Assembly: GCA_946409305.1 (NCBI GenBank)
Contig: CAMJVU010000002.1
Coordinates: 451 to 64,450, forward strand
Source of the DNA: an uncultured Cytophagales bacterium
GTDB lineage: Bacteria > Bacteroidota > Bacteroidia > Cytophagales > Amoebophilaceae
Direction of reading: 5' to 3'
DNA: 64,000 bases
The number at the start of each line of letters is the position of its first letter. Within the stretch, counting starts at the first letter, position 1. Below, one piece after another: positions 1 through 64,000 of this stretch. The position numbers and the translations under genes were made by a program. Under the pieces are notes generated by a model. That model was not told the DNA's origin and did not search any database. It saw nothing but the letters and a program-made list of their open reading frames with translations.

Positions 1-1086
1 AACACTTTCCAATAAAGTACCAACCAACATGAAACCAACCAACGTATATTCATCAATGTTGTTAGCATCAACATACGTATACCCAAAACAGTGGTATATA
101 TACGGATCATATATCATAAAAATCGCAATATAACTAAGAATGACGAACTTTAATAGCATCGAGACGTAAGACAACAATGTATGTCTGTGTATTTTATGAG
201 CGAATTCATGCCCCATCACTGCTACAATCTCATCGACAGTAAGTTCATTTAAAAGTGTATCAAACAGGACTAATTTCGTTGGACCGAACGGGACACTCAA
301 GCAAAAAGCATTCCCCTTTTTTGATCTTCTACTACCATCCATAACATAAACATTTTCCAATTTTATATTAAAATTCGTCGCCAGATCTGTTAACTTAGAC
401 TTCAATTCTCCATCATCCAATGGAGAAAACTTATTAAACATTGGCATTATAAAATATGCCGACATAATCTGTAAGAACCACACAATTAAAAACAATCCCA
501 AGATAAAGTACAATACGGTATAGAAGTTTAACCTCCCGAGGTAATCTAACCCAACACTAACTGCAAATATAACAAAACCATTTACAGTCATTCCTACTAA
601 TAATCCCTTAACTGTGTCAGTCATCATAAGCCCATTTGTCATTGTACTATATCCAAATCTTTTTTCTATTTTATCTGACAGAATTTTAAAAGGGAACATA
701 ACGATACTAGAAAATAATGCCACCACGACCATAGAACTCCAAATCCCTACAGGTACAGTAAAATCTAATCGACATACGTATTCAATTATTGTTGGACTTA
801 ATCCAATTATCAAAAAACACGTACCCATCGTCGTAGATATTCCAGAAGCAAAGTATGAAAAGATAGATTTAATTCTGTTGTATGACAACAAACTACCAAA
901 CTTATTTTCGTCAAACTCCGTCTCCAATATTGGATGTGCCGATTTTAAATCTTCTACCAGTTTGTCCGCATCTAATAACAAATCATTTGAACAATTTATA
1001 TATCCCTCAATGATACGCCTCAAGAAATTTCCAACAAAAACTACAATAATAACCCAACTCGAAAAGTCTACAATGTGATTAAACAT
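1..1086 (-). CDS. M48-family zinc metallopeptidase, Ste24 / CAAX-prenyl-protease type (C-terminus beyond window edge)
   Basis: Absent from the ORF track because it stays open to position 1. Hand translation of the minus strand from the ATG at 1086-1084 gives MFNHIVDFSSWVIIVVFVGNFL... It has several hydrophobic helices, KRFGYSTMTNGLMMTDTVKG (Ste24 N-domain wording), NAFCLSVPFGPTKLVLFDTLL and the HExxH site VAVMGHEFAHKIHRH. The listed + ORF 614..1078 is its antisense shadow. Confidence 0.8.
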   Translation of the reverse strand, partial: MFNHIVDFSSWVIIVVFVGNFLRRIIEGYINCSNDLLLDADKLVEDLKSAHPILETEFDENKFGSLLSYNRIKSIFSYFASGISTTMGTCFLIIGLSPTIIEYVCRLDFTVPVGIWSSMVVVALFSSIVMFPFKILSDKIEKRFGYSTMTNGLMMTDTVKGLLVGMTVNGFVIFAVSVGLDYLGRLNFYTVLYFILGLFLIVWFLQIMSAYFIMPMFNKFSPLDDGELKSKLTDLATNFNIKLENVYVMDGSRRSKKGNAFCLSVPFGPTKLVLFDTLLNELTVDEIVAVMGHEFAHKIHRHTLLSYVSMLLKFVILSYIAIFMIYDPYIYHCFGYTYVDANNIDEYTLVGFMLVGTLLESV

Positions 1087-1234
1087 AAAAATATTTACTT
1101 ATAATTTACTACACCACACAATAACTAATTTTAAGAATTAATCACCACTTCTGTAAATAAGATCTAATCGATCACAAAACCGACCAACCAAAACCACGAG
1201 TACCACGAGGTAAAAACACAATAACGGAACAAAA

Positions 1235-1685
1235 CTACCAACAGCCACACCCTTTTCCCCTGGTAACAATCCGTCTTGGTTTCTCATCTAGTCGAATACC
1301 TCTACCACCCTCAGAATCTTTTTTACTTTCATTCTTACGGTAAATAAAATAAATCGTAACACTAGAATACTTACCACCACTACAAAAATTCAACAATAGA
1401 TCTTCATTTTCTGGCCTTTTCCCTTTAATTGGAACAGCTTCTAAACAGTCGGGGGACAATGAAAACTCCTCTGCAAAATCATTTCTTATCTTTTTAAAAG
1501 TAGTTCCGAGAGGGTATCTCCTATCCCGCATAACCCCACTATCATGTTCACACACGCACGGTTATCACATTATTTAAGATTTTTAAATCATCATCCAAAT
1601 CAGAATCCATATTTCCGTAAGTAACAACTAATCCGTATGTTACCAACACTACACAAACGAAATGCCATATTTTATTTGCCTTCAT
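1235..1685 (-). pseudogene. Split member of the MK(T/A)NK-leader small lipoprotein family (leader ORF 1548..1685 plus body ORF 1235..1555 in the next frame)
   Basis: An unlisted 45-codon ORF runs from the ATG at 1685: MKANKIWHFVCVVLVTYGLVVTYGNMDSDLDDDLKILNNVITVRV, ending at TGA 1548-1550. It overlaps track ORF 1235..1555, which is shifted by one nucleotide. The junction lies in the GT-rich tract GTGCGTGTGTG (plus strand 1549-1559). The lipobox Cys of the other family members is Tyr here. Confidence 0.55.
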
Positions 1686-1704
1686 AATCATAACTCCTAC
1701 ATCC
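1605..1704 (-). repeat. Conserved 5' cassette, copy D (upstream leader plus signal-peptide codons)
   Basis: GGATGTAGGAGTTATGATT-ATGAAGGCAAATAAAATATGGCATTTCGTTTGTGTAGTGTTGGTAACATACGGATTAGTTGTTACTTACGGAAATATG aligns by eye with the copies at 3903-4009, 26853-26958 and 35014-35120. Confidence 0.7.
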
Positions 1705-3130
1705 CTCGTATCACATCAAAAGTCAAAGTATCGCCATCACTTATTACATGCTTTACATCATCAAAATCTTTCAAATCATCTAAAGAAGGACTAGAAGCAT
1801 AGTTCAGAATAACTCCATTTAAATAAAAAAGGTTATAATGACATTTACCAACCAGCTCTGGTTTCTTGTTAATAAGAGTCCAATAGAGAACATCCAACAA
1901 TGATTGTTTCCTACTTGTTTTTATACCGTTAAAGTTATATACATCTTCTGACCCCTGAACTCGAACTTTGACGTTTATCTCTACATTCTCTCCTTCATTT
2001 TTACTAGCCAATGTCTGAAGAGCCTCAGGATTCAAACGATAAGTGACATTATTACATTCTGGAACAACGTTGTAAACACTTTTCTCGAGATAATCACCAA
2101 CATTTTGACACGTATAAAACAGAATGTAAGGAGAACCCACAACATTACAACAATCCCACTCTTGTACAATTTTATCATTATATAAGAACCACTTACTACA
2201 TTTCTCGTTATAAACGTACGCAACATAATGACCACCTCCTTTTTCAAAAGAAACAAAAGAAGATAATTTGTAAGTATATCTCTGGAGGTTTACCATTCCA
2301 AATTTGTTCACGTCAAACTTGTTTCCATTTATTATATCACCCGCACTAACATTAACGATCATAACTGGAGCAAATTGATTCAAACCATTATTAAACGGGT
2401 TAGAAAGATCAAGTCCAACTGGGAGCCATCCCAAAAAGCTTTGGATAAGAAGTCTTAAATGATCATTAAACGTATAAAAAAGATTTTCGATAACGTTCAC
2501 GTTATTATTCCCTAATTCTGACGACAATACATTAACAATGTGACTCAAAAGTTTACACGAATCAGCGGGAGCAAAATGACAAAAAGGATTATCCTCGACA
2601 TTATTCTTTCGACCAGTAGTCATAGGAATCTCACCCACAAGATTCTTAAATAAATCAGCACTGAAAATATCCTCACCATCGTTAATCCACAAATTGTAAA
2701 AAACATCAAATAACTGTTTCGTCAAAGTATTATTCGACATTCTCTCAAAAACATCTTGATACCTAATAAAATAATTTCCCAATGCAGGTAAATTACACAA
2801 ACACTGCAATACAGCATTCATATAGCACGTAGCACCAAAATTCTTCAAACCCTTCGTAAAGAATCTTGTATTACCATCATCACTGAATAACCTTTCACGT
2901 GACTTATTTTCTTGTTCCTTTGCCAATCTCTGAATTAAATTTAGATTATTTCCACCTCCACTCTGCTTAACAACATCACTCGAATTGTTTCCACCTTCAC
3001 TCCGATTAACGGTATTATTCCCCAACAGAGGATCGGTACCAACATCCTGTGAACAACAACAAAGACCAAAATAAGAGCAACCGACACATAAGCATGCCCC
3101 CAAAACAGCACACTTCACCAACATCTTCAT
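1697..3130 (-). CDS. USP/UCH-type (peptidase C19) deubiquitinase-like cysteine protease with N-terminal signal/lipobox-like anchor
   Basis: 477 aa. N-terminus MKMLVKCAVLGACLCVGCSYF. Cys box GLKNFGATCYMNAVLQCL. His box GGGHYVAYVYNEKCSKWFLYNDKIV. Confidence 0.85.
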   Translation of the reverse strand: MKMLVKCAVLGACLCVGCSYFGLCCCSQDVGTDPLLGNNTVNRSEGGNNSSDVVKQSGGGNNLNLIQRLAKEQENKSRERLFSDDGNTRFFTKGLKNFGATCYMNAVLQCLCNLPALGNYFIRYQDVFERMSNNTLTKQLFDVFYNLWINDGEDIFSADLFKNLVGEIPMTTGRKNNVEDNPFCHFAPADSCKLLSHIVNVLSSELGNNNVNVIENLFYTFNDHLRLLIQSFLGWLPVGLDLSNPFNNGLNQFAPVMIVNVSAGDIINGNKFDVNKFGMVNLQRYTYKLSSFVSFEKGGGHYVAYVYNEKCSKWFLYNDKIVQEWDCCNVVGSPYILFYTCQNVGDYLEKSVYNVVPECNNVTYRLNPEALQTLASKNEGENVEINVKVRVQGSEDVYNFNGIKTSRKQSLLDVLYWTLINKKPELVGKCHYNLFYLNGVILNYASSPSLDDLKDFDDVKHVISDGDTLTFDVIRGM

Positions 3131-3178
3131 ACTTTATAACAACAAACTAATATAAGAAAGCAAAAATAGCAAAACTTA

Positions 3179-3705
3179 TTACTTAAAAATTTTTCTAATT
3201 TCCTCAAATTTATTCTCGACAAGACCAATGTAATGAACCATTTTCTCTGAGCCTGGAACAAAATCACTTTCCTTAATCGTTTCACCACAACTACAAGAGA
3301 ACATAGCGCTTCCAATGTACGTGTCTATATGAATTCCTTTAATGTATTTAGAATAAGCATCCAAATCCGTCTTAATACCCCCCCCTTTACGTTCTCATCA
3401 TTATATGTCTGGACAGAATCCATGACTGCTTCATTATACCAATTATTAAATGTAAATTCCCTCCGCCCATACTTCGAACGTATTACTATCTCCGCAGGAA
3501 TAAAATTCTCCACACCTCTACTATCGCGAACCACACTACTAAAATTTTCCCCATCATTCGACGAAGAATTTTCCAAACAACAGTTACAAACAAAAACAGT
3601 CAGTAACATCGTGACCACTAATCCCGTGAAATTATAATAAACATAAAAACAACACACAACGATTAATGAAAACAAGAATTTAAAAACCCAACCACAAGAC
3701 CTCAA
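3179..3705 (-). pseudogene. Membrane-anchored hypothetical protein split by a G8 homopolymer (phase-variable gene or fresh pseudogene)
   Basis: Track ORFs 3325..3705 and 3179..3364 overlap in different frames, and the frame change coincides with the C8/G8 run at 3378-3385. G9 or G6 would give one ORF of about 175 aa. Confidence 0.7.
3378..3385. repeat. Homopolymer C8 (G8 on the coding strand) at a frameshift point
   Basis: Read directly: cttaataCCCCCCCCtttac. Confidence 0.95.
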
Positions 3706-3821
3706 ATAACGAGATAAAAAAAATCAACACCCAGTCGTACCAACCCGACCAGGGGCACTAATACAATAAAAAACTAGTGTTAGTTCGAATTCTGTGTGTT
3801 ATTACCTTGTGTATTAGGCCC

Positions 3822-3983
3822 TTAACACAAAATACAAGGGCATCTACTATCACTCTCCGGATTCTGATCCAAAGTATTATCACTATCAGTATCAATATCA
3901 TTATACATATTCCCACAAGCAACAACTAATCCGTATGTTGCCAACACTCCACAAATGAAGTGCCCTATTTTATTTGTCTTCAT
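3822..3983 (-). CDS. Small (53 aa) acidic lipoprotein, MKTNK-leader family, C-terminus CPCILC
   Basis: The internal ATG at 3983 of track ORF 3822..4097 gives MKTNKIGHFICGVLATYGLVVACGNMYNDIDTDSDNTLDQNPESDSRCPCILC. The lipobox is LVVAC. The track N-terminal extension is upstream leader read through. Confidence 0.7.
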   Translation of the reverse strand: MKTNKIGHFICGVLATYGLVVACGNMYNDIDTDSDNTLDQNPESDSRCPCILC

Positions 3984-4009
3984 AATTGTAACTTCTAAAA
4001 CCACGATAA
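3903..4009 (-). repeat. Conserved 5' cassette, copy A
   Basis: TTATCGTGGTTTTAGAAGTTACAATT-ATGAAGACAAATAAAATAGGGCACTTCATTTGTGGAGTGTTGGCAACATACGGATTAGTTGTTGCTTGTGGGAATATG. It differs from copy C at about 9 of 78 coding positions by hand alignment. Confidence 0.75.
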
Positions 4010-4192
4010 ATAAATACAAATAAAATACAAAAATCCGCTCAACTGATACCGGCACTCTTGGTGATTCACCGCTAATACCAAACATTTCACAACACATTAC
4101 AGTTTAAAGGATAACACCACTACTAATATCTTCTGTTCAAACCACATCGACGTTAACACACTCAGAAACGGACAAATAATTAGAATTAGTAC

Positions 4193-6343
4193 TCATATAT
4201 TATCCGGTATTCCTGAAGAACGTGAAGAACGCATTGAATCCTTATTAACAGAAACACCATCTTGAGAAGTCTGCGGAATTAACACTTTATGAGAAAGCAA
4301 ATATTTCCCATGATCAAGAACACGTACAATTTTTACTTCTATCTTATCACCTTTATTAAGTATATTTAGAAGGTTATCTATTTGAACATGATCAACCTCT
4401 GCAACCCTTAACAAACCAACTTTTCCAGGCATAAACTCAACAAATGCCTTATCCTCAAAAACCTCTTTCACTGTTCCGTCATATATCGTATCAACATCAG
4501 GAATAGTAATCAAATCATTTATTCTTTTCTTCACCTCATCCAACATTTGTTTATTTGAAGCAAAGATTCTAACTTCACCACAATCTTTCTTTTCATTGAT
4601 TGATATAGTACTGTCGGTGTCTTTTTGAAGTTTTTGAATCACACTTCCACCAACCCCAATAACCCTACCAATCATCTCCCTGTCGATATTCATGACACCG
4701 TAATGAGGTATAAATTCTTTAACTTCCTGCCTTGGAGTATCTACAGTTTTGGACATTTCTTTTAAAATAAAATTCAATCCTTCCCTAGACTGGGATAACG
4801 CCACTTTCAAGACGTCAATATTCAATCCCAATTTCTTAACGTCCAACTGGATTGCTGTTATTCCGCCACTAGTTCCGACAACTTTAAAATCCATATCCCC
4901 CAAATCATCCTCATCAGCAGATATATCAGACAATATGAAGAATTCCTCATTTGATTTAAAAATCAAACCCATAGCAATGCCTGCAACGTGAGACTTGATA
5001 CTTATCCCGGCATCCATTAATGCCAAACTACTACCACATACCGTGGCCATTGAAGAAGATCCATTAGAACTTAATATGTCAGACACTATTCTTATAACAA
5101 AATTATTATTAGCGGGTAGTATTGGTTTTATTCCATTACACGCTAAATTGCCATGACCTATTTCCCTCCTTGAGATACCCCTATTTTGTGATGTTTCCCC
5201 CGTAGCATAACTTGGGAAATTATAGTGTAATATAAAATCCACATAACTAGAAGACAACACTCCATCTTGCATTTGTTCGTTTCTTCTATCGCCTAAAGTC
5301 AAGCTTACAAGAGCTTGAGTTTCTCCTCTTGTAAATAAAGCCGACCCGTGAACATGAGGTAAAAAGTCAATAGAAGATGAGATACCTCTAACATCAGTCA
5401 ACTTCCTTCCATCGATACGCTTACCATCTTTCAATACATTTAATAATGCTTCCTTTTTCGATTCCTTTACAACGAAATCAGTACCATCATTATCCTTGTT
5501 ATTGGAAACGTACTGTTCAACAATGTTACTAATTGCAATATCTCTATCCTTTTTATTTTCTATTGATTGTGAATACACAGAGTACAAAGATCGTGTTAAA
5601 CCTTCGTCGGAATGAATACTCACATTCTCCTTGCTATCTACCCTGGAAATCCCAAAATTTGAATTATATTCATTCAGGAATTCCTCTTGAAATAAACATT
5701 GTTCCTTTATATGGAGCATTGCTACATTTATTCCTTCTAAAAGCACTTCATCTGCAATTTCGTTGCAAGATCCCTCAATCATCACTATATGGTCCTTCGT
5801 CCCACAAACAACCAATTTTGTAGACTTATCACTTAATTCCTTATCAACCAACTCCCACTTACCATCTGAATACCAAACAACAACCTCAGATACCGGAATA
5901 TTAAAACCAACATTTGATATCAACAACGCCAAAGAAGTTGAAAAACATGCAAACCTTTCAACAACAAGATTATTATTTGCAGAAAATAACGTAATATTAA
6001 CATTCACTTCTGACAAATTTCCCTTATCAAAGACAGGCCTAATACCTCTATCAACAAGTCTTGAAATCAATATTTCTCTATCCGTCAATTTTCCCTCTCT
6101 TTTTACGCTATATGGTGGAATCTTCCCAACAGCAGCATACTTCTCCTGATATGACACGCACAACGGGAAAAAGCCATAGTTTTTTTCCCTACCATTTCTA
6201 TTGCAGGTAATTGTTGTCAACAAAACATCACCTTCGTTTGAACGAACTAGAATCGCCCCGTCGGCTTGACAAGCTACTTCCCCTGTCTCGAAACAAAGCC
6301 CACAATAATCACTCCTAAACTCCTTTCTAAAAACATTATTCAT
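4193..6343 (-). CDS. pnp: Polyribonucleotide nucleotidyltransferase (PNPase)
   Basis: 716 aa with two RNase PH-like halves, a KH segment (GRVIGVGGSVIQKLQ) and an S1 segment (GTVKEVFEDKAFVEFMPGKVGLLRVAEV). It lies directly downstream of rpsO, the usual arrangement. The stop codon is TGA. Confidence 0.95.
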   Translation of the reverse strand: MNNVFRKEFRSDYCGLCFETGEVACQADGAILVRSNEGDVLLTTITCNRNGREKNYGFFPLCVSYQEKYAAVGKIPPYSVKREGKLTDREILISRLVDRGIRPVFDKGNLSEVNVNITLFSANNNLVVERFACFSTSLALLISNVGFNIPVSEVVVWYSDGKWELVDKELSDKSTKLVVCGTKDHIVMIEGSCNEIADEVLLEGINVAMLHIKEQCLFQEEFLNEYNSNFGISRVDSKENVSIHSDEGLTRSLYSVYSQSIENKKDRDIAISNIVEQYVSNNKDNDGTDFVVKESKKEALLNVLKDGKRIDGRKLTDVRGISSSIDFLPHVHGSALFTRGETQALVSLTLGDRRNEQMQDGVLSSSYVDFILHYNFPSYATGETSQNRGISRREIGHGNLACNGIKPILPANNNFVIRIVSDILSSNGSSSMATVCGSSLALMDAGISIKSHVAGIAMGLIFKSNEEFFILSDISADEDDLGDMDFKVVGTSGGITAIQLDVKKLGLNIDVLKVALSQSREGLNFILKEMSKTVDTPRQEVKEFIPHYGVMNIDREMIGRVIGVGGSVIQKLQKDTDSTISINEKKDCGEVRIFASNKQMLDEVKKRINDLITIPDVDTIYDGTVKEVFEDKAFVEFMPGKVGLLRVAEVDHVQIDNLLNILNKGDKIEVKIVRVLDHGKYLLSHKVLIPQTSQDGVSVNKDSMRSSRSSGIPDNI

Positions 6344-6368
6344 AATGACTTTTTTTTAAATACAACAC

Positions 6369-6590
6369 CTACTTTTTTATAAAACTCAACATTTTATTGT
6401 ACCTATCAATGTCCTTTGACTTTAAATATTTCATAATCCCTCTTCTTCTGCTAACTACTTTGATAAGACTACGTTTCGATTGATAATCATGTTTATTCCT
6501 CTGAATATGAGCACTTAAATAATTTATCCTTTCAGTAAAAAAAGTTACTTGAGACTCAACAGAACCACAATCCTTAACTGCATCACCCAT
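6369..6590 (-). CDS. rpsO: 30S ribosomal protein S15 (short N-terminus)
   Basis: TERINYLSAHIQRNKHDYQSKRSLIKVVSRRRGIMKYLKSKDIDRYNKML is S15 wording. The gene sits upstream of pnp. Confidence 0.85.
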   Translation of the reverse strand: MGDAVKDCGSVESQVTFFTERINYLSAHIQRNKHDYQSKRSLIKVVSRRRGIMKYLKSKDIDRYNKMLSFIKK

Positions 6591-6612
6591 AACTAAAAAA
6601 TATAAAACTATA

Positions 6613-7410
6613 TTAAAAAAACTTCAGATATCTACCTGGCTTACTTTTGAAATCATCCGCAATTGCATCTACCTTCTTCAATATAACATTCAATTCCTTT
6701 ATCGCCTCGCTAATATTATCAATGATATTCTCTTTTTTCATACTGTTTACAACAGTTCTAACCCCCTCGTCAGTGTTTTTCACTAAAGTATTAACTTTCA
6801 ACAATGTATCTTTTACACTACTAAAAGTTTTACTTAGGTCCTTATAATCACGTTTAAAATCACTTGTCAATGAACCAACGTTACAACATATGTTATTTAC
6901 ACTTTCTATAACACTATTAAGTTTACTAATATTTAAGTTAACGACATCTGATATACCGTCCAAAGCCTTACAAGCATTTGACAATTGATCAACTATAGCA
7001 TTTATTTTCGCAAATATATTGTTCAAACTATTTCCGTGAATATTTGATTTTACAGTGGTATTAGTATCAATAACATTTCCATCCCCAATTTTTACGTCTA
7101 ACCACGTGTCACTTATTATCCCCTCATTAACTAAAACAACTGAACTATTCTTTAAAAATATTTTCCCATCGATATCAAAATATACCTTTGTCTTTAGAGT
7201 ATCATATAAAAATTCAACATTACTAACACGTCCAACTAAAAAACCATTTAAAAAGACTTTTGACCCTTTAGAAACGCCCTTATTACAGTCAAGTACAATA
7301 TTGTATGAGTTAACTTTCGAAAAACCTCCTCCGCACAAAAACCTTACAGAAATAAGGGCCCCAACTATAATAAAGGTCGAAAAAAAACCAACCTTAACCG
7401 ATTTATCCAT
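6613..7410 (-). CDS. MlaD/MCE-domain protein (outer-membrane lipid asymmetry / lipid transport substrate-binding component)
   Basis: A TM anchor VGFFSTFIIVGALISV is followed by MCE wording YNIVLDCNKGVSKGSKVFLNGFLVGRVSNVEF and a long helical C-terminus. I start it at ATG 7410, because the track start at 7449 would overlap the tRNA. Confidence 0.65.
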   Translation of the reverse strand: MDKSVKVGFFSTFIIVGALISVRFLCGGGFSKVNSYNIVLDCNKGVSKGSKVFLNGFLVGRVSNVEFLYDTLKTKVYFDIDGKIFLKNSSVVLVNEGIISDTWLDVKIGDGNVIDTNTTVKSNIHGNSLNNIFAKINAIVDQLSNACKALDGISDVVNLNISKLNSVIESVNNICCNVGSLTSDFKRDYKDLSKTFSSVKDTLLKVNTLVKNTDEGVRTVVNSMKKENIIDNISEAIKELNVILKKVDAIADDFKSKPGRYLKFF

Positions 7411-7424
7411 ATTTTTAATGCCAG

Positions 7425-7506
7425 TGCGCATGAAGGGACTCGAACCCATACACCTTGCGGCATCACCACCTCAAAGTGACTTGTCTACCAATTCCAACAC
7501 GTGCGC
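7425..7506 (-). tRNA. tRNA-Leu (anticodon GAG), class II with long variable arm
   Basis: Reverse complement: GCGCACGTGTTGGAATTGGTAGACAAGTCACTTTGAGGTGGTGATGCCGCAAGGTGTATGGGTTCGAGTCCCTTCATGCGCA. It shows the D-loop AATTGGTAGA, anticodon stem TCACT/GGTGA with loop TTGAGGT, the variable arm, and the T-loop GGGTTCGAGTCCC. By hand folding there is one mismatch in the acceptor stem and one in the T stem. No CCA is encoded. Confidence 0.75.
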
Positions 7507-7540
7507 AATATACCATCTTAACACTTTATAAAATACGTGA

Positions 7541-9400
7541 TTACGTGTACAAATTCCTGTAATCAACGACATTAAATCTCTTTAAAATCAAATTATCCAT
7601 CATGGTATCAACTTCTTCCCTTCTACCTTTCAACATTTTATCACATAGATTCGTATATTTTTCGTTATAATCCTTGCTACTGCTATCATTGCATTTTATA
7701 TTAACAGAATTTTTAAGAACAACGAACAAACCATTCTCGTCTTCTATACATATATTATCCGAAAATGGGAAAAACATAGTATTAAAAAAATTAATCACAT
7801 GCCCACATCCATCTATTCTTTCATCTTTAAAAGACAAATTATTCTCTTTTACCAACTTAACCTTATCCTTGTATATATCCTTCACTTTATTAAACATTAA
7901 ATCAACAGAAATATTATCATCAACTAACGTCATAATCTCTTTTTCAATAGCTTTAAATTTTCTATGTTTTATAACCTTTTCTCTTACCTCATCTTTTATC
8001 TTATCCATTTTTTTCACTCCTTTAAGAGTATGTTCCAATATGTAACACACTAATATTCCACTTTCCTCAGTAAAAAACAAAGCATCATTGTTTTTTTTGT
8101 GGGTAGTAAATATCTCCCTCACAATAGATCTAGCATCATTTATTTTATCATCTATATAACCACTATCAATTTTTAGTGTTTTACTTTTTACATCAATTTT
8201 TTTTTCATCCACATACTTGTTCAATAACTCGACGTTAGTAATTTTTTTAAACTCTTTTTTCACGTTACTAAAAGTTTCCTTCTTCGTCTTATCACCTATT
8301 CGCACTTCCTTCTTTAATACAGCAACTTCAAACTGTTCCTCCCCATCTTTTTTCTGAATATCAAGAACACGATAAACCCTATTAAAATCATCCATCGTCT
8401 TTGACACCTCATAATATGAATCACCGACGGATAAAGTTTTATCCTTCAAAACATCTGGTAAAAGACTCCTGTCCACAGTAAAAACATAATCCTTATACAA
8501 TGAAGTATCCTCTTCTTTTACATTATCCGATTTATACTTTGCAAACTCCATTGGACTTTTACTTTTAACGAAAGACTTTCTTATTGTTTCTAACTCCTTA
8601 CTATTTAGTGAAACGTCCAAGTCAGACAATTTAAACGGAACAATAAAATACTTGATTTCATATTCTTCATCCGTGAGGTAATCATGTTTGTTTTTATCAA
8701 CATAATCCTTTAAATCTCTATCCACTATCTTGTATTTACTACCATCTACGGAATCATAAGGGATATATATAACGTTCAAATCGATTGAAGATTCTTTTTC
8801 TCTCCATTCCCTTTGACATTCAAGTTTGTTGACAAATGACAAATTTTTTGCCAACATATTCATTTTTTTTTTACACCTAGAATCTTTCAATTTTAACTCA
8901 TAATCATTCCACCGTTCAGACATATTATCAGACTTAGATGCTTTTTTAAGATATTCTACAAGTTGTCCCTTATCAAAAGTCCCATTTTTATCTTCAACAA
9001 AAGTACTCCTTATTTCATCATCTATATGATCCCCCTGTACCATGTCAATAGTTTCATTAACTCCAACCTTTATCTGCATATTTTTTGCCATTTTAACATA
9101 TGCCTTTTCATTTATCATGCTCGTTAACACAGAATTTCCGAAATATTTCCTGAAAAAAGAATCATTTGTTTGTATTTTGTAGCGGTTATGTGCGTTAGCC
9201 ATCGTAATATCAAGTCTCCGTTGAAAATCATCAAACATTATTTTGTCACCATTAACAACAGCTATACATTTACCGTCATTGCCCTGACCACGTCTCATAA
9301 AAGCATATGCAAATTCCTGAATTATAAACGCGATACAACAAACAATTACAACAACAACCAACACCACACTATGTTGCCTTACCTTACCCAAAAGAGACAT
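7541..9400 (-). CDS. PpiD-like periplasmic chaperone / SurA-N-domain protein, membrane anchored
   Basis: 619 aa. It has the single N-terminal TM typical of PpiD (MSLLGKVRQHSVVLVVVVIVCCIAFIIQEF) and a long Lys-rich soluble part. The assignment rests on architecture only. Confidence 0.5.
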   Translation of the reverse strand: MSLLGKVRQHSVVLVVVVIVCCIAFIIQEFAYAFMRRGQGNDGKCIAVVNGDKIMFDDFQRRLDITMANAHNRYKIQTNDSFFRKYFGNSVLTSMINEKAYVKMAKNMQIKVGVNETIDMVQGDHIDDEIRSTFVEDKNGTFDKGQLVEYLKKASKSDNMSERWNDYELKLKDSRCKKKMNMLAKNLSFVNKLECQREWREKESSIDLNVIYIPYDSVDGSKYKIVDRDLKDYVDKNKHDYLTDEEYEIKYFIVPFKLSDLDVSLNSKELETIRKSFVKSKSPMEFAKYKSDNVKEEDTSLYKDYVFTVDRSLLPDVLKDKTLSVGDSYYEVSKTMDDFNRVYRVLDIQKKDGEEQFEVAVLKKEVRIGDKTKKETFSNVKKEFKKITNVELLNKYVDEKKIDVKSKTLKIDSGYIDDKINDARSIVREIFTTHKKNNDALFFTEESGILVCYILEHTLKGVKKMDKIKDEVREKVIKHRKFKAIEKEIMTLVDDNISVDLMFNKVKDIYKDKVKLVKENNLSFKDERIDGCGHVINFFNTMFFPFSDNICIEDENGLFVVLKNSVNIKCNDSSSKDYNEKYTNLCDKMLKGRREEVDTMMDNLILKRFNVVDYRNLYT

Positions 9401-9429
9401 ACTAGAACCTAAGAATTAAACTCCAAATA

Positions 9430-10011
9430 TCATTTATCATTTAGTTTCTTATCAAAAAAGACAAAAAATATAGCACCAAATATTATGCACAAGTCTGCTA
9501 CATTAAATATTGGAAGATGATGCACCCCTCCAAAAATTGGGAACCACTCCGGCAATATATTAATTGGTTCTGTACTAAAGCATAACATGTCTATCACCTG
9601 TCCATTAAACAACTTCATAGGAGCATAACTAGGAGCATTCCCTAACAATACACCGTAGAATATTATATCTATGCAATTACCAATTGCTCCACCCAATATC
9701 AATCCCGCTCCATACATTCTCAACCTCCTGTACAAGTATTGAGTAGAGTCGTAAAAAACTTTTTTAACCACATAATAAATCAGCGCAAAACGCAACAACA
9801 AAAGTATTAATTTCCAATGTTCCCATTCAAACACATGTCCCATGCAAATTCCTGGATTAGTTACGTAATAAAAGTGTACAAGACCCATATCCCTTAACTC
9901 CCCCAGCTTCATGTTAAAATGAACCCACAATTTGACGTACTGATCCAATATTACCGAACAGAAACACAGACAAATAACTAAAAATTTATCACGTCTTGAC
10001 ATCTCGCCCAT
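9430..10011 (-). CDS. lspA: Lipoprotein signal peptidase (SPase II)
   Basis: Four TM segments, with GGAIGNCIDIIFYG and FNVADLCIIFGAIFFVF matching the conserved LspA Asp-containing motifs. Confidence 0.85.
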   Translation of the reverse strand: MGEMSRRDKFLVICLCFCSVILDQYVKLWVHFNMKLGELRDMGLVHFYYVTNPGICMGHVFEWEHWKLILLLLRFALIYYVVKKVFYDSTQYLYRRLRMYGAGLILGGAIGNCIDIIFYGVLLGNAPSYAPMKLFNGQVIDMLCFSTEPINILPEWFPIFGGVHHLPIFNVADLCIIFGAIFFVFFDKKLNDK

Positions 10012-10076
10012 ATTGTCTTTATAATGTCCATGTTTTATTGTAACATCAAAATAGAATCAATAACTAAATATCTAGT

Positions 10077-11117
10077 ATGTTCGATTTTCATAAAATATTA
10101 GGTTATTTTTACAACGACTTGGCAATAGACTTAGGAACAGCGAATATTGTTATTATTCGAGACGATAAGATTATCGTTGAGGAACCATCAATAATCTCTT
10201 TTGATGATAATGGCAGAATTTTGGCAGTTGGTAATGAAGCATTGTTAATGAATGGGAAAACGCACAAAAACATAAATGTAGTAAAACCACTAAAAGATGG
10301 AGTTATTGCCGATTTTAAAGCAGCAGGACAAATGATAGACGCTTTTATAAAAGGCGCACGAAATGATCATTTTTTACCTTTCAAATCATTCTTAAATAAC
10401 GTTGTTATCGGCGTTCCATCAGGCATAACTGACGTAGAACGTAGAGCTGTTAAAGATTTTGCAGATAGTCTTGGTGCAAGTAATACGTACACGATCTATG
10501 AACCAGTAGCTTCAATTATTGGGGCGGGTATAGATGTTTTCGACTGTAATGCATCGATGATAGTGGATATTGGTGGTGGAACAACAGAAATTGCGATTAT
10601 TATTTTGGGTGGAATGGTCTGTTATAAATCAATAAAAGTTGCAGGAAACCAATTTACCCATGATATCATTAATTACTTACAACGTAATTACGGCGTATTA
10701 GTTGGTGAAAATACCGCTGAAAACATAAAAAAAAACACTAATGTAGTAGATTGTGACCAATTAGAAGAAATGGAAGGTATTTCAATATGCGGTAGAGATA
10801 CGCTATCTGGAATTCCAAAAGAAGTATGTATTAGTTACGACGATGTAGCTTCTGCCCTTAATGATTCTATTTGTTTGGTAGAGACGGCCATTTTAGATAC
10901 ATTAAAAGTCGCCCCTCCAGAAATTTCTTCTGACTTAAATAAGAATGGAATTATTTTATCCGGGGGAGGATCCTTGCTAAGAAATTTAGATAAAAGAATA
11001 GAAGAAAAGACAAAATTGAAAGTGCGCATATCGGATGATCCATTAAGGGGCGTAGCAAGAGGAATAGGGAAAGTCATCAAAAACATGAATCTTTACAAAG
11101 GTATATTGATGAGATAA
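10077..11117 (+). CDS. mreB: Rod-shape-determining actin homologue MreB
   Basis: DLAIDLGTANIVI, VIGVPSGITDVERRAV, IVDIGGGTTEIAII and GIILSGGGSLLRNLDKRI. Confidence 0.95.
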   Translation: MFDFHKILGYFYNDLAIDLGTANIVIIRDDKIIVEEPSIISFDDNGRILAVGNEALLMNGKTHKNINVVKPLKDGVIADFKAAGQMIDAFIKGARNDHFLPFKSFLNNVVIGVPSGITDVERRAVKDFADSLGASNTYTIYEPVASIIGAGIDVFDCNASMIVDIGGGTTEIAIIILGGMVCYKSIKVAGNQFTHDIINYLQRNYGVLVGENTAENIKKNTNVVDCDQLEEMEGISICGRDTLSGIPKEVCISYDDVASALNDSICLVETAILDTLKVAPPEISSDLNKNGIILSGGGSLLRNLDKRIEEKTKLKVRISDDPLRGVARGIGKVIKNMNLYKGILMR

Positions 11118-11882
11118 ATGACTGATCGTGTTAGAATATTCGTAGTCTTTTTCTGTATTGAATTGTTCTGTATGATTGCTTTAAAGATGAATGTTGGGAT
11201 ATTCCCTAAGAGTGTAATTGACGTTATTTTATCTGCAGAGGAAACAATCGAAAACATAAAAAATATAAAGAAAATCATAAACAGGAACAAAGTATTAGGT
11301 TGGGAAATTGAGAAAATGTACGAGAATATGATTAATGTTAATCTCAAAAAAGAAGATCATTTATTACATAAATTCGGGACTATTCAATCAAACATTGTTG
11401 ACATAAATATTGTTCCAAGTGGGTACTATTTATTGATAGACAAAGGAGAAAGACATGGCATAAAAAAAAAAATGATGGTTACAACATTTGACAATGAACT
11501 TGTGGGGATAATTCATGAAGTATCTCAAAATTTTAGTATTATAAGGTCGATTCTCAATGTAAATCAATATGTTTCTGTAAGAACTCAATCTGGAGATCTT
11601 GGAATAATTAAATACAGCGAAGGAAAGTGTCTTAATTTAGAAGACATTCAAAAACATTGCAGTGTTAACGTAGGAGAAGTCTGTGTAACATCCGGATACA
11701 GTTCTTTTTTTATGACAGGAGTAAAAGTAGGAGTAATAAATAAAATATCAGAGGATAAAAGTGGACAATTTTACATAATAAAAGTGATACCAAGTGCAGA
11801 TATTTTTAGAATTAATTCCGTATATATCATTGAGGATAACCAATATTTGGAAAAACAATGTATAAAAACCAAAATAAAATAA
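11118..11882 (+). CDS. mreC: Rod-shape-determining protein MreC
   Basis: It follows mreB immediately. It has an N-terminal anchor plus beta-rich wording (GIKKKMMVTTFDNELVGIIHEV, VCVTSGYSSFF). It contains an in-frame A11 run at 11462-11472. Confidence 0.7.
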   Translation: MTDRVRIFVVFFCIELFCMIALKMNVGIFPKSVIDVILSAEETIENIKNIKKIINRNKVLGWEIEKMYENMINVNLKKEDHLLHKFGTIQSNIVDINIVPSGYYLLIDKGERHGIKKKMMVTTFDNELVGIIHEVSQNFSIIRSILNVNQYVSVRTQSGDLGIIKYSEGKCLNLEDIQKHCSVNVGEVCVTSGYSSFFMTGVKVGVINKISEDKSGQFYIIKVIPSADIFRINSVYIIEDNQYLEKQCIKTKIK

Positions 11883-12964
11883 GTGTTTTTTGTAAACGAA
11901 TACGATATTCTAGTGTAGATATTGCGTTTAAACGTCTCTTAATAACGATATTCGCTTTGACGTATTATATTGTACTTCCTAATAACTTCATCGATAGTTC
12001 GAAATGCAAAATATGCGGAGTTTATGTTAGTGCACCTAATAAAATAGAACGCATATTAAAATCCATTGTTAAAGGCGTCAACGCTGTTGTTATAGATATA
12101 AAAGATGATTTTGGAAATATTACGTACAACTTAGAGAGCGATAAGTATAAACCATATTATAAAACAGCCCCTAAAATAAAGAATATAATATCAGAATTGA
12201 AAGCGAGAGGAATATATACTATTGCCAGAATAGTGGCATTCAAGGATAAAAAGAAAACCTCATCTGACCATAAAATGGCAATAATGAACAATAACGGAAC
12301 CCTATATGTAGACAAGGAAAAAATGACCTGGCTGAATCCATATAAAAGCGAGGTACAAGATTACTTAATAGATATTGCCAAACTTGCTGCCGATGCAGGA
12401 TTTGATGAAGTTCAATTCGACTATATCAGGTTTTCTCACTATAATTCCATGTTGCAACATACCAATGTGTGGAAAGAAATAAAAAGAAAAAGTAAAATAA
12501 AGGTAATAAATGAATTTTTATCCAAAACAGTAAAAGTATTACATAAAAAAGGTGTTAAGATGTCTGTCGACGTATTTGGATGTATTATTCCGGAATCTGT
12601 TGGAACTTATAAATCAGATTCAGGAAATTTAGGACAAGACTACGTAGAAATTGCAAATATCGTTGATTATATATGTCCAATGATATATCCATCACATTGG
12701 CCTGCAAATTCTTGTGGGGTGCCTAAGCCCGATTTAGATCCATATAAAATTACCAATATAGTGATGAAACTTTCCCACAAAGCTCTTGGTAATAATCAAA
12801 AAAAAGTTAGACCTTGGTTACAGGCATTTACAGCAAGATGGTTAAAGAAAGGAATGTGGAAAAAATATAGAATAAAAGAAATTCAAGAACAAATAAATGC
12901 ATCCACTAAAAACGATGTTAGTGGAATATGTTTATGGAACCCTCAAGGTAATTATGTATTTTAA
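11858..12964 (+). CDS. Putative TIM-barrel glycoside-hydrolase-like protein (GHL / DUF4015-like), membrane anchored
   Basis: VNAVVIDIKDDFGNITY, ARIVAFKD, DEVQFDYIRF and ICPMIYPSHW resemble the GHL/DUF4015 family as I remember it. It occupies the slot where mreD/mrdA/rodA usually follow mreC. Confidence 0.45.
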   Translation: MYKNQNKISVFCKRIRYSSVDIAFKRLLITIFALTYYIVLPNNFIDSSKCKICGVYVSAPNKIERILKSIVKGVNAVVIDIKDDFGNITYNLESDKYKPYYKTAPKIKNIISELKARGIYTIARIVAFKDKKKTSSDHKMAIMNNNGTLYVDKEKMTWLNPYKSEVQDYLIDIAKLAADAGFDEVQFDYIRFSHYNSMLQHTNVWKEIKRKSKIKVINEFLSKTVKVLHKKGVKMSVDVFGCIIPESVGTYKSDSGNLGQDYVEIANIVDYICPMIYPSHWPANSCGVPKPDLDPYKITNIVMKLSHKALGNNQKKVRPWLQAFTARWLKKGMWKKYRIKEIQEQINASTKNDVSGICLWNPQGNYVF

Positions 12965-12966
12965 AA

Positions 12967-13296
12967 ATGGAAAACAAATCGCAAAAAAACTTATTTTACT
13001 ACATTGAAAATTTTCTAGGAATCAATAAGGTTCATGAAATTCCTGTAAAATATTACAAAATTATAGCTTTTTGTTTATCGCTCGGAATTATATATATATC
13101 AGTTGTACATTCATACGAACACCTGAGTAGAAATTTAGCTTTGTTGAAGAAAACATTGGAAATAAAAAAATCTGAGTATACATTATTACAGTCAAAAATA
13201 TTGAAATATGAAGGACAAACGTATGTAACCGATATAGCAAAAAAAAAAGGATTGATTGAACCAGATAAACCACCTTTAAGGATCATAATCAACTAA
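12967..13296 (+). CDS. ftsL: FtsL-like cell-division protein (Bacteroidota type)
   Basis: 109 aa with a single TM (IIAFCLSLGIIYISVV), a coiled coil (LALLKKTLEIKKSEYTLLQSKI) and a C-terminal DIAKKKGLIEPDKPP. Confidence 0.55.
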   Translation: MENKSQKNLFYYIENFLGINKVHEIPVKYYKIIAFCLSLGIIYISVVHSYEHLSRNLALLKKTLEIKKSEYTLLQSKILKYEGQTYVTDIAKKKGLIEPDKPPLRIIIN

Positions 13297-13307
13297 ATAC
13301 TTCATCC

Positions 13308-14270
13308 TCAACACTGGTTTTTTTCAATACGTTGTAAAGTTTTTATTATCTCATCCAGCGACGGCCTGTTTTTGTCGTATTTTGCCAACATAGATGTTAA
13401 TAAATTCTTTAATTCACTTGTTGACATTCCTCTAATATTTTTATCGTATTCAGCATTAAAGACTCCCCTTACTTTTAAAATTTTTCCCAAATATCTCTTT
13501 TTGTTTCCCAAAGACGCCACCAGGTTCGTTAAGTTATTTAAACTATATCTCCCAAAACCCTCCATTTCATCAATAAACACCATTTTGTACAATACTAACC
13601 CCAAACACCAAATATCATACTTGAATGGATCATAACCAGTACCTTTTACTAAACCATTAGCTACATCGAACGAATAATTTCTAAATGTTCCACGTTGCGC
13701 ACTCGACTTACCATCATTACATAAAAGCATTGATCCAAAATCGATTATTTTTACATTATTATTTTTATCAAACATTATATTGCTTGGTTTTAAATCCAAA
13801 TGAGCTATACGCTTCTTATGCAAATCACTAATAATCTTAACGATTTGTAAAAAATGATTAGATAACCTACGTGGATTATTTGAATAAAATCCCCTATTGA
13901 TCCTATCTTTTAACGTACACACACACCTTTCCATGATTTCATATCTTTTGCCATCATAGTCTACAACATTTTGTATTTTTGCAACGCCAGGCACCTGCTT
14001 TAATGTATTTATACTATCGTAGAACGTATCGTTATCTTCTTCTCCTACTTTCAAAACAAAATTATCATTCAATGTGTACACAGAGCCATTAAAACCACTA
14101 CCGATACGCTTTATTTCGTCCGGGTTACAGTTTATTCCAACATTACATTGATCTAACATCTTTACGATTTCCCGTTTTCTGAATACATCAAGAAAATTAC
14201 ACAAACTTACCTGAACAAGACTTACCTGGATAAGTATGAATTCGAACAAAACAGAGACGTAACCCCTCAT
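13308..14270 (-). CDS. Eukaryotic-like (Hanks-type) Ser/Thr protein kinase with N-terminal hydrophobic segment
   Basis: G-loop IGSGFNGSVY, catalytic loop IAHLDLKPSNIMF, KIIDFGS (DFG) and subdomain IX DIWCLGLVLY. Confidence 0.85.
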   Translation of the reverse strand: MRGYVSVLFEFILIQVSLVQVSLCNFLDVFRKREIVKMLDQCNVGINCNPDEIKRIGSGFNGSVYTLNDNFVLKVGEEDNDTFYDSINTLKQVPGVAKIQNVVDYDGKRYEIMERCVCTLKDRINRGFYSNNPRRLSNHFLQIVKIISDLHKKRIAHLDLKPSNIMFDKNNNVKIIDFGSMLLCNDGKSSAQRGTFRNYSFDVANGLVKGTGYDPFKYDIWCLGLVLYKMVFIDEMEGFGRYSLNNLTNLVASLGNKKRYLGKILKVRGVFNAEYDKNIRGMSTSELKNLLTSMLAKYDKNRPSLDEIIKTLQRIEKNQC

Positions 14271-14274
14271 GCTA

Positions 14275-15480
14275 TTATTTTACCAAACGTTGTACAATGA
14301 ACGTACTCATGTAATCACCTGAAGAATTAACTATTGTAGCAGGCATATCTATAATAATTCCGATGCCCACAGCAACAGTGTATGCCATTGCAAAATGTTC
14401 AGGAGAATCATTAAATAACAAACTACACATCACCAACTCCCCGACACCAGATCCTGGGACAGGAGCCATACCAATGGATCCCAACACAGAAACCATAATT
14501 ATAAGAAAATATCCACTTAAATCACAACTCTGCCCAAATATCCCCATAACGAATAAAGCTTTAACGACCAATCCAATTGAAGATCCATCCATATGGCACA
14601 CAGCACCAAATGGAATCACTACGCTAGAAACATCGTCATCTATATTACTCTTTTTCGCTATCTCATAATTCACTGGGATATTAGCACTCGAAGAACACGT
14701 AGCCCCCGCATTCATGAAAGATGCCCAATAGTAGCTTAAAAATGTTTTTAAACAATTTATTCCACAAAAAGAAAAAACATACGTTGGAAAAAAAACAAAT
14801 ATGTACGCTGCAACAATACAACAATAGACAACAAAAACATTAATATATTGCACAGCAAAAGTAGACCCAAGTGACGATGACATACCTGCAAATAACCCCA
14901 CAAAACCTACAGGAGCACAATATGAAACTATTTTAGTAACTTCCAACATAGATTCTTGCAATTCCATCAACAATTGTCTTATTGAAGAATTTTTACACGT
15001 TCTCCTTATACCCATTCCTAACAAAATAGAAAATATAACTAATTGAAAAATCGACTGCTTTGAAAACAACAAGTAAAAATCCGGTTTAGTAAATACTTCA
15101 GATATAACATCCCACACCTTTACATTTTCATACTTTATTAAATCAATCCCCATTTGAGCCCCATCCACAGACCAAAAACTACTCGTAAAATGCATAACAA
15201 TAGCCGCAAACACTGCAGATATAACTGATGTAATAAAAAACACTACAATCGTTACGACAAATATCCTGCCATTTTCTTTCACATTGGCAGCATTGACGAT
15301 CGATGACAATAATGAAATAAATATAAACGGAACAGCACAACAAAACATCAAATTAAGGTAAATATCCCCCAAGAATTTTAAATTAACCCCAATTTCTGTA
15401 TAGACACCTATTACTATCCCGCAAATTATAGAAACAATAGAAAATAAACCAACTGTCCCCTTCATTAGAATACTATTCAC
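14275..15480 (-). CDS. Dicarboxylate/amino acid:cation symporter (DAACS family)
   Basis: About 10 TM segments, with family wording PFGAVCHMDGSSIG and APVPGSGVGELV. The track start is GTG 15480. ATG 15465 (MKGTVGLF) is an alternative. Confidence 0.8.
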   Translation of the reverse strand: MNSILMKGTVGLFSIVSIICGIVIGVYTEIGVNLKFLGDIYLNLMFCCAVPFIFISLLSSIVNAANVKENGRIFVVTIVVFFITSVISAVFAAIVMHFTSSFWSVDGAQMGIDLIKYENVKVWDVISEVFTKPDFYLLFSKQSIFQLVIFSILLGMGIRRTCKNSSIRQLLMELQESMLEVTKIVSYCAPVGFVGLFAGMSSSLGSTFAVQYINVFVVYCCIVAAYIFVFFPTYVFSFCGINCLKTFLSYYWASFMNAGATCSSSANIPVNYEIAKKSNIDDDVSSVVIPFGAVCHMDGSSIGLVVKALFVMGIFGQSCDLSGYFLIIMVSVLGSIGMAPVPGSGVGELVMCSLLFNDSPEHFAMAYTVAVGIGIIIDMPATIVNSSGDYMSTFIVQRLVK

Positions 15481-15665
15481 TCAGAAAGAGGACCGCACAA
15501 TTCATTCAAACATGAATCAACCTCCCTAGAATAGTCAGAAAGGTTATCATCTCCTGAATCCTCTCCACCCCTAATTTTGAGACTCACCTCACCTCTATCA
15601 GCAGCAGCAAAAAAAACCAAAACAAATGTTCCTAATATGAAACATTTTATACCCAACCTATTCAT
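15477..15665 (-). CDS. Small secreted protein (62 aa) just upstream of the transporter
   Basis: The internal ATG at 15665 gives MNRLGIKCFILGTFVLVFFAAADRGEVSLKIRGGEDSGDDNLSDY... The upstream context ATTGAGGTTGTGATT-ATG resembles the family leader. Its TGA lies 12 nt before the transporter ATG. Confidence 0.5.
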   Translation of the reverse strand: MNRLGIKCFILGTFVLVFFAAADRGEVSLKIRGGEDSGDDNLSDYSREVDSCLNELCGPLSE

Positions 15666-16100
15666 AATCACAACCTCAATACTACTCTCAATATACAAAA
15701 ACAATCAAAAAATACCAAAATTATCCACAATCTATCCCGAATAAGAAAAGTATTCCCGTTTTGACCTTCATAATACACTTTTTGAAGATCCATAAAATGC
15801 TACTCCACTTTTTAATCTTTATAAAACAGAATCAACTATGTTGGATATTCCACTATCCCTCCTCACAAATAGACCAGGTTAGATTACTACCACTAGATAA
15901 TGCATTATTATCCTTTCCAGAATCTCTACCTCCCAACTTCTCGTCTCCTACACCGAGAAACAACCACGACCGCAAAAACAATCACAAGAAATACCACAAA
16001 CTAAATAAACAGCTGACAGCAATAAACTTTCTAATAAATAAATAAAATAAAAATTTCTAATCAATTGATTAATTCTGACCAATTGATTAATGTAGAGATC

Positions 16101-16796
16101 TTATTCTGCTATCGCTATCACAGCAACACTAACTTCGCAATTTAAATTTACTTTTAATGCTTTTATACAACTAGTCATGGTAGATCCAGTAGTAACAACA
16201 TCATCAACGATTAATACATGTTTACCTTTTACTTCATCCATATCAACGACGGTAAATACATTATCCATACCCAGTAATCTATCAGATCCACTTTTTGTAG
16301 TTTGCGAAATTGTGTTTACCGTTCTAAAAATACAGTTATTGTTAACAGGTATGTTTATAATTTGAGACAATCCTTTCGCGAACATCTCACTTTGATTATA
16401 TCCTCTCTGTTCAATTCTTTTTTTATGTAATGGAACTGGAATAATTACGTCAAAATGAATATTACAATGATGTTTCTTTAGTATACTTCCGTATAATATC
16501 CCAAGTTGCACACCAATCTCTGGATGGTTTTTATACTTCATGTAATGTATCAGTTTTTTTACTATATCGTTTTGATGAAATTTAAACAGAGCGTATGCAT
16601 ATTTTATATCGACATTAGTATTCATTAACATCCACAACCTATTCGTATTTGGATAAAGATGATAATCTGTTATTTGTATTTTGGAAAGACACCCGTCACA
16701 TATCACACTATGTCTTCCCTCTATACATTCACCACATGACACACAACGTACAGGAAATAATAAATTAAGGAAATCTATTAATACTTGTTTTAACAC
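16101..16796 (-). CDS. ComF-family phosphoribosyltransferase-domain protein
   Basis: N-terminal double CxxC (CVSCGECI...CDGCLS) and the PRTase motif VLIVDDVVTTGSTM. Confidence 0.8.
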   Translation of the reverse strand: MLKQVLIDFLNLLFPVRCVSCGECIEGRHSVICDGCLSKIQITDYHLYPNTNRLWMLMNTNVDIKYAYALFKFHQNDIVKKLIHYMKYKNHPEIGVQLGILYGSILKKHHCNIHFDVIIPVPLHKKRIEQRGYNQSEMFAKGLSQIINIPVNNNCIFRTVNTISQTTKSGSDRLLGMDNVFTVVDMDEVKGKHVLIVDDVVTTGSTMTSCIKALKVNLNCEVSVAVIAIAE

Positions 16797-18814
16797 ACAA
16801 AAGACAGATCAACAGTTCTATTTTCTACATTGCATTTCTTAACTATAACATCAATTTGATCTCCAATACAGTACCTATTTCCAGTATACCTTCCAACTAC
16901 TTTTATCCTGCTCCTATCCAAAATAAAAGTATCATATTTATATTCACTAAACCTTATCAATCCCTCACACTTAGAATCTGTAAGTTCAACAAAAATTCCC
17001 CATTCAGCGACACCAGTTATAATTCCTATCAATCTTTGTCCAAGATAATTATTTTTAACAAACTCAACCTGTTTAAATCTTATAGATTCTCTTTCCGCAT
17101 CTGTAGCCAATTGTTCACGTTCCCCAGCATATGTACACGCTTCGCTTAATTTATTTACGTCAATTATAGGGACATTGTTTAACATCTTTTTTATCATCCT
17201 ATGAACAAGAACATCTGGATATCTACGTATAGGTGACGTAAAATGAGTGTAATGTTCGAAAGCCAATCCAAAATGTTGTTTAGGTTCTGTTGAATAAATA
17301 GCTTTAGGCATCATTCTTACTGCTGATGTTAATATAACATTTTCCTCTGGTTTTCCTTTAACTTGCTCTATAATCTTGTTAACAGAAAAAGGCAACCTAT
17401 CAATATCCTCATCTAAAATAAAACCAAATTGTTTCACAAGAATGGCAAAAGCTACAACCTTAGATTTTTCTGGAGATTCATGAACTCTGTACAAAAAACA
17501 AGGATACTTCTTTTTGTTTTCATTGCACATTTTATATGCATACATGGCAATATTTTTATTTGCCAAAAGCATAAATTCCTCAACTAAATGATGACTATCT
17601 AATAAATCCGTCTTTGAAATATTCAACGATAAATCCTCATTAACACCAAAATTAACATCCTCAAATTCAAAATTAATAGCTCCATGTAAAAATCTTTTCT
17701 CACGTAAAGCTTTGGATATCTGGAACAAAATGTCAATATTCTTGTGAAGTTCGTGTGTACTGTCATCGATAATATTCTGTGCCTCATCATACGTTAATCT
17801 TTTATCAGAACGAATAACTCCCTCACCTATCCACTGATTATAAACTTCTCCATCCATGTCCATCTCAAAAACGATAGACATTGTCAACCTATCTTCATTG
17901 GGCAACAGAGAACATAAATCATTACACAACACTTCTGGAAGCATCGGTATTACCCTGTCAATTAAGTACACAGAAGTGTTTCTTTTATAAGCTTCAACAT
18001 CAACAGGAGAACCATCCTCCACAAAATAACTTACATCAGCTATATGAACACCTACTTCGTAATGTCCATTATCTAATGACTTAATGGAAATAGCGTCATC
18101 AAAATCCTTTGCTGTCAGCGGATCTATTGTAACTGTAAAATCAGACCTAAAATCTCTCCTTTCCCTTAAAACATTTTCATCAAAAGGTTTTTTGTCCACG
18201 AAATCAGCCACCTTACTACAAAATCGTTCAGGTAATCCATATTCGTTAATTATCGACTTCATCTCTGTTTCATGTTCTCCGACCTTCCCAAAATTTTCAA
18301 CTATATTACCCTTGAATGTATATTCATTTTCAGGGTAATCAGTTAATTTAACCTTTACCCTATAAGATGTGTCATTATCAAAATTTAAAGAAGACACTTG
18401 AGAAGAATCAATAGATATTGGCCAGAAAAACTTTCTATCGGATACATTGACTAGAAAACCTTTCTTACCATTACTTTTTAAATTCCCAACAAACGTAGTT
18501 TTTGCATGTCTTATGATGTTTAAAATTTTTCCACGATAATGCCCATATTTTTTTTCACCCAATACGCCTACTCTAACCACATCTTCATTTATCGCAAAGT
18601 TCATGTCGCGCGCTACAATAAAAACATCGCCAACCTTCTTATCACTCGCAATAACATACGCAAAACGCTGACTTACATAGTCGACAGTCCCAACAACAAC
18701 AAACTTATATCGAATTCTCTCAACACACCGTCTAAGACACGAACCTACACGCTTAAAAAAATTCGATAAAAAATCAGTTCTACTACGAATTCTTGACTTT
18801 TTGTTTCTTTTCAT
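16790..18814 (-). CDS. rnr: Ribonuclease R
   Basis: RNB-domain wording (TIDPLTAKDFDDAISI, VHIADVSYFV, RVIPMLPEVLCNDLCSL, HFGLAFEHYTHFTSPIRRYPDVLVHR) and a C-terminal S1 (GIITGVAEWGIFVEL). Confidence 0.9.
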   Translation of the reverse strand: MKRNKKSRIRSRTDFLSNFFKRVGSCLRRCVERIRYKFVVVGTVDYVSQRFAYVIASDKKVGDVFIVARDMNFAINEDVVRVGVLGEKKYGHYRGKILNIIRHAKTTFVGNLKSNGKKGFLVNVSDRKFFWPISIDSSQVSSLNFDNDTSYRVKVKLTDYPENEYTFKGNIVENFGKVGEHETEMKSIINEYGLPERFCSKVADFVDKKPFDENVLRERRDFRSDFTVTIDPLTAKDFDDAISIKSLDNGHYEVGVHIADVSYFVEDGSPVDVEAYKRNTSVYLIDRVIPMLPEVLCNDLCSLLPNEDRLTMSIVFEMDMDGEVYNQWIGEGVIRSDKRLTYDEAQNIIDDSTHELHKNIDILFQISKALREKRFLHGAINFEFEDVNFGVNEDLSLNISKTDLLDSHHLVEEFMLLANKNIAMYAYKMCNENKKKYPCFLYRVHESPEKSKVVAFAILVKQFGFILDEDIDRLPFSVNKIIEQVKGKPEENVILTSAVRMMPKAIYSTEPKQHFGLAFEHYTHFTSPIRRYPDVLVHRMIKKMLNNVPIIDVNKLSEACTYAGEREQLATDAERESIRFKQVEFVKNNYLGQRLIGIITGVAEWGIFVELTDSKCEGLIRFSEYKYDTFILDRSRIKVVGRYTGNRYCIGDQIDVIVKKCNVENRTVDLSFVC

Positions 18815-19127
18815 TTACTTTCTTAACACTCTTCCCAACCTTTACATCACCATCATTAACTGTACTCTCATTACGTACATTCCCACTTTTTTTAGCCACA
18901 ACATTCTTAGTCTTTTTTACCGTACTTTTACCGTCTTTCTTACCAGACAAAGACTTAACATCATCACAAACTGTCTCGGATTTTACGGGAACAAAATTCT
19001 TTTTCAAATCTTCTATATTTACACCCTTTACGACAGGTTTTCTTAACAATCTCTTCAACTCTTTCTGTGCCGCAATAGACTTCATTCTTCTCCTCTTCAC
19101 ACGTCTCTGCAATCTCGTTATAGCCAT
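18783..19127 (-). CDS. Highly basic Lys-rich small protein, unknown function
   Basis: 114 aa, MAITRLQRRVKRRRMKSIAAQKELKRLLRK... It overlaps the annotated rnr start by about 30 nt. No motif recognised. Confidence 0.4.
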   Translation of the reverse strand: MAITRLQRRVKRRRMKSIAAQKELKRLLRKPVVKGVNIEDLKKNFVPVKSETVCDDVKSLSGKKDGKSTVKKTKNVVAKKSGNVRNESTVNDGDVKVGKSVKKVNEKKQKVKNS

Positions 19128-19303
19128 AAACTAAAGTATATCATTATAATACACCTTAAATTACCATATTACTTACCAATCAATGTGAAGAACAAGAACA
19201 AACATTTAATTCCGAGTATCTTAAAAGTATCTTAAAACGACTACGGATATTGACAACACTGATTAGCCAACTTTAATCCTACGAAATTTTTATTTATTTA
19301 TTT

Positions 19304-19987
19304 ATGAAAGCTGAAATTTTCTATACGCTGATTGCTATTGCATGTTTAGACTCTACCTATATACCAAGAAACGGTAAAATAACTCCTCATAGAAATGACA
19401 TGTTAAGATCTAAAGATGGTGAGAGTAATCACCAACTATCTGTTACGTGGGGAGGACTTTGTGCAGGAAGTGTTTTGGGAACAATTATTTGTTACTCTAA
19501 TCACTGTTGCGGAGGTCTCCCATCTCTATTTAATATCAACTTCTCATACACATATTGGTTCAACAGGTACGTAGGCATTATTGGTAATCTTGCCTTATTT
19601 GGGGATCCATATTATTCCATTATTTGTTTTGGAGGTATTAGTAATTCTATAGTACAACTTGATTGGGGAATTAGATTGAGTTATAACGGTAGAGGAATTA
19701 ATAGAGGTAATGGTAGGTGTTATAGTGGAAGATTGATGGTCAATATAGCATGGGGAAGTTTTATGAGGATCGTAAATGTAGGTAGATTCGAACCTCAACT
19801 TGATAGATTTGGAATAAACATTAGTTTTGTCCCTATTGAAATGGTTACAAAGAGGGGATTTATTTGTGGAGCAAATGTAGTATGTTTTGATGTAGCATAT
19901 TGGTTTATTTATACTAGTAGTGATCCGGCCGTGTTGTCAATTTTAAAAGGAATAAAAATATATTTTGGTAAAATCTGGTCGTTATAG
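19304..19987 (+). CDS. Small beta-barrel OMP-like protein, paralogue family member P1
   Basis: Shares LSVTWGGL, YWFNRYVGI, QLDWGIRLSYNGRG...RCYSGRLMVNIAWGS, GINISFVPIE and a terminal YFGKIW with the ORFs at 23013, 40651, 53848, 55023 and 59858. Confidence 0.7.
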   Translation: MKAEIFYTLIAIACLDSTYIPRNGKITPHRNDMLRSKDGESNHQLSVTWGGLCAGSVLGTIICYSNHCCGGLPSLFNINFSYTYWFNRYVGIIGNLALFGDPYYSIICFGGISNSIVQLDWGIRLSYNGRGINRGNGRCYSGRLMVNIAWGSFMRIVNVGRFEPQLDRFGINISFVPIEMVTKRGFICGANVVCFDVAYWFIYTSSDPAVLSILKGIKIYFGKIWSL

Positions 19988-20018
19988 TAATGTAGAAAGA
20001 TAAAAAACGATAGGGAAA

Positions 20019-20588
20019 TTATATATATTTTTCTACAAACTTGAATGATTTAAATGATAGTAACCCGATGAAACTGCCTAGTATTCCTTCAAATAAAACT
20101 TCAGGTGAAGCATTGATATCGTTCATGCACTTTAATATTCCACTTACGATCGGCCACATGAATAACAACTTTATTTTTCCACATTTTTTTTTTAACAATA
20201 TTGAGACAAACGATGTTACTCCAAACGAATTGGCCAAATTGTTATTGATAATATACGATTTTACATTATCCACATTGAACCCGTTTAACGAAGATGTTAC
20301 ATGATTATTAAAAAAATTTTTTATATATGGTTTTACGTAATCAGCTACAGGTTTAATAACGGATAAATCTGCTTTATATGATATCGCAAATATTAAAAAT
20401 ATAAGTACTGCAATTAATAATATTTTCCATTTGTAATGTTTAATTAGCAGATACAGAATAAATAAATACACTGTAATTAAAGTATATTTGTTAGTCATTA
20501 TTTCCGACATTTTACCAGCTATGACACTGTCATTTGGAATTTCTACTTTTACAAACTTATTAACGGTATCTCTTATAATATGACTCAT
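20019..20588 (-). CDS. Integral membrane protein, possibly a degenerate PAP2-like phosphatase
   Basis: 189 aa with several TM segments. NSFGVTSFVS and ASPEVLFEGILGSFIG loosely recall the PAP2 motifs SFPSGHT and HYPSDVLAGALLG, with the catalytic His residues missing. Weak call. Confidence 0.3.
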   Translation of the reverse strand: MSHIIRDTVNKFVKVEIPNDSVIAGKMSEIMTNKYTLITVYLFILYLLIKHYKWKILLIAVLIFLIFAISYKADLSVIKPVADYVKPYIKNFFNNHVTSSLNGFNVDNVKSYIINNNLANSFGVTSFVSILLKKKCGKIKLLFMWPIVSGILKCMNDINASPEVLFEGILGSFIGLLSFKSFKFVEKYI

Positions 20589-20589
20589 A

Positions 20590-22335
20590 CTAATTCAAAT
20601 TAATAATAACATCTTTATATTGCTCGCCATTTATAATGTTTATTTCTTTGTCATAATGCGTTACATTGTCATTCGGACTCAATTCATATATGTTCCCATA
20701 ATGCCATTTATCTTGTTTTAATGGCCAAGAAAGACACCTCACGCGATATTTTCCAAACGCAACATTCCTAAAATTAAAATTTTTCACATCATATATTTCC
20801 TCAATAACTTTATATTCTTTATCAAGTAGTTGAACAGTAAAATGTTTGTTATTTGAATTAATTAATCCACTGATATCTCCACATTTTGATGTAAACTTTG
20901 TCGTTAATGTTTTCTCTTCATTCTTCTCTTCATCCTCATAAACTATTGCATCTTTTATGATTATTAATGAAACCGTTATATCTTGTTTCGCATCTATAGA
21001 CTTTCCACTTTTTTTTAGATTATTTATTATGTTCTTCACATTGTTTTTCAGCTTGATTGAAATAGTATTTGTCTGAGTATCAAGAACAATATCGTCATCC
21101 GAAGTATTAATAGCGTACTCTCCATTAACGATTAATTTGAAAAACTTTTTATCAATGGATGATATAGTTTTAGTATTGCTTACCTTGAACGACGGATATT
21201 CTGATATTATTCTGTTTTTATTCAAACATTCAATAGTTAAATTGTCTTTTTGTTTTTTATTTTTTTCCTCAACAGACTTATTACTAAAACTAACATTTAT
21301 CGTTTGTTCTAAACGGTTATTGTATTCGTCATATGCCACAATATCAACTGGAAGAATGTCAATATTGGGTAAAAGTTGTAATTTACTATTGTCTAAGGTT
21401 AACTTTTTTTTATCATCAGATACACAAGCTTTTCTCAATGCTTCTTTTATACGCTTTGATTCAATCTTTGTGGAACACTGAATTTTTATTACAGGTTTAT
21501 TGAATATAACATTAAACATTCTGTCTTCACTTTTACATTCTGATACTTTAAAATCAAAAATATCGGCATTTGTGATAAATAAATCCTCGACATGTTCACC
21601 GTTTACATTAATTGGATAATGAATAAATCCATATTTGTTTTTACCTGGATCACACAACGTAGAACTATCGATATTATCGCTAGATGTTAAAATATATTTA
21701 CCTGGCGATATATTTTTTATAACGTATCCTCCTCTTCCATCTATTTGTGTTGAATATTCTGGATCCAGACAATTTAAGATGTTGGCTTGTTTTTCAACAT
21801 CGACCAACTTCACTTTTCTTCCATATTGATATAAATTGACTACTCCACTTTTTATTGGTTGATTATTCATCAAATCTCTTACACTTCCCTTAACAACGCA
21901 ATTACTTATTTCATCACCCGTGCTAAAGGATATAGTGATTCCCTTTATATGGTTATCATGTTCATCTTTTATAGCGTCGTTAAAGTTTACTATATATGTC
22001 GTGTCCTCATTTAGAGGTGCCTCAAACTTTAACTTTATAACTTTCCCCTTTTTCGTACACGTAAATATTTTATTTTTTTTGGGAGATGTTTGAATTATTT
22101 TAGGAGTTATTGAAATCTTTTTATCATCAACAAATACCGTTTTACTAAACTTTAGTTGTATCACATCTTTTTTAGACATTCCCCAATCGGTTGTTCCAGA
22201 TTGTGGCCTCTGTTCTATAAGTTCTGCTGCTTTTTTTTCTAAAGATTTTCCAGATAATTGTTCAGGACTAGCAATTCTTAAATTACATAAAATTGTCAAC
22301 AATATTAAGACATTATTTTTCATAATTTGCAACAA
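20590..22335 (-). CDS. Large secreted beta-rich protein (Ig-like / carboxypeptidase-regulatory-like wording), function unknown
   Basis: 581 aa with signal peptide [25 protein letters not shown] and beta-sandwich-like segments ([38 protein letters not shown]). Confidence 0.45.
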
Positions 22336-22873
22336 ACATTTTAGCCCTATTTAATAGATTAATATCATCCTTGTTGTCCCCTCTAACTGCAAATGTTTTT
22401 GTAACTGCATCATACTGTTTTACTCCTCTCAATACCATACATAAGTGAGTAGCAGAAATGTTTACAGTTACGAACTTACTGTTTGTTGATGATACAATTG
22501 CTTCAGCTATATTAGAAGTAAGATATTCTTGTACCTGTAATTTGCGTGACAAACCATCTACTATCCTTGCAAATTTAGATAGTCCCAGTATTTTCCCATT
22601 AGGAATATAAATTATATCAACCTTTCCATAAAACGGCATTAGATGGTGTTCACACATCGAACAAAATGATATTCCTTTGACTGAAACTAGATCATTATTT
22701 ATTTCTGTTGCGGTAAATGATGTTAGTTCTTGTGAATTATCCGATAAAAATTCTTCATACATTTTTGCAATACGTTTTGGAGTATTTAGCAATCCTTCTC
22801 TTGCAGGATCTTCTCCTATCGCTTCTAACAACATTGAAATAGATCTTTGAACCTTCTCCTTATCTATTGCCAT
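22313..22873 (-). CDS. folE: GTP cyclohydrolase I
   Basis: [20 protein letters not shown], the zinc-site wording [22 protein letters not shown] and QVQEYLT. Confidence 0.95.
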
Positions 22874-23012
22874 AAATAATAATCAGTAAATTGATACAAT
22901 ATTGCATTTAACAAAACAATAATCTTTTATTTTTTTCTATCTCAATTCATGTTACAAAAATATCGAACTATTTATGTCTTTCGTTTATCGATAATTACTC
23001 ATTTTCACTACT

Positions 23013-23714
23013 TTAGTGTAAACGTGAATTAGAAGATTCGACTTTTACTATCCATGATTTCCCAATATAAAATTCAAAACTAGCTAGTTGATCATAAAGG
23101 AAATTTTGAAAATTTCCTTTGAATACAGTTCCAAAATCGAGATTTAAAAACCTAATTCCCCAACATAATCCGCCATTCGTTTTTGATTTTTCAATTAGTG
23201 TTAATCTCATGTTCAAACCAATACATTTATACCATTGATCACTCGTCATATTCCCAAACATGACATTTAAGGTCATATTTCCACTGTATACTATATCTTT
23301 GTCCTTTTTATAAATGAAAAAAACACCACCACCAAGTTGGATAATAGACATCACATAATATCCAGACACAAAATCATAAAATCTTTCACCCCACGGACAA
23401 TTAACCAAGCATAATATACCGACTCTTTTATTTAGTCTGTATTTAAACTTATATTCCAGCTTACAAAGTAACATTATACCAGAAATCTCATCACTCCCTT
23501 GGTTCAAATAGGAATTAAGTAAGTTCTCAATAACACCTTTAATTAAGTTAACAACCGAAGCGGTATTCAGTCCACCATACACTAAAGAATGTTCTTTTGT
23601 TCTGTAATTATCTATTCGTTTCTTTTTCTTTACAGTAAAAAACGTTTCATTACGAATTCCATTTACAAACATCCAGAAAAACACCATTCCTCCTAATATC
23701 TTTGTAAAATTCAT
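23013..23714 (-). CDS. Small beta-barrel OMP-like protein, family member P2
   Basis: Family motifs HSLVYGGLNTASV, IIQLGGGVFFIYKK...NMTLNVMFGN, LNMRLTLIE, WGIRFLNLDFG and FEFYIGKSW. I start it at ATG 23714, because the track start at 23876 would overlap mnmE on the other strand. Confidence 0.65.
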   Translation of the reverse strand: MNFTKILGGMVFFWMFVNGIRNETFFTVKKKKRIDNYRTKEHSLVYGGLNTASVVNLIKGVIENLLNSYLNQGSDEISGIMLLCKLEYKFKYRLNKRVGILCLVNCPWGERFYDFVSGYYVMSIIQLGGGVFFIYKKDKDIVYSGNMTLNVMFGNMTSDQWYKCIGLNMRLTLIEKSKTNGGLCWGIRFLNLDFGTVFKGNFQNFLYDQLASFEFYIGKSWIVKVESSNSRLH

Positions 23715-23733
23715 AAAACCAATAGCATGTAAT

Positions 23734-25077
23734 ATGTTTAATAATGATATTATCGTTGCACTAGCTACTCCTAATAGTAGAAATGGAGCTATTGCCGTGA
23801 TACGATTATCTGGAAGTGGAAGTATAAATTTGGTTAATTCATGCTTAAAGAAAAAAAATATAGACAAACAACGCAATCATTCTTTAACGATAAATACATT
23901 TCTTGATGGTGACAGTGACCTTGACGATGTCGTTATTTCAATTTATTTCAAGGGAAGTTCATACACAAAAGAGGAAAGTGTAGAAATATCCTGCCATAAC
24001 TCCGAATACATAATAAACAGGATAATATTAATCCTTATTAACAACGGTGCCAGGATGGCAGATCATGGAGAATTTACTAAACGTGCTTTTTTAAATGGGC
24101 GATTAGATATTACTCAAGCAGAGGCAGTCGCCGACATTATAGCCTCAAACTCTAAATCATCACACGATATAGCTATACAACAAATGAGAGGTAATTTCTC
24201 ATCGAAAATTAAGGATATACAATCAGATATTATAGAAATAGCATCACTTTTAGAACTTAATTTGGATTTTTCACAAGAATATGTCGAATTCACAGAACGT
24301 GATACGATAAAAAATAAGTTAGCCAATATAATCAAAGAAGTATCCTCTTTGGTTGATAGTTACAAGATAGGAGAAGTAATAAAAAACGGATTACCAATAG
24401 CCATAGTCGGAAAACCTAACGTTGGAAAATCATCATTATTAAACAGACTGTTAAAGGAAGATAGGGCTATAGTATCCCCTATAGCCGGAACTACCCGTGA
24501 TACTATAGAGGCCGAAATATGTGTAGACGGAATCAACTGTAGATTTATAGATACAGCAGGATTGCGAGATGATACTTGTGATGCTATAGAACAGATAGGT
24601 ATCGAAAGAACTAAAAAAATGATAGAAAAAGCAAAACTTATATTGTATCTTGTTGACATCAATACAAAATTGGAGGAATGTAAAGATGATATAGAGTACC
24701 TAGAATCGTCAAATAAAGATTTCAAAATTATATGTAATAAAATAGATTTGAAGGATAACTTTTCAAACATAGACAATAAACACATCTACATCTCTGTAAA
24801 AAATGATATTAATATAAACCAAATAACTGATTACATATCATCGAAATATGCCAAATCTAACGATGAAATAATAACTAACGCACGACATTATTGCACTCTA
24901 ACACAATGTTTACGTTCTCTACAAAATGCCTACGAAGAAATGTCAAATAACACCCCAGATGATTTAATTATGATAGATATCAGTAGTTGCATTGAAGATT
25001 TAAATAATATAACTGGACAATCGATATCAGATGAAATTCTTAATTCTATATTCAAAAAATTTTGTATCGGAAAATAA
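23734..25077 (+). CDS. mnmE: tRNA modification GTPase MnmE
   Basis: N-terminal DIIVALATPNSRNGAIAVIRLSG, G motifs GKPNVGKSSLLN, DTAGLR and NKIDL, and the C-terminal FCIGK. Confidence 0.95.
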   Translation: MFNNDIIVALATPNSRNGAIAVIRLSGSGSINLVNSCLKKKNIDKQRNHSLTINTFLDGDSDLDDVVISIYFKGSSYTKEESVEISCHNSEYIINRIILILINNGARMADHGEFTKRAFLNGRLDITQAEAVADIIASNSKSSHDIAIQQMRGNFSSKIKDIQSDIIEIASLLELNLDFSQEYVEFTERDTIKNKLANIIKEVSSLVDSYKIGEVIKNGLPIAIVGKPNVGKSSLLNRLLKEDRAIVSPIAGTTRDTIEAEICVDGINCRFIDTAGLRDDTCDAIEQIGIERTKKMIEKAKLILYLVDINTKLEECKDDIEYLESSNKDFKIICNKIDLKDNFSNIDNKHIYISVKNDININQITDYISSKYAKSNDEIITNARHYCTLTQCLRSLQNAYEEMSNNTPDDLIMIDISSCIEDLNNITGQSISDEILNSIFKKFCIGK

Positions 25078-25223
25078 AAAAACGCAAATATTTATTAGAT
25101 AACGTATTTTACTTGTTTAATTGCTACGTTATTGAGATATCGTTAACGTTTTTTTAATTCACCTGAATTTTACTTTGCAATATTTGCACTTACTGTTACA
25201 TATTTGCATTATTGTGTACTTGA

Positions 25224-26660
25224 GTGTACACATATTGTATGTTTGGGTTTCGATGTTACGATATGTGGAATGTTTTTAAGAAAGACGTGCTTTATAGATT
25301 CTTTGCTGTGCGTAATGGTGGTGTTTTACTGTGCGTGTTATTTAGTGGAGTTTCTTGTTATCCTCCTAAACTGAGTGAAACGTCAGGTAGTGAAATGTCG
25401 GGTGATAAGGTGCCGTATAAAGGTGACGAATACCAAAAGGTGTTAAAAGAGGACTATGGATACAAGGATAGTGAGAAACTGGAATTTTTACCTGTGAATA
25501 ATGTAAAGAAACCATATGTGACCGATGTTCTTAAGGATTATGTTAAACCTACGATGGTAGGATTGGAAAATGTGGGAGCGACTTGTTTTATGAATGCAAC
25601 TTTGCAGTGTTTGAGTCAGACTGAAAGGTTGGTTAGATATTTTTTAGATAAAAAAAACGAAGAAAGGATAAATAACAACAATATTACTATGAAAAAGAAC
25701 GAGGAATGTCAGTTGTCTCCTTCATTTCTTGAGGTTATCAAAGGACTGTGGAATAAGGATTGTAAATCTGGATATTATGATCCTAGCAGTTTCAGGGATC
25801 TTGTTGAAAAAATGAATCCGTTGTTTGAGAAGGGGAAAGCGGGTGATCCTAAGGATTTTATTATATTTATACTTGAACAGTTACACAAGGAGTTGAGTAA
25901 GAATGTTGCAGCTACCTGCGATGAATACAATAAAATGATACGACCGAATAAATTTTTCAATCAATATGACAAGAAAAGTGCATTTTCTTACTTTTTTGAA
26001 AATTTTACAAAAAACTGTTCGATAGTAACGGATACCTTTTTTGGAACTACTGAGACGATGCGTCAGTGTGTAAATTGCAAATTGATTTGCTACAATTATG
26101 AGGTTTTTAATTGCCTCATTTTTCCTTTGGATGAAGTAAGGAAGTTTGTGAACAATATGTCTATGAATAATATGAACAACATGTTTATGCCTATGAATGG
26201 AAATAGAGTTAGTCTACGTGATTGTTTCTTGTATAATGGAAAGACAGAATTGTTCTGTGGAGAAGATCAGAATTATTGTAATCGTTGTAAGGGTTTGCAT
26301 AATTCGGGATATACTTCCAGGATATATACAGAACCAAATGTTCTAGTTTTAATACTTAATAGAGGTAAGGGGAATATTTATAATGTTGGTTTGGATTTTG
26401 GTGAGTCTTTGGATATAACGGATTTTGTTGTGAACAAAAATGGAAGAAAAGTTTATGAATTGTATGGGGTTGTTACCCACTTTAAAGGAAACGATCCTAA
26501 GGGACTTGATTCTCATTTTATGGCATCTTGCAAGAATCCTATTGATAATGAGTGGTACAAATATAACGACAATAGTGTTACTAAAGTTAAAAATGTTCAA
26601 AGAGATGTTATAGAATTTGGAACTCCTTATATATTGTTTTACAAGAAAAGAGAAAAATAA
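25224..26660 (+). CDS. USP/UCH-type (C19) deubiquitinase-like protease, second copy, with N-terminal hydrophobic anchor
   Basis: Cys box GLENVGATCFMNATLQCL, a CxxC pair (CVNCKL...CNRCKG) in the finger region, and His box DSHFMASCKNPIDNEWYKYNDNSV. The start is uncertain (GTG 25224, ATG 25239 or ATG 25263). Confidence 0.85.
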   Translation: MYTYCMFGFRCYDMWNVFKKDVLYRFFAVRNGGVLLCVLFSGVSCYPPKLSETSGSEMSGDKVPYKGDEYQKVLKEDYGYKDSEKLEFLPVNNVKKPYVTDVLKDYVKPTMVGLENVGATCFMNATLQCLSQTERLVRYFLDKKNEERINNNNITMKKNEECQLSPSFLEVIKGLWNKDCKSGYYDPSSFRDLVEKMNPLFEKGKAGDPKDFIIFILEQLHKELSKNVAATCDEYNKMIRPNKFFNQYDKKSAFSYFFENFTKNCSIVTDTFFGTTETMRQCVNCKLICYNYEVFNCLIFPLDEVRKFVNNMSMNNMNNMFMPMNGNRVSLRDCFLYNGKTELFCGEDQNYCNRCKGLHNSGYTSRIYTEPNVLVLILNRGKGNIYNVGLDFGESLDITDFVVNKNGRKVYELYGVVTHFKGNDPKGLDSHFMASCKNPIDNEWYKYNDNSVTKVKNVQRDVIEFGTPYILFYKKREK

Positions 26661-26852
26661 CGATATATCTGTAATTTTCCTTTGTAATATCGAAGTGGTA
26701 TCATGTTTTTTATCTTTGTTTGTTATTGTGAGGGTTGGTGTTTTTTTCGTAAGGTATTTTTGATTTCTGTGATCATTTAAATCTGTAACGTTTTAAACGT
26801 AAGTATTTTTTATTTTTCTTTTAACAATATTTGGTTTTATTTATTTATTTAT

Positions 26853-26958
26853 TTATTGTGGTTGTAGAAATTGCAATTATGAAGACAAATAAAATGTTAC
26901 ACTTCGTTTGTGGAGTGTTAGTAGCACAAGGTATTGTGGTTACTTGCGTGAATGGATG
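26853..26958 (+). repeat. Conserved 5' cassette, copy B
   Basis: TTATTGTGGTTGTAGAAATTGCAATT-ATGAAGACAAATAAAATGTTACACTTCGTTTGTGGAGTGTTAGTAGCACAAGGTATTGTGGTTACTTGCGTGAATGG. Confidence 0.75.
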
Positions 26959-35724: not shown

Positions 35725-38205
35725 TTACATTCTATTGTTTTTTAATAGATTATCTTTCAACCATTCACTAAAAAATGGAGCAAACGGATTCATTATTACT
35801 GCCGTCTTATATAAACACTCGTACAAAATATTAAACGCAATCATTTGATCCTCCTTATTATCGTTTCTAGAAAAACGCTTTCTATTTATTCGTACATACC
35901 AATTACTTAGATCATCAATAACAAAGTCATTTATTAGACGTATAGCTCTTGTTGGATCGTAATTGTCTAAAAATTTATCCACATCTTTTATGACAGTATT
36001 CAATCGTGATAAGATCCACTTGTCGATATGACACAGTTTGTTTTGTTTAAATGCAGAAGATACCACATCCGATGTGTTAGTATCATTTGAGACCCAACTA
36101 TTGTCTACTTCAATATCATTCGAATTAGAATAAAGCGCATAGAAATTGTAAGTATTAAAAAGTGTTATGAAAAACTTACGGACAACTTCTTCCACGCCTA
36201 AGACGTCAAATTTGAGATTTTCCCATGGATCTGTGTTGGATATCATGTACCATCTAACCGCATCTGATCCGTACTTGTTTATCAAATCAAATGGATCTAC
36301 ACTATTCCCCAATCTCTTAGACATTTTATTGCCATTTTTATCCAACACTAACCCATTTGAGACGACGTGTTTGTAGGATATATTGTCAAAAAGCATTGTA
36401 GACAGAACATGTAATGTAAAAAACCATCCTCTAGTCTGATCTACTCCTTCACAAATAAATTCTGCAGGAAAACATTTATCAAAATCATCTTTATTCTCAA
36501 ATGGATAATGATATTGTGCAAAAGGCATACATCCGGAGTCAAACCATACATCCAACACTTCTGGTACTCTATACATTTTCTTACCATTATCGCCAACCAA
36601 TATGATTTTATCAATGAATGGTTTATGAGAATCTCTAACAATTTTTTTATTAATATCCTCGTTAATATTATTTAATTTCTCATTCGCTAACTTTATTTCA
36701 TTTTCTAGTTCATCAAAAGAACCTATACATTTTATATCCTTACCATCTTCTGACATCCATATTGGAATAGGTGTTCCCCAAAATCTATTTCTACTAACAT
36801 TCCAGTCAACTAAATTTTCTAACCAGTTAGCAAATCGCCCACTTCCAGTACTTTCTGGATGCCAATCGATTTTTTTGTTCAACTCTATCATTCTGCCCTT
36901 AACTGACGTGGTTTTTATAAACCAAGCCTTCAAGGGATAATACAGCAATGGTTTATCAGTTCTCCAACAATGAGGATATGAATGTTCATGTTTCTCACTT
37001 CTAAAACATAGTCCAACCTGTTTTAATTTTTTTACAATTTCAACGTCAACATCTACAGTTTCATCTGGATCATCATAATACGCTTTTTTTACATAACAAC
37101 CAGATAAATCCGTTATCTCTTCTACGTATCTACCTTGTTCATCAACAATTGGGACTTCGACACCATCTCTAATCACGACAATATCGCAAATATTAGATTC
37201 TTTAGAAACTCTTCTATCATCTGCCCCAAATGATGGAGCTATATGTACTATCCCGGTTCCATCTGTTGTTGTTACATAATCTGCATTTATGATTTCAAAA
37301 GCTTTACCAGTTGATTGTACATATTTGAACAGCTGTTCGTATTTTCTACCAACCAGATCTGCCCCTTTATATTGACCAATAACATTATATTCCTTTTCAC
37401 TGTCAAAATATCGTTGCAGAGCCTCTTTGGCCAATATAACGTTTATAACATCTCCAGAATACTTGTTTTTGCAATTTATTTTTACGTAGTCGATATTTTT
37501 ATTGACTGCTAGAGCACTGTTGGCAGGTAATGTCCATGGTGTAGTTGTCCAAGCTATGAAATATGTATTTGCCTCATCTAAACATTTGAACATTGCTGTT
37601 ACTGTTAGATCTTTTACTAATCTATAACATCCCGGTTGATTCAATTCGTGTGAACTAAGACCAGTACCCGCTGCAGGAGAATACGGTTGAATGCTATAAT
37701 CCTGATAGACGTATCCTTTATCGTAGAGTTGTTTAAAAGCCCACCACTCAGATTCTATATAATTTTGATCGCAAGTAATATATGGATGATCTATATCCGT
37801 ACAATAACCGTGTAATAAAGTCAGTTCTTTCCATTTATCGGTATATTCGTTAACAGACTCATGACATTCCCTATTATACTCTTCAATGGATATAGTCTTA
37901 CCGATATCTTTTTTGGTGATACCTAATTGTTTTTCTACTTTTAACTCGACAGGAAGACCATGTGTATCCCACCCACTTTTATTAATCACGTTGCATCCCT
38001 TTAGGTATTTATATCTGCAAAATATATCTTTTAACGTTCTAGAAAGAATGTGATGTATTCCAGGTAATCCACTTACTGAAGGTGGACCATCATAACATGT
38101 TATTGTCAACTTACTTTTATCAAATTTAAATTCATCATACTTATTTCCTTCAATGTATTGTTTATTAATTTCTGTCAGATTCAATTGCTTAAATACCTCG
38201 CACAT
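35725..38205 (-). CDS. ileS: Isoleucine--tRNA ligase, type 2 wording, unusually short (826 aa)
   Basis: GPPSVSGLPGIHHILSRTLKD (HIGH region), GWDTHGLPVE, WTTTPWTLPAN (editing domain) and KMSKRLGN (KMSKS). Confidence 0.9.
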   Translation of the reverse strand: MCEVFKQLNLTEINKQYIEGNKYDEFKFDKSKLTITCYDGPPSVSGLPGIHHILSRTLKDIFCRYKYLKGCNVINKSGWDTHGLPVELKVEKQLGITKKDIGKTISIEEYNRECHESVNEYTDKWKELTLLHGYCTDIDHPYITCDQNYIESEWWAFKQLYDKGYVYQDYSIQPYSPAAGTGLSSHELNQPGCYRLVKDLTVTAMFKCLDEANTYFIAWTTTPWTLPANSALAVNKNIDYVKINCKNKYSGDVINVILAKEALQRYFDSEKEYNVIGQYKGADLVGRKYEQLFKYVQSTGKAFEIINADYVTTTDGTGIVHIAPSFGADDRRVSKESNICDIVVIRDGVEVPIVDEQGRYVEEITDLSGCYVKKAYYDDPDETVDVDVEIVKKLKQVGLCFRSEKHEHSYPHCWRTDKPLLYYPLKAWFIKTTSVKGRMIELNKKIDWHPESTGSGRFANWLENLVDWNVSRNRFWGTPIPIWMSEDGKDIKCIGSFDELENEIKLANEKLNNINEDINKKIVRDSHKPFIDKIILVGDNGKKMYRVPEVLDVWFDSGCMPFAQYHYPFENKDDFDKCFPAEFICEGVDQTRGWFFTLHVLSTMLFDNISYKHVVSNGLVLDKNGNKMSKRLGNSVDPFDLINKYGSDAVRWYMISNTDPWENLKFDVLGVEEVVRKFFITLFNTYNFYALYSNSNDIEVDNSWVSNDTNTSDVVSSAFKQNKLCHIDKWILSRLNTVIKDVDKFLDNYDPTRAIRLINDFVIDDLSNWYVRINRKRFSRNDNKEDQMIAFNILYECLYKTAVIMNPFAPFFSEWLKDNLLKNNRM

Positions 38206-38300
38206 ATAATTTAAGTAGAATAAAGATGTGACAACTTTTAAATATTGAGACTTTGTTGGATGTCTTGCATTTTATGTTATTTGGAACAAAATATTGACTT

Positions 38301-39275
38301 ATGGTAAAGAAAAAGTTAAGTATTGTCATCTCATTTGTTTCATTATTAGTTTTGTTTATCATCTACAGTAAAAGATTTGATGTATTCTTTCGTGGGAACA
38401 AAATTGATGTATTAAATAAACAAAAATCTATAATTCCAGATCTAATGAGTTATAAAGATATTGTCTATGTTATTGATGAACATGATGAAGATCTTAAAAA
38501 ACAGGGATTAATTAAAATACTTTACGCAAAAAACGAATTGCACAATGATCACGTTTATAAGGATACATCTTGGTGGCAAACCTTAGTAGTAGAAAAAAGT
38601 AAGAAACAAGATTTTTTAGACACTTTACAGTTTCATTTTTCTGATTGTTGCAAGAACAAGAATCCACGTAAGGCAGTAACCCCAATATACAAAAAATGTC
38701 ATAAAGAATGTAAAATGCAGGAATACGAAACGTTCTTTTTAAATAACCAAAATGTACATTGTACGTTGGACGAAGCAAAAGAAAGTATTTTAAAAAACTT
38801 TTTTAACAATGGTCGACATAAGAGAAAAACCAAATGGGAAGATTTTTTTGAAGTAATATACAGAAAGTTCAAAAATCAAGATGGATCACAATGTTTCAGT
38901 GAAGGAGAAAATGTAAATAGCCAATACACTTACTTGTATTTACTTACAAAAGAATATATGTATGAGCTTGGTTTTAAAATATCAGGACAGATATTATTTC
39001 TGATACGTGTTAATTTAACAAGTGATGTAAAACATTTTAAAATTTATAAATCAATAAAGAAACACTATAAAGATTTTGATAAAAGAAACAATAATTATGA
39101 AATACCATTTGACTACATCTGGCAACACAATTTTGAAAAAGATAAAACTACTACTAGTTACTCCGGAACAATAACTTTTGAGGAGCAATTATGTACCGAT
39201 ATTTACAAAGCCTTCAAAAACGAAGAAACAGCGGGGAACATCTCAAAACGATATTCTGACAAATACTTACTTTAA
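38301..39275 (+). CDS. Hypothetical membrane-anchored protein, no recognisable domain
   Basis: 324 aa with N-terminal TM LSIVISFVSLLVLFIIY. Lys-rich, with scattered Cys. Confidence 0.5.
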   Translation: MVKKKLSIVISFVSLLVLFIIYSKRFDVFFRGNKIDVLNKQKSIIPDLMSYKDIVYVIDEHDEDLKKQGLIKILYAKNELHNDHVYKDTSWWQTLVVEKSKKQDFLDTLQFHFSDCCKNKNPRKAVTPIYKKCHKECKMQEYETFFLNNQNVHCTLDEAKESILKNFFNNGRHKRKTKWEDFFEVIYRKFKNQDGSQCFSEGENVNSQYTYLYLLTKEYMYELGFKISGQILFLIRVNLTSDVKHFKIYKSIKKHYKDFDKRNNNYEIPFDYIWQHNFEKDKTTTSYSGTITFEEQLCTDIYKAFKNEETAGNISKRYSDKYLL

Positions 39276-39289
39276 GTTAGAAAAAATCT

Positions 39290-40579
39290 CTATTCGCTCT
39301 TTTTCGTTACAGTTACAAAAATCCACTCAGGACAACCTCCACTGAATTGTAACGTATCTCCAAAATTCTTCAAGAAATCACGAATTTCTCCAACCTTAAC
39401 AGATACATCTCGATTAGAATCTAAGTTATAGAACTTTCCAGACTTTGGGTCCTTAACAACAGCAGTATAATGACCACTTTTGAAAATCGCCGAATTAAAC
39501 TCAAAGTTATAATTATCGAGAGACTTCTTTACCTTATCAAACCCCTCCTTCAAGTTTCCTATCTTACCATCTATATTGCTACTATTAATTTCATCGATAG
39601 GTCCAAATTCCTTTTTATACTCTTTAAAAACAATATTCCGAATATCTTCTAATACCATCTTATCTTCACTGAAAAACAAAATATTAAACGCACTATTTCC
39701 ATTTGTACTCCCCAACTTGTTAATAAAACGAAAATAAGGATGGGCAACTTGTACATCAAAATACTTCGCACCATCCAATGTATATTTTTCTACACGTACA
39801 GGATTTTCTCCAAGAAACTTTGAAATAGAATTATCTAAAATTTTATCTAAAATAAAACTACGTGGATTATCAATGGCTATCTTATTGAAATATGTACTAA
39901 CTTTGTCTTCTAAGGACTTATCAGTAAGTTCATACCTAAAACGAAAATATCCCTCAAGAAAACAGAAAGACATGACTTTACCCATTTGTTTCGTAGCATA
40001 ATAATCACGAGCAAGAAAATAATAGGCGTCACATGCTGGGTGAGGACTATCTTTAGTTCTCTTCTCAAAAAAACTAGCATAATGTCTCAACCCATGTTTA
40101 TATAACATTTCATAATGCTTCCTGAAATCAATATTGTAATTCCCATTTTTATTTCTCAATTCTTCGTATATATCCTTTATCATCTTCAAATTTAGATTTT
40201 TTTCATCATTATCGTACTTGTAATTCTTTATAAAATTCTGATAAGCAGGGACATTTAATAACGCAAGTATTGGAGCAATTAACCAACAACAATTGTATCT
40301 ATCCATCATGTCAGTACCATAATTCTGTAAGAAACTACAATTCAAGAATTCAAATCCATCATTTTTCAGGTTTTCACCCCAATTTACCTCCCCCAAAGAT
40401 CCTGATTCCAACTGAGAAGGATTACTCCCTGACACCACCCCAACACTCGAACGACACACCACAGACTCTTCAAAGGACCCCACTCGAGACATACCACACT
40501 CGTAACAAGAAATAAACAACGGAGAAATAAATAAAATAAACCTCCACACACTCTTATCAAAACTAATCATAATACCCAC
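39290..40579 (-). CDS. Divergent USP/UCH-like (C19) cysteine protease, third copy
   Basis: Signal with FISC. Degenerate Cys box DRYNCCWLIAPILALLNVPAYQNFI and His box FKSGHYTAVVKDPKSGKFYNLDSNRDV. Confidence 0.6.
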   Translation of the reverse strand: MGIMISFDKSVWRFILFISPLFISCYECGMSRVGSFEESVVCRSSVGVVSGSNPSQLESGSLGEVNWGENLKNDGFEFLNCSFLQNYGTDMMDRYNCCWLIAPILALLNVPAYQNFIKNYKYDNDEKNLNLKMIKDIYEELRNKNGNYNIDFRKHYEMLYKHGLRHYASFFEKRTKDSPHPACDAYYFLARDYYATKQMGKVMSFCFLEGYFRFRYELTDKSLEDKVSTYFNKIAIDNPRSFILDKILDNSISKFLGENPVRVEKYTLDGAKYFDVQVAHPYFRFINKLGSTNGNSAFNILFFSEDKMVLEDIRNIVFKEYKKEFGPIDEINSSNIDGKIGNLKEGFDKVKKSLDNYNFEFNSAIFKSGHYTAVVKDPKSGKFYNLDSNRDVSVKVGEIRDFLKNFGDTLQFSGGCPEWIFVTVTKKSE

Positions 40580-40650
40580 ACAGTAGTAATATACGTCAAT
40601 TATTGTACATCCAGTTTATGCACACGTTAAAGTGTTTTGTTATTATGTCA

Positions 40651-41427
40651 CTACATCTGATTCATACTTTTACTTTTACTTTTACTTTTACTTTTACTTT
40701 TACTTTTTTTTCGTGGTAAATCGATGTCAATCTTCACATCAAAAGTTCCCTCAAATAGCCATGTTCTACCAAAGAAAAATTCCAATGATGTAAAAGCTGA
40801 AAAACCTAAATTTTCCCATTTCCCTTTTATTAAACTTCCTACGTCAATTGTTCCCCAATTAATTCCCCAAGTAAAACTAGTTGGAGAAACACTTTCAAAA
40901 ATAGTAAGTTTCAAATTCATTCCTACCTTTTTAGGGTTGCATTCAAATTGTGAATTAACTAACACATCATCTGCGACACTCAACCACATCAGATTAATTG
41001 TCAACCTTCCTAAATAGCATTTCCTATCAACATAATCATTATTTCCTTCATTATTGTAACTCCAACAAATTCCCCACCCAAATTGAAACAACGGAACACT
41101 ATTCTTATCAAAACCAAAAGGAACATAAAAGTCCCCAATTAAAGTAAAACTACTGACCCATCCTCTCCGTTTAGTAACCCAATATTTGTGTAAGATGTTA
41201 ATTTTGAAAATGTATAATATTTGTGGAGGCATTTTGATGTTTGTACCACAAAATGCATCAACAGGGGCCATAAGTAAATTAAACGGAGTTGGCCCTGCGG
41301 TTATAGACAAAGATCCAAAATCTTTTTTTTTCGAATATTTACCTAGTCTTTTATGTCCTTCCTTGCTACTGTAACTATTTTGGATATTCATGTTTAAGAC
41401 AGCAACAATGATAAAAAACAACTTCAT
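40651..41427 (-). CDS. Small beta-barrel OMP-like protein, family member P3, with C-terminal (KS)7 tail
   Basis: Family motifs LSITAGP, FQFGWGICWSYNNEG...RKCYLGRLTINLMWLS, GMNLKLTIFE, WGINWGTIDVG and FFFGRTW, then KKSKSKSKSKSKSKS. Confidence 0.75.
   Translation of the reverse strand: MKLFFIIVAVLNMNIQNSYSSKEGHKRLGKYSKKKDFGSLSITAGPTPFNLLMAPVDAFCGTNIKMPPQILYIFKINILHKYWVTKRRGWVSSFTLIGDFYVPFGFDKNSVPLFQFGWGICWSYNNEGNNDYVDRKCYLGRLTINLMWLSVADDVLVNSQFECNPKKVGMNLKLTIFESVSPTSFTWGINWGTIDVGSLIKGKWENLGFSAFTSLEFFFGRTWLFEGTFDVKIDIDLPRKKSKSKSKSKSKSKSMNQM
40666..40707. repeat. Hexanucleotide microsatellite (ACTTTT)x7, coding (KS)7 on the minus strand
   Basis: Read directly; seven perfect units followed by a T run. 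Confidence 0.95.
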
Positions 41428-41460
41428 TACTTAATTATAATAATTGAGCATAGTTAGATT

Positions 41461-43233
41461 ATGAAGTCTGAAGATATGATGGTGCGTTCAAGGATTGTAT
41501 TTATAAGTTTCCTTATTTTAGCTATAGTCATCGTGTGGAGACTTCTAGATGTCGGGTTAATACATAAAACCAAGTTTCGGATGGCAAACAAGGAGATAAC
41601 ATTTGCCGTGAGAAACGTACCTGCAAAAAGAGGAAATATATATTCGAGTGATGGTAAATTATTAGCCACGTCTTTGACGTTTTTCCGTTTATCGATTGAT
41701 CCTACAATTGTTGACAAATCTCTTTTTGAATCGTATGTAGATGAATTATCTTCATGCTTGAGCATAATATTTAAAAACAAAACAAAAGAAGAATACATTA
41801 GTAAGATTAAAAAAGCCAGGAACAGTGGTAAACACTATTTGCAACTTGGTGATCGACCTATTTCATTTGATGAGAAAATAGTGTTGGACAAAACCAGAAT
41901 AGTAAAACTTGGTCGCTATAAAGGAGGTATTATATTTACTCCATTTGATAAGAGATTTAATCCATTTGAGAACCTTGGAAGTAGAGTAATTGGATACGTC
42001 AATGATAATTGTGGTGTTGTGGGAATTGAAAAAGAGTACGACGAATATCTTCGAGGACAAGATGGTAAAGCTTTGTTTCAACATATGGCTGGAGACTTTT
42101 GGCAAATTACACCTAGTCAAGATAATTATAATCCAGTGGAAGGGTGCGATATTATAACAACAATCAATTCAAATATAGAAGACATTGTCCATGATTGTCT
42201 CAAAAGAACTTTAATAAAAACCAAAGCAAATTATGGCAGTGCTATAATCATGGAAGTCAAAACAGGCGATATAAAAGCGCTAATAAACCTTTCAAGAGAT
42301 AAAAATGGTAAATATTCAGAGTCGTACAATTATGCAATGGGGTCATATGGTTCAAAAGAACCAGGATCGGTATTCAAATTATTATCATTCCTTGCCTTAT
42401 TTGAGGAGACTAACCTTCAACTCAACGACACCGTTGATACCGGTAATGGAGTGTACAAATTTGCCAATATATACATGCACGATACTCACCAATTTGGGAA
42501 GATTACTGTTAAAGAATCTTTTGAACACTCTTCTAATATTGCTGTTGCTAAATTGATCAATAATGCATTTGGGAACAATCCTAACAAATTTTTAAATCAT
42601 ATTAGAAGATTTAAACTTGACAAACCACTTGGTTTGTTTAAATACGGTGAAGCAGTACCATATGTAAAAAAATACAAAGACCGTAATTGGACAAGCGTTA
42701 CACTACCATGGATGGCAATGGGATATGAAATAAAGTTATCACCGATACAGATAATAACACTGTATAACGCAATTGCTAACAATGGAGTAATGATCAAACC
42801 TAAATTAATACAGTCAATTAATAGAGGAAATAGTTTCATAAAAAATTTCGAAACGGGAATTATATGCGATAAAATATGTTCTGATGCCACTTTGATAAAA
42901 TTAAAAAAATTATTAAAAGGAGTTATTGAACGTGGAACTGGTAAACGTTTTAATGATGGGATATATTCACTTTCTGGTAAGAGTGGAACTGTGAATAAGT
43001 TAATAAATGGGAAATATAGTAATAATACGACAACTACATTTGCTGGTTATTTCCCAAGTGAAAAACCAAAATACAGCTGCATTATTGTAATTGATGATCC
43101 CAAGGGCAAAGAATATCACTTCGCAGGTCAAGTGGCAGGACCTGTATTGTATGAAATAATGAATAAAATTGCTGTAAAAGATAGAGAAGGAAGTGAAACT
43201 ATAATGATTAATAGGAAGTGTATAGAAGAATAG
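41461..43233 (+). CDS. ftsI: Penicillin-binding protein, class B transpeptidase (FtsI/PBP3-like)
   Basis: N-terminal anchor, then GSVFK (SxxK), HSSNIA (SxN) and GKSGT (KSG). Confidence 0.85.
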   Translation: MKSEDMMVRSRIVFISFLILAIVIVWRLLDVGLIHKTKFRMANKEITFAVRNVPAKRGNIYSSDGKLLATSLTFFRLSIDPTIVDKSLFESYVDELSSCLSIIFKNKTKEEYISKIKKARNSGKHYLQLGDRPISFDEKIVLDKTRIVKLGRYKGGIIFTPFDKRFNPFENLGSRVIGYVNDNCGVVGIEKEYDEYLRGQDGKALFQHMAGDFWQITPSQDNYNPVEGCDIITTINSNIEDIVHDCLKRTLIKTKANYGSAIIMEVKTGDIKALINLSRDKNGKYSESYNYAMGSYGSKEPGSVFKLLSFLALFEETNLQLNDTVDTGNGVYKFANIYMHDTHQFGKITVKESFEHSSNIAVAKLINNAFGNNPNKFLNHIRRFKLDKPLGLFKYGEAVPYVKKYKDRNWTSVTLPWMAMGYEIKLSPIQIITLYNAIANNGVMIKPKLIQSINRGNSFIKNFETGIICDKICSDATLIKLKKLLKGVIERGTGKRFNDGIYSLSGKSGTVNKLINGKYSNNTTTTFAGYFPSEKPKYSCIIVIDDPKGKEYHFAGQVAGPVLYEIMNKIAVKDREGSETIMINRKCIEE

Positions 43234-43317
43234 AATATTAAGAGTTCGAAAAAAGATTTAATTACATTATTTATCTTATTTACAAAGCAGTTGTTCGGTT
43301 TACAACTATATAAGAAT

Positions 43318-44574
43318 ATGACATTTGATGAAATGAATTTAAAGCCAGAGATAAAGACTTCTTTGTCAAGGTTAAAGTTCACCACCCCTACAGATATCCA
43401 ATCTAAGTCAATTCCAGTAGCACTTGAAGGTAAGGATATAATAGGTTCGGCCCAGACAGGAACTGGAAAGACGTTGGCATTTTTATTACCTATTGTATCC
43501 GGTTTATTGGATAACAAAGATGGCAAGGCACTTATTGTGGAACCAACAAGAGAATTGGCACAGCAGGTACTCAATAATGTACGAAAGCTATTGGACAAAG
43601 ATATTTTTGTTAAATATGTTTTGTTGATCGGGGGAGAACCGTTTTTCCCACAAACACGGAATTTGAAACATAATCCTAGACTCATTATTGGAACGCCAGG
43701 ACGTATAATAGATCATATTCAACGAGAATCTTTGGACTTAAGTCAATGTAAATACCTTGTTCTAGATGAGACTGACCGTATGTTTGAGATGGGATTCTAT
43801 GAACAATTGGAAAAGATATTTGGTGCCATTCCAGAAGAAAGACAAACTCTGATGTTCTCAGCAACATTTCCTAAGGAAGTAGAACGTTTGGCATTACAAC
43901 ACATGCACAATCCCGAGCGAATATTTGTGCAAAATAATGAGCAGGCCAACGTAATAGCAGATAATTTGGTTCAAGAAGAAATAAGGGTAGACTCTAAGAG
44001 TAAGTATTCTGAATTAGTTAATCAATTAAATCAAAGAGAAGGAACCGTAATAGTGTTTGTAAAAACTAAGGCTGATGCCGAATATATAGCGAATAAGTTA
44101 TTCAAGGATGGTTTTACTGCCTGTGCAATGCACGGAGATTTGAGGCAAAGAACAAGAGAACGAAACATAAGAGACTTTAGAAGTGGAAGATATAGAATAA
44201 TGGTGGGAACTGATGTTATAGCTAGAGGATTAGATGTTCCACATGTAAAACATGTTATCAATTACAGCATTCCTCTTGCACCTGAAGATTACATACACCG
44301 TATTGGACGTACTGCCAGGGCCGGAGCTGATGGATACGCTGTTAGTTTTATATCAGATGAGGATAAGAGACCATGGCAGGCTATACAGGAAATGTTACAT
44401 CCAGAGCTTAAAAAGGAAAGAATTAATGAAAATGAAAAACGGAGATTTGGAAGAGGCGGAAAAAGATTTAGTAAGTTTGGTGATAAACGATTTGGAAATA
44501 GAAAGTTCAGAAATTTCGGAGGATATCACAAACCTACCAGAAAATACAACAATTATAATGATGATACTTTATGA
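43318..44574 (+). CDS. DEAD-box ATP-dependent RNA helicase (motif II reads DETD)
   Basis: Q-motif region FTTPTDIQ, AQTGTGKT, PTRELA, VLDETDRM, SAT, HGDLRQRTRE and RIGRTARAG, with a basic RG/K-rich tail. ATG 43318 is preferred over track TTG 43291. Confidence 0.9.
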   Translation: MTFDEMNLKPEIKTSLSRLKFTTPTDIQSKSIPVALEGKDIIGSAQTGTGKTLAFLLPIVSGLLDNKDGKALIVEPTRELAQQVLNNVRKLLDKDIFVKYVLLIGGEPFFPQTRNLKHNPRLIIGTPGRIIDHIQRESLDLSQCKYLVLDETDRMFEMGFYEQLEKIFGAIPEERQTLMFSATFPKEVERLALQHMHNPERIFVQNNEQANVIADNLVQEEIRVDSKSKYSELVNQLNQREGTVIVFVKTKADAEYIANKLFKDGFTACAMHGDLRQRTRERNIRDFRSGRYRIMVGTDVIARGLDVPHVKHVINYSIPLAPEDYIHRIGRTARAGADGYAVSFISDEDKRPWQAIQEMLHPELKKERINENEKRRFGRGGKRFSKFGDKRFGNRKFRNFGGYHKPTRKYNNYNDDTL

Positions 44575-46964
44575 AAATATCATTGCAGTGGTTGAACGAT
44601 TTTATCGATATAATCAAATATCCTGTTAGTTGTATATCTGACAAGCTGACAAGTTGTGGTTTAGAAGTCGGGAACGTAGACACGTATGAGTCCATCCCTG
44701 GGAGCTTTGAAGGACTGGTCGTTGGAGAAGTTGTAGATTGTAAACAACATCCGAATGCTGATTTATTGCGTTGTCTTAAGGTTGATATAGGAGACAAAGT
44801 GTTGAATATAGTGTGCGGAGCTCCAAATGCTAGAAAAGGAATAAAGGTCGTAGTTGCACAAGTTAACACAATGATATATCCATTCGAAGGTGATCCTATT
44901 GTTATAAAGAAATCAAAGATAAGAGGGGAATTTTCTGAGGGAATGTTATGTGCAGAAGATGAAGTAGGAATAGGTAAAAACCACAACATGATAATAGAGG
45001 TTGATAATAGTTATGTCAATGGAACTCCAGTTAATGAAGTTTACAATGTAAAAAAACAACAAATATTGGACGTTGAATTGACTCCTAATCGCGGAGATTC
45101 ATGTTCTCATTTAGGAATAGCAAGAAGTTTAAAAGCATTGTTTAATGAAGAAATTAAAAATCAGTCAACGTTGCAATTGGATAAGAATGAGATGTCGTCT
45201 TACGTCATAAATTCAGCTCACAATGGATGTAAAAGATATGATTGCATTGTCGTTAAAAATGTAAAGATTAGCGAATCTCCCAAATATGTAAAAGAAAGAC
45301 TATTAGCTGTTGGAGTAAGACCAATAAATAATGTTGTTGATATAACTAATTACGTCATGTTAGAATTGGGTCAACCGATGCATGCTTATGACTTTGGAAG
45401 AATAAATGGAAACCTTCACGTGAGATTGGCAAACAATAATGAATCCATAAAAGCTTTGAATGGAAGTGAATATCAATTGGCGAGTACAGATCTTGTGATT
45501 GCAGATGACATGAGAGCACTGGGAATTGCAGGAATTATAGGAGGACAATATTCTTCTATCCAAAACGACACAGTGGATATATTGTTCGAAGCAGCTTATT
45601 TTGATCCTATTGTAGTTAGAAAATGTGCATCTAGATTACATATAAAAACTGATGCCTCATATCGTTTCGAAAGAGGATGTGATATAGATATGCCGTTGAA
45701 AGCGTTACAGAGAGCATGTTGGCTCTTAAAAGAGCAATGCCCAGAAGCTATTGTAGATAAATATCACGAATATTTTAATGGACAAAAACCTGATGTAGTC
45801 AATTTATCGTTGAGATGGTTCAATAGTATTGTAGGACAAGAGATTTCACATGATAAAATATTTGAGATACTTAAAAAATTAGATTTTAAGATATTTGTAG
45901 TTGACAGTGATAACGTATCAATAACTGTCCCATTGTACAAAACAAACATAAAGAGAGACGTTGACATTGTTGACGAATTTATGAGATTTTACGGATACGA
46001 AAATATTAAAACAACTGAAACTCTAGTACATAACATTGATACCGTTAACTCTAATTTAGATATTTCTTCGGAGTATAGAATCCGTGAACGTATCTGTAAT
46101 TATTTATCGTCAAATGGATTTTACGAAATAAGTACTAATTCTTTGATATCTAGCAAGAATGTAGATGGTCAATGTAATATAAAAATTTCAAACCCATTAA
46201 GTAATGAACACGATACATTACGTCCAGATCTGATATACTCTGGAATGCGTGTTATAAGGGATAACATTAACAATGGAAACAAAAATTTAAAGTTGTTCGA
46301 GTTAGGAAAACATTATCATAAAGTTGATCAGCGATGTGGTGAATCTCTTTTTTTAGGAATATTTGTGACAGGAGAGACGGATGAGTCGTGGATGTTAAAG
46401 AAACGTCAGTTATCATTTTTTGATCTCAAATCAATTGTTGTATCTTTATTAAAAACGTTTGGAGTATATGATTATTCTGAAACGATTACACAAAATAATC
46501 AGTACTTTTCGCAATGTCTGAGTATCGATATCAAAGAGGATAGTATTGCAAAATGTGGCATTGTTTCTAGTTCAATGAGAGAAAAATTTAGTGTAGAACA
46601 GGAAGTCTTTTACGCAAGTATCGATATTGATGTTTTCTTCAAACATATACGGAATAAAAAAACAAAAGATTACGAACCAGTATCACAATATCCATCCGTA
46701 AAAAGAGATTTATCTATAATCGTCGATAAGAGTACAACTTTTTATGACATAAATGATATCATTCTAAAAACAAATAAGTTAATAAAGAATGTTAATGTTT
46801 TTGATGTGTACGTCGGAGATCAGATTCCTGATGGAAAGAAATCATACGCCATATCAATAATATTCCAAGATAATGATGGAACGCTGGAAAGTAATAAAGT
46901 ACACAAAATAACAAAAAAAATAGTTGACAATTTATTCAATAGATTTGGTGCTACAATAAGGTAA
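44571..46964 (+). CDS. pheT: Phenylalanine--tRNA ligase beta subunit
   Basis: 797 aa. It has the typical N-terminus MKISLQWLNDFIDI, a tRNA-binding domain (HPNADLLRCLKVDIGD) and B3/4 and B5 wording. There is a 4-nt overlap with the helicase stop. Confidence 0.9.
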   Translation: MKISLQWLNDFIDIIKYPVSCISDKLTSCGLEVGNVDTYESIPGSFEGLVVGEVVDCKQHPNADLLRCLKVDIGDKVLNIVCGAPNARKGIKVVVAQVNTMIYPFEGDPIVIKKSKIRGEFSEGMLCAEDEVGIGKNHNMIIEVDNSYVNGTPVNEVYNVKKQQILDVELTPNRGDSCSHLGIARSLKALFNEEIKNQSTLQLDKNEMSSYVINSAHNGCKRYDCIVVKNVKISESPKYVKERLLAVGVRPINNVVDITNYVMLELGQPMHAYDFGRINGNLHVRLANNNESIKALNGSEYQLASTDLVIADDMRALGIAGIIGGQYSSIQNDTVDILFEAAYFDPIVVRKCASRLHIKTDASYRFERGCDIDMPLKALQRACWLLKEQCPEAIVDKYHEYFNGQKPDVVNLSLRWFNSIVGQEISHDKIFEILKKLDFKIFVVDSDNVSITVPLYKTNIKRDVDIVDEFMRFYGYENIKTTETLVHNIDTVNSNLDISSEYRIRERICNYLSSNGFYEISTNSLISSKNVDGQCNIKISNPLSNEHDTLRPDLIYSGMRVIRDNINNGNKNLKLFELGKHYHKVDQRCGESLFLGIFVTGETDESWMLKKRQLSFFDLKSIVVSLLKTFGVYDYSETITQNNQYFSQCLSIDIKEDSIAKCGIVSSSMREKFSVEQEVFYASIDIDVFFKHIRNKKTKDYEPVSQYPSVKRDLSIIVDKSTTFYDINDIILKTNKLIKNVNVFDVYVGDQIPDGKKSYAISIIFQDNDGTLESNKVHKITKKIVDNLFNRFGATIR

Positions 46965-46981
46965 ACAATTTATATTTAGTT

Positions 46982-47884
46982 ATGAAGTTTGGAGTGTTTT
47001 TATTGCCTGTTTTATTCTGGTGTGGGTGGTATTGTCAAGAAGGCGAAAATGATGTACAACGAAATGAGAATTTAGATAAGAGAGAAAGTAGCCGTATAAG
47101 GGAGGATTGTCACACAGGAAGAAATGTTGATCCGATGGTTTCTCTTGTCGAGTACCTCAATGAAGGAAAATATGGGGAAATTTGGCGTGAGGGTACTGAT
47201 TTGAGACAATGCCTTGATCCGTTGATCGAAGAATTTAGGGGAATGTCTACTAAAAAAAGAACTGAGTTACTAGGTGATTTTGGAGTTATACTATTAGACA
47301 TTGATAGGTCTTTTGGGCGTAAAGTTCTTAATGTTAATGAGTATCTAAAGTCTTTATTAAATATTCTTTTTGATTTTTCTATAAGAGAAGGGAACGGATA
47401 TTCCCAGGGATATAATTATGTAGCGGTGGAGTGTTTGATTCAACGTAAAAATGATTACAATGAGAGTAAAAAATTGTTTTTTGATGTAATGACTAAGTTG
47501 AAAATAAAGTGTTTAGGTTACGAAGGTAATTACATCGGTTTATTTAAAAAATTTATAAAAGATAATTCTTTTAGAGGTCTTGTTTTAGTTGCTATCAGGG
47601 AAAAAGCAGATAAAACTTTTTTCGATAAGGAGTTTGAAGATTTATGGATCGGCGGGTTTTTGCAAGGATTATTATTCAGTTTTTTTAGTAGATCCCTTGA
47701 TTCCGGGAACTCATGGAAACGCATATTGTTATGTTTAGAAAAAGGAGAATGTTTTGACGTGTTTAATGAGTTTTGTTTAGCTTTGGATTATGTTTTAACA
47801 TGTGTTCGTGATAAATGTGGAAATGGGGGGAAGGTGGATTTTTATGTTGTGCATGATATTGTGAAAAAATATCTTAATGGTTAG
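46982..47884 (+). CDS. TBC-domain (RabGAP)-like protein with signal peptide
   Basis: MKFGVFLLPVLFWCGWYC, then VILLDIDRSFGRK (IxxDxxR arginine-finger motif) and, about 30 aa later, GNGYSQGYNYVAVECLI (YxQG glutamine-finger motif). Confidence 0.65.
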   Translation: MKFGVFLLPVLFWCGWYCQEGENDVQRNENLDKRESSRIREDCHTGRNVDPMVSLVEYLNEGKYGEIWREGTDLRQCLDPLIEEFRGMSTKKRTELLGDFGVILLDIDRSFGRKVLNVNEYLKSLLNILFDFSIREGNGYSQGYNYVAVECLIQRKNDYNESKKLFFDVMTKLKIKCLGYEGNYIGLFKKFIKDNSFRGLVLVAIREKADKTFFDKEFEDLWIGGFLQGLLFSFFSRSLDSGNSWKRILLCLEKGECFDVFNEFCLALDYVLTCVRDKCGNGGKVDFYVVHDIVKKYLNG

Positions 47885-48019
47885 AATATTACATACAGGT
47901 TTGATAGCTGGAACATTAGTTTAGATCGGTAGCTTGTTGTTAGGGTGAATTAGTGATGGAATGTCATGAGATGTGGTGTGATAGTGTTGATTGTTGGTTA
48001 ATGGAAGACCACTGTACGG

Positions 48020-48928
48020 GTGATTATGTTTAAATCTGATATCCTCGAAAGTTTTGATTTTGAGTTTAAAAAATATCTCCTATACAGTGGAAAATTCGTT
48101 AAAAATACACGTCAAGAGTTTTTAACACAGATACGTAAGGAATTTGATGTAAAAGATGGTTCTGTTTCTTATAGCAGGTGCCATTCTGTGAGTTATTTGT
48201 CTATCGTTGAATCTGTTGTGAAAGTTTTTAACTTGATTTGTTCAGCAAAAAATTGTGAAATTAACATTACCTACGATGATAGTGTTGCTATCGCTTTAAG
48301 GTATTTATCAGGATTGGTTCTTGCTGTTAAGAAAAGTCCGTTACTTATTTCAGATGACTATAAGTCTATGTCTGTTAATAATATTTACAACAGAATATTG
48401 GAGTCTGACAATATTGAAGATGCATTTGTAGAATACGCTATATCTAAAAATCTCGTTCTAAAATTGATTTTTAGATTGTTACGTAACCCAAACGATAAAG
48501 ATTTTGTTGAACATTTGTTGGATTACGGGAACATATTAATTGAAAAACTAAACAATTGTCATATGAATTTAAGAGTTGGTCCTGCAAAATATAATTCAGA
48601 AGTCCGTGAGTATTACGATATCATAAGTTTTGAGAGTTGTGAAAATGGAATTATTATCGATAATGAGATGGATTGTTGTGCTCTTTCTCACATAAAACAT
48701 CTAATGTATCCACTTGAAGATAATATAAAATTTTTAGCTCCTAGATCGGTGAACCTTCCCGATATGTATAAAAGGAATGGAGAATACGAGATTATGACCA
48801 GCTTCCAAAAGTGTGATGGGAAAATTAAAATGACAGGAGAAAAAGTTAATGATAAAAACTTTTATATCAGAGATTGGTACACAAAAGGTAAAGACCTAAT
48901 CATTTTTCAGAGTCATGAATATTCGTGA
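48020..48928 (+). CDS. Hypothetical protein, no signal peptide, no recognisable domain
   Basis: 302-aa ORF on the same strand, 136 nt after the TBC-like gene. The start context GGGTGATT-ATG resembles other accessory genes. Confidence 0.5.
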   Translation: MIMFKSDILESFDFEFKKYLLYSGKFVKNTRQEFLTQIRKEFDVKDGSVSYSRCHSVSYLSIVESVVKVFNLICSAKNCEINITYDDSVAIALRYLSGLVLAVKKSPLLISDDYKSMSVNNIYNRILESDNIEDAFVEYAISKNLVLKLIFRLLRNPNDKDFVEHLLDYGNILIEKLNNCHMNLRVGPAKYNSEVREYYDIISFESCENGIIIDNEMDCCALSHIKHLMYPLEDNIKFLAPRSVNLPDMYKRNGEYEIMTSFQKCDGKIKMTGEKVNDKNFYIRDWYTKGKDLIIFQSHEYS

Positions 48929-49940
48929 CCTGACAGTTGAAATTATTCGCTAATGTTATTAACTCCTTCATCAACTCGTGTCTGACATTTATTCCGTTTT
49001 TATCATCTTTTTTTATATTTGTGATTACGATAGGATTTAAAGTAACGGAATTACTCTGAATTTCTTTCAATACAACGATTATTTTTTCGTTCTGGTTGTA
49101 ATATGGTTTTTTCTTTACATGATCTTTGATATTCTCAATGTAACTATATACACTATTGAGATCTGAGTACTTTAAATCAACTATAAAACTCAAACTAAAA
49201 AAACCATTTTTACTCTTATTTACTATTAGACTACTTGTAAATATTGAATTTTTTATTAGAACAACTTTATTATCTATCGTTTTTATTTCAACAGCTTTAA
49301 GGCCAATTTTATTCACGTATCCTTCAATGTTTTTGTCTTGAACGTACACTAAATCCCCTTTTTTGTATAAGTTTGTTAATATCAAAAAGAATCCATTGAA
49401 AACGTCTTCCAAAGTATTTTTTAATATCAAAGAAAATACTGTTAATGGAGTACAAACACTAAAAATAAAATTTGAAGGATGTATGTCAAAAATAGACAAT
49501 ATTACTCCTACCGCAATCAAAATAACTAAAGCATTAATAATATTTTTTATTATTTTGACAACCAATAGTTTTTCATCATTCTTACTGTTATTAATTTTGT
49601 TAATTAACGAATCACAAATCACACTTGTAAAATTAAAAACACATAATAACCCACAAAAAAGAAAAGAAAATATTCTGATCTTTATAAGATAGTACAATAT
49701 GTCTATGTCAAGATATGTCAGTAATACATTATCTTTATCTGTAATAAAACGAAAAGCTAATGTAATAAGAATGGGATAATGAAAAACCCTAACAATATTC
49801 TTTAACACTTTAATGGTAGTGCTATTAGATTTTTTATTCTTTACCTTAATGCAAAAAACGTGCAAAAATACCAGTAAAACTATATTTACAATTATATCAA
49901 TAAAATAAAACAAATAGAACATTACAACACTGCTCGACAT
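48900..49940 (-). CDS. Small-conductance mechanosensitive channel (MscS family)
   Basis: TM helices followed by MscS beta-domain wording GDLVYVQDKNIEGYVNKIGLKAVEIKTIDNKVVLIKNSIF. Confidence 0.75.
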   Translation of the reverse strand: MSSSVVMFYLFYFIDIIVNIVLLVFLHVFCIKVKNKKSNSTTIKVLKNIVRVFHYPILITLAFRFITDKDNVLLTYLDIDILYYLIKIRIFSFLFCGLLCVFNFTSVICDSLINKINNSKNDEKLLVVKIIKNIINALVILIAVGVILSIFDIHPSNFIFSVCTPLTVFSLILKNTLEDVFNGFFLILTNLYKKGDLVYVQDKNIEGYVNKIGLKAVEIKTIDNKVVLIKNSIFTSSLIVNKSKNGFFSLSFIVDLKYSDLNSVYSYIENIKDHVKKKPYYNQNEKIIVVLKEIQSNSVTLNPIVITNIKKDDKNGINVRHELMKELITLANNFNCQVTNIHDSEK

Positions 49941-50075
49941 ATATTAAATAACCCACATGTCCACTTCTTAATCTAATACTTAATTCAAACATTCTACACT
50001 TTTTCAATAAAAATACCTTTTATTAAAAGCCATCATGCTAGTAACAATTTACGAAAATGTTTAAAACATTTTATA

Positions 50076-50987
50076 ATGGTGTATCATATCCCTGTAATGT
50101 TAGATGAGGTCATAGACAACCTTATAGAAGATCCAAATGGAATATATGTTGATCTAACTTTTGGTGGAGGCGGACATTCTAAAGAAATAATAAAACGTTT
50201 AAATAAAGGACATTTGTACGCATTTGACCAGGATAAAGATGTGGTACAAAACTTGAAGGATTTTGAGCAATATGACAACTTTACCTTTATCAATTCCAAT
50301 GGGAAACATATCAAACAATTTTTAGAATACTACGATGTAAAACGTATTAATGGTGTTTTCTTGGATCTTGGTATTTCTTCTTATCAAATAGATACTCCAG
50401 AAAGGGGTTTCTCTACCAGATTTTTGGGAGATCTCGATATGAGGATGAATAAAAATGCTAATCTTACCGCTCAAATAGTGGTTAATGAATATTCAGCTAG
50501 TGGATTACAAAAAATATTTAAAGAATATGGAGAATTAGAAAATTCGTCATTGATAGTAGAGGCAATAGTTGATTATAGAAAGAAGAAACAAATTACCACT
50601 ACTAACGATTTGAAAGAAATACTGCTAAAAAATGTAAAAATGAATACTAGATATCAGGCAAAATTTTTATCGAAAGTATTTCAAGCCATAAGAATTGAAG
50701 TTAATGACGAATTAAATACGTTGAAAGACATATTAACAAGTGTGAGTGACATTCTAACAGAAAACGGTAGAATAGTCGTAATATCTTATCATTCTCTTGA
50801 AGATAGAATCGTAAAAAATTTTTTCAAGTGTGGAAACTTTGATGGAGTAGTGGATAAAGATTTTTATGGAAATATAACAACTCCTTTCAAACCTTTATAT
50901 AAAAAACCTATAACACCATCTATAAATGAAATCATCTCCAATAACAGGTCAAGAAGTGCTAGATTAAGAGTTGGAATAAAATTATAA
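50076..50987 (+). CDS. rsmH: 16S rRNA (cytosine1402-N4)-methyltransferase RsmH (MraW)
   Basis: HIPVMLDEVIDNL, DLTFGGGGHS, DLGISSYQID, ISYHSLEDRIVK and NNRSRSARLRV. Confidence 0.95.
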   Translation: MVYHIPVMLDEVIDNLIEDPNGIYVDLTFGGGGHSKEIIKRLNKGHLYAFDQDKDVVQNLKDFEQYDNFTFINSNGKHIKQFLEYYDVKRINGVFLDLGISSYQIDTPERGFSTRFLGDLDMRMNKNANLTAQIVVNEYSASGLQKIFKEYGELENSSLIVEAIVDYRKKKQITTTNDLKEILLKNVKMNTRYQAKFLSKVFQAIRIEVNDELNTLKDILTSVSDILTENGRIVVISYHSLEDRIVKNFFKCGNFDGVVDKDFYGNITTPFKPLYKKPITPSINEIISNNRSRSARLRVGIKL

Positions 50988-50993
50988 GATAAC

Positions 50994-51365
50994 ATGATGG
51001 AATCTCTTAAAGTTATATTAAATGGTAAATATAAAATGCAAAGGAGTGAATTTTTATCATTTGCTGAACCTTGTAAATCTATCGATGAATCACAAGATAT
51101 TGTAAAAAAATACAAAAAAAAATATCACGACGCAAAACATATTTGTTGGGCTTTAAGTATAGATAACGGGGAAACAACATGTTATAGTGATAATGGAGAA
51201 CCGTCTGGAACTGCGGGAATTCAGATATTTAAAGAGATTTGTGCAGCAAATCTTACAAACTTAATAGTGGTTGTTATACGTTATTTTGGAGGAGTTAAAT
51301 TGGGGAAAAAAGGACTATCGGAAGCTTATAAAACATCCGTCAACATATGTTTAAGTAGTAAATAA
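50994..51365 (+). CDS. yigZ: YigZ / IMPACT-family (UPF0029) protein, N-terminal domain only
   Basis: DAKHICWALS, SDNGEPSGTAG and VVVIRYFGGVKLGKKGLSEAYK. Confidence 0.8.
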   Translation: MMESLKVILNGKYKMQRSEFLSFAEPCKSIDESQDIVKKYKKKYHDAKHICWALSIDNGETTCYSDNGEPSGTAGIQIFKEICAANLTNLIVVVIRYFGGVKLGKKGLSEAYKTSVNICLSSK

Positions 51366-51387
51366 TTAGGTTCAGATAGATTTTAAT

Positions 51388-52725
51388 ATGACTGATAGAA
51401 TAAGGGTTGGAATTTTATTTGGCGGTAGATCACGGGAACGAGAAGTATCTTTTGCAGGAGGAAGAACAGTTTATGATAGTATAGATAAAGAACTATACGA
51501 ACCAATCCCTATTTTTGTTGATGGGCACAACACGTTAATTAAGTTAAATTGGCAATATCTGTATCGTGGAACCATTAGGGATTTTTATCCTTCGAAAGAA
51601 ATGAGACCAAATGATCTTAAAAATATCAGAATATACGATGATTCAATAAAAAATATAGATTATTCACAATTGGGAGATATTGGCACAGTTATAAGGATAG
51701 AAAATTTAAAAAATATAGTTGACGTTATTTTCCTGATTCTTCATGGGTTAGACGGAGAAGATGGAAATATCCAAGGTATGTTAAATTTCTTAGACATCCC
51801 ATATACAGGATCTGGTATTTTGGGTTCTGCCATTGGAATAGATAAGGTATTCCAAAAAGAAATAATGAAGCAATATGGATATGAAGTCAATGAGTGTACA
51901 ATAATAACCAGTGAAGACTGGAATACCAAAAGAAATAAAATAATGGAGGATGTGTTATCAAAATATCATGTTCCATTCATCATTAAAAGTTCTTCTCAAG
52001 GATCTTCGATAGGCGTTTCAAGGGTAGATAATGTAGACAAACATGTTATATCTGATGTCATAAATAAAAGTTTTGGACAGTTAGTTGTACATGGCAATTC
52101 CTGGAATAAGATGAGTTATCAACAAAAAGAACAATTAGTATTTGATCAAATAGATTATCGTTACGGGATTGGATATCCAGTTATTATTGATGACTTGATA
52201 ATCTATTCTCCACTGGAGTTAATAAATCGTATAGATGGTCATTTACATAATAATGATGAATGTGTCATTTCTTCAAGTCAAAGATGTAATCATGTTATTG
52301 TCGAAGAATTTATAGAAGGTAGAGAATTCTCTTGTGTCGTTGTGCAAGATCATGGGTATAACCCTGTGGCTTTTCCTCCGACAGAAATAATAAAATCTGA
52401 TGGAATTTTTGATTACAGGAGTAAGTACTTACCAGGTGCAACGGTCAAACAAACCCCAATGAATGTTGATAAAATCACCTTAGAAAAGATAAGAGAAACA
52501 AGTGTACAAGTCTTTAAGGATTTGCATTTTAATGTTTACGCTAGAATAGATGGCTTCTTAACTAAAGAAAATGAGATAATAATAAATGATCCAAATACAA
52601 TAGCAGGAATGGAACCATCATCATTCATATTTCAACAAGCAGCAGAAATAGGGCTAACTCCAACAGATTTGATAACCTTCATATTAACGAACGCTACCAA
52701 ACCATCACAGAAACTAATAAAATAA
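51388..52725 (+). CDS. ddl: D-alanine--D-alanine ligase, unusually long (445 aa)
   Basis: RVGILFGGRSREREVSFAGGRTV, LHGLDGEDGNIQGMLNFLDIPYTGSG, PFIIKSSSQGSSIGV and EEFIEGREFSCVVV, with an ATP-grasp C-terminus. Confidence 0.85.
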   Translation: MTDRIRVGILFGGRSREREVSFAGGRTVYDSIDKELYEPIPIFVDGHNTLIKLNWQYLYRGTIRDFYPSKEMRPNDLKNIRIYDDSIKNIDYSQLGDIGTVIRIENLKNIVDVIFLILHGLDGEDGNIQGMLNFLDIPYTGSGILGSAIGIDKVFQKEIMKQYGYEVNECTIITSEDWNTKRNKIMEDVLSKYHVPFIIKSSSQGSSIGVSRVDNVDKHVISDVINKSFGQLVVHGNSWNKMSYQQKEQLVFDQIDYRYGIGYPVIIDDLIIYSPLELINRIDGHLHNNDECVISSSQRCNHVIVEEFIEGREFSCVVVQDHGYNPVAFPPTEIIKSDGIFDYRSKYLPGATVKQTPMNVDKITLEKIRETSVQVFKDLHFNVYARIDGFLTKENEIIINDPNTIAGMEPSSFIFQQAAEIGLTPTDLITFILTNATKPSQKLIK

Positions 52726-52785
52726 GAAACACAAACTACGAAACAATTAAGTGCGACAAATACTCATTAAAAAGATAGTCCTTAT

Positions 52786-53430
52786 CTAACACAGAAAACA
52801 CGAAGAACAGCCAAAACTACCTGCAGAACCATCTTTCTCTCCAACACCACCAATAGGTTTAATCTCACTACCACTACCACTGCTGGCTAATCCCCTCAGC
52901 TTACTGACAACCTCATCCCAATGATGACAACATTTTCCCGCTTCCTCATTAGCATTAAGAGACTTAATCATGCCATTAATCTCATCATTAGTTACACGTT
53001 TACCACAACCATTTAAGAAATCCTGAACAACATCATGAAGTACAAGATGATGTGTTGCGGCTAAATTTTTAGGAAGTTTATATTTGCTTCCTATATTATC
53101 TGATTTTACAAACTTACTGAATGATTCAAGGAAAAGACTATTCACTTTCATGGAGTCAAACAATATCGTATTTCACCCTTGATTATTAAACATACCACTC
53201 AACAAATCATCAAACCTAGCAAAATGCTCCAATATTAACTCCAAATCTCTAGTATCATCACCCTTTATCACACAGTCGAAATATTTCCCTAACCCTTCAT
53301 CGACCAAATATTGTTTGAATTTATCTTCCAATCCCTTATCAACAACTTCAGTCTTGTACAACTCTTGACAACAACCTACAACCACAAACACCCACACAAA
53401 CAAAACAATTTTTCGAATTTTCAAAACCAT
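52786..53430 (-). pseudogene. Secreted lipoprotein-like protein interrupted by one in-frame TGA; C-terminus CSSCFLC
   Basis: Track ORFs 53173..53430 (MVLKIRKIVLFVWVFVVVGCCQE..., lipobox VVGC) and 52786..53163 are in the same frame. They are separated only by TGA at 53173-53175 plus three sense codons (…FNNQG*NTILFDSMKV…). Confidence 0.6.
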
Positions 53431-53493
53431 ATCTTGATATAGTACAATTCCCTTGATTTAATTTATGTAATCATTTTATTGGTTTCTTTAATA

Positions 53494-53778
53494 TTAAGCC
53501 CTCAATGAAATAAAAAGACATTTCAGTAATTCTACCCAAAAAGATCCTTTACCCTTTTTTTCCTCATCAATTTGCCTCTGTATCTCAAAATCTTTACAAG
53601 ACACCTTATCTTCCTCTTCTTGAATGTCAGAAAAACCTTCAGGATCTTTTAATATTTCTTCATGAATTTTAGGCAATTCGTGGGAACTGCCAATATTTCC
53701 AGTTTCGTAAATTTTTGATGACACTCCTGATACAAACAAATAAAAAGAAAATAAACTAATTATCCATTTCATGATCAC
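53494..53778 (-). CDS. Small secreted acidic protein
   Basis: 94 aa with signal MIMKWIISLFSFYLFVSGVSS, then an E/D-rich segment. Start context GTGATC-ATG. Confidence 0.5.
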   Translation of the reverse strand: MIMKWIISLFSFYLFVSGVSSKIYETGNIGSSHELPKIHEEILKDPEGFSDIQEEEDKVSCKDFEIQRQIDEEKKGKGSFWVELLKCLFISLRA

Positions 53779-53847
53779 AAAATTCCATGCCTACAAACAT
53801 AAAATACTTTAAGGAATATTTAGTTGAATTTTATTGGTATTCTATTG

Positions 53848-54852
53848 TTATTCTGAACTATCATCATTCACAAATTGTTCATCCTGGTTGATATGGTCAA
53901 ACAAATTCCACGTTTTACCAATAAAAAATTCAAAATTACAAAAGGATAATAATACTTGTTTTTTTAAATAAAAAAGAAGATTATTTCTGTCAATCATAGC
54001 CAAGTCAACGATAACAAATCTAAAACCTAAAGTAAAACCATTAGAGTAGACCACTTTTAGTGGAGTAATTGTCAAATTAAACCCAAAATTTACCAGCAAA
54101 AATGCATCCTTAAAATAATAAACAGGTTCTTTAACAGGTTCTTTAACAGGTTCTTTAACAGGTTCTTTTAACACAACAGTGTAACTCTTGCCATAATACC
54201 TTTTCTTTATAAAAAAAGCCGGATCTTCGCCTTGTCCAAATATAGTCACACTATGAGGCGTCTTAGTAACCTTTACCCTATACTCACCTTCTTCTAATTC
54301 CGCAAGATTAAAATACTCATCACAATTAGTTCCTGGTTTTATGTTCACAAGACTTCCCAAAAGTACATTAAATGAGATATCTCCACCGAACTGTTTTTTC
54401 TCACTTTTATTATATTTCCATGTCATTCCACCACCAATTTGCAATATAGGAAAACAGTATTGACTACCCTCAGAAGTATTCTTTTCATTATATAAATTTC
54501 CCAACACCGTACATTTTGCGATGAGACCGATCTTCCAATTGAATGGATAATATTCATAGCAAAGGTTAGTTCTTAAAAGATAAAATAATCCAAACCAACC
54601 TTCAGTTTTTCTAAAATCAACAAATTTATTTAGAGCATAAACGATACTCCCAATATTTAATCCTCCACACGTAACAGATAAATGATGATTACCTCTAAAA
54701 ACAATATTGTCTCCATTATTATCAGGAAAACTTTTCACTTGAGTATCTTTTAACTCGTTGCCACTCTCTGGAATTATATTATCATTGCTAGACGCATTAA
54801 CAGAATTTAAGACTATAGTAACAACTAAATGTTGGAGGATTCTAAATTTCAT
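53848..54852 (-). CDS. Small beta-barrel OMP-like protein, family member P4, with about 70-aa insertion containing (KEPV)4
   Basis: MKFRILQHLVVTIVLNSVNASS signal. Family motifs HHLSVTCGGLNIGS, ILQIGGGMTWKYNK...GGDISFNVLLGS, FNLTITPLK and FEFFIGKTW. Between the middle strands there is an insertion, EYFNLAELEEGEYRVKV...VLKEPVKEPVKEPVKEPVYYF. Confidence 0.7.
   Translation of the reverse strand: MKFRILQHLVVTIVLNSVNASSNDNIIPESGNELKDTQVKSFPDNNGDNIVFRGNHHLSVTCGGLNIGSIVYALNKFVDFRKTEGWFGLFYLLRTNLCYEYYPFNWKIGLIAKCTVLGNLYNEKNTSEGSQYCFPILQIGGGMTWKYNKSEKKQFGGDISFNVLLGSLVNIKPGTNCDEYFNLAELEEGEYRVKVTKTPHSVTIFGQGEDPAFFIKKRYYGKSYTVVLKEPVKEPVKEPVKEPVYYFKDAFLLVNFGFNLTITPLKVVYSNGFTLGFRFVIVDLAMIDRNNLLFYLKKQVLLSFCNFEFFIGKTWNLFDHINQDEQFVNDDSSE
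54121..54168. repeat. 12-nt tandem repeat (AACAGGTTCTTT)x4, coding (KEPV)4 on the minus strand
   Basis: Read directly; four perfect units. Confidence 0.95.
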
Positions 54853-54903
54853 AAAATAAAATATTAATATTGCCATTTCATAAATAAAATATTAATATTG
54901 CAA
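54847..54903. repeat. Tandem duplication (29 + 28 nt) of the P4 translation-start region
   Basis: tttcataaaataaaatattaatattgcca / tttcataaataaaatattaatattgcaa. Each copy carries a minus-strand ATG. Confidence 0.9.
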
Positions 54904-55022
54904 TATCACTAATGCCAACTGCCCAAGTGAATATCTGTTAGTAACTTCATTCCTACTCAGAATTTGTTCTGCAAATTGAACATCTTTTTACTTTTAACAG
55001 GTTGCGTAAAAGATGTTTTTTG

Positions 55023-55775
55023 TTAAATGTCAATTTTGATTTTGGCATCAACATCTACTGTCAAATCTACCATCTTCCCGATAAATACTTCAATATTTCC
55101 GCCATTTATGAAAGTTAATATATCAGGGATACTGTTGTTTCTTTTCCCTATCAACCATCCTAGATCAAGAACACCGAAATTAATACCCCAATGGAGACCT
55201 GAGGGATAAACAATCTCAATTGGTGTCAACTTTAAGTTAACTCCAATATTTTTAGGTTTAAATTCGATACTAAGATCATCATCCAAAATACTTCCCCACA
55301 TCCCATTAGCAGTTAATCTTCCACTGCAACATCTCCTACTATTTTTTTTACTAGAACCATTGTGATTGTAACTCCAGATAATTCCAAAACCGATCTGCAA
55401 TATAGAACTGCCGTAGTCGTTGTTCCCAGTGATCGTGATATAACGATCTCCCAAAAAATTTATACCGTAACAAATTCCAAAACATCTATTAAACCAATAA
55501 GAACCTGAAACATGTGTGCGTAAAAATAACAGTAAAGCCCATGGTTGCAATTGAATAATACCTAATATTGGAATTGTATTTATTGCCCCTAATGTAAAAG
55601 AAAGTCGACTTTTACTATTGAGAGATAACATCTTACAATAACCTTTTTTATGATTTGATTTTCTCCTGGTGATATTTACAACTGAATTTTTATCGTTATT
55701 ATCAGGTAAAACAACACCATTAAATAGTATCAAAACAAAACAACATTTGGATTTTTGAAAGGATGATATCGACAT
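55023..55775 (-). CDS. Small beta-barrel OMP-like protein, family member P5
   Basis: Family motifs LSFTLGAIN, SYWFNRCFGI, ILQIGFGIIWSYNHNG...RRCCSGRLTANGMWGS, GVNLKLTPIE, WGINFGVLDLG and VFIGKM. Confidence 0.75.
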   Translation of the reverse strand: MSISSFQKSKCCFVLILFNGVVLPDNNDKNSVVNITRRKSNHKKGYCKMLSLNSKSRLSFTLGAINTIPILGIIQLQPWALLLFLRTHVSGSYWFNRCFGICYGINFLGDRYITITGNNDYGSSILQIGFGIIWSYNHNGSSKKNSRRCCSGRLTANGMWGSILDDDLSIEFKPKNIGVNLKLTPIEIVYPSGLHWGINFGVLDLGWLIGKRNNSIPDILTFINGGNIEVFIGKMVDLTVDVDAKIKIDI

Positions 55776-55779
55776 ATCT

Positions 55780-57162
55780 TCAACATACGATACTCCATGG
55801 TTCTAGTACTACCGGTTCTTTATTGTAAGCTTCTATGATATCATCATTTAAATATTTTTTATCTACAATACACTCATAAACATATTCACTGAACCATTCA
55901 TCCGACATTATAAATATTCCTTTTTTACCTACATCTTCTCCCCATGAATTCTGTACTTTCCAACGAACAGGTGCATTGTTGCTATCTAAATGAACGCCAG
56001 TTAGGGTCATAGCATGATTACATTCACTATTCAACAATAAAGCACGTTCCATCTTGTCGTATTTAAACTCAACGCCAAACATCTCAGATATATTAGATAC
56101 TTCTGTTGCCAGATAACCTTCTTCACGATACATTTCACTGGTCACGTCACAAGCAAACCATAATGGAGTGTTATCCTTCAATGATTTTATTGCTGTTTCC
56201 TTTATCAGATTTATCGGAACGTTTAAACTTTTATACGCGTTTTTACTAGTTTCTTCCATCATGTTTACGCAACCTTTATTCGTGTATGTTTGATAAAAAG
56301 GATACTGTAATGATGGATAATTTGTTAGAATTACGTAATCGTCAAGGTTGCACGATAAATATGTTTTCGAAAACTCCAGTGGAGTTGTTTTAATTGTTTT
56401 TATAACTTTTTTTTCCTCATCTTCATCCTTTTTCTTATCCTCATTCTTATTTTTCTTATCATCTTCAAGTTCGAAATCGAATGTAAACTCATCTACAGGC
56501 AAACCTATACATATGGCTAATATTTTATAAACTTCCTGTAGTGCATTTTCTTTTAAGTCGTAAACTACCTGTAAATCTTTGCTGTTCTTTCGAATTAAAG
56601 ATATATACTTAGTTACAACTGTATTGATCAGAATGTTCATCTCACAAGAACGAGAACTAACATCTGTTTCCCCCATTGCTTCTTTAGGACATATTCCATA
56701 TTTCTTCACCAATTTTACAAAATAGTGCCAAAAACCACCATCATTATCTCCAGATAAAAGCAGATCATATCTAAGTACACGAGAATCAATAGGTTCATTG
56801 ATGTGTTTGATTATATATTCAAGAGTAGTATTGGTTTTTTCAAGTTTATCATAAAACATCAAATAAGATTCAGATAACTCAATATCCTTGACATGTAGAT
56901 TTTTCTTTACAATTTCTCTCAATATATTCAAACCGGCGAACATCCAACATCTTCCAGACTTTTTCTGATTTGTAACGCTGGACATATCTTTAACTTCAAC
57001 GTTGAATATTGGTTGTAGCTTGAAAGACTCCTGCGTATTGAAGGCAGAATCAAATACTCCATTATTTTGTACTGCATTGCTAACGATTCTGAAATTTTTA
57101 TCTAGTAAAACACTGTTTTTCATCCTTTGTAAATCGTTTGTAGTTATTGTTTTATTACCCAT
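55780..57162 (-). CDS. pepC: Aminopeptidase C / bleomycin hydrolase (peptidase C1B)
   Basis: Catalytic Cys wording QKKSGRCWMFAGLN and His region CNHAMTLTGVH. It has a K/D/E-rich insertion DDKKNKNEDKKKDEDEEKK. Confidence 0.9.
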   Translation of the reverse strand: MGNKTITTNDLQRMKNSVLLDKNFRIVSNAVQNNGVFDSAFNTQESFKLQPIFNVEVKDMSSVTNQKKSGRCWMFAGLNILREIVKKNLHVKDIELSESYLMFYDKLEKTNTTLEYIIKHINEPIDSRVLRYDLLLSGDNDGGFWHYFVKLVKKYGICPKEAMGETDVSSRSCEMNILINTVVTKYISLIRKNSKDLQVVYDLKENALQEVYKILAICIGLPVDEFTFDFELEDDKKNKNEDKKKDEDEEKKVIKTIKTTPLEFSKTYLSCNLDDYVILTNYPSLQYPFYQTYTNKGCVNMMEETSKNAYKSLNVPINLIKETAIKSLKDNTPLWFACDVTSEMYREEGYLATEVSNISEMFGVEFKYDKMERALLLNSECNHAMTLTGVHLDSNNAPVRWKVQNSWGEDVGKKGIFIMSDEWFSEYVYECIVDKKYLNDDIIEAYNKEPVVLEPWSIVC

Positions 57163-57298
57163 AATCTGTTATCTACGAACAATAATTTATTTTAAATTAC
57201 AAGAACGTGCTCATTTTAAATAAACTCACGTAATTTTGTACTCTATCAAATGCCTTCAAAATGAGTTAATATCCCGATAATGTTCTCAATATTTAAAT

Positions 57299-59752
57299 AT
57301 GCAGGATGAAACAACAGGTAAAAGGATAATGCCGATTGAGATTACTGATGAAATGAAGAAAGCATATATCGATTATTCGATGTCTGTCATTGTTTCTCGT
57401 GCTATCCCTGATGTTAGAGATGGATTGAAACCTGTTCAAAGGCGTATTCTTTTTACGATGAATGATCTAGGATTGCAACATAACAAGCCTCACAGAAAAT
57501 GCGTAAAAACTGTCGGAGAAGTTATGGGATCGTATCATCCACATGGGGACAGTTCTATCTACATGGCCATGGTCCATCTTGCTCAAAAATGGTCTTTAAG
57601 ATATGTACTGATTGATGGTCAAGGTAATTTTGGATCTATAGATGGTGATGAACCAGCAGCTATGAGGTACACTGAAGCTAGAATGAATAAATATGCAGAA
57701 GAACTCCTAGTAGACATAGATAAGGATACTATTGACTGGACTGTTAACTTTGATGAAACAAAAAAAGAACCAACAGTTTTACCATCCAAATTACCAAATC
57801 TTTTAATTAATGGGACTACTGGTATCGCAGTAGGTATGGCCACAAATATGGCTCCACACAACTTGAAAGAGGTTGTAGATGCTATAACAGCTTATATCGA
57901 TAATTTTGACATTACCGTAGAAGAATTAATGCAATACGTAAAGGGTCCCGATTTCCCAACAGGTGCTATTATATGCGGTACAAAGGGAATATTTGATGCT
58001 TACAATACTGGAAGAGGGCGCATTGTTGTTCGTTCCAAAACAGAAATAATTGAAGATAATCATGGAAGAGCGCAGATAATTGTTACTGAAATACCTTTTG
58101 GAGTAAATAAGGCCTTATTAATCGAAAAAATAGCAGAACTAGTCAATGAAAAAAAAATAGAAGGAATTTCTGATATCCGTGATGAATCTGATAAACAAGG
58201 ATTAAGAATATCTATAGATCTTAAGCGTGAAGCCGTTGCACAGGTGGTTTTAAATAATCTTTTTGCTAATACATCTTTACAATACGCTTTTAATGTCAAT
58301 AATGTGTGTCTTGTTCATGGCCGTCCGATGACATTGGGGCTTAAAGATTTGATAAGATATTTTTATGAACATAGACATGAGGTAACAGTAAGACGTACAC
58401 AATTTGAATTAAAACAAGCAAAAACTAGAATACATATCCTAAATGGATATATCATCGCTCTAGACAATATTGATCCAATCATCAAATTGATAAAATCTTC
58501 GAAAGATAGTTCAGAGGCTATATCAAAAATGAACACCGATTATGGTTTAGATGAAATACAAGCCAAGGCTATATTGGAAATGAAGTTACAACGTCTCACG
58601 GGATTAGAACGAGAAAAAATACAAAAAGAACACGATGAACTCGTTGATTTAATAAAACGCTTAGAATCAATATTAGCTGATGATGAACTAGTTAAAGAAA
58701 TAATAAAGAATGAATTAATAGATCTTAAAAACAGATGCTCTGACGCTAGAAGGACAGAAATACAACAGGACTTTTCTGATTTAACAACAAAAGATATTAT
58801 TCCAGATGAAGATGTTGTCATAACATTATCGAATCAGGGGTACATTAAGAGAACTAATCTTTCTGAATATAGGTTGCAAAATAGAGGAGGGGTAGGTGCC
58901 AAAGGATCTGCAACAAAAGAAGATGATTTTATCAAATATTTAACTATCTCTTCTACACATAAATTTCTACTAGCTTTCACTATTAAAGGAGAATTATATT
59001 GGGAAAATGTCTATGAATTACCTGAAGGAACTAAGAATTCTAAGGGACGTGCTATCCAGAATATATTCCCTATAGAACCAGATGATAGATTAGCGTGTGT
59101 CCTGAATGTCGAAGATCTTAATAATGAGGAGTATTTAAATTCTCACTATGTTGTTTTTTGTACAAAAAAAGGTATAATTAAAAAGACTATTTTGAAAGCG
59201 TATTCTAATGTTCGTTCTAGTGGTATTCACGCGATTAATATCGTCGATGGAGATGAATTGTTAGATGCGAAAATAACAGATGGATATCAAGAAATAATAT
59301 TGGCGACACGTGATGGTAAGGCTATCAGGTTTGATGAATCTAATGTAAGACCAGTAGGAAGAACTTCTATTGGTGTTAAGGGTATTGACGTAAGTGGCGA
59401 TAATGAGGTAGTTGGATTCGTTTCTATCGATCCTAATGACAAGACTAAAACATTATTAGTGGTTAGTGAACGAGGTTTTGGGAAAAGATCTGATATTGAG
59501 GATTACAGAATTACAAATAGAGGAGGTAAAGGTGTCAAAACCATCAATATAACTCCTAAAACTGGTAATTTGGTTTCTATTGAAAGTGTAAAACAAGATG
59601 ATGAATTGATGATTATAAATGATTCTGGTGTGGCTATAAGAATCAATGTTAGAGATATTAGAATTTCTAGTAGAGCGACACAAGGCGTTACATTGATAAA
59701 GGTACCAAAAGGAGAGGTTATAAAATCAATCGCAAAAATAGAATGTATATAA
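57299..59752 (+). CDS. gyrA: DNA gyrase subunit A
   Basis: YIDYSMSVIVSRAIPDVRDGLKPVQRRILF, HPHGDSSIY, AAMRYTEARM (catalytic Tyr) and C-terminal beta-pinwheel repeats. Confidence 0.95.
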   Translation: MQDETTGKRIMPIEITDEMKKAYIDYSMSVIVSRAIPDVRDGLKPVQRRILFTMNDLGLQHNKPHRKCVKTVGEVMGSYHPHGDSSIYMAMVHLAQKWSLRYVLIDGQGNFGSIDGDEPAAMRYTEARMNKYAEELLVDIDKDTIDWTVNFDETKKEPTVLPSKLPNLLINGTTGIAVGMATNMAPHNLKEVVDAITAYIDNFDITVEELMQYVKGPDFPTGAIICGTKGIFDAYNTGRGRIVVRSKTEIIEDNHGRAQIIVTEIPFGVNKALLIEKIAELVNEKKIEGISDIRDESDKQGLRISIDLKREAVAQVVLNNLFANTSLQYAFNVNNVCLVHGRPMTLGLKDLIRYFYEHRHEVTVRRTQFELKQAKTRIHILNGYIIALDNIDPIIKLIKSSKDSSEAISKMNTDYGLDEIQAKAILEMKLQRLTGLEREKIQKEHDELVDLIKRLESILADDELVKEIIKNELIDLKNRCSDARRTEIQQDFSDLTTKDIIPDEDVVITLSNQGYIKRTNLSEYRLQNRGGVGAKGSATKEDDFIKYLTISSTHKFLLAFTIKGELYWENVYELPEGTKNSKGRAIQNIFPIEPDDRLACVLNVEDLNNEEYLNSHYVVFCTKKGIIKKTILKAYSNVRSSGIHAINIVDGDELLDAKITDGYQEIILATRDGKAIRFDESNVRPVGRTSIGVKGIDVSGDNEVVGFVSIDPNDKTKTLLVVSERGFGKRSDIEDYRITNRGGKGVKTINITPKTGNLVSIESVKQDDELMIINDSGVAIRINVRDIRISSRATQGVTLIKVPKGEVIKSIAKIECI

Positions 59753-59857
59753 CAAAACATGACGCCATACTCTAAATCATTATTTTGTACAACTGAATTA
59801 CAGAATGTCCGATTAAAATAGCAGTACCACAAATTGCAATTTATTACTTATTTCCTA

Positions 59858-60247
59858 TTAAGTTAGCGTAAAACTCCAACCTAGTGCAACCTTAATATTA
59901 TTAATCGTTCCACTAACTACTGCACTTCCGAAACCACCTTCCCAAAATCTAAGAATATCAATAGATATAAAATTGATCTCTAACCTGAAAGGACCTTTAG
60001 TAAACTTAAACGGTACCACATTTATGCATAATGCTACGTTTTTAATCACCCTATCAAGTGACATATTCATCGTTATATCTCCTCCAAATGAACCATATTT
60101 CTGCTCAAAATTACTTCCTCTACCATTGTAGTTCCATAAAAATCCTACCCCTAAAGTTGAATAAAGATAAGAATTGTTACCATCGCTCTTAGAAGCACAT
60201 ATACAATCCAAGATCCCTACTCTTAGCACTATAAACATATTGATCAA
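59858..60247 (-). pseudogene. 5'-truncated member (P6) of the beta-barrel OMP-like family
   Basis: Only the C-terminal two thirds is present: LGVGFLWNYNGRGSNFEQKYGSFGGDITMNMSL, INVVPFKF and LGWSF. There is no signal peptide and no LS(V/I)T.GG block in frame. Upstream DNA (60248-60300) reads YIGSEGGTLVTK-stop in another frame. Confidence 0.5.
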
Positions 60248-60459
60248 GAGAACTACTTTGTAACCAAGGTGCCACCCTCACTACCGATATAAATCTCAAC
60301 AGTTGCTAACTTAACGTTGATAATAGTATAAAATAAATGGCATGAATAATTTCAATTTTGAGATTACATCACTCTTCAATACATCATTATAGAGTATTTT
60401 GTTATCTTCCTCAATTTAATTGATGAATATTTTCCAGTAAAATTTTACTATAATAAGAT

Positions 60460-61548
60460 ATGACTAACTTACTTACTGATCTGATTGTTGAAGATCAAAA
60501 CTTAAATGATTGCAAGTGCAATCAAAAGGACAAACACTTTTCTATTTATGAAAGACTACTCCAAATTTTTTATGTTAAAATTTGCACGGTTATAAAAAAT
60601 GTTAAACTACTGGGTTTCTATGCATTCAAAATGTCGTGGATGTTTTATGCTTATTGTAATTATAATCTTTGTTTAGCGAAAAAAGTAAACGATATTGAAC
60701 GTCAGGAAGCAATTAGTACAAACATAGAAAAATATGATAAAATACCTACTAGTACCACTAATAAAGAACAGAATCTCAATAGTTACGAAGATTATGAGAA
60801 ATTAGTGGCAAATATTGAGAAACAGAAAAAAAATAAACAAATTGATGATAATTGTTTTAGCAACTTTTTAGTCTTATATGGCATAAAAAAAACATCATAT
60901 AACGACTTCTTAGGTGCACATTACAAAGAACAAAGTGATTACAATTCTTATTTAAGAAAAACGTTAAAAGGTGAAACTAAAACAATTTTTTTCGAATACA
61001 TCTCTGAAAGAGAAACCAAAATGTTAAAAAATACTGACGATATTACTCACACAATTGCTAATGGAGTGGGTGGGTACGTAAATGAACCTGCAATGAGTAA
61101 AAACAAAAAGAATAATAAAATAGCTTTTGAGTCCATTGGAGAAAAGGAATACCTAAAAAATGGTAAAGTTAAAATAGAGAGAATTGATCATTTTGATGTA
61201 ATTCGTAAATGTTTCTTCACATTAGTCAACAAAAAATTGGAATTAGAAAAGTACAAGGATATAGAAGAAAGTGATGTAAAGAAATTTATATCTCCGTGTT
61301 TTAACCGTAATTTTACAATTGACAAAAATGAAAAACAACTAATAAACAAGAAAGTAGTACATCTTATTTTAGAAGCATTCTACGATATTTGTAAATTTCA
61401 CAACATTGCGTTTATTGCTCTATATCGAACTCAGGATTCAAGCTGTGAAAAAAATGCAGATGTTAAAGGTGCATACAAAGAAACGGGTGAAAAATTGAAT
61501 AACATATATAGCAACATTACTAAAAAGATTAACTATTGTGAACCGTAA
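60460..61548 (+). CDS. Hypothetical protein, no recognisable domain
   Basis: 362-aa ORF, Lys/Asn-rich, with one central-N-terminal hydrophobic stretch (LLGFYAFKMSWMFYAYCNY). Confidence 0.5.
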   Translation: MTNLLTDLIVEDQNLNDCKCNQKDKHFSIYERLLQIFYVKICTVIKNVKLLGFYAFKMSWMFYAYCNYNLCLAKKVNDIERQEAISTNIEKYDKIPTSTTNKEQNLNSYEDYEKLVANIEKQKKNKQIDDNCFSNFLVLYGIKKTSYNDFLGAHYKEQSDYNSYLRKTLKGETKTIFFEYISERETKMLKNTDDITHTIANGVGGYVNEPAMSKNKKNNKIAFESIGEKEYLKNGKVKIERIDHFDVIRKCFFTLVNKKLELEKYKDIEESDVKKFISPCFNRNFTIDKNEKQLINKKVVHLILEAFYDICKFHNIAFIALYRTQDSSCEKNADVKGAYKETGEKLNNIYSNITKKINYCEP

Positions 61549-62088
61549 ATTTGAACTTGATTTGTTTCATGTCGAGTTATTTATCGATGTAAGAAGTGTT
61601 TTTGCGAGGGATAAAAAAGTAACAACTGTTTAAAAATTCACTTCGATCTCCTATTTTTTTGATTAAGTTTGAGTACAAAAACAACCATGATTATTTTTAT
61701 GGCTCTAGTAAATTTAACAAATTCTGACTGTCTATAAAATCTAGATTAACAAACCATAGCATTACTGTAGATCTATGAATTTTTCATCGCAAAAATTACA
61801 ACTATGAAAAAAAATAAAAATTTTAGGGACGCGTTGTATCATTATCATTAGAAGTGTCATAGAAAAGATAATCAATCTTGTTAGATAAATTGTTCAGTTG
61901 TACATAGTTGCAATAATAGAAAAAGCCATGAAGAATCAGATAAACTTTTGTGATAGACAGGTGATTGAGAGATAGAATGAGTAGGAATAAAGAAAACGAC
62001 AACTTACAAATAAATTCTTCAACATTTGAAGTTTTGTTCATCTAGTAGAACACGATATTTTGATTCTTGTTTTTTGTTTTACTATAGT

Positions 62089-64000
62089 ATGTTTATGTTT
62101 TGTCATAAGCCTACCATTTTCACTGTCTGTATTCTTTCATGCAATAGTATTAGCGATTCATTGTGCTACAAATATTTCGAAAATAATGCAATAGCAGATT
62201 TGATGGATAAGAAATGTGAAACTAAATGTTTGTCTAACAACATTAATGATATTAGATTCTTGTGTCCTTACGACAAATTGGTTATTGATAAGGTGGTAAC
62301 TTTACCAAACAGATATTTTTGTGATGAAAAGATAGTAAATTTTTACAACAATATTAATTTGAGTAAATTGTCTCTTGATTTACAATCAAATGTTTTATTA
62401 AAACAAGGGATTATAGATATTTACAATGGGAGATATGATAGTGCATCTGAAAAATTTGATTTATTCAAAAAAGAAGATAGACAAGATGATGAAATTTTGT
62501 ATTACACAGGCTTTTTGGAATTAAAAAAGAAAAACATAAAAAAAGCAATAGAGTATTTCAGGAAAGTTGTCGAAAATAAAAGATGTATAATACCTGCTTC
62601 ATACATGTTGTTGAAATGTTTTGTAGAGAGTAAAAAGTACAATGAAGCTGTTGATTTTTTGAACCAATACGATAATTATCTCTTCGAAGCAAGTGATTTA
62701 AAAAATTACTCGTGCGAAGATATTTTAAAATTATCAGGTGATGTTTATTTGGTGGCAAAGAACTACGAACAATCCTATGAATGTTATAAAAAATTTTTAA
62801 AACTTTATCCTAGAAACAATAAACAAACAGATGTAAAAATGGAGAAAAAGAAAAGCAAAAAAAATAATGTGAAAAGAGAAATGAGTGACGATGATATTGA
62901 GGAAGAATTGCTAATAAATGAAAATATTCTAGATTACGACGATGGAGAGGATGAAGAAGATAGTGAATCAAATTTTGAGGAAATAACTGACAACAATGAT
63001 AATTTGTACGATATAGCAAGACTTAGGTACGCATACGTATGTCATAAGCTTAAATATGACGATAAAACAAACGAAATATTAACAGAATTGGTAAACCAAA
63101 ATAATGTTATCGGACAATTGTCAAAATACTACTTTGGGTATATATGTTTCAAAAAGAAACAATTGAATGAAGCTATTGATTGGTTCTTGAAAGCGTATGA
63201 GATAAAATATGACAGGAATATAACAGCTGAAAGTTTATTTAATGTGATAATTATAAATCTTGAACTCAAAAAAAATAAGCTGGCAATGGAATATATTAAA
63301 ACATTTAAAAAACTATTCTTTGATAATGATTTAATATCAGATGTTGATAATATATTTGCCGAATTATCTGATAAAGAAGGGGATTATAACGTCGTAATAT
63401 CTGCACTTACATCGTTAAAAAATAAGAGCGAAAAAATTAATAAAATATTGCAAAAAAACAACATTAATAAGGGACATAAATGTTTTCAATGTGAATCATA
63501 TGAAGATGCTATAGAATATTACAAACAATCGTTACTATATCCAGTAAATATAGAAAAGGTGTATGAAGCCAACTTCTGGACAGGAGAATGTTTATTGAAG
63601 TTAGGAGAATATACCCAAGCAATGAAACACTACCGTCAGATTCCGAGTTCATGTCAGTACTACGATCGTGCAATTTACGGCCTCGCATACGCGAATTTTT
63701 ATTCAAAAAATTACAAAACATCATTGGAATATTTTGACATCATCCCTAATACCTTTGACGATGTTGAGTTACGTAAGTCCGATTGTCTTATGATGAATAA
63801 AGATTATGATAAGGCGATTAAAATCTACGACAAAAATAAGGAAAAACATCCTGATCATTGTTTATACAATTTGGGCATCATATATGAAATGCTTAACCAA
63901 TATGACAATGCCCAATTTAATTTTGATAAAATAGTTGATGAACATAAAGATTCTATTTATCACAATGACGCTATACTAGAATCAGGAAAAATTTATGTCA
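62089..64000 (+). CDS. TPR-repeat lipoprotein-like protein (C-terminus beyond window edge)
   Basis: Absent from the track because it is open to the window end. Hand translation from ATG 62089 gives MFMFCHKPTIFTVCILSCNS... followed by repeated TPR-like units (GRYDSASEKFDLF..., KKAIEYFRKVVEN, YEDAIEYYKQSL, GEYTQAMKHYRQI, YDKAIKIYDKN) and a central acidic stretch. The minus-strand ORFs at 62558, 62810 and 63509 are shadows. Confidence 0.65.
   Translation, partial: MFMFCHKPTIFTVCILSCNSISDSLCYKYFENNAIADLMDKKCETKCLSNNINDIRFLCPYDKLVIDKVVTLPNRYFCDEKIVNFYNNINLSKLSLDLQSNVLLKQGIIDIYNGRYDSASEKFDLFKKEDRQDDEILYYTGFLELKKKNIKKAIEYFRKVVENKRCIIPASYMLLKCFVESKKYNEAVDFLNQYDNYLFEASDLKNYSCEDILKLSGDVYLVAKNYEQSYECYKKFLKLYPRNNKQTDVKMEKKKSKKNNVKREMSDDDIEEELLINENILDYDDGEDEEDSESNFEEITDNNDNLYDIARLRYAYVCHKLKYDDKTNEILTELVNQNNVIGQLSKYYFGYICFKKKQLNEAIDWFLKAYEIKYDRNITAESLFNVIIINLELKKNKLAMEYIKTFKKLFFDNDLISDVDNIFAELSDKEGDYNVVISALTSLKNKSEKINKILQKNNINKGHKCFQCESYEDAIEYYKQSLLYPVNIEKVYEANFWTGECLLKLGEYTQAMKHYRQIPSSCQYYDRAIYGLAYANFYSKNYKTSLEYFDIIPNTFDDVELRKSDCLMMNKDYDKAIKIYDKNKEKHPDHCLYNLGIIYEMLNQYDNAQFNFDKIVDEHKDSIYHNDAILESGKIYV

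What the first reader, a model, noticed from the sequence alone, without database searches (positions are those of the whole stretch)
1697..3130. First of three USP-type deubiquitinase-like proteases in 64 kb, each behind a signal or lipobox-like anchor
The Cys box GLKNFGATCYMNAVLQCL and the His box GGGHYVAYV...WFLYNDKIV are the two signature blocks of eukaryotic ubiquitin-specific proteases (MEROPS C19). Bacteria have no ubiquitin system, so such enzymes are expected to act on host conjugates. The window holds three of them (1697-3130, 25224-26660, 39290-40579). That density implies lineage-specific expansion. All three start with a hydrophobic segment ending in Cys (LCVGC, GVSC, FISC), which would tether them to the bacterial envelope rather than make them classical soluble effectors. 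From memory, USP-domain proteins have been reported in Candidatus Amoebophilus asiaticus and Cardinium. The class is therefore not new, but the topology and the copy number deserve a look.
Basis: partly seen in the sequence, partly recalled or inferred. Interest (0 to 1): 0.6.

Follow-up and report, generated by a model that had tools for sequence, protein, structure and literature searches.

The report
Host-derived ubiquitin proteases in ciliate symbiont
A tiny bacterium of the family Amoebophilaceae, most likely living inside rumen-type ciliates, carries five genuine eukaryote-type ubiquitin-removing proteases, each behind an export or anchor segment. At least some were copied from ciliate genes, and the one examined here is a stripped-down variant of a kind of effector already known in bacteria.

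Summary

**USP1 and USP2.** ORF 1697-3130 (-), 477 aa, here called USP1, is a true USP/C19 protease. It scores Pfam UCH E 5.6e-24, has the triad C102/H301/D319 with N97 and Y302, and its model matches USP46 at Z 24.5. ORF 25224-26660 (+), USP2, is a full-length USP (E 6.5e-42).

**USP3.** The third ORF (39290-40579) matches only at the His box and falls below every threshold, so it is not shown to be a USP.

**Copy number and family.** The whole 703-kb genome holds five verified USPs. It belongs to the Amoebophilaceae, where USPs were predicted in 2010-2012.

**What is new.**
- The copies are not one lineage-specific expansion. A single bacterial clade is rejected (p-AU 3e-60).
- USP2 is 50-57% identical to USPs on telomere-capped, gene-sized ciliate chromosomes, so it was captured from ciliates and fused to a bacterial leader.
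- USP1 is far diverged and its origin is unresolved. It lacks about 100 residues of the fingers subdomain, including both zinc knuckles, and carries an orphan C-terminal domain with only a weak lead towards a ubiquitin-like fold.

**Topology.** All six proteins start with a hydrophobic segment. However, Lgt and signal peptidase I were not found in the assembly, so the topology is unsettled.

This scan has met exported or anchored bacterial USPs several times before, on other DNA.

The parts
3161..3168 (-). TATTTTTG, a match to the Bacteroidota -7 promoter consensus TAnnTTTG, 30 nt upstream of the USP1 start codon
   Evidence: Read by eye. The consensus is from my own knowledge. The sigma-70 scan is not informative for this phylum. 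Low weight.
3053..3130 (-). USP1 residues 1-26: N-terminal leader or anchor. MKMLVK is followed by a 20-residue uncharged stretch with 8 Cys.
   Evidence: Nearly identical in the strain variants P0003, P0004 and P0313. Fails the lipobox rule at position -3.
2861..3052 (-). USP1 residues 27-90: low-complexity G/N/S/Q-rich linker
   Evidence: pLDDT 29-46. Most variable part between strains, with a 13-residue indel.
2096..2860 (-). USP1 residues 91-345: USP catalytic domain (thumb and palm), with the fingers largely missing
   Evidence: Pfam UCH in two stretches, 94-218 and about 283-340. Foldseek USP15/USP4/USP8/USP2, E 1e-11. VIA-align USP46 Z 24.5, rmsd 2.9 over 218 residues, model 91-342. USP12 Z 23.5, CYLD 14.1, TssM 14.0.
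2825..2827 (-). Codon of the catalytic Cys102
   Evidence: Invariant column in alignments A2 and A5.
2228..2230 (-). Codon of the catalytic His301, followed by the aromatic gatekeeper Tyr302
   Evidence: The gatekeeper criterion is from PMC10643670.
2174..2176 (-). Codon of Asp319, the third triad residue (in YND)
1700..2095 (-). USP1 residues 346-477: orphan C-terminal domain, possibly ubiquitin-like
   Evidence: No Pfam hit. No match in 30 family genomes. No PDB sequence hit. No hit among 1.8 billion representatives beyond its own cluster. Highly conserved between strains. ESM-Atlas features point to USP7-type UBL and Ubiquitin_3 clusters, but only at 0.75-0.82, which is a lead only.
25224..26660 (+). 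USP2: full-length USP with both CxxC zinc knuckles, behind a lipobox-type leader (start probably at M6 or M14)
   Evidence: Residues about 80-475 are 50-57% identical to ciliate USPs, while the leader and linker have no ciliate counterpart.
39290..40579 (-). USP3: candidate papain-like protease with NCCW and GHY motifs behind a lipobox-type leader. USP membership is not shown.
9430..10011 (-). lspA (signal peptidase II), the only signal-processing enzyme found
   Evidence: PF01252 E 1.7e-26 at G000:C2:9907-10416, which is window 9457-9966.

Best explanation
USP1 is a catalytically intact cysteine protease of the USP (C19) fold, made by an Amoebophilaceae symbiont that most likely lives inside rumen-type ciliates. 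It is one of five verified USPs in the genome.

Shown: the fold, the aligned Cys102/His301/Asp319 triad with Asn97 and Tyr302, purifying conservation between strains, and residence on a bacterial contig with bacterial base composition.

Inferred: an N-terminal hydrophobic, Cys-rich segment takes the protein through Sec and keeps it on the envelope, either lipid-anchored or as an uncleaved signal anchor. A disordered linker of about 65 residues holds the catalytic domain away from the membrane. At the symbiont-host interface the enzyme removes ubiquitin, or a close relative of it, from host-made conjugates. This would protect the bacterium from ubiquitin-dependent capture or adjust host pathways.

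Loss of the fingers' zinc-knuckle part and gain of a conserved C-terminal domain imply that the ubiquitin body is held differently from canonical USPs.

The repertoire arose from several sources. USP2 and the contig-1 paralog are ciliate-type catalytic domains that were captured and fused to bacterial leaders.
For: Fold and residues.

Conservation: strain variants at 84-95% identity keep the anchor, the triad and the C-terminal domain.

Bacterial residence: the gene shares a contig with pnp, rnr, clpB, ileS, pheT and gyrA. Its GC is 34.7%, against a genome median of 32.5% and about 20% in ciliates.

Family context: USPs occur in 21 of 24 family genomes and in 0 of 16 genomes of other families in the order. 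Nearly all carry lipoprotein-like leaders. SecY and LspA are present.

Host origin:
- USP2's relatives lie on contigs with (CCCCAAT)n telomeres, 60 of 80 loci, median 3 kb and 20.6% GC. That repeat is the telomere of rumen ciliates.
- USP2 falls in a clade with 24 ciliate sequences, SH-aLRT 100.
- A single bacterial clade is rejected, delta lnL 745, p-AU 3e-60.
- Ciliate homologs are 560-1505 aa without hydrophobic N-termini.

Symbiosis: a rumen Amoebophilaceae symbiont has been seen inside ciliates by FISH. Bacterial USPs with proven activity exist, namely TssM and SnUSP1-3.
Against: Fingers and ubiquitin contacts:
- The fingers subdomain, which normally grips ubiquitin, is largely missing.
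- The Cys-to-His distance is 199 residues in USP1 against 310 in USP2.
- By the measure used (start of the Cys box to the GH[YF] motif), USP1 measures 206 residues against 233-389 in the comparators.
- The canonical thumb Glu that contacts ubiquitin Arg72 is Lys193 in this strain, though it is Glu in two variants.

Export:
- USP1's leader fails the lipobox rule.
- Lgt and signal peptidase I were not found.
- How a Sec-exported protein would cross the outer membrane is unknown.
- The genome also has a contractile injection system that could deliver effectors instead.
Confidence: 0.6

Rival explanations
1. USP1 is an active USP-fold hydrolase, but its substrate is not ordinary isopeptide-linked ubiquitin. 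It might act on a ubiquitin-like modifier of the ciliate, or on ester-linked ubiquitin on lipid or sugar at the bacterial surface, as shown for TssM.
For: The fingers are truncated, with both CxxC knuckles gone. The Glu that contacts Arg72 is replaced by Lys193 in this strain. TssM, another finger-lacking bacterial USP, prefers ester-linked ubiquitin on LPS. SnUSP2 also reacts with an ISG15 probe.
Against: The thumb and palm match canonical ubiquitin-specific USPs much better (Z 20-24) than USPL1 (17.2), CYLD (14.1) or TssM (14.0). Two strain variants keep the canonical Glu. No substrate data exist in either direction.
Confidence: 0.2
2. The hydrophobic, Cys-rich N-terminus is not a bacterial export or anchor signal. 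The protein would be delivered into the host by the contractile injection system, and the segment would then anchor it in host membranes, perhaps after host S-acylation of its cysteines.
For: An AFP/T6SSiv-like cluster is present, with an AAA+ ATPase, a sheath (E 5e-11) and a tube (E 9e-15). The same kind of system is reported for the rumen Amoebophilaceae symbiont. Lgt and signal peptidase I were not found. The first 26 residues hold eight cysteines. Simkania USPs also carry hydrophobic regions thought to mediate membrane attachment.
Against: Family USPs in genomes that do have Lgt carry canonical lipoboxes. LspA is retained. The G+T-rich coding strand inflates Cys, Val, Phe and Leu generally: Cys is 2.1% of the proteome and 36% of ORFs look signal-like. 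No known cargo signal for these injection systems was tested.
Confidence: 0.15
3. USP1 is a decaying or catalytically dead remnant of a captured host gene.
For: It has a very long branch (2.3-2.5 substitutions per site), has lost the fingers, and has only three close relatives in public data.
Against: The frame is open and the triad, oxyanion Asn and gatekeeper Tyr are intact. Strain variants at 84-95% identity have their changes concentrated in the linker and the finger-replacement loop, not in the core or the C-terminal domain.
Confidence: 0.05
4. The USP genes are ciliate DNA wrongly binned into the bacterial assembly.
For: USP2 is 50-57% identical to ciliate USPs.
Against: USP1, USP2 and USP3 lie on one 65.7-kb contig among bacterial housekeeping genes. 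GC is 31.6-34.7%, against about 20% in the ciliate contigs. There are no telomeres. Identity to ciliate genes is only about 55%.
Confidence: 0.01

Closest known systems
Predicted USPs of 'Candidatus Amoebophilus asiaticus' (Aasi_0770, Aasi_1805) and 'Candidatus Cardinium hertigii' (CAHE_0028)
   Same: Same bacterial family and same protease family, with a conserved Cys box and His boxes. All are thought to act on the host ubiquitin system, and Aasi_1805 is up-regulated early in infection. Lipoprotein-like leaders are present on the family's USPs.
   Different: None of this genome's five USPs falls in the clade of the family's other USPs, which includes those of the Amoebophilus-like genomes (SH-aLRT 99 for that clade). 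For USP1 alone, membership of that clade cannot be rejected (p-AU 0.23). Those genomes carry one or two copies; this one carries five. USP1 adds a C-terminal domain and lacks more of the fingers.
Burkholderia pseudomallei/mallei TssM, the 'fingerless' USP-type effector (PDB 8pz3)
   Same: A bacterial USP-fold enzyme with the fingers deleted and the gap filled by a short, unrelated segment. Thumb and palm are kept. It is thought to keep the bacterial surface free of ubiquitin.
   Different: Structural similarity is modest: Z 14.0 over 173 residues, against 20-24 for canonical USPs. No Littlefinger loop or N-terminal Ig-like domain was recognised. USP1 keeps the strands flanking the fingers. The loss is independent and occurred in a different phylum.
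Simkania negevensis SnUSP1, SnUSP2 and SnUSP3
   Same: Several USP-type enzymes in one intracellular bacterium of protists. They have hydrophobic regions suggested to attach them to membranes, conserved triad and gatekeeper residues, and activity proven for the catalytic fragments.
   Different: The Simkania enzymes are conventional full USP domains in large proteins. USP1 is finger-truncated, and the Simkania genes are not reported as copies of host genes.
USPs of rumen (trichostome) ciliates on gene-sized macronuclear chromosomes
   Same: USP2 and the contig-1 paralog share 50-57% identity with them over the whole catalytic domain, including the zinc knuckles.
   Different: The ciliate proteins are 560-1505 aa with long hydrophilic N-terminal regions and no leader. 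The bacterial copies keep only the catalytic domain, behind a leader and linker of about 100 residues. USP1 shares only 23-36% local identity with them.

Membership tests
Peptidase C19 / USP (Pfam PF00443) | Profile match above the curated threshold | tested here: met
   USP1 scores 85.6 bits and USP2 144.3 bits against a cut-off of 23.9. USP3 scores 15.1 bits and does not meet the threshold.
Peptidase C19 / USP (Pfam PF00443) | Catalytic Cys, His and Asp/Asn in the aligned columns, with the oxyanion Asn and an aromatic gatekeeper after His | tested here: met
   USP1 has N97, C102, H301, Y302 and D319 in invariant or near-invariant columns of A2 and A5. The criteria follow PMC10643670.
Peptidase C19 / USP (Pfam PF00443) | Thumb-palm-fingers fold | tested here: inconclusive
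   Thumb and palm are present: Z 24.5 with USP46, 218 of 308 residues aligned. The fingers are not: the middle of the Pfam profile (about positions 125-188 of 254) has no match, both CxxC pairs are absent, and residues 220-251 are modelled at pLDDT below 50.
Peptidase C19 / USP (Pfam PF00443) | Cleaves ubiquitin from conjugates | not testable with these tools
   Needs enzyme assays.
Bacterial lipoprotein (Lgt/LspA substrates) | Lipobox after a positively charged n-region and a hydrophobic h-region (PROSITE PS51257-type rule) | tested here: not met
   In the script, USP1's LCVGC fails at position -3 (Cys). USP2 (SGVSC) and USP3 (LFISC) pass.
Bacterial lipoprotein (Lgt/LspA substrates) | The genome encodes Lgt and LspA | tested here: inconclusive
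   LspA is present. Lgt was not found by profile or by tblastn with relatives' Lgt. The assembly is 96% complete in 27 contigs.
TssM-like fingerless USP effectors | Whole fingers deleted, a Littlefinger loop for ubiquitin binding, and an N-terminal Ig-like domain | tested here: inconclusive
   A fingers deficit is shared. The match to 8pz3 is only Z 14.0. The Littlefinger loop and Ig-like domain were not recognised, but the model is weak outside the core.
Clade of Amoebophilaceae USPs that includes the Amoebophilus-like copies | Falls inside that clade on a tree of catalytic domains | tested here: inconclusive
   The ML tree puts USP1 with the ciliate-type clade (SH-aLRT 95-100). The AU test does not reject USP1 plus that clade (p 0.23). 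USP2 and the contig-1 paralog are clearly outside it.
Ubiquitin-like (beta-grasp) domain, for USP1 residues 346-477 | Significant profile or fold match to a UBL family | tested here: inconclusive
   No Pfam or PDB sequence match. ESM-Atlas features are nearest to USP7-type UBL and Ubiquitin_3 clusters at 0.75-0.82, below the level that counts.

The most novel reading that the evidence does not exclude
Symbionts of rumen-type ciliates repeatedly capture the catalytic domains of their host's own ubiquitin-specific proteases and fuse them to export or anchor leaders. They then diversify them into an arsenal of 5 to about 13 copies in 0.7 Mb. USP1 would be the extreme product: a finger-less enzyme with a built-in ubiquitin-like domain. 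Because the lineage has lost signal peptidase I and Lgt, the leaders would stay as permanent anchors, giving a surface shield against host ubiquitin tagging.
Probability: 0.25. Interest if true: 0.75.

Novelty: new variant of a known kind. Interest (0 to 1): 0.55.

Why it matters
Only a few bacterial USP-type deubiquitinases have been studied at the bench (TssM, SnUSP1-3), and the Amoebophilaceae ones are predictions only.

This locus adds three things that can be tested:
- A clear case of a symbiont copying its host's own USP catalytic domain and refitting it with a bacterial leader. The donors can be recognised on telomere-capped ciliate chromosomes.
- A second, independent loss of the ubiquitin-gripping fingers in a bacterial USP, which bears on how ubiquitin can be recognised without them.
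- A compact natural series of five paralogs for asking how an intracellular bacterium without other detected DUB classes handles host ubiquitin. OTU and C48 proteases were not found.

The apparent absence of signal peptidase I and Lgt also raises a general question about protein export in this lineage.

Tried and rejected
The DNA of the strain variants and of the metagenome proteins P0005, P0009, P0062 and P0170 could therefore not be fetched. No dN/dS was possible, and there is no direct proof that those proteins are ciliate; only their gene-sized contigs of 1.5-2.5 kb suggest it.

**USP3**
- The AlphaFold model failed (pLDDT 41) and was not used for fold search.
- The ESM-Atlas gave giant-virus hypothetical, papain-like and UCH clusters at 0.88-0.92, a lead only.

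**USP1 C-terminal domain**
- Nothing was found in Pfam, in PDB sequences, in 30 family genomes or among 1.8 billion representatives.
- Fold searches of the whole model are filled by the USP domain, so they say nothing about this part.

**Hypotheses tested and dropped or left open**
- All bacterial USPs form one clade: rejected.
- USP1 belongs with the clade of the family's other USPs: not rejected, so its origin is left open.
- Ciliate contamination: rejected on contig context and GC.

**Other**
- The shared MKTNKIG-type leader cassette noted earlier is not the leader of the USPs.
- My first, looser leader filter passed 43% of ORFs and was replaced by a stricter one. Both are crude substitutes for SignalP or LipoP.
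- A first genome-contig query with a too-diverse alignment gave no usable pattern.

Full report
**1. What is in the sequence**

ORF 1697-3130 on the minus strand encodes 477 residues from an ATG that is the first possible start. I call it USP1. Both quoted motifs are present.
- Pfam UCH (PF00443) matches at E 5.6e-24, in two stretches that leave the middle of the profile unmatched.
- In alignments with 35 and 24 other USPs, the invariant or near-invariant columns hold N97, C102, Q109, D190, H301, W314 and D319 of USP1.
- Y302 is the aromatic gatekeeper that follows the catalytic His in active bacterial USPs.

An AlphaFold model built on 36 sequences is confident in the core (pLDDT 85-95 for residues 90-210 and 280-345) and poor elsewhere.
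- Foldseek finds USP15, USP4, USP8 and USP2 at E 1e-11.
- VIA-align gives Z 24.5 with USP46, rmsd 2.9 A over 218 residues.
- A Foldseek-independent search ranks canonical USPs at Z 17-23.5, CYLD at 14.1 and TssM at 14.0.

USP1 is therefore a real USP-fold protein with a complete catalytic apparatus.

**2. Anatomy of USP1**

- *Residues 1-26.* MKMLVK is followed by an uncharged stretch with eight cysteines.
- *Residues 27-90.* A low-complexity linker that is disordered in the model. It is the most variable part between strains and includes a 13-residue indel.
- *Residues 91-345.* The catalytic domain. Cys and His are 199 residues apart, against 310 in USP2. From the start of the Cys box to the GH[YF] motif, USP1 measures 206 residues against 233-389 in the comparators. 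Both CxxC zinc knuckles and the strands between them are missing. About 45 poorly modelled, fast-evolving residues take their place.
- *Thumb Glu.* The Glu that contacts ubiquitin Arg72 in canonical USPs is Lys193 here and in one variant, but Glu in two others.
- *Residues 346-477.* A domain with no Pfam, PDB or genome match outside strain-level relatives, yet almost invariant among them. Language-model features place it nearest USP7-type UBL and Ubiquitin_3 clusters, but at scores that count only as a lead.

**3. The other two genes and the genome**

USP2 (25224-26660, +) is a full-length USP with both zinc knuckles.

USP3 (39290-40579, -) has NCCW and GHY motifs that resemble the two boxes and four homologs that conserve them. 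It nevertheless fails Pfam, profile-profile comparison and structure prediction. I leave it as a candidate papain-like protease.

The genome is 703 kb in 27 contigs and 96% complete. It holds five verified USPs: the two above plus one each on contigs 1, 13 and 17. No OTU or C48 protease was found.

**4. Whose genome**

- USPs occur in 21 of 24 genomes of the same family and in none of 16 genomes from other families of the order.
- Record titles identify the family as Amoebophilaceae, order Cytophagales.
- USPs were reported in Amoebophilus (two) and Cardinium (one).
- A 2025 preprint shows an Amoebophilaceae symbiont, Ca. Cillophilus ruminis, inside rumen ciliates. It has a contractile injection system and eukaryote-like proteins. 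Deubiquitinases are not mentioned in its main text.
- This genome also carries such a cluster, with an AAA+ ATPase, a sheath and a tube.

**5. Origin**

USP2 has more than 1000 relatives at about 50-57% identity on contigs of 1.3-4 kb.
- Of the 80 loci fetched, 60 end in (CCCCAAT)n on at least one side and 22 on both. Their median GC is 20.6%.
- That repeat is the telomere of rumen ciliate macronuclear chromosomes.
- On complete chromosomes the USP domain lies at the C-terminus of a 560-1505-aa protein without a hydrophobic N-terminus.
- The bacterial copy keeps only the catalytic domain, behind its own leader and linker.

On a tree of 88 catalytic domains:
- USP2 lies within a clade of 24 ciliate sequences (SH-aLRT 100).
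- The contig-1 paralog groups with other gene-sized-contig proteins (SH-aLRT 98).
- Copies from a second 0.7-Mb family genome (G017, 13 profile matches) sit at several places inside the ciliate-type clade.
- The clade of the family's other USPs, including those of the Amoebophilus-like genomes, contains none of this genome's copies.
- Forcing all bacterial USPs into one clade costs 745 log-likelihood units (p-AU 3e-60).

The USP genes have the genome's own GC and sit among housekeeping genes, so they are resident and not contamination.

USP1 is on a branch of 2.3-2.5 substitutions per site. The ML tree places it with the ciliate-type clade, but the AU test does not exclude the family's other clade (p 0.23). 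Its origin stays open.

**6. Export and topology**

- All six USP-like proteins begin with a hydrophobic segment. Four have a small residue followed by Cys at its end, against a background of 36% and 6.5% in my crude test.
- USPs of other family members mostly carry clear lipoboxes.
- SecY and LspA are present.
- Lgt and signal peptidase I were not found by profiles or by tblastn with relatives' proteins. They are present in 25 and 27 of 30 relatives, and one other 96%-complete genome also lacks both.
- Either both genes lie in assembly gaps or the leaders stay uncleaved. The composition of the coding strand also inflates Cys and hydrophobic residues.
- I therefore hold envelope anchoring as the more likely reading. 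It is not established, and delivery by the injection system remains an alternative.

**7. Comparison and novelty**

The kind is known: predicted USPs of the family, the fingerless TssM, and SnUSP1-3 with hydrophobic regions. This scan has met exported or anchored bacterial USPs in several other protist-associated lineages.

New here are:
- the demonstrable capture of host-type catalytic domains;
- the polyphyly of the repertoire;
- a finger-truncated paralog with an orphan, conserved C-terminal domain.

I rate it a new variant of a known kind.

Noticed in passing
whole genome G000; lspA at window 9430-10011 (-): Signal peptidase I (PF10502, TIGR02227) and Lgt (PF01790) were not found in this 96%-complete assembly, by profile or by tblastn with relatives' proteins. 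lspA and secY are present. Of 30 family genomes, 27 have signal peptidase I and 25 have Lgt. Genome G008 (0.7 Mb, 96% complete) also lacks both. This is either a shared assembly gap or a real loss, with consequences for all exported proteins.
   Followed up: partly
G000 contig 9, about 19.6-26.2 kb (L121:11648-18235): A contractile-injection (AFP/T6SSiv-like) cluster at a contig end: an AAA+ ATPase of 644 aa, a sheath (Phage_sheath_1C, E 5e-11) and a tube (gp19, E 9e-15).
   Followed up: partly
genome-wide, e.g. G000 C1:105003-105731, C7:43034-43750, C19:1-642: Many predicted leaders end in a recurring ...C-L-N-S or ...V-N-S motif. Some USPs of relatives do the same (L012, L014). This may be the lineage's own processing or sorting motif.
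   Followed up: no
G017 (CAMNOX01, 'uncultured Cytophagales bacterium'), contigs 3 and 8 (L101, L102, L103): A second 0.7-Mb family genome has 13 UCH profile matches, several in tandem arrays. Two copies nest deep among ciliate sequences (SH-aLRT 99), which implies further independent captures.
   Followed up: partly
L132 (CP136537.1): A complete 1.45-Mb MAG chromosome titled 'Roseivirga sp.' groups with the Amoebophilaceae in the genome collection and carries a family-type USP. The record name looks wrong.
   Followed up: no
L142, L144 (Puniceicoccales MAGs), L141, L147, L154 (Babeliales), L135, L151, L157, L158 (Parachlamydiaceae, Waddliaceae): USP-type genes turn up in many named MAGs of protist-associated lineages, so bacterial USPs are commoner in genomes than the bench literature suggests.
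   Followed up: no
window 26831-27862 (+): Directly downstream of USP2, on the same strand, lies the Cys-rich protein with the shared MKTNK-type leader that earlier notes described. The USP leaders do not belong to that cassette family.
   Followed up: partly
L149 (CACXDP010000484.1, 'Coriobacteriaceae bacterium RUG11163'): A 4.4-kb contig in a rumen Coriobacteriaceae MAG encodes a USP. This is probably a mis-binned ciliate or symbiont contig.
   Followed up: no

Follow-up and report, generated by a model that had tools for sequence, protein, structure and literature searches.

A strain-specific G8 tract at a frameshift in an effector-associated orphan gene of a probable rumen-ciliate endosymbiont: candidate null allele and candidate contingency locus

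The closest described counterparts of the locus reported here are the poly-G/C contingency loci of Neisseria, Haemophilus and Campylobacter, with which it has in common an intragenic G/C homopolymer that sets the reading frame, a tract length that is polymorphic between strains and a product that is probably surface-exposed or host-facing (PMC5084427). While in Neisseria-type loci the tracts are typically at least 8 nt long in most strains and come in many ON and OFF lengths, 11 of the 12 alleles of the present gene carry a 6-nt tract and a G8 is found in one strain.

Another point of reference is provided by the null alleles of Listeria monocytogenes inlA (A7 to A6; PMC2831843), where, as in the present case, a host-interaction gene is hit by a homopolymer indel, null alleles recur and reversion is possible but secondary. 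The inlA tract, however, is a 5'-proximal poly(A) with measured reversion frequencies, whereas the tract considered here is a mid-gene poly(G), and the second null allele of the gene lies at another site. The poly(A) frameshifts of Buchnera (cited in PMC2831843) resemble the present case in that the genome is small, AT-rich and probably obligately intracellular, with slippage indels as a main route of gene inactivation. In Buchnera, though, A tracts in decaying housekeeping genes are affected, in contrast to a G tract and accessory effector-like genes under positive selection in this case.

With respect to the organism, the 64-kb stretch of DNA that was analysed (the window) has a GC content of about 32%, its relatives come from rumen samples, and among its genes are eukaryote-like ones, namely two USP genes, a Ser/Thr kinase gene and a RabGAP-like ORF; no rRNA was found in the 64 kb. 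Comparison of the EF-G of L002 with the PDB gave best hits in gammaproteobacteria, which says little about the lineage, since Bacteroidota EF-G is lacking from the PDB. For Amoebophilaceae that live inside rumen ciliates, 'Ca. Cillophilus ruminis' MAG-392 and the MAG CAMJVU01, a preprint gives genomes of 0.53-0.6 Mb, a GC content of 32-33% and eukaryote-like proteins, a RabGAP/TBC protein among them (bioRxiv 10.1101/2025.07.29.667580, 2025). Set beside the effector repertoires of Amoebophilaceae ('Ca. Amoebophilus asiaticus', MAG-392, CAMJVU01), the window is alike in its rumen origin, its GC content of about 32% and its RabGAP/TBC-like protein, and these circumstantial matches suggest that it probably stems from such an endosymbiont of rumen ciliates. 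Tract polymorphism, strain-level knock-outs of effectors and positive selection are not part of the preprint on MAG-392 and CAMJVU01 (bioRxiv 10.1101/2025.07.29.667580).

The split gene and its product

The tract is a run of eight G on the minus strand, equivalent to C8 on the plus strand at positions 3378-3385, and the frame is lost exactly there. The minus strand reads ...AAT GAT GAG AAC GTA AAG GGG GGG GTA TTA AGA CGG..., the run falling into codons 75-77 of a gene of 142 codons. From the ATG at 3609, the frame runs through the tract to a premature stop 17 codons further on, at 3325-3327, and this 5' part of the gene (3325-3609, minus strand) specifies a G8-allele product of 94 aa, which is present as an exact copy in the protein collection (P0010). 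The 3' part (3179-3377, minus strand), read in the shifted frame (IKTDLDAYSKY...EEIRKIFK, stop), is stop-free and nearly identical to the intact alleles. Mapping of tract length onto reading frame assigns G6, G9 and G12 to the ON state and G4, G5, G7, G8, G10 and G11 to the OFF state; by this map, a change of tract length would toggle expression through the reading frame, in the way known for an SSR-mediated phase-variable locus.

A sequence-only reading of this DNA had located the G8 exactly at the frameshift, with 17 further codons before the stop, and had proposed that G6 or G9 would join two split ORFs into one. Reading of the minus strand from ATG 3609 and the tract-length map bear out both points, G12 being a further restoring length, and the two ORFs are indeed parts of one gene, as indicated by an intact orthologue of 142 aa with 95% identity. 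When 5.8 billion proteins were searched with the sequence in its repaired form, one cluster was retrieved, which this orthologue (P0001) represents; its uninterrupted gene lies on L002, a contig from a rumen metagenome with 98.9% identity to positions 1-3987 of the window. Altogether the gene is present on 11 rumen metagenome contigs (L002-L012) with 95-99% identity, which derive from about 11 mostly cattle-rumen assemblies and comprise five haplotypes (six with the window), while the 90%-identity protein cluster has nine members in a collection of 15 billion proteins. The comparison sequences are all metagenome consensus contigs, in which minority tract lengths are hidden. Searches of metagenome contigs with the DNA pattern flanking the tract and with protein P0009 gave no match and no further alleles, and searches of genome contigs with P0009 and PNPase gave no match.

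Judged by its sequence, the target protein appears to be an orphan. It matched no Pfam family, its gene has no paralogue within the 64-kb window, and a HMMER search with P0001 against 1.84 billion representatives returned only the truncated product of the window and two repeat proteins. Of the latter, P0020 is of low complexity and P0021 carries a Listeria-Bacteroides-repeat-like motif (GYAFGGWY); both were judged spurious or too weak to count as homologues. The AlphaFold2 single-sequence model of the protein was unusable (pLDDT 32).

On unbroken relatives, most gene calls give a product of about 142-148 aa, the shorter form starting at the ATG that matches 3609 and the longer one at another ATG, 18 nt before it; one call is longer still (P0008, 182 aa). 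The upstream ATG opens an N-terminus (MRLVVTMLLTVFVC...) that reads as a lipoprotein-type signal peptide. In the window this ATG is changed to ACG, a change in common with the intact L002 allele. The larger product of about 175 aa with an N-terminal membrane anchor, which the sequence-only reading had put forward, depends on a start at TTG 3705. This start was rejected because a terminator-like hairpin with a T8 (3716-3753, minus strand), which ends the preceding small gene, directly adjoins it upstream and because the gene calls of the relatives mostly begin downstream of it. The T8 of the terminator is polymorphic among strains, with T7 as the alternative.

The small gene upstream (3822-3983, minus strand; MKTNKIGHFICGVLATYGLVVAC...) is lipoprotein-like and a member of a repeated leader family. 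A module of about 100 bp, consisting of upstream sequence and the lipoprotein-type leader, is found at four places of the window (3897-4016, 1608-1704, 26845-26946 and 35012-35117), where it stands at the head of various small or Cys-rich genes. Among the metagenome contigs it marks breakpoints and changes of partner: the end of L001 falls inside it, and in L002 it is linked to fusA and not to pnp. The module is a hot spot of recombination or, alternatively, a place at which assemblies become chimeric. The leader family also has a 47-aa copy at 1548-1691 (minus strand), whose lipobox has Tyr in place of Cys (VVTYGN) and which shows a 2-bp indel against L010 at about position 1643; this copy is probably a decaying paralogue.

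Tract length and null alleles among relatives

Alignment of the 12 alleles (window and 11 contigs) at the DNA level uncovered a G6 (AAA-GGGGGG-TATT) in 10 contigs, which represent four haplotypes, and a TG5 (AAA-TGGGGG-TATT) in L002. The G8 is restricted to the window, and in all 11 relatives the tract is 6 nt long and the frame is intact at the tract, with this length constant between haplotypes that differ by 3-17 amino acids. The tract lengths observed in these consensus contigs are two, 6 nt and 8 nt. The alignment indicates that a 6-nt, in-frame tract is the ancestral and prevailing state and, as all 11 relatives possess it, that the G8 of the window would be a unique, one-off derived expansion by two nucleotides. 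A long tract of about 7-8 G/C or more, the length given for phase-variable loci (PMC5084427), is not the normal state of this locus. The 'classic architecture' of slipped-strand switching that the G8 had called to mind finds no support among the relatives, since their 6 nt lie below the usual instability length of poly-G and since neither G7 nor G9 products occur among the nine cluster members.

Five of the 11 relatives (L002 and L007-L010) have the gene intact, with products of 142-182 aa against which the 94 aa of the window represent a disrupted ORF, as expected of a recent null allele. The other contigs (L003, L004, L005, L006, L011 and L012), from six assemblies and of one haplotype, have a 2-bp TA deletion (ACATA[TA]ATG) 20 nt upstream of the tract, which splits the gene into pieces of 68-74 aa and 84-90 aa. 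As the G8 and the TA deletion are different lesions, the alignment argues that the gene was inactivated at least two times, independently. No additional stops are found in the 3' half of the window allele, in a single lineage with few changes on which to estimate constraint, and lacking further lesions in this half, a reversible OFF state and a very young pseudogene look the same.

Frameshifting micro-indels between close strains occur only in orphan or effector-like genes, and only one of the four is located in a long homopolymer. An orphan ORF of 106 aa (1235-1555, minus strand), located in one island with the target gene, is intact in the window and in L002, with a coding-strand C5 at 1451-1455, in place of which L003, L004 and L010 have C4 and no full-length gene call; a 98-aa product of this ORF is called on L006. 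In L015, a 2-bp TG deletion at 47801 shortens the product of the RabGAP-TBC-like ORF (46982-47884, plus strand) to 276 aa. Because of the TA deletion and the 1-2-bp frameshifts in effector-like genes of sister strains, ordinary recurrent loss of function fits the G8 allele better than a programmed switch, and the fresh pseudogene, which the sequence-only reading had named as an alternative, describes it better, with the relatives at 6 nt and the second null allele at a non-homopolymer site.

Along about 32 kb in common with a near-identical strain of sample ERZ12289768, no A/T homopolymer differs in length, which indicates that both assemblies handled homopolymers consistently; the window contains 240 A/T runs of 6-11 nt. 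Relative to this strain, the window shows an in-frame ACTTTT indel (40702-40707) inside an orphan ORF of 258 aa (40651-41427) and an indel of one TTTA tandem unit (26836-26839).

Diversifying selection and the second G8 tract

Among the six haplotypes, the 429-nt coding sequence of the target gene has 21 segregating sites, all 21 of which are nonsynonymous and none synonymous (p = 0.01 in a binomial test that assumes neutrality and takes 19.5% of sites as synonymous; p = 1e-6 in a Fisher test with the 12:21 ratio of the pnp, SurA-like and MlaD genes as reference). Another coding frame or an antisense gene as the cause of this pattern was rejected, since the five other frames contain 2-24 stops. 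The substitution pattern argues for diversifying selection on the target gene.

Beginning 48 nt past the stop of the target gene, the neighbouring gene (1697-3130, minus strand) has a product of 477 aa with a USP/UCH domain and an N-terminus that is rich in Cys and signal-like. Its product matches Pfam PF00443 (UCH) with E = 5.6e-24 and 85.6 bits (cutoff 23.9) and belongs to Peptidase C19/USP by its Cys-box and His-box (GATCYMNAVLQCL, GGGHYVAYV). The pN/pS of this gene amounts to 1.9-3.4 between clades, with values of 0.07-0.39 for the pnp, SurA-like and MlaD genes alongside, and identity to L003 drops from 98% on the pnp side to 95% in the accessory stretch 1216-3781. These figures suggest that the target gene and the USP gene form an island of the host-interaction type under diversifying selection, not neutral junk. 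USP proteins also occur in Amoebophilus. In its N-terminal G/N/S-rich region, the USP gene at 1697-3130 has in-frame indels of 3 bp and 39 bp.

The only other G/C run of at least 7 nt in the 64 kb is a second G8 (27678-27685, plus strand). The sequence-only reading had recognized it as the sole other 8-nt run and ascribed it to an accessory gene, in agreement with the run listing of the window and with its location in a Cys-rich orphan gene of 327 aa (26879-27862, plus strand), whose leader is of the same family as that of the gene at 3822-3983. This G8 is in frame (TGG GGG GGG, W G G). The corresponding sequence is TTT GGG GGG in L013 and L014 (TT+G6, F G G) and TTT GGG AGG in the more distant L016, which suggests that the second G8 derives from a G6 through a TT-to-GG change that neither adds nor removes nucleotides. 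No OFF state was found at this site among L013, L014 and L016. In the Cys-rich gene, the window is separated from L013, which is 99.3% identical to it, by 25 nonsynonymous and one synonymous difference (pN/pS 5.3). The gene stands out as a hot spot of divergence with 26 of the 63 mismatches to L013 over 11 kb, has many CxxC-like pairs and varies among relatives by large indels that keep the frame and lie in its acidic N-terminal part. Directly upstream is a second USP/UCH-domain gene (25239-26660, plus strand), which is absent from L014; it is distantly related to the USP gene at 1697-3130, and both have signal-like N-termini.

One more G/C run reaches at least 6 nt, a G6 (47825-47830) in the RabGAP-TBC-like ORF, which is identical in L015 and lies 24 nt downstream of the TG deletion of that strain. 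The Pfam match of this ORF (E = 3e-4) is below the gathering score; its copy in L015, a strain of 99.8% identity, is at 10001-10831, and a 300-aa gene of unknown function adjoins it at 48026-48928. Another eukaryote-like gene (13308-14270, minus strand) encodes a Ser/Thr protein kinase (PF00069, E = 5e-28), the 90% cluster of which has members of 282, 319 or 320 aa, which suggests that its start or length varies between strains.

All three G/C runs of at least 6 nt reside in Pfam-less or effector-like genes, a class that makes up about 20% of the window. The two G8/C8 runs compare with a mean expectation of 0.29 in 100 dinucleotide-preserving shuffles of the 64-kb window, six of which had at least two such runs, and runs of at least 6 nt are not enriched in the window. 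The strong improbability initially ascribed to a G8 was consequently overstated. As far as the 64 kb are concerned, the three runs lie in orphan or effector-like genes, the excess of G8 is marginal and the broader class of runs of at least 6 nt shows none. Coding strands are richer in G than in C across the window, with a GC skew that reaches a magnitude of 0.44 and follows gene orientation; owing to this strand bias, runs of G and not of C are found on coding strands.

Readings of the G8 allele and their meaning

We read the G8, with moderate confidence, as a recent, strain-specific null allele that arose by slippage in a high-turnover, effector-associated gene set. A G6 that is otherwise conserved would have been extended to G8 by a +2 slippage in one strain, with the knock-out of an orphan gene of 142-148 aa as the result. 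Steps of +2 are less common in slippage than steps of +1 or -1, which counts against such an origin. Judging by its signal peptide, the deubiquitinase next door, the positive selection and the repeated knock-outs, the product is probably a secreted or surface-exposed host-interaction factor, the loss of which would be tolerated or sometimes favoured. Replication slippage, possibly in the absence of efficient mismatch repair, may keep yielding loss-of-function alleles in the effector-like gene set, and the G8 allele would be one of these. Being longer than G6, the G8 is expected to be more mutable now, and as it has the length at which tracts of N. meningitidis become unstable, reversion to G9, which would restore the full-length protein with one extra glycine, is plausible. 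Nothing in the data speaks for maintained regulatory switching, and reversion would be mechanistically possible.

A true, possibly newly evolved contingency locus, in which the G8 slips often, ON (G9/G6) and OFF (G7/G8) cells coexist and the ciliate host selects between them, is a possible but rather unlikely explanation. From the phase-variable gene that was originally proposed, it can be retained that tract length sets the frame, differs between strains and that the gene is lineage-specific, has a signal peptide, is under diversifying selection and lies by a deubiquitinase gene; the G8 has also the length that is mostly variable within cultures of N. meningitidis (PMC5084427). The strongest hint of an incipient contingency locus is that the only two G8 runs of the 64 kb both derive from G6 and are located in orphan genes that are positively selected and adjoin USP genes, a coincidence that could be expected from selection for mutability or from an artefact specific to G runs, and the gene class in which all runs of at least 6 nt are found points in the same direction. 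These arguments are opposed by a tract that, at 6 nt in 11 of 12 alleles across diverged haplotypes, is evidently stable, by the single OFF length seen, with no G7 or G9 in the cluster, and by the position of the tract mid-gene and not 5'-proximal. The second G8 moreover is in frame with no OFF relative, null alleles in the gene set arise at non-homopolymer sites as well, and the G8 enrichment, found as often in 6 of 100 shuffles, is marginal.

An extension of this idea holds that contingency loci are being born, so that two G6-to-G8 changes in one strain would have created mutable switches for proteins that face the host and partner with effectors of the ubiquitin system, the first being OFF at present and the second ON. 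We consider this improbable; in this view, one G8 would have come about by slippage and the other by a TT-to-GG boundary substitution, in genes that are unrelated to each other and yet both positively selected, secreted, orphan and paired with a USP gene.

Doubtful to a similar degree is a sequencing or consensus artefact, by which the true tract would be G6 or G9 and the draft would have miscalled the lengths or boundaries of G runs. The window apparently is part of a draft metagenome contig of about 65.7 kb, and every comparable G6 run that differs has become a G8 in it, once by insertion and once by TT-to-GG. However, along the roughly 32 kb that can be set against independent contigs (99-99.98% identity), A/T runs up to 11 nt long showed no length discrepancy, exact agreement with L015 extends to the G6 at 47825 and to several G5/C5 runs, and a 2-nt insertion is atypical of short-read chemistry. 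The 94-aa G8 product furthermore is listed for NCBI, ENA and the independently assembled Logan collection, and the TT-to-GG change occurs in a gene that has 25 other nonsynonymous differences to L013. A rescue of expression with the DNA unchanged, finally, is highly improbable. G GGG GGG formally is an X_XXY_YYZ heptamer in the zero frame (G_GGG_GGG), where slipping of the ribosome by -1 would restore the frame as ...K G G G I K T D L..., and transcriptional slippage saves frameshifted Buchnera genes at poly(A) tracts (PMC2831843). However, the 88 nt past the tract have no stable structure (z = 0.18), and no relative is frameshifted at the tract, so that the arrangement is neither conserved nor selected; on these grounds programmed -1 frameshifting was rejected. 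The known cases of rescue, moreover, are long A/T runs and not G8.

Returning to the null allele as the preferred reading, the G8, if real, adds a data point on the strain-to-strain turnover of effector-associated genes in a newly recognised lineage of rumen-ciliate endosymbionts, in which small slippage indels would time and again inactivate genes on which diversifying selection is otherwise strong. If reads showed heterogeneity of the tract, the locus would exemplify homopolymer phase variation in endosymbionts of protists and could illustrate the origin of a switch from a stable G6. The more useful result is the context of the tract, as the island and the Cys-rich gene by the second USP gene have pN/pS values well above 1, which makes the orphan lipoprotein-like and USP genes and the Cys-rich gene candidates for direct host-symbiont conflict.

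Follow-up and report, generated by a model that had tools for sequence, protein, structure and literature searches.

The question raised by this locus is whether a short cysteine-rich tail at the very end of a small exported protein can serve as a lipidation signal for host enzymes. The window, meaning the whole stretch of 64,000 nucleotides analysed here, corresponds to positions 451-64450 of contig C2 of a 703 kb (0.70 Mb) genome, G000, which comprises 27 contigs, has a G+C content of 32% and is rated 96% complete. Genomes of the family range from 0.6 to 2.7 Mb. DNA of the organism is present in gut metagenomes of sheep, cattle and goat from 13 studies. Very similar Amoebophilaceae genomes, of 0.53-0.6 Mb and 32-33% G+C, have been obtained from rumen ciliates, and one such symbiont has been seen inside cells of Epidinium (preprint 10.1101/2025.07.29.667580). 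These ciliate-derived genomes encode an eCIS as well as a TBC RabGAP-like protein, and neither prenylation nor lipoproteins are mentioned in the preprint (10.1101/2025.07.29.667580). The bacterium probably lives within rumen ciliates, its tie to the organism of the preprint being one of genome likeness. Papers that connect Amoebophilaceae with prenylation or with cysteine tails were sought in the literature, and none was found.

In a reading of the sequence alone, the 53-residue product of the gene at 3822-3983 was taken to be a lipoprotein whose terminal CILC is CaaX-like and a possible signal for prenylation by the host. The features that bear on this claim are as follows.

3822-3983, minus strand: 53-aa leader-family ORF, consisting of the leader MKTNKIGHFICGVLATYGLVVAC, an acidic spacer of 22 residues and the tail SRCPCILC; TAA stop at 3822-3824
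3906-3983, minus strand: shared Sec-type leader of 26 codons, near-identical as DNA in ~13 genes and recognisable in ~20
3825-3842, minus strand: codons of CPCILC, a CaaX-like end C-I-L-C with two Cys upstream
3783-3821, minus strand: relic of the old reading frame, 13 in-frame codons past the stop that read GPNTQGNNTQNSN
9457-9966, minus strand: LspA (signal peptidase II; PF01252, 91.8 bits), the sole lipoprotein-pathway enzyme found

The ORF genuinely belongs to a family of some 20 small exported proteins which share one Sec-type leader. The cargos behind this leader are short and mutually unrelated. Recurring groups among them contain ...QSCLSKLYKKK, ...CTINPATWCNWGG..., ...polybasic-NKNCPCL and ...SRCPCILC, and some of the other cargos hold internal Cys pairs, e.g. 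C-x7-C. Contig depth jumps exactly across 3906-4009 in all four runs, the RNA library among them. The RNA-library contigs cover the shared leader and leave the cargo-specific 3822-3905 uncovered, a result which, as contig-level mapping, is uninformative on expression of the cargo. The leader family was found in none of 40 related genomes, and its homologues come from ENA metagenome assemblies only. In JGI metagenome contigs, a protein-pattern scan returned nothing confirmable and the exact DNA pattern of the leader had no match.

The description of the product as a lipoprotein is insecure. The lipobox VVAC (pattern [LVI][ASTVI][GAS]C at the end of the signal peptide) is present in the flagged gene and most of its paralogues, and LspA is encoded in the window. 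Lgt (PF01790), which is present in 42 of 47 relatives, was found neither in this 96%-complete genome nor in another five of the small genomes in the family; the gene may have been lost, or it may be too diverged for detection. The lipobox Cys is replaced by Y or F in 6 of ~18 paralogues. Since Lgt was not found and these copies lack the lipobox Cys, the label ‘lipoprotein’ is uncertain. A near-identical leader on unrelated, fast-evolving small cargos, with many of the copies broken, is likewise a feature of multigene surface-lipoprotein families that share a 5′ cassette, namely the erp/mlp families of Borrelia and the vsp/vlp families of Mycoplasma. A conserved C-terminal Cys motif is not known from those families. 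Here, in addition, Lgt is undetected and a third of the copies are without the lipobox Cys.

The origin of the CILC terminus can be read from the DNA beyond the stop. The post-stop residues GPNTQGNNTQNSN align without gaps with the continuation of P0008, GANTQGDNTQSLA, and with that of P0033, EPNIRGNHTQ..., both relatives having been compared with the window at the protein level. Against P0008 there are 8 identities in 13 positions with no gaps (shuffle P = 2e-5), and among the after-stop 13-mers of 886 ORFs of the genome that of the flagged gene alone exceeds 3 identities. P0008 reads past the motif as ...CPCIF-GQ-GANTQGDNTQSLA, and P0033 as ...SRCPCVL-GQ-EPNIRGNHTQ..., with more than 60 further residues. 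The start of the called P0033 product is nearly the same as the upstream text of the 91-aa ORF of the window. As the post-stop frame matches that of the relatives, the ‘C-stop’ of the flagged gene occupies the position of their ‘GQ’.

The flagged CILC-stop is, to judge from these alignments, a derived and recent truncation that is common to at least one other sample. The latter is represented by P0003, an orthologue of the flagged gene in which the spacer varies and the tail is identical. The gene is also spanned by DNA contigs of two other ruminant samples with 4-5 differences, and no variant falls in the CPCILC codons (3825-3842) among the differences listed for the spanning contigs X2 and X4. 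The distance of CPC from the end of the protein is 0 residues in P0009, 1 in NCPCL, 3 in the flagged gene, 17 in P0008 and ~75 in P0033. On this comparison, what the relatives conserve is the cluster of Cys and not the CaaX geometry. The functional C-terminal element of the 53-aa protein would then be a short cysteine cluster, CPC with a hydrophobic residue, and not a CaaX box per se. The proposal that CILC is the host-prenylation box of this gene gains no support from this comparison, as its terminal position is derived and the relatives have GQ... at the C-stop.

The flagged gene was one of four in the window for which cysteine C-termini had been pointed out. The other three involve four ORFs.

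1235-1555, minus strand: ORF ending GKGCGCW, with an 8-nt overlap with the stop of the leader ORF 1548-1691 in a different frame
33519-34178, minus strand: K/E-rich protein ending NFCRCF, with a lipobox-like leader (AMIVGC)
52786-53163, minus strand: ORF ending GCSSCFLC; own signal peptide absent, no Pfam family and no paralogue in the genome
53173-53430, minus strand: upstream ORF in the same frame as the last, with a signal-peptide or lipobox-like N-terminus; ends at TGA 53173-53175

All four termini have the sequences originally given for them, but 52786-53430, which had been taken as a single protein, is divided by an in-frame TGA. Reading of this TGA as a sense codon or as selenocysteine was considered and excluded by the use of TGA and the tRNA set: TGA is the stop of 108 of the 483 long ORFs, the genome lacks a tRNA-Sec, and its lone tRNA-Trp has the anticodon CCA. 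Because the TGA at 53173-53175 is an ordinary stop, the CFLC ORF is severed from its signal peptide in this strain. The GCGCW ORF does not share the frame of the leader ORF 1548-1691, whose end is unchanged in a further sample (P0034). RNA-library contigs span 1200-1797, and one strain has a 1-nt deletion at 1451. The K/E-rich protein has an orthologue that is 90% identical with the same tail, and a distant paralogue (C11:2703-3047) ends in DCFPC.

The tails differ in their geometry. A Cys at -4, as in a CaaX box, is found in the CILC of the gene at 3822 and of a further gene on another contig (C7:9011), and in the CFLC at 52786. In CGCW, CRCF and CPCL the Cys sits at a2, which departs from the canonical CaaX arrangement. 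The C7 gene has a K-Ras-like polybasic run before its tail, KKRKE[G/A]CILC, which is kept at 47-58% identity, and because this run precedes CILC it is the best CaaX candidate. It has been frameshifted away from its leader in this genome; the intact orthologue of 198 aa is P0026. Polybasic runs stand ahead of two tails, namely this one and GKKGKKEKSNKNCPCL. A Pfam search of ten tail-bearing proteins of the genome matched DUF285 on one and nothing else. A separate family of three members has a conserved terminal C-x6-C loop, C[S/R]NLWGLC, and a truncated outer-membrane barrel paralogue ends in CQYF by accident.

The genome-wide statistics were computed on crude greedy longest-ORF sets, which are not real gene calls and which for this genome hold 770 ORFs of at least 40 aa. 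The excess of CaaX ends implied by the prenylation claim was not found: canonical CaaX terminates 3-4 of the 770 ORFs versus 1.7-2.6 when the last 30 residues are shuffled (P about 0.25). One of the four canonical ends, CIVL, belongs to ribosomal protein L15. A 447-aa ORF which ends in CIGK is presumably MnmE. The broader suggestion that terminal Cys motifs are non-random in this genome fared better. Cys is the most enriched residue at -4 (31) and -1 (34), or about 2-fold, against a background of 18.4 +/- 4.2 at -5 to -40. At least two Cys occur among the last eight residues of 23 ORFs versus 12.8 for internal windows, and a CxC plus hydrophobic terminus is found in 4 versus 0.2, this last motif having been defined post hoc after inspection of the data. 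The Cys profile of spurious ORFs is flat. The positional enrichment is modest, given the crude ORF sets. A shared 3′ DNA cassette or terminator behind the tails was considered and set aside, as the downstream sequences and the codons differ. The same applies to G/T-rich drift as a general cause, since F, L, V, W and G are unenriched in the last 8 positions.

Across the orthologue pairs, which are few and not independent, 7-8 of the last eight residues are identical versus 29-91% of the bodies, as in the following.

CPCILC pair: tail 8/8, body 65%
NCPCL group: tail 7-8/8, body 29-69%
CCNWICFY pair: tail 8/8, body 76%
KKRKE[G/A]CILC pair: tail 7/8, body 51%

The expectation that the termini would be conserved in relatives is thus upheld as regards the tails, which outlast the bodies and include the CILC of C7, and fails for the terminal position of the flagged box.

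Three related genomes were compared. G015 belongs to the same family and is complete (1.06 Mb, 44% G+C); it has no tail excess, with Cys at -4 in 24 versus 22. G017, from another genus, is a partial genome of 0.65 Mb and 28% G+C with 645 ORFs, of which 32 have at least three Cys in the last 12 residues versus 3.1 expected. Its tails are poly-Cys and basic, e.g. GCCRCCKCCKKLT, CCCNRCCCNCCSVG and SKGCCCCC, and most of the ORFs that bear them have hydrophobic, signal-like N-termini. By similarity the 32 fall into 23 groups, and one of these groups is a GT8 glycosyltransferase. In G021, a partial genome of a third genus (0.56 Mb, 37% G+C), canonical CaaX is found on 10 of the 276 ORFs of at least 200 aa versus 0.5 expected (P < 0.001), and Cys at -4 in 27 versus 13.5. 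The ends include CLLM, CLIM, CIIL, CVIL and CIIS. Nine of the ten are accessory proteins, which fall into approximately three sequence groups by Pfam matches and shared sequence, and the tenth resembles what is presumably a housekeeping methyltransferase. Eight of the nine accessory proteins have clear Sec-type leaders. Pfam was run on eight of the CaaX proteins, and five of these are large WD40 proteins.

The median protein identity between the genomes is 42-48%. No homologue of the G021 CaaX proteins was found among the proteins of this genome, and the G017 Cys-tail proteins matched just GT8 fragments and LRR repeats here, without Cys tails. The comparison is one of analogy, because the tail-bearing proteins of the relatives are not homologous to those of this genome. 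As tails occur in three genera on unrelated cargos, the combination of a Sec leader and a C-terminal Cys signal appears to recur in three flavours. A search for a CCxCC DNA pattern across 48 genomes of the family was too noisy to be used; matches inspected in three other genera (g6, g2) were short non-gene frames or a repeated 45-aa element.

The conflict that had been stated between a bacterial signal peptide and prenylation by the host is not disqualifying. The window encodes two USP-family deubiquitinases (PF00443) and a eukaryote-type protein kinase (PF00069), together with a weak TBC match. Hydrophobic N-terminal leaders can be read directly in the window on both USPs and the TBC-like protein, and the kinase was counted likewise. 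The leaders on the deubiquitinases and the kinase indicate that export leaders coexist with targets found only in the host. Together with the leaders on 8 of 9 accessory CaaX proteins of G021, this would remove the signal-peptide objection, at least as an argument from architecture.

A tail that recurs on many exported proteins of unrelated sequence behaves as a signal for sorting or anchoring would. It is tentatively proposed, at somewhat less than even confidence, that the Cys tails are thiol-lipidation anchors for host enzymes and that only some of them are prenylated. Every step after export is put forward by inference. In the flagged gene, a nonsense change would have made the Cys cluster terminal (CILC-stop) in this strain and one other. 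The tails KKRKEGCILC, CSSCFLC, CxC-F/W/L, NCPCL and CPCILC would act as anchors once the protein meets the cytosol of the ciliate. Their Cys clusters would be acylated by host S-acyltransferases, and those with true C-a-a-X geometry would be prenylated by a host farnesyl- or geranylgeranyl-transferase. The outcome would be that the protein, or the bacterial surface bearing it, is fixed to host membranes. No bacterial DHHC enzyme or prenyltransferase was detected in the genome, in searches run without a positive control. None of DsbA, DsbB, VKOR and Thioredoxin_4 was found in this 96%-complete genome, nor in a Bacteroides control genome. AnkB, the Pel proteins and SifA are established cases of host prenylation or S-acylation at a C-terminal Cys, and GobX and LpdA of S-acylation (PMC4951486). 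Thiol-lipidation is ranked first on the anchoring type of tail, the lack of a detected enzyme of the bacterium's own or of Dsb/VKOR, and these known cases of host lipidation. Counted against it are the lack of a CaaX excess in this genome, the variable distance of CPC from the end, the origin of the CILC end in a truncation and the broken state of tail genes here (the TGA at 53173; the frameshift of the C7 CILC gene). To our knowledge, no route across the outer membrane has been described for these proteins.

Several known systems resemble the present tails. One is that of Legionella pneumophila, also an intracellular bacterium of protists, in which the host-prenylated AnkB, PelH and other Pel proteins have C-aliphatic-aliphatic-X ends comparable to CILC, present twice here, and CFLC (PMC4951486; PMC2916131). 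A further shared property is that no prenyltransferase of the bacterium's own is detectable, and one tail here follows a polybasic run. The Legionella effectors lack a Sec leader and enter the host through the Dot/Icm type IV injection system, whereas each candidate here has or had a Sec-type leader. A second difference is that the canonical box is unenriched in this genome and the flagged box was not ancestrally terminal. The tail of Salmonella SifA presumably offers a likeness in composition, with several Cys in the last six residues amid bulky hydrophobics, as in CPCILC, CSSCFLC and CLCF. SifA undergoes dual lipidation, with prenylation by GGTase-I and S-acylation of a neighbouring Cys (PMC4951486). 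SifA has a folded domain and belongs to the type III effectors, whereas the flagged product would be a mature peptide of ~30 residues that contains an acidic spacer and may carry a lipid at its N-terminus. In eukaryotes, SNAP-25 and cysteine-string protein have S-acylated cysteine clusters which act as membrane anchors without prenylation. The S-acylated clusters of Legionella GobX and LpdA have Cys beside basic residues and no strict consensus, a description that fits the CxC tails and especially the poly-Cys tails of G017 (PMC4951486). As S-acylation has no sequence consensus, the resemblance of such clusters to the present tails may be read as one of composition only.

A wider form of the proposal, which is considered quite unlikely, is that small-genome Amoebophilaceae use a modular arrangement in which an ordinary Sec leader opens the protein and a host-lipidation tail closes it. 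The tail type would vary by genus, as canonical CaaX, as poly-Cys, and here as CxC-hydrophobic or CaaC. Unrelated proteins would by this means be set on host membranes without type III or IV injection. The smallest peptides would form a two-ended tether, in which a mature chain of ~30 residues, with a possible N-terminal anchor in the bacterium, links the bacterial surface to the host membrane.

Thiol-lipidation has to be weighed against three other explanations of the tails. The tails may have no function: that of the flagged gene, and the majority of the four in the window, would be by-products of the fast birth and decay of accessory genes, arising by nonsense changes, frameshifts and leader-cassette recombination in Cys-rich small proteins, and their CaaX look would be coincidental. 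Such decay would produce a CILC-stop born of a truncation, with the old frame still legible behind it, the TGA that divides the CFLC gene, the frameshift in the C7 CILC gene and a canonical CaaX count equal to the shuffled expectation, all of which are observed. It would equally account for Cys at -4 in housekeeping proteins, such as the CIVL of L15 and the CIGK ORF, and for CQYF on the truncated barrel paralogue. However, tails outlast bodies in every diverged orthologue pair, and a second sample carries the truncated CPCILC allele behind a spacer that has diverged. Neither G015 nor the spurious ORFs show the positional Cys enrichment, and two related genera have a massive excess of analogous tails. 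A lack of function in the tails of the window is rated unlikely, if still to be reckoned with.

The Cys clusters may instead be metal-binding or redox sites of envelope or periplasmic peptides that are unrelated to host lipidation, in the manner of metallothionein, the redox-active CPC of Mia40 or the CxC tail of CopY. This is regarded as rather unlikely, though likewise to be reckoned with. The retention of CPC or CxC at such different distances from the end (0, 1, 3, 17 or ~75 residues) is what a binding site would predict, and the internal C-x7-C pairs in other cargo peptides of the leader family, the metallothionein-like CCxCC repeats of G017 and the export leaders agree with it. A cofactor site is less easily reconciled with similar tails on 23 unrelated groups in G017 and on several proteins here, which look more like sorting or anchoring signals, or with the unambiguous CaaX boxes that hold the same architectural position in G021. 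Polybasic flanks suit membrane binding better than metal binding, and no thiol-oxidising machinery was found. That last result also weighs on the possibility that the terminal Cys form intermolecular disulfides which cross-link small surface proteins to the outer membrane, as in OmcA/OmcB of Chlamydia. The proteins are small, exported and lipoprotein-like, they come from an intracellular bacterium, and the three-member family with its conserved C-x6-C loop (C[S/R]NLWGLC) would suit such a role. With DsbA, DsbB, VKOR and Thioredoxin_4 not found in a genome rated 96% complete, a host that is an anaerobic ciliate with a presumably reducing cytosol, and the canonical CaaX boxes of G021 left unexplained, disulfide cross-linking is judged improbable.

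Injected effectors of Legionella, of Salmonella and of plant pathogens, Pseudomonas syringae among them, are documented substrates of host lipidation. Should the thiol-lipidation proposal be true, the phenomenon would extend to Bacteroidota symbionts of anaerobic ciliates, and proteins with a plain Sec leader would reach the enzymes of the host. A leader combined with a Cys tail would also offer a simple sequence handle by which to list the proteins that unculturable rumen symbionts turn towards the host. The three genera, each with its own tail flavour, would constitute a natural experiment on the origin of such signals. In the flagged gene, one such signal would have arisen through a single nonsense mutation beside a pre-existing Cys cluster.

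Canonical CaaX boxes, the C-terminal prenylation signal of eukaryotes, terminate nine accessory proteins of 472-2377 aa in G021 (loci L144-L177), the partly fetched genome of another genus of the Amoebophilaceae. The boxes are CLLM, CLIM, CIIL, CVIL and CIIS. Clear Sec-type signal peptides are carried by eight of the nine. A Pfam scan covered eight proteins, and five of those are WD40 proteins. The leader of one of these proteins starts with MKTNKI, as in the leader family of the window's own genome (G000). Examples of the CaaX-ended proteins are:

L153:12828-19961, minus strand
L163:3637-9069, minus strand
L165:1809-4349, plus strand
L165:6090-8309, plus strand

A different type of C-terminus, poly-Cys and basic, is found in G017, a symbiont genome of another genus in the same family. 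Within 0.65 Mb (loci L089-L125), 32 ORFs in 23 similarity groups have such an end, against about 3 expected. The tails include CCKCC, CCCCC and CCRCCKCCKK, and the N-termini of most of these ORFs are signal-like. Examples are:

L102:9876-12158, plus strand
L109:767-1765, minus strand
L121:6720-7592, plus strand

One of the 23 groups consists of GT8 glycosyltransferases in tandem. Two short ORFs in G000 resemble parts of these enzymes by sequence similarity, with 35-61% identity:

window 30685-30852, minus strand, GT8-like short ORF
contig C5:51544-52032, plus strand, GT8-like short ORF

Both have the look of leftovers from a family whose genes in G017 are intact and carry Cys tails. Just one tail in the G017 style was seen in G000, and it belongs to a low-complexity (EEEK)n protein at L023:3-350 (contig C15), the ORF of which is open at the contig start. 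Its end holds three Cys clusters, FCCACLCCC ... GCCCFCC ... ECYCF, with a 19-residue repeat between them.

Three further G000 proteins of 72-85 aa with hydrophobic N-termini (loci L031-L033) make up a family in which the very C-terminal residues, C[S/R]NLWGLC, are conserved; they form a C-x6-C loop in which the second Cys is the last residue. The members are:

C1:100861-101079, plus strand
C7:36673-36912, plus strand
C20:5979-6236, minus strand

The DUF285 (PF03382) repeat proteins of G000 are a large family, among others at:

C12:50-475
C1:83881-84558
C5:56657-57484
C1:104-3166

Several copies end inside a Cys-containing repeat, at contig ends or stops, and these cuts produce accidental Cys-rich ends (GECCFKQ, WGNCCF). 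The 447-aa ORF at window 23734-25077 (plus strand) terminates in CIGK and was scored as 'Cys at -4'. It presumably resembles MnmE, a protein with a conserved C-I/L/V-G-K motif at the C-terminus that does not serve for prenylation. In that case the ORF is a false positive inherent to any CaaX screen.

As for the lipoprotein pathway, Lgt (PF01790) was found in 42 of 47 relatives. No Lgt was found in G000, nor in five more of the family's small genomes, one each from genera g3, g9 and g12 and two from g11. LspA is kept in G000 (window 9457-9966). Either the first lipoprotein enzyme was lost in a subclade, or it has diverged past detection.

Within the leader family, the gene at L021:831-1486 (C7:8841-9496) is split by a frameshift into a 57-aa leader ORF and a 161-aa CILC ORF with a 4-nt overlap. 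In a different sample the orthologue, P0026, is intact, with its 198 aa encoded in a single frame. In the RNA library X6, contig depth climbs to approximately 60-165 across the common leader (window 3906-4009), and the contigs part ways exactly at position 3906. The library therefore contains several leader-family paralogues, a conclusion that does not extend to the cargo of the gene at 3822-3983.

Follow-up and report, generated by a model that had tools for sequence, protein, structure and literature searches.

A lineage-specific multigene family with a shared 5' signal module and diverse cargoes in a Bacteroidota genome

Four genes in a 64-kb stretch of bacterial DNA (the window; genes A to D) begin with nearly the same ~100 nt and continue into mature parts that mostly cannot be aligned with one another. 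We consider it probable that they belong to a lineage-specific multigene family with a shared 5' signal module, which is kept alike by selection together with gene conversion. The family is genuine and previously undescribed in this Bacteroidota symbiont lineage, and its evolutionary design is already known from other bacteria.

Results

Four cassette copies in the window

A nucleotide profile of the shared segment (nhmmer, positions -30 to +78 relative to the ATG) retrieves four copies in the 64-kb window, with E values from 3.7e-31 to 5.6e-28 and no weaker match (Table 1). Alignment of the four starts places the beginning of the similarity block ~25-30 nt 5' of each ATG and its end after codon 26. 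The alignment, the segment identities and the profile all bear out the preliminary description, which had reported four genes with a near-identical 5' ~100 nt, and its four peptide sequences and cargo descriptions are correct. Measured over ungapped segments, the 78-nt leader is 72-88% identical between the four window copies. The earlier count of 9 differences in 78 positions had been assigned to the wrong pair: it belongs to A and B (ATGs at 3983 and 35040), while A and C differ at 20/78. From -30 to -1 the identity is 73-87% among A, B and C and 53-60% for D, so the upstream ~25 nt, once described as common to all four genes, are shared by the first three. In D this segment contains the stop codon of the deubiquitinase gene before it, USP1, which accounts for its weak similarity. 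Flanks outside the cassette show 13-57% identity, mostly ~30%, which is the background for sequence of 32% GC. Past codon 26 the identity falls to this background, as the abrupt end of similarity reported earlier would have it, save that A and D keep a residual 53% for ~30 nt beyond the leader.

The upstream motif GTGGTTNTAGNANTTNNAATTATG has three exact occurrences (0 mismatches) in the window, compared with 0.10 expected; it is therefore no general RBS context, and it was absent before other genes among the 43 upstream regions inspected. The similarity is one of DNA, non-coding upstream bases included, and convergence is excluded. On this point the upstream identity, the nhmmer profile and the motif count agree with the earlier proposal that these are not convergent signal peptides. 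Similarity confined to the amino-acid level, or a motif preceding most genes, was looked for, and the outcome was the opposite: the upstream DNA is conserved and the motif is rare.

Table 1. Features of the window discussed in the text (positions counted from the first nucleotide).
Feature	Position	Strand	Description
Cassette copy A	3906..4013	-	nhmmer E 3.7e-31; ATG 3983; canonical lipobox
Cassette copy B	35010..35117	+	nhmmer E 3.5e-29; ATG 35040; canonical lipobox VVA-C
Cassette copy C	26849..26956	+	nhmmer E 5.3e-28, with alignment and identities; 5' leader plus 26-codon signal MKTNKMLHFVCGVLVAQGIVVTCVNG; ATG 26879
Cassette copy D	1608..1715	-	nhmmer E 5.6e-28; ATG 1685; upstream part degenerate; Tyr for lipobox Cys
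Gene A	3822..3983	-	53 aa: leader plus 27-aa acidic peptide ending RCPCILC; orthologues P0005 and P0032
Gene B	35040..35345	+	101 aa; cargo ends in the conserved GCPFNPFALCNKEAN region; orthologue P0031
Gene C	26879..27862	+	Leader, CDFLCGFC, acidic linker, ~240-aa Cys-rich domain; no detectable homologues beyond the lineage
D reading frame	1235..1685	-	45-aa ORF (stop 1548-1550), then a 106-aa ORF in another frame (1235-1555) ending GCGCW
Predicted RNA hairpin, copy C	26856..26882	+	11 bp, G.U-rich, 5-nt loop; AUG (26879-26881) in the 3' arm
(TTTA)5 tract	26836..26855	+	Just 5' of the hairpin, between putative promoter and hairpin of C; (TTTA)4 in L005 (~8170-8185)
Conversion tract in copy C	26822..26921	+	Matches the paralogous P0034 locus (L010) bar 1 nt; breakpoint between 26917 and 26922
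USP1	1697..3130	-	UCH deubiquitinase directly 5' of D; Pfam UCH 5.6e-24
USP2	25224..26660	+	Eukaryote-like UCH deubiquitinase directly 5' of C; Pfam UCH 6.5e-42; deleted in L006
lspA (signal peptidase II)	9430..10011	-	NCBIfam PRK14788 3.3e-38, below curated cut-off

Genomic setting and probable host

Genes A to D sit between pnp, clpB, ileS and mnmE on a chromosomal contig, 2-31 kb apart. An SD-like motif lies upstream of 1 of 43 genes, and the window contains PF19579, a Bacteroidetes FtsL-like family; the scarcity of SD motifs and this family point to Bacteroidota. Housekeeping genes in the window include pnp, rpsO, lspA, mreBC, RNase R, mnmE, clpB, ileS, pheT, gyrA and ddl, and its eukaryote-like genes are two UCH deubiquitinases and one Ser/Thr kinase. 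Endosymbionts of rumen ciliates from the Amoebophilaceae have genomes of 0.53-0.6 Mb with 32-33% GC and encode eukaryote-like proteins (bioRxiv 10.1101/2025.07.29.667580). Judged by GC content, eukaryote-like genes and Bacteroidota markers, the bacterium is probably an Amoebophilaceae symbiont of rumen ciliates.

Several features of the surroundings deserve mention in their own right. USP1 and USP2 each carry a signal-like N-terminus of their own, and each is directly followed by a leader-family gene (D and C, respectively). A duplicated module of deubiquitinase plus leader gene was ruled out, as USP1 and USP2 are merely ~30% identical. Between A and USP1 lies a 126-aa ORF (3325-3705, minus strand) with a Cys-rich hydrophobic N-terminus (…VFVCNCCLENSSSNDGE…), which is kept in L009 and gave no family match. 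The Ser/Thr protein kinase (13308-14270, minus strand; Pkinase, E 4.6e-28) is another host-interaction candidate. A 27-nt spacer rich in (ATT/AAT)n (31834-31860) separates the divergent genes 30913-31833 (minus) and 31861-33294 (plus). The GC skew strongly tracks the coding strand, with values up to about +/-0.35-0.44 per 2 kb in stretches dominated by a single strand, and the window ends cut long open frames of 662 aa (~62013-64000, plus) and 366 aa (1-1100, minus).

The upstream segment

Directly 5' of the coding region, the segment in copy C is predicted to fold into a hairpin that engages the start codon, at -6.9 kcal/mol (z -3.9). Across copies the predicted energies lie between -3.5 and -10.1 kcal/mol, and z falls as low as -6. 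In the hairpin alignment 93.5% of cells are paired, compared with 34-60% when it is slid, and substitutions in the 5' arm retain or strengthen pairing with the invariant AUG. The stem depends on G.U pairs, so it would form in the sense RNA only. Covariation in the seven sequences was not above that of shuffled controls. Among the window copies the hairpin is found in A, B and C; it is absent in D, in the L006 version of copy C and in the second tandem copy of L009.

Gene callers choose an upstream GTG start, which would make these seven codons coding (MVVEITIM). We rejected this candidate: when the segment is read as codons (GTG GTT nTA GnA nTT nnA ATT), variation falls at first and second positions only, the reverse of what coding sequence gives, and D has stops there.

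Farther upstream, the (TTTA)n tract may undergo slipped-strand variation and so alter the spacing. The Bacteroidetes -7 box has the consensus TAnnTTTG. A TTTG-containing near-match to it lies 37-49 nt 5' of the ATG in A, B, C, L007 and L010; the exact TAnnTTTG occurs upstream of B only, with a one-mismatch variant elsewhere. The position of this putative box suggests that the conserved block begins near the mRNA 5' end. A scan for sigma-70 promoters and terminators was uninformative, and an Rfam scan returned tRNA only.

The signal sequence

All four copies have the basic start of a PS51257-like signal, with K/R among the first 7 residues followed by an uncharged stretch of at least 6 (MKTNK or METNK, then IGHFICGVLATYGLVV). 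For the lipobox itself we used the PROSITE PS51257-type rule [LIVMFWSTAG](2)-[LIVMFYSTAGCQ]-[AGS]-C, with the Cys at position 15-35. The sequences of A, B and most small relatives conform to it (VVA-C, Cys at 23), which amounts to ~25/35 family members; those of C, D and P0033-P0038 do not. In C, P0033 and P0034 the -1 position is occupied by Thr or Val, and D, P0004, P0017 and P0035-38 carry Tyr or Phe where the Cys would be. Thus the statement that the lipobox makes all four proteins SPase II substrates is supported for A and B, whose lipobox is canonical, and is not supported for C (Thr at -1) and D (Tyr for Cys). The lspA gene named along with it was confirmed: the locus is matched by lipoprotein signal peptidase models, the best of these matches falling short of the curated cut-offs (Table 1). 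We found no lgt in the window. The GNM after the Cys is better conserved than the Cys itself, and a plain SPII signal does not account for this pattern of a variable Cys and -1 position beside an invariant GNM.

The preliminary description had also likened the acidic residues after the Cys to the lipoprotein surface-export signal (LES) of Bacteroidota. By experiment the LES is C-X-K-(D/E)2-X, or alternatively Q-A-(D/E)2, at +2 to +6, and its position is critical (PMC5080379). The two cases have in common a lipoprotein signal in a Bacteroidota organism and charged residues downstream of the Cys. They differ in that the place of K-(D/E)2 is critical in the LES, whereas the family has an invariant C-G-N-M at +1 to +4, with charged residues, often K, from +5 and acidic ones at +5 or later. 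The family sequence does not conform to the LES consensus, and the likeness has to be given up.

The same observations bear on another reading of the N-terminus, as a sequence-specific targeting tag or uncleaved anchor (for host membranes or dedicated sorting) in which the VVAC is incidental. The higher conservation of GNM than of Cys speaks for it, as do the members that have no Cys or a non-permissive -1 residue, a peptide conserved far more tightly than generic signal peptides need, and the eukaryote-like deubiquitinases next to the copies. We nevertheless think it quite unlikely: a rule-conforming lipobox with the Cys at 23 is present in ~25/35 members, lspA is kept in an apparently reduced genome, and no candidate recognition machinery was found. 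In the shared-module model that we prefer, most small members, A and B included, would be lipid-anchored small envelope or surface proteins, which we infer from their lipobox. The degenerate lipobox of C, D and several long-cargo members would leave them as SPase I substrates or uncleaved anchors; D may alternatively be a decaying gene.

Family members and their cargoes

Protein searches with the leader profile gave 14 matches among 5.8 billion proteins and 22 among 1.84 billion cluster representatives, and an expanded profile gave 16. Together with cluster members, these matches yield ~35 distinct family proteins in public databases. All ~35 share the N-terminus M-[KE]-[TA]-N-K-x-x-[HR]-F-[VI]-C-G-V-L-A-T-Y-G-L-V-V-A-C-G-N-M or a close variant. 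Among genome contigs, a degenerate pattern of 21 leader bases gave four single chance matches only, in unrelated MAGs; of two JGI metagenome scans for the leader the first returned nothing and the second three chance matches. The chance matches alone in these collections indicate that the lineage is absent from them.

Clustering of the cargoes of the ~35 members resolves at least 11 groups that are mutually unalignable and span 17-300 aa. One group has 13 members ending ...GEQSCLSKLYKKK. Others are the A type (RCPCILC or RCPCVLGQEPN), the B type, the Cys-rich C type (~300 aa) and the D type, and there are singletons of 30-130 aa, P0034 among them. Long cargoes are exemplified by the Cys-rich domain of C and by the 130-aa acidic stretch of P0035. 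Many small cargoes follow one plan, a charged, mostly acidic linker and then a C-[PL]-[CS]-x-[LF] motif, so the description of the cargoes as unrelated holds just approximately for the small members: the mature domains fall into 11 unalignable clusters, and many of the small ones have the acidic linker and Cys motif in common. A C-terminal CaaX/CXC prenylation motif (CPCILC, NCPCL, DCPC) was considered as a general feature and rejected, since the motif is internal in orthologues (RCPCVLGQEPN..., GCPCIFGQG...). The stop codon of A is a lineage-specific truncation relative to its orthologues.

No Pfam, NCBIfam or PDB sequence match was obtained for any cargo, save a non-significant match of P0034 to a RAD23 UBL domain (E 0.07); the P0034 cargo is possibly a UBL-like domain. 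A DGDTL(V/T)F motif is common to the P0034 cargo (L010 1884-2300) and the C-terminus of USP1 (~1700-1760, minus strand), and ubiquitin-like modules may exist within this gene set. The cargo of gene C (27119-27859, plus strand) is ~240 aa long, with several dozen Cys, mostly as CxxC pairs, and conserved His, and its Cys/His pattern resembles that of multi-zinc-finger proteins. It has three homologues among 5.8 billion proteins and is without Pfam or PDB match. AlphaFold2 run on protein C with a 4-sequence alignment gave a mean pLDDT of 29.7, an unusable model. The entry P0021, present in NCBI and ENA, is window protein C itself, and close relatives of it come from metagenomes. The C-terminal half of B is nearly unchanged in its orthologue P0031 while the linker differs, which argues that the cargo genes are real. 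D is probably a frameshifted, decaying family member; L009 and P0004 show the same state.

A conserved leader in front of hypervariable cores is also the layout of prochlorosin and of NHLP/Nif11-type precursors. That the family encodes RiPP or bacteriocin-like precursors would fit the small size of its members, the conserved leader with a variable C-terminal part and the recurrent Cys motifs. We regard this as extremely improbable, however. The leader is a hydrophobic signal with a lipobox, unlike a soluble recognition leader cleaved at a GG-type site; Pfam and NCBIfam searches of ORFs covering most of the window gave neither a modification enzyme nor a C39 peptidase or an ABC exporter; and cargoes reach 300 aa.

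A recombination tract in copy C

Related sequences allowed the history of the cassette to be followed. L005 is 99.3% identical to window 18667-29680 and L009 98.9% identical to window 1-3987; L010, from the same sample as both, carries the P0034 gene; L006 is 91-97% identical. From -57 to +42, copy C differs from its paralogue in L010 by 1 mismatch in 100 nt. Beyond +42, C tracks its orthologue in L006, and L010 tracks the family consensus. A gene-conversion test, as proposed in the preliminary description, was run on the informative sites, and within the 78-nt leader of C it found 12 of paralogue type followed by 13 of orthologue type with zero interleaving (permutation p<1e-4). The window and L005 are independent assemblies with the same C sequence, so the mosaic is no assembly artefact. 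A tract of gene conversion or crossover is thereby demonstrated in copy C; the demonstration covers a single pair, and its donor locus belongs to a 99%-identical strain rather than to the assembly of the window. Recombination or conversion of the 5' module, as claimed earlier, is shown directly by this copy.

Further loci also bear on recombination at the cassette. L009 carries two tandem family genes, P0006 and the orthologue of A, 7 nt apart; their leaders differ at 1/78 nt and their cargoes are unalignable. P0026 has the same tandem junction in another genome with a different cargo behind the second leader. P0006 shows a GAA-to-TAA nonsense change relative to P0011 (L009 4935-5145), which truncates it before an SCLSKLYKKK motif; the next family gene in L009 begins 7 nt past the old P0006 stop, without an upstream element. 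Synteny between L009 and the window breaks inside the A leader: the window reads pnp-A, as does the more distant P0032, and L009 reads fusA-P0006-A. This break is either a real cargo relocation via leader recombination or a metagenome mis-join at the repeat. In L006, USP2 is precisely deleted (L006 4575-4660 compared with window 25290-25347 plus 26849-26880). The deletion fuses the USP2 signal-peptide codons to the 5' margin of cassette C through the microhomology GTGTTATTTA, and the L006 cassette C is without 8 nt of the hairpin 5' arm.

In Mycoplasma, vpma genes are switched by a site-specific recombinase. Phase variation of the vsa/vpma type, in which a recombinase acting at a 5' site would shift one expression site among silent cargoes, would accord with copies in both orientations, with D and the second L009 tandem copy lacking the upstream element, with the strain-level break inside the leader and with the (TTTA)n length polymorphism. 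It is very improbable all the same, as the scanned window ORFs hold no recombinase or integrase domain and the upstream element is complete in all of A, B and C. Moreover, the copies are dispersed among essential genes 2-31 kb apart, so that inversions would rearrange the chromosome.

Selection on the leader

Between canonical copies the leader has pS of 0.06-0.35 and pN of 0-0.10; for A and B the values are 0.35 and 0.05, from six changes at synonymous and three at non-synonymous sites. It follows that synonymous sites do vary and that the leader peptide is constrained, being under purifying selection. The conservation of synonymous positions had been taken as a mark of recent duplication or conversion. 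Conversion does contribute, as copy C demonstrates, but with pS up to 0.35 purifying selection contributes also. The orthologues of C keep its leader; for this reason both the leader and its fusion to the cargo are old.

These data invite the simpler reading of an ordinary paralogous family, in which one small lipoprotein gene was duplicated, the disordered mature parts diverged and selection alone kept the signal and the initiation region. The common plan of the small cargoes, the real synonymous divergence in the leader (pN<pS) and the retention of the C leader by orthologues all suit it. This simpler course of events is unlikely, although it carries some weight. The C mosaic is impossible without recombination, the cargoes extend from 17 to 300 aa with distinct domains (the Cys-rich one of C, a possibly UBL-like one in P0034, an acidic one in P0035), and a leader with pS of 0.06-0.35 adjoins completely unalignable sequence. 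Low pS beside unalignable sequence requires either non-homologous cargoes or homogenisation of the leader, and we continue to favour a shared module subject to both selection and conversion.

Discussion

In the model that we favour, the module of ~105-135 nt consists of a ~25-30-nt 5' leader and a 26-codon Sec-type signal sequence. The 5' leader carries a weak predicted hairpin that pairs with the AUG and probably starts near the transcription start; the signal sequence comprises an n-region MKTNK, a 17-residue h-region, VVAC and the invariant GNM. The module is joined either to short, acidic, fast-evolving Cys-motif peptides or to larger unrelated domains. Two homogenising forces act on it in this model. 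The peptide is kept by purifying selection, and gene conversion or recombination occurs episodically, which also makes the module a breakpoint for rearrangement and cargo exchange.

The preliminary description knew of no described system that corresponds to this one. That view has to be corrected, as both the Borrelia erp/UHB genes (PMC10016077) and the Mycoplasma spma genes (PMC2824730) are close architectural precedents. The erp genes combine a single promoter, leader and localisation sequence with many diverse sequences, joined by recombination (PMC10016077). As in erp/UHB, a conserved 5' region, the leader peptide and the first mature residues are followed by diverse remainders: here -30 to +78 is conserved, GNM is retained and 11 cargo clusters follow. 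Recombination within and between genes is a further likeness, represented here by the mosaic of C between L010 and L006. The two systems differ in several respects. There is no sequence relationship; the erp genes are allelic on cp32 prophage plasmids, whereas the present copies are dispersed on a chromosome amid housekeeping genes. Most of the present cargoes are very small acidic peptides (17-75 aa); upstream conservation extends over a short ~30-57 nt, with a predicted AUG hairpin; and the organism belongs to another phylum and is probably an intracellular protist symbiont.

The spma genes of Mycoplasma agalactiae have a common signal peptide with lipobox and a polyG repeat tract in the 5' UTR (PMC2824730). 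The spma/vpma likeness extends to the simple-repeat tract of the 5' UTR, polyG in spma and (TTTA)4-5 here. The Mycoplasma families are clustered, whereas the copies described here are dispersed and no recombinase was found in the window; in addition, the cargo here has no internal repeats, and some members have a degenerate lipobox. Judged by their layout, the erp/UHB and Mycoplasma families are architectural analogues and no homologues. Conotoxins and anuran antimicrobial peptides likewise pair a conserved signal with a hypervariable Cys-containing mature peptide, and gene conversion is discussed for anuran AMP genes (PMC13128954). Those genes are eukaryotic and exon-based, so the likeness is an evolutionary analogy only.

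A bolder version of the model would make the leader with its GNM a dedicated export or host-targeting tag of a ciliate endosymbiont, placed before unrelated effectors that are co-regulated through the AUG hairpin and born by recombination. We consider this improbable. If true, the effectors delivered would include micro-peptides with the Cys motif, the Cys-rich protein of ~300 aa and possibly domains of ubiquitin-like type, and the module would be a natural plug-and-play secretion cassette in a ~0.6-Mb genome.

In practical terms, the repeat accounts for broken contigs, and for possible mis-joins, where the lineage is assembled from metagenomes. The family would offer a candidate set of symbiont surface or secreted factors and a defined 26-residue tag whose export is testable. 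It would also be a clean natural example of promoter/leader-module evolution by recombination outside spirochaetes and mollicutes. If the organism is an Amoebophilaceae symbiont of rumen ciliates, a genome of ~0.55-0.6 Mb would hold at least six to nine family copies. So many copies in a genome of this size, with the 5' module undergoing active conversion, would, if true, make the products likely to be central to the host-symbiont interface.

What the first reader, a model, noticed from the sequence alone, without database searches (positions are those of the whole stretch)
46982..47884. Secreted TBC-type RabGAP-like protein with both catalytic fingers
After a signal peptide (MKFGVFLLPVLFWCGWYC) the 300-aa ORF reads ...GVILLDIDRSFGRKVLNVNEYLKSLLNILFDFSIREGNGYSQGYNYVAVECLI... 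This matches TBC-domain motif B (IxxDxxR, arginine finger) and motif C (YxQG, glutamine finger) at the canonical spacing of about 30 residues. That is the dual-finger signature of eukaryotic Rab GTPase-activating proteins. Bacteria have no Rab GTPases, so a bacterial TBC domain implies direct inactivation of host Rabs, that is, control of vesicle traffic around the symbiont. Known bacterial RabGAPs (for example VirA/EspG and LepB) are structural mimics with little sequence similarity. A copy with canonical eukaryotic motif wording suggests acquisition from a host. It sits directly after pheT, with no mobile-element scars.
Basis: partly seen in the sequence, partly recalled or inferred. Interest (0 to 1): 0.8.

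Follow-up and report, generated by a model that had tools for sequence, protein, structure and literature searches.

The report
Fast-evolving TBC-like orphan symbiont protein
A small gene in what is probably a rumen-ciliate endosymbiont has a weak but better-than-chance resemblance to the catalytic half of eukaryotic Rab-inactivating (TBC) enzymes, which suggests but does not prove that the bacterium tampers with its host's vesicle traffic.

Summary
The 300-aa ORF (46982-47884, +) and the quoted motifs are real. I103-x-x-D106-x-x-R109 and Y140-x-Q142-G143 are invariant in all four known orthologues, although the residues around them vary.

Pfam RabGAP-TBC is the only family hit, but it is sub-threshold: 20.9 bits, or 24.3 after trimming the N-terminus, against a cut-off of 25.2 (E 3e-4 to 3e-5). 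TBC HMMs built from PDB sequences single the ORF out of the whole window and beat thousands of shuffles, always in the same register (motifs A, B and C).

Several results argue for caution:
- The hit vanishes when five motif residues are mutated.
- Two orthologues miss the Pfam model.
- hhalign probability is only 15 %.
- The C-terminal half shows no TBC signal.
- AlphaFold could not fold the protein, so the fold is unverified.

The gene is an orphan restricted to one lineage of rumen metagenomes. Its composition is native. It evolves more than ten times faster than its neighbours (dN/dS about 1) around a frozen core (aa 109-200).

A 2025 preprint already reports a TBC RabGAP at another locus in rumen-ciliate Amoebophilaceae symbionts, probably the same lineage.

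Verdict: a plausible (about 55 %) divergent TBC-derived effector. Host acquisition and secretion are unproven. Interest is moderate.

The parts
46982..47884 (+). 300-aa orphan ORF (stop codon included). It is the candidate TBC-like protein and lies 17 nt downstream of pheT.
   Evidence: Intact orthologues sit in conserved synteny in L061-L065; the L066 allele (P0001) is truncated at 276 aa. Only three relatives exist among 5.8 billion clusters.
46982..47035 (+). N-terminal hydrophobic segment MKFGVFLLPVLFWCGWYC (aa 1-18), followed by an acidic stretch (QEGEND). It is a putative signal peptide, lipoprotein-like leader or membrane anchor.
   Evidence: Hydropathy 2.0-2.3 over aa 1-14. Signal peptidase II is encoded in the window (PF01252). 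The cleavage type was not testable here.
47162..47491 (+). TBC-like region (aa 61-170). This is the only part with detectable similarity to RabGAP-TBC domains.
   Evidence: Pfam PF00566: aa 100-176 match profile positions 47-119 of 216. The 5-sequence TBC HMM aligns aa 64-169. hhalign aligns aa 61-155. All use the same register.
47171..47185 (+). Motif A-like 'YGEIW' (aa 64-68). W68 aligns with the invariant Trp of RxxxW, and the Arg position is occupied by Tyr.
   Evidence: Y64, G65 and W68 are invariant in A1.
47288..47308 (+). Motif B 'ILLDIDR' (I103, D106, R109), the putative arginine finger.
   Evidence: Aligned to IxxDxxR by Pfam, hhalign, HMMER and MAFFT. I103, D106 and R109 are invariant, while positions 105, 107 and 108 vary among orthologues.
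47399..47410 (+). Motif C 'YSQG' (Y140, Q142, G143), the putative glutamine finger.
   Evidence: Same alignments as motif B. Invariant in all four orthologues.
47306..47581 (+). Frozen core (aa 109-200), with 3 nonsynonymous and 0 synonymous differences from strain L061.
   Evidence: the 47400-47550 bin diverges by 0.7 %, against 6-13.5 % in the flanking bins of the gene.
47492..47881 (+). C-terminal half (aa 171-300), predicted helical, with no detectable similarity to the TBC C-terminal subdomain or to anything else.
   Evidence: no better than shuffles. AlphaFold pLDDT is below 50. One allele (P0001) is truncated at aa 276.
48020..48928 (+). Conserved neighbouring orphan ORF (about 300 aa), always downstream in synteny and under purifying selection. 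A functional link is unknown.
   Evidence: No Pfam or NCBIfam family. dN/dS 0.12-0.23.

Best explanation
The ORF encodes a lineage-specific, rapidly evolving protein. Its region aa ~61-170 is derived from, or closely mimics, the N-terminal catalytic subdomain of a eukaryotic TBC RabGAP. The protein is exported through its N-terminal hydrophobic leader and is exposed to, or released into, the cytoplasm of the host, probably a rumen ciliate. There it engages GTP-bound host Rab GTPases. R109 (IxxDxxR) and Q142 (YxQG) are inserted in trans into the Rab active site to trigger GTP hydrolysis, which switches off Rabs locally and keeps degradative vesicle traffic away from the symbiont.

Shown: the ORF, the motifs, their conservation, an above-chance similarity to TBC profiles in the correct register, the eukaryote-like gene context, and the unusual evolutionary rate.

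Inferred: homology as opposed to convergence, the fold, export to the host, Rab binding, catalysis and the biological role.
For: Pfam RabGAP-TBC is the only family hit: E 3.1e-4 at 20.9 bits, 21.5 bits for P0001, and 24.3 bits (E 2.8e-5) after removing aa 1-60.

An HMM built from five PDB TBC domains gives 15.0 bits against a maximum of 8.0 in 2,000 shuffles. Its alignment spans aa 64-169 and covers motifs A, B and C.

The ORF is the sole outlier in a six-frame scan of the window.

Orthologues P0001, P0002 and P0003 score 17.2, 14.2 and 8.9 bits, each above all 1,000 of its own shuffles; P0001 and P0002 align over the same span as the window ORF, and P0003 more shortly (aa 98-169).

hhalign against two TBC profiles finds the same register, with P about 0.0016.

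MAFFT independently places W68, D106, R109, L125, Y140, Q142, G143 and L152 in invariant TBC columns.

Similarity extends beyond the fingers (GEIW/GEVW, LIEEF/LIAEY, R[ST]F, SL..[IV]L..[FY]S, GYxQG...VA).

The motif residues are invariant although aa 58-108 are hypervariable.

The protein is predicted all-helical and has TBC-domain size.

The window also encodes two USP/UCH deubiquitinases and a eukaryotic-type kinase.

A preprint reports a TBC RabGAP in rumen-ciliate Amoebophilaceae symbionts, probably this same lineage.
Against: The score is below Pfam's curated cut-off of 25.2 bits.

The hit disappears when D106, R109, Y140, Q142 and G143 are changed to Ala, so it is motif-driven. Orthologues P0002 and P0003 give no Pfam TBC hit.

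hhalign probability is only 15-16 %.

A narrower 26-sequence TBC HMM gives just 6.1 bits, and 1 of 2,000 shuffles is as good.

No PDB TBC chain is found by phmmer or hmmsearch at E <= 10.

No TBC protein appears among 1.84 billion representatives at E <= 1e-3.

The C-terminal half contributes no TBC signal.

AlphaFold failed (pLDDT 34.5). The seeded model is confident only where TBC sequences were supplied, and Foldseek E-values are 0.25 or worse.

The Arg of motif A is Tyr.

dN/dS of about 1 and a truncated allele are compatible with relaxed constraint.

Delivery to the host is unknown.
Confidence: 0.4

Rival explanations
1. Chance or convergent resemblance. The ORF is a lineage-specific helical envelope or periplasmic protein of unrelated function, and its 45-residue stretch happens to carry DxxR...YxQG. 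The sub-threshold Pfam hit is then a false positive, of the kind expected now and then when many windows are scanned.
For: The score is below the Pfam cut-off and driven by five residues, and two orthologues fail the model. hhalign probability is 15 %. There is no C-terminal signal, no PDB or database TBC relatives and no structural confirmation. The TBC signal fades in the most divergent orthologue. The N-terminal hydrophobic leader would by default send the protein to the bacterial envelope.
Against: Expected false hits at this score are about 3e-4 per protein, or about 0.02 for all proteins of the window. Four different profiles agree on one register that also covers motif A. Motif residues are kept invariant inside a hypervariable segment. 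The hit falls in an ELP-rich window whose probable lineage is reported to use a TBC protein.
Confidence: 0.35
2. A non-catalytic Rab-GTP binder or decoy, like Ehrlichia Etf-2. The TBC-like fingers are used to dock on active host Rabs and to block access of host GAPs or effectors, without stimulating hydrolysis.
For: Etf-2 carries the same two motifs without a recognisable TBC domain. It binds RAB5-GTP with a Kd of about 21 nM, needs R188 and Q245 for localisation, and has no GAP activity (PMC6156607). Here too only the finger-bearing region resembles TBC and the C-terminal subdomain does not.
Against: In this ORF the similarity around the fingers is broader than in Etf-2, for which only a manual alignment was possible. 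There is no direct evidence for either activity.
Confidence: 0.15
3. A decaying gene. It is a former effector under relaxed constraint on its way to pseudogenisation in a shrinking genome.
For: Overall dN/dS is 1.1, against 0.09-0.23 for the neighbours. One allele is truncated at 276 aa. The genome is highly reduced (0.53-0.6 Mb according to the preprint).
Against: A 300-codon frame stays open in at least three diverged alleles of a 32 % GC genome. The core aa 109-200 is almost invariant, with 3 nonsynonymous and 0 synonymous differences. That is strong constraint, not decay. The mosaic pattern fits diversifying selection on the flanks better.
Confidence: 0.1

Closest known systems
Eukaryotic TBC-domain RabGAPs (Pfam PF00566; for example Gyp1p, RABGAP1 4NC6, RABGAP1L 3HZJ, TBC1D1/4, USP6NL)
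   Same: The ORF has the ordered motifs xGEIW, IxxDxxR and YxQG at canonical spacing (W to D 38, D to Q 36 residues, against 33 and 40 in a RABGAP1-like protein). It is 25-27 % identical over 75-91 aligned columns. It is all-helical and of comparable size.
   Different: It scores below the family cut-off. The Arg of motif A is Tyr. The loop after the Arg finger is about 4 residues shorter. The C-terminal subdomain is not recognisably similar. It has an N-terminal hydrophobic leader, is bacterial, and evolves rapidly.
[quoted passage not shown] Cillophilus ruminis' MAG-392 (Amoebophilaceae symbiont of rumen ciliates; bioRxiv 10.1101/2025.07.29.667580)
   Same: It comes from the same kind of organism and probably the same lineage: rumen origin, 32-33 % GC, tiny genome and many eukaryote-like proteins. 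It is a proposed host-Rab-directed protein.
Ehrlichia chaffeensis Etf-2 (T4SS effector)
   Same: It is a bacterial protein without a recognised TBC domain that carries TBC-like Arg and Gln finger motifs, which are conserved among strains.
   Different: Etf-2 is a T4SS substrate with a C-terminal signal, and its motifs lie near the C-terminus. It was shown to bind RAB5-GTP and to lack GAP activity. Nothing has been tested for this ORF.
Bacterial RabGAP mimics VirA/EspG (Shigella/EPEC) and LepB (Legionella)
   Same: They have the proposed function: inactivation of host Rab1 by supplying catalytic residues in trans (PMC3674391 abstract; PMC6156607 discussion).
   Different: They have different folds and no sequence similarity. 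No EspG or LepB family hit appeared for this ORF at E <= 10. They are T3SS or T4SS substrates of pathogens.

Membership tests
RabGAP-TBC domain (Pfam PF00566) | Score at or above the curated gathering threshold (25.2 bits) of the family HMM | tested here: not met
   20.9 bits for the full ORF, 21.5 for P0001 and 24.3 for aa 61-300. P0002 and P0003 give no hit.
RabGAP-TBC domain (Pfam PF00566) | Arginine-finger motif IxxDxxR | tested here: met
   I103, D106 and R109 are aligned to the motif by Pfam, HMMER, hhalign and MAFFT, and are invariant in four orthologues.
RabGAP-TBC domain (Pfam PF00566) | Glutamine-finger motif YxQG, about 35 residues after the Arg finger | tested here: met
   Y140, Q142 and G143 are present and invariant, with 33 residues between R109 and Q142.
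RabGAP-TBC domain (Pfam PF00566) | Motif A RxxxW in the first helix | tested here: inconclusive
   W68 aligns with the invariant Trp, and G65-E-I resembles GEV. The Arg position is Tyr64.
RabGAP-TBC domain (Pfam PF00566) | C-terminal helical subdomain (WFxxLF ... RxxD region) homologous to TBC | tested here: not met
   The C-half alone scores -0.7 bits, and 328 of 1,688 shuffles do as well. Shuffling it does not lower the Forward score. The W222 and D240 column matches in one MAFFT run were not reproduced by MAFFT --add.
RabGAP-TBC domain (Pfam PF00566) | Reliable profile-profile match (HH-suite probability above about 90 %) | tested here: not met
   Probability is 15.8 % against 5 TBC sequences and 15.3 % against 26, with P about 0.0016. 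The query profile is very shallow (Neff 1.1).
RabGAP-TBC domain (Pfam PF00566) | All-helical TBC fold with both fingers lining one groove | tested here: inconclusive
   AlphaFold on the family alone gives pLDDT 34.5, and Foldseek on that model is meaningless. The model seeded with TBC N-subdomain sequences gives pLDDT 73-84 only for aa 81-170. Its top Foldseek hits are TBC chains at E 0.25-1.4 and TM 0.22-0.29, and the test is circular.
RabGAP-TBC domain (Pfam PF00566) | Rab-specific GTPase-activating activity that depends on the Arg and Gln fingers | not testable with these tools
   This needs biochemistry.
VirA/EspG and LepB bacterial RabGAPs | Sequence membership in the EspG/VirA or LepB families | tested here: not met
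   No such Pfam family at E <= 10 and no PDB sequence hit at E <= 10.
HNH_repeat (Pfam PF18780) | Match of aa 55-96 to the homing-endonuclease-associated repeat | tested here: not met
   The only distant database hits (P0004-P0006) are HNH_repeat proteins. The best single repeat scores 10.6 bits, and the E-value came from summing 5-11 repeats. The ORF itself does not hit PF18780.
Sec or lipoprotein-exported protein | Cleavable signal peptide or lipobox | not testable with these tools
   A hydrophobic aa 1-14 segment followed by Cys14 and Cys18 and an acidic stretch is seen, and LspA is present in the window. There is no canonical lipobox ([LVI][ASTVI][GAS]C), and no predictor was available.

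The most novel reading that the evidence does not exclude
The ORF is a second, highly divergent TBC-derived RabGAP of a rumen-ciliate endosymbiont. It is displayed on or released from the bacterial surface. Its catalytic core (aa 109-200) is frozen while its Rab-recognition surfaces (aa 58-108 and the C-terminal half) are under diversifying selection. That would be a molecular arms race with host Rab GTPases, visible between strains that are otherwise about 99 % identical.
Probability: 0.25. Interest if true: 0.65.

Novelty: new member of a known kind. Interest (0 to 1): 0.45.

Why it matters
If the protein is a working TBC-type GAP, it would be one of very few bacterial proteins that use the eukaryotic dual-finger TBC chemistry through recognisable sequence similarity. 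The known bacterial RabGAPs VirA/EspG and LepB instead rely on unrelated folds. It would also give a concrete handle on how an uncultured endosymbiont survives inside rumen ciliates, organisms that matter for ruminant digestion and methane output.

The mosaic of a frozen core and hypervariable flanks would make it a natural system for studying co-evolution between an effector and host Rabs.

The concept of a TBC RabGAP in this kind of symbiont has already been put forward in a 2025 preprint, for another gene. This ORF would extend an existing finding, not open a new one. It may still turn out to be a motif coincidence.

Tried and rejected
(1) Direct homology searches all failed to link the ORF to TBC proteins. 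These were phmmer and hmmsearch against PDB sequences, the 5.8-billion-cluster search at E <= 10, and the exhaustive HMMER search of 1.84 billion representatives. They show the family is an orphan with four close members.

(2) The only distant hits (P0004-P0006) pointed to an HNH_repeat-like motif at aa 55-96. I rejected it as a domain assignment because single repeats score at most 10.6 bits.

(3) AlphaFold on the four-sequence family alignment was useless (pLDDT 34.5), and so was Foldseek on that model.

(4) I ran a threading-style AlphaFold job with TBC sequences supplied only for the N-terminal subdomain, to see whether the C-half would fold on its own. It did not. The resulting TBC matches in Foldseek are non-significant and circular.

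(5) The apparent W222/D240 match to the TBC 'WFxxLF...RxxD' hallmarks in one MAFFT alignment was tested with realigned shuffles and HMMER Forward scores and rejected as not robust.

(6) Two genome-contig scans, one with the ORF and one with pheT, found no close genome. The organism's identity rests on indirect evidence: relatives in metagenome assemblies, one labelled STEW19, which I take to be a rumen data set; 32 % GC; and the match to the preprint's description. NCBIfam hits and cluster names gave no taxonomy.

(7) I looked for a canonical TBC gene elsewhere in the window and found none.

(8) I looked for mobile-element scars, promoters and terminators around the gene and found nothing above background.

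(9) Recent horizontal transfer was considered and rejected. GC is 33.2 % and GC3 27.9 %, the same as in neighbouring genes.
Full report
OBSERVATION. The ORF at 46982-47884 (+) is real and reads exactly as quoted. It starts 17 nt after the stop codon of pheT (44571-46964). A 135-nt spacer and a second orphan ORF of about 300 aa (48020-48928) follow it. The protein has four parts:
- A strongly hydrophobic N-terminus (aa 1-14, Kyte-Doolittle 2.0-2.3), followed by Cys14, Cys18 and an acidic stretch.
- A polar linker.
- The segment ...YGEIW(64-68)...ILLDIDRSF(103-111)...GYSQG(139-143)....
- A helical C-terminal half.

The IxxDxxR and YxQG motifs are present, with 33 residues between R109 and Q142.

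IS IT MORE THAN CHANCE? Pfam's RabGAP-TBC model (PF00566) is the only family reported for the protein at E <= 10. It scores 20.9 bits with E 3.1e-4 over 24,736 models, and aa 100-176 match profile positions 47-119 of 216. That is below the curated cut-off of 25.2 bits. Removing aa 1-60 raises the score to 24.3 bits (E 2.8e-5), still below the cut-off.

I pulled real TBC-domain sequences out of PDB alignments and built independent profiles from them:
- An HMM of five TBC domains scores the ORF at 15.0 bits, against a maximum of 8.0 for 2,000 composition-matched shuffles. Its alignment (aa 64-169) also puts 'GEIW' on TBC motif A.
- In a six-frame scan of the whole 64-kb window with that HMM, the ORF is the only outlier (14.9 bits; next best 5.2).
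- All three orthologues beat all 1,000 of their own shuffles (17.2, 14.2 and 8.9 bits); P0001 and P0002 align over the same span as the window ORF, and P0003 more shortly (aa 98-169).
- hhalign against a 5-sequence and a 26-sequence TBC alignment finds the same register, aa 94-168 and aa 61-155.
- MAFFT, left to choose its own register, places W68, D106, R109, L125, Y140, Q142, G143 and L152 in columns that are invariant across TBC proteins.
- The similarity is not limited to the finger residues (GEIW/GEVW, LIEEF/LIAEY, R[ST]F, SL..[IV]L..[FY]S, GYxQG...VA).

The resemblance is therefore real and statistically above chance. About 0.02 false hits of this strength are expected for all proteins of the window against all of Pfam.

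WHY IT IS STILL NOT A PROVEN TBC DOMAIN.
- The Pfam hit disappears when D106, R109, Y140, Q142 and G143 are changed to Ala. Orthologues P0002 and P0003, which keep these residues, give no Pfam TBC hit at all. The score is motif-driven and fragile.
- hhalign probabilities are only 15-16 %, with P about 0.0016 for a single comparison.
- A narrower 26-sequence animal TBC HMM gives 6.1 bits, which 1 of 2,000 shuffles equals.
- No PDB TBC chain is retrieved by sequence at E <= 10. The exhaustive HMMER search of 1.84 billion representatives found no TBC protein at E <= 1e-3.
- The C-terminal half (aa 170-300) carries no TBC signal. It scores -0.7 bits alone, and 328 of 1,688 shuffles do as well. Shuffling it does not lower the whole-protein Forward score (6.1 versus a mean of 5.6).
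- The W222 and D240 matches to the 'WFxxLF...RxxD' hallmarks seen in one MAFFT run were not reproduced by another alignment procedure, where 295 of 300 shuffled C-halves scored at least as well.
- AlphaFold on the four-sequence family alignment failed (mean pLDDT 34.5), and Foldseek on that model gave nothing.
- In a second AlphaFold job I supplied TBC sequences only for the N-terminal subdomain. Only that region became confident (aa 81-170, pLDDT 73-84) and the C-half stayed below 50. Foldseek then ranked 3HZJ, 4NC6, TBC1D20 and TBC1D14 first, but at E 0.25-1.4 and TM 0.22-0.29. The test is circular because the model was seeded with TBC sequences.

The fold, and the position of R109 and Q142 in a catalytic groove, remain unverified.

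WHAT KIND OF GENE IT IS. The family is an orphan. Only three relatives (82-98 % identity) exist among 5.8 billion protein clusters. All come from ENA or Logan metagenome assemblies, one of them labelled STEW19, which I read as a rumen data set (my inference).

Synteny is conserved in these relatives: PBP2, DEAD helicase, pheT, ORF, ORF2, mscS(-), rsmH, Impact_N, ddl.

GC (33.2 %) and GC3 (27.9 %) match the neighbouring genes. There are no repeat or IS scars and no promoter or terminator signal above background. The gene is probably co-transcribed with pheT (inference from the 17-nt gap). Nothing points to recent transfer.

Its evolution is unusual. Against strain L061 the neighbouring genes show dN 0.006-0.008 and dN/dS 0.09-0.23. 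The ORF shows dN 0.094, dS 0.084 and dN/dS 1.1.

The pattern within the gene is mosaic:
- aa 109-200 are almost frozen (3 nonsynonymous and 0 synonymous differences).
- aa 58-108 have 22 nonsynonymous and 3 synonymous differences (dN/dS about 2).
- aa 1-57 and aa 201-300 have dN/dS of about 0.8.

At DNA level the genome background diverges by 1-2 %. The gene diverges by 6-13.5 %, except in the 47400-47550 bin, where divergence is 0.7 %. Inside the hypervariable segment, I103, D106 and R109 are invariant while positions 105, 107 and 108 change. One allele (P0001) is truncated at aa 276.

A 300-codon open frame kept in several diverged alleles of a 32 % GC genome, together with the frozen core, argues for a functional gene. 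The flanks are under either diversifying selection or relaxed constraint.

ORGANISM AND CONTEXT. The window (31.8 % GC) lies on a 65.7-kb NCBI/ENA contig. It encodes:
- housekeeping genes (pnp, mreBC, PBP2, clpB, ileS, gyrA, ddl, lspA);
- two bona fide USP/UCH deubiquitinases (E 6e-24 and 6e-42);
- a eukaryotic-type protein kinase (E 5e-28);
- a family of hypervariable small outer-membrane-like paralogues.

A 2025 preprint (bioRxiv 10.1101/2025.07.29.667580) describes Amoebophilaceae endosymbionts of rumen ciliates: 'Ca. Cillophilus ruminis' MAG-392 (0.53 Mb, 33 % GC) and CAMJVU01 (0.6 Mb, 32 % GC). They have many eukaryote-like proteins and an extracellular contractile injection system. The window fits that description. 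This assignment is an inference, because both genome-collection scans found no close genome.

[quoted passage not shown] It sits next to glyS, two U-box genes and eCIS genes, which is a different neighbourhood from the pheT locus here. The idea of a TBC RabGAP in this kind of symbiont is therefore already on record. The present ORF would be an additional, much more divergent and unannotated candidate. I could not compare the two sequences.

MECHANISM. Most likely (about 0.4): a divergent TBC-derived domain is exported through the N-terminal leader and presented to the host cytoplasm. There it supplies R109 and Q142 in trans to host Rab-GTP, as Gyp1p-type GAPs do (an established mechanism for the family), and so inactivates Rabs around the symbiont. 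The route to the host is unknown. The leader is not a canonical lipobox, although LspA is present.

A closely related alternative (about 0.15) is an Etf-2-like binder. Ehrlichia Etf-2 has the same two motifs without a TBC domain, binds RAB5-GTP tightly and has no GAP activity (PMC6156607).

The main rival (about 0.35) is that this is an unrelated helical envelope protein with a coincidental motif pair. Gene decay (about 0.1) fits the overall dN/dS but not the frozen core.

COMPARISON AND NOVELTY. Functionally the nearest analogues are eukaryotic TBC RabGAPs. Among bacterial proteins they are the annotated TBC protein of the same kind of symbiont, Etf-2, and the fold-unrelated mimics VirA/EspG and LepB. 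Membership in PF00566 cannot be claimed. The finger motifs are met, but the family threshold, the C-terminal subdomain and a reliable profile-profile match are not, and the fold test is inconclusive.

If the TBC reading is true, this is a new and highly divergent member of a known kind, in a lineage where that kind has just been reported.

No eukaryotic relative was detected and the composition is native. 'Secreted' is only suggested.

VERDICT. Interest is moderate (0.45). The most distinctive new fact is the evolutionary mosaic: a frozen finger-bearing core flanked by hypervariable segments, in strains that are otherwise about 99 % identical. That makes the gene a good candidate host-interaction factor whatever its fold turns out to be.

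Noticed in passing
window 1697-3130 (-) and 25224-26660 (+): Two eukaryote-type ubiquitin-specific proteases (Pfam UCH PF00443, E 5.6e-24 and 6.5e-42). Both have N-terminal hydrophobic, Cys-containing leaders. A third ORF, 39290-40579 (-), has a USP-like 'CCWLIAPILALLN' box but no Pfam hit.
   Followed up: partly
window 13308-14270 (-): A eukaryotic-type Ser/Thr protein kinase (Pkinase PF00069, E 4.6e-28) with an N-terminal hydrophobic segment. It is another likely host-directed protein.
   Followed up: partly
window 19304-19987 (+), 23013-23876 (-), 40651-41427 (-), 53848-54876 (-), 55023-55775 (-), 59858-60247 (-): A paralogous family of small proteins that end in '...F.GK.W' and have no Pfam or NCBIfam family. 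They are possibly outer-membrane beta-barrels. Two of them coincide with strain-divergence hot spots (54150-54900 and 55650, 10-12 % against a 1-2 % background).
   Followed up: partly
window 48020-48928 (+): An orphan ORF of about 300 aa, always immediately downstream of the TBC-like ORF in every related contig. It is under purifying selection (dN/dS 0.12-0.23) and has no family hit or signal peptide. It could be a functional partner.
   Followed up: partly
window 47144-47269 (aa 55-96 of the ORF): The segment 'W.EGTDLRQCLDPLIEEFRGMSTKKRTEL' resembles the unit of the HNH_repeat (PF18780) found in multi-repeat proteins of high-GC bacteria (P0004-P0006). Single-repeat scores are at most 10.6 bits, so it is probably a coincidence, but it overlaps the region aligned to TBC helices 1-3.
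   Followed up: yes
window 26831-27862 (+): A 343-aa protein with a hydrophobic leader, an acidic low-complexity stretch and a very Cys-rich C-terminal part with many CxxC pairs. It has no significant Pfam family and may be a zinc-finger, RING or B-box-like eukaryote-like protein.
   Followed up: no
window 42300-42450, 51300-51450, 55950-56400: Further short hot spots of strain divergence (7-11 %) in a background that is otherwise about 99 % identical. They lie inside PBP2, at the 3' end of the Impact_N ORF and the start of ddl, and in the pepC-like peptidase gene. This suggests localised recombination or selection.
   Followed up: no
window 9430-10011 (-) together with the leaders of the ORFs at 1697, 25224, 26831, 39290 and 46982: Signal peptidase II (LspA, PF01252, E 4e-26) is retained in this reduced genome. 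Several eukaryote-like or orphan proteins share a hydrophobic leader followed by Cys, which hints at a common lipoprotein-like or surface export route for candidate effectors.
   Followed up: partly
window 34291-34857 (-): A protein with two DUF1599 domains (PF07659, E 2.6e-46). From my own knowledge this family is found mostly in Bacteroidota, which fits the proposed Amoebophilaceae origin.
   Followed up: no
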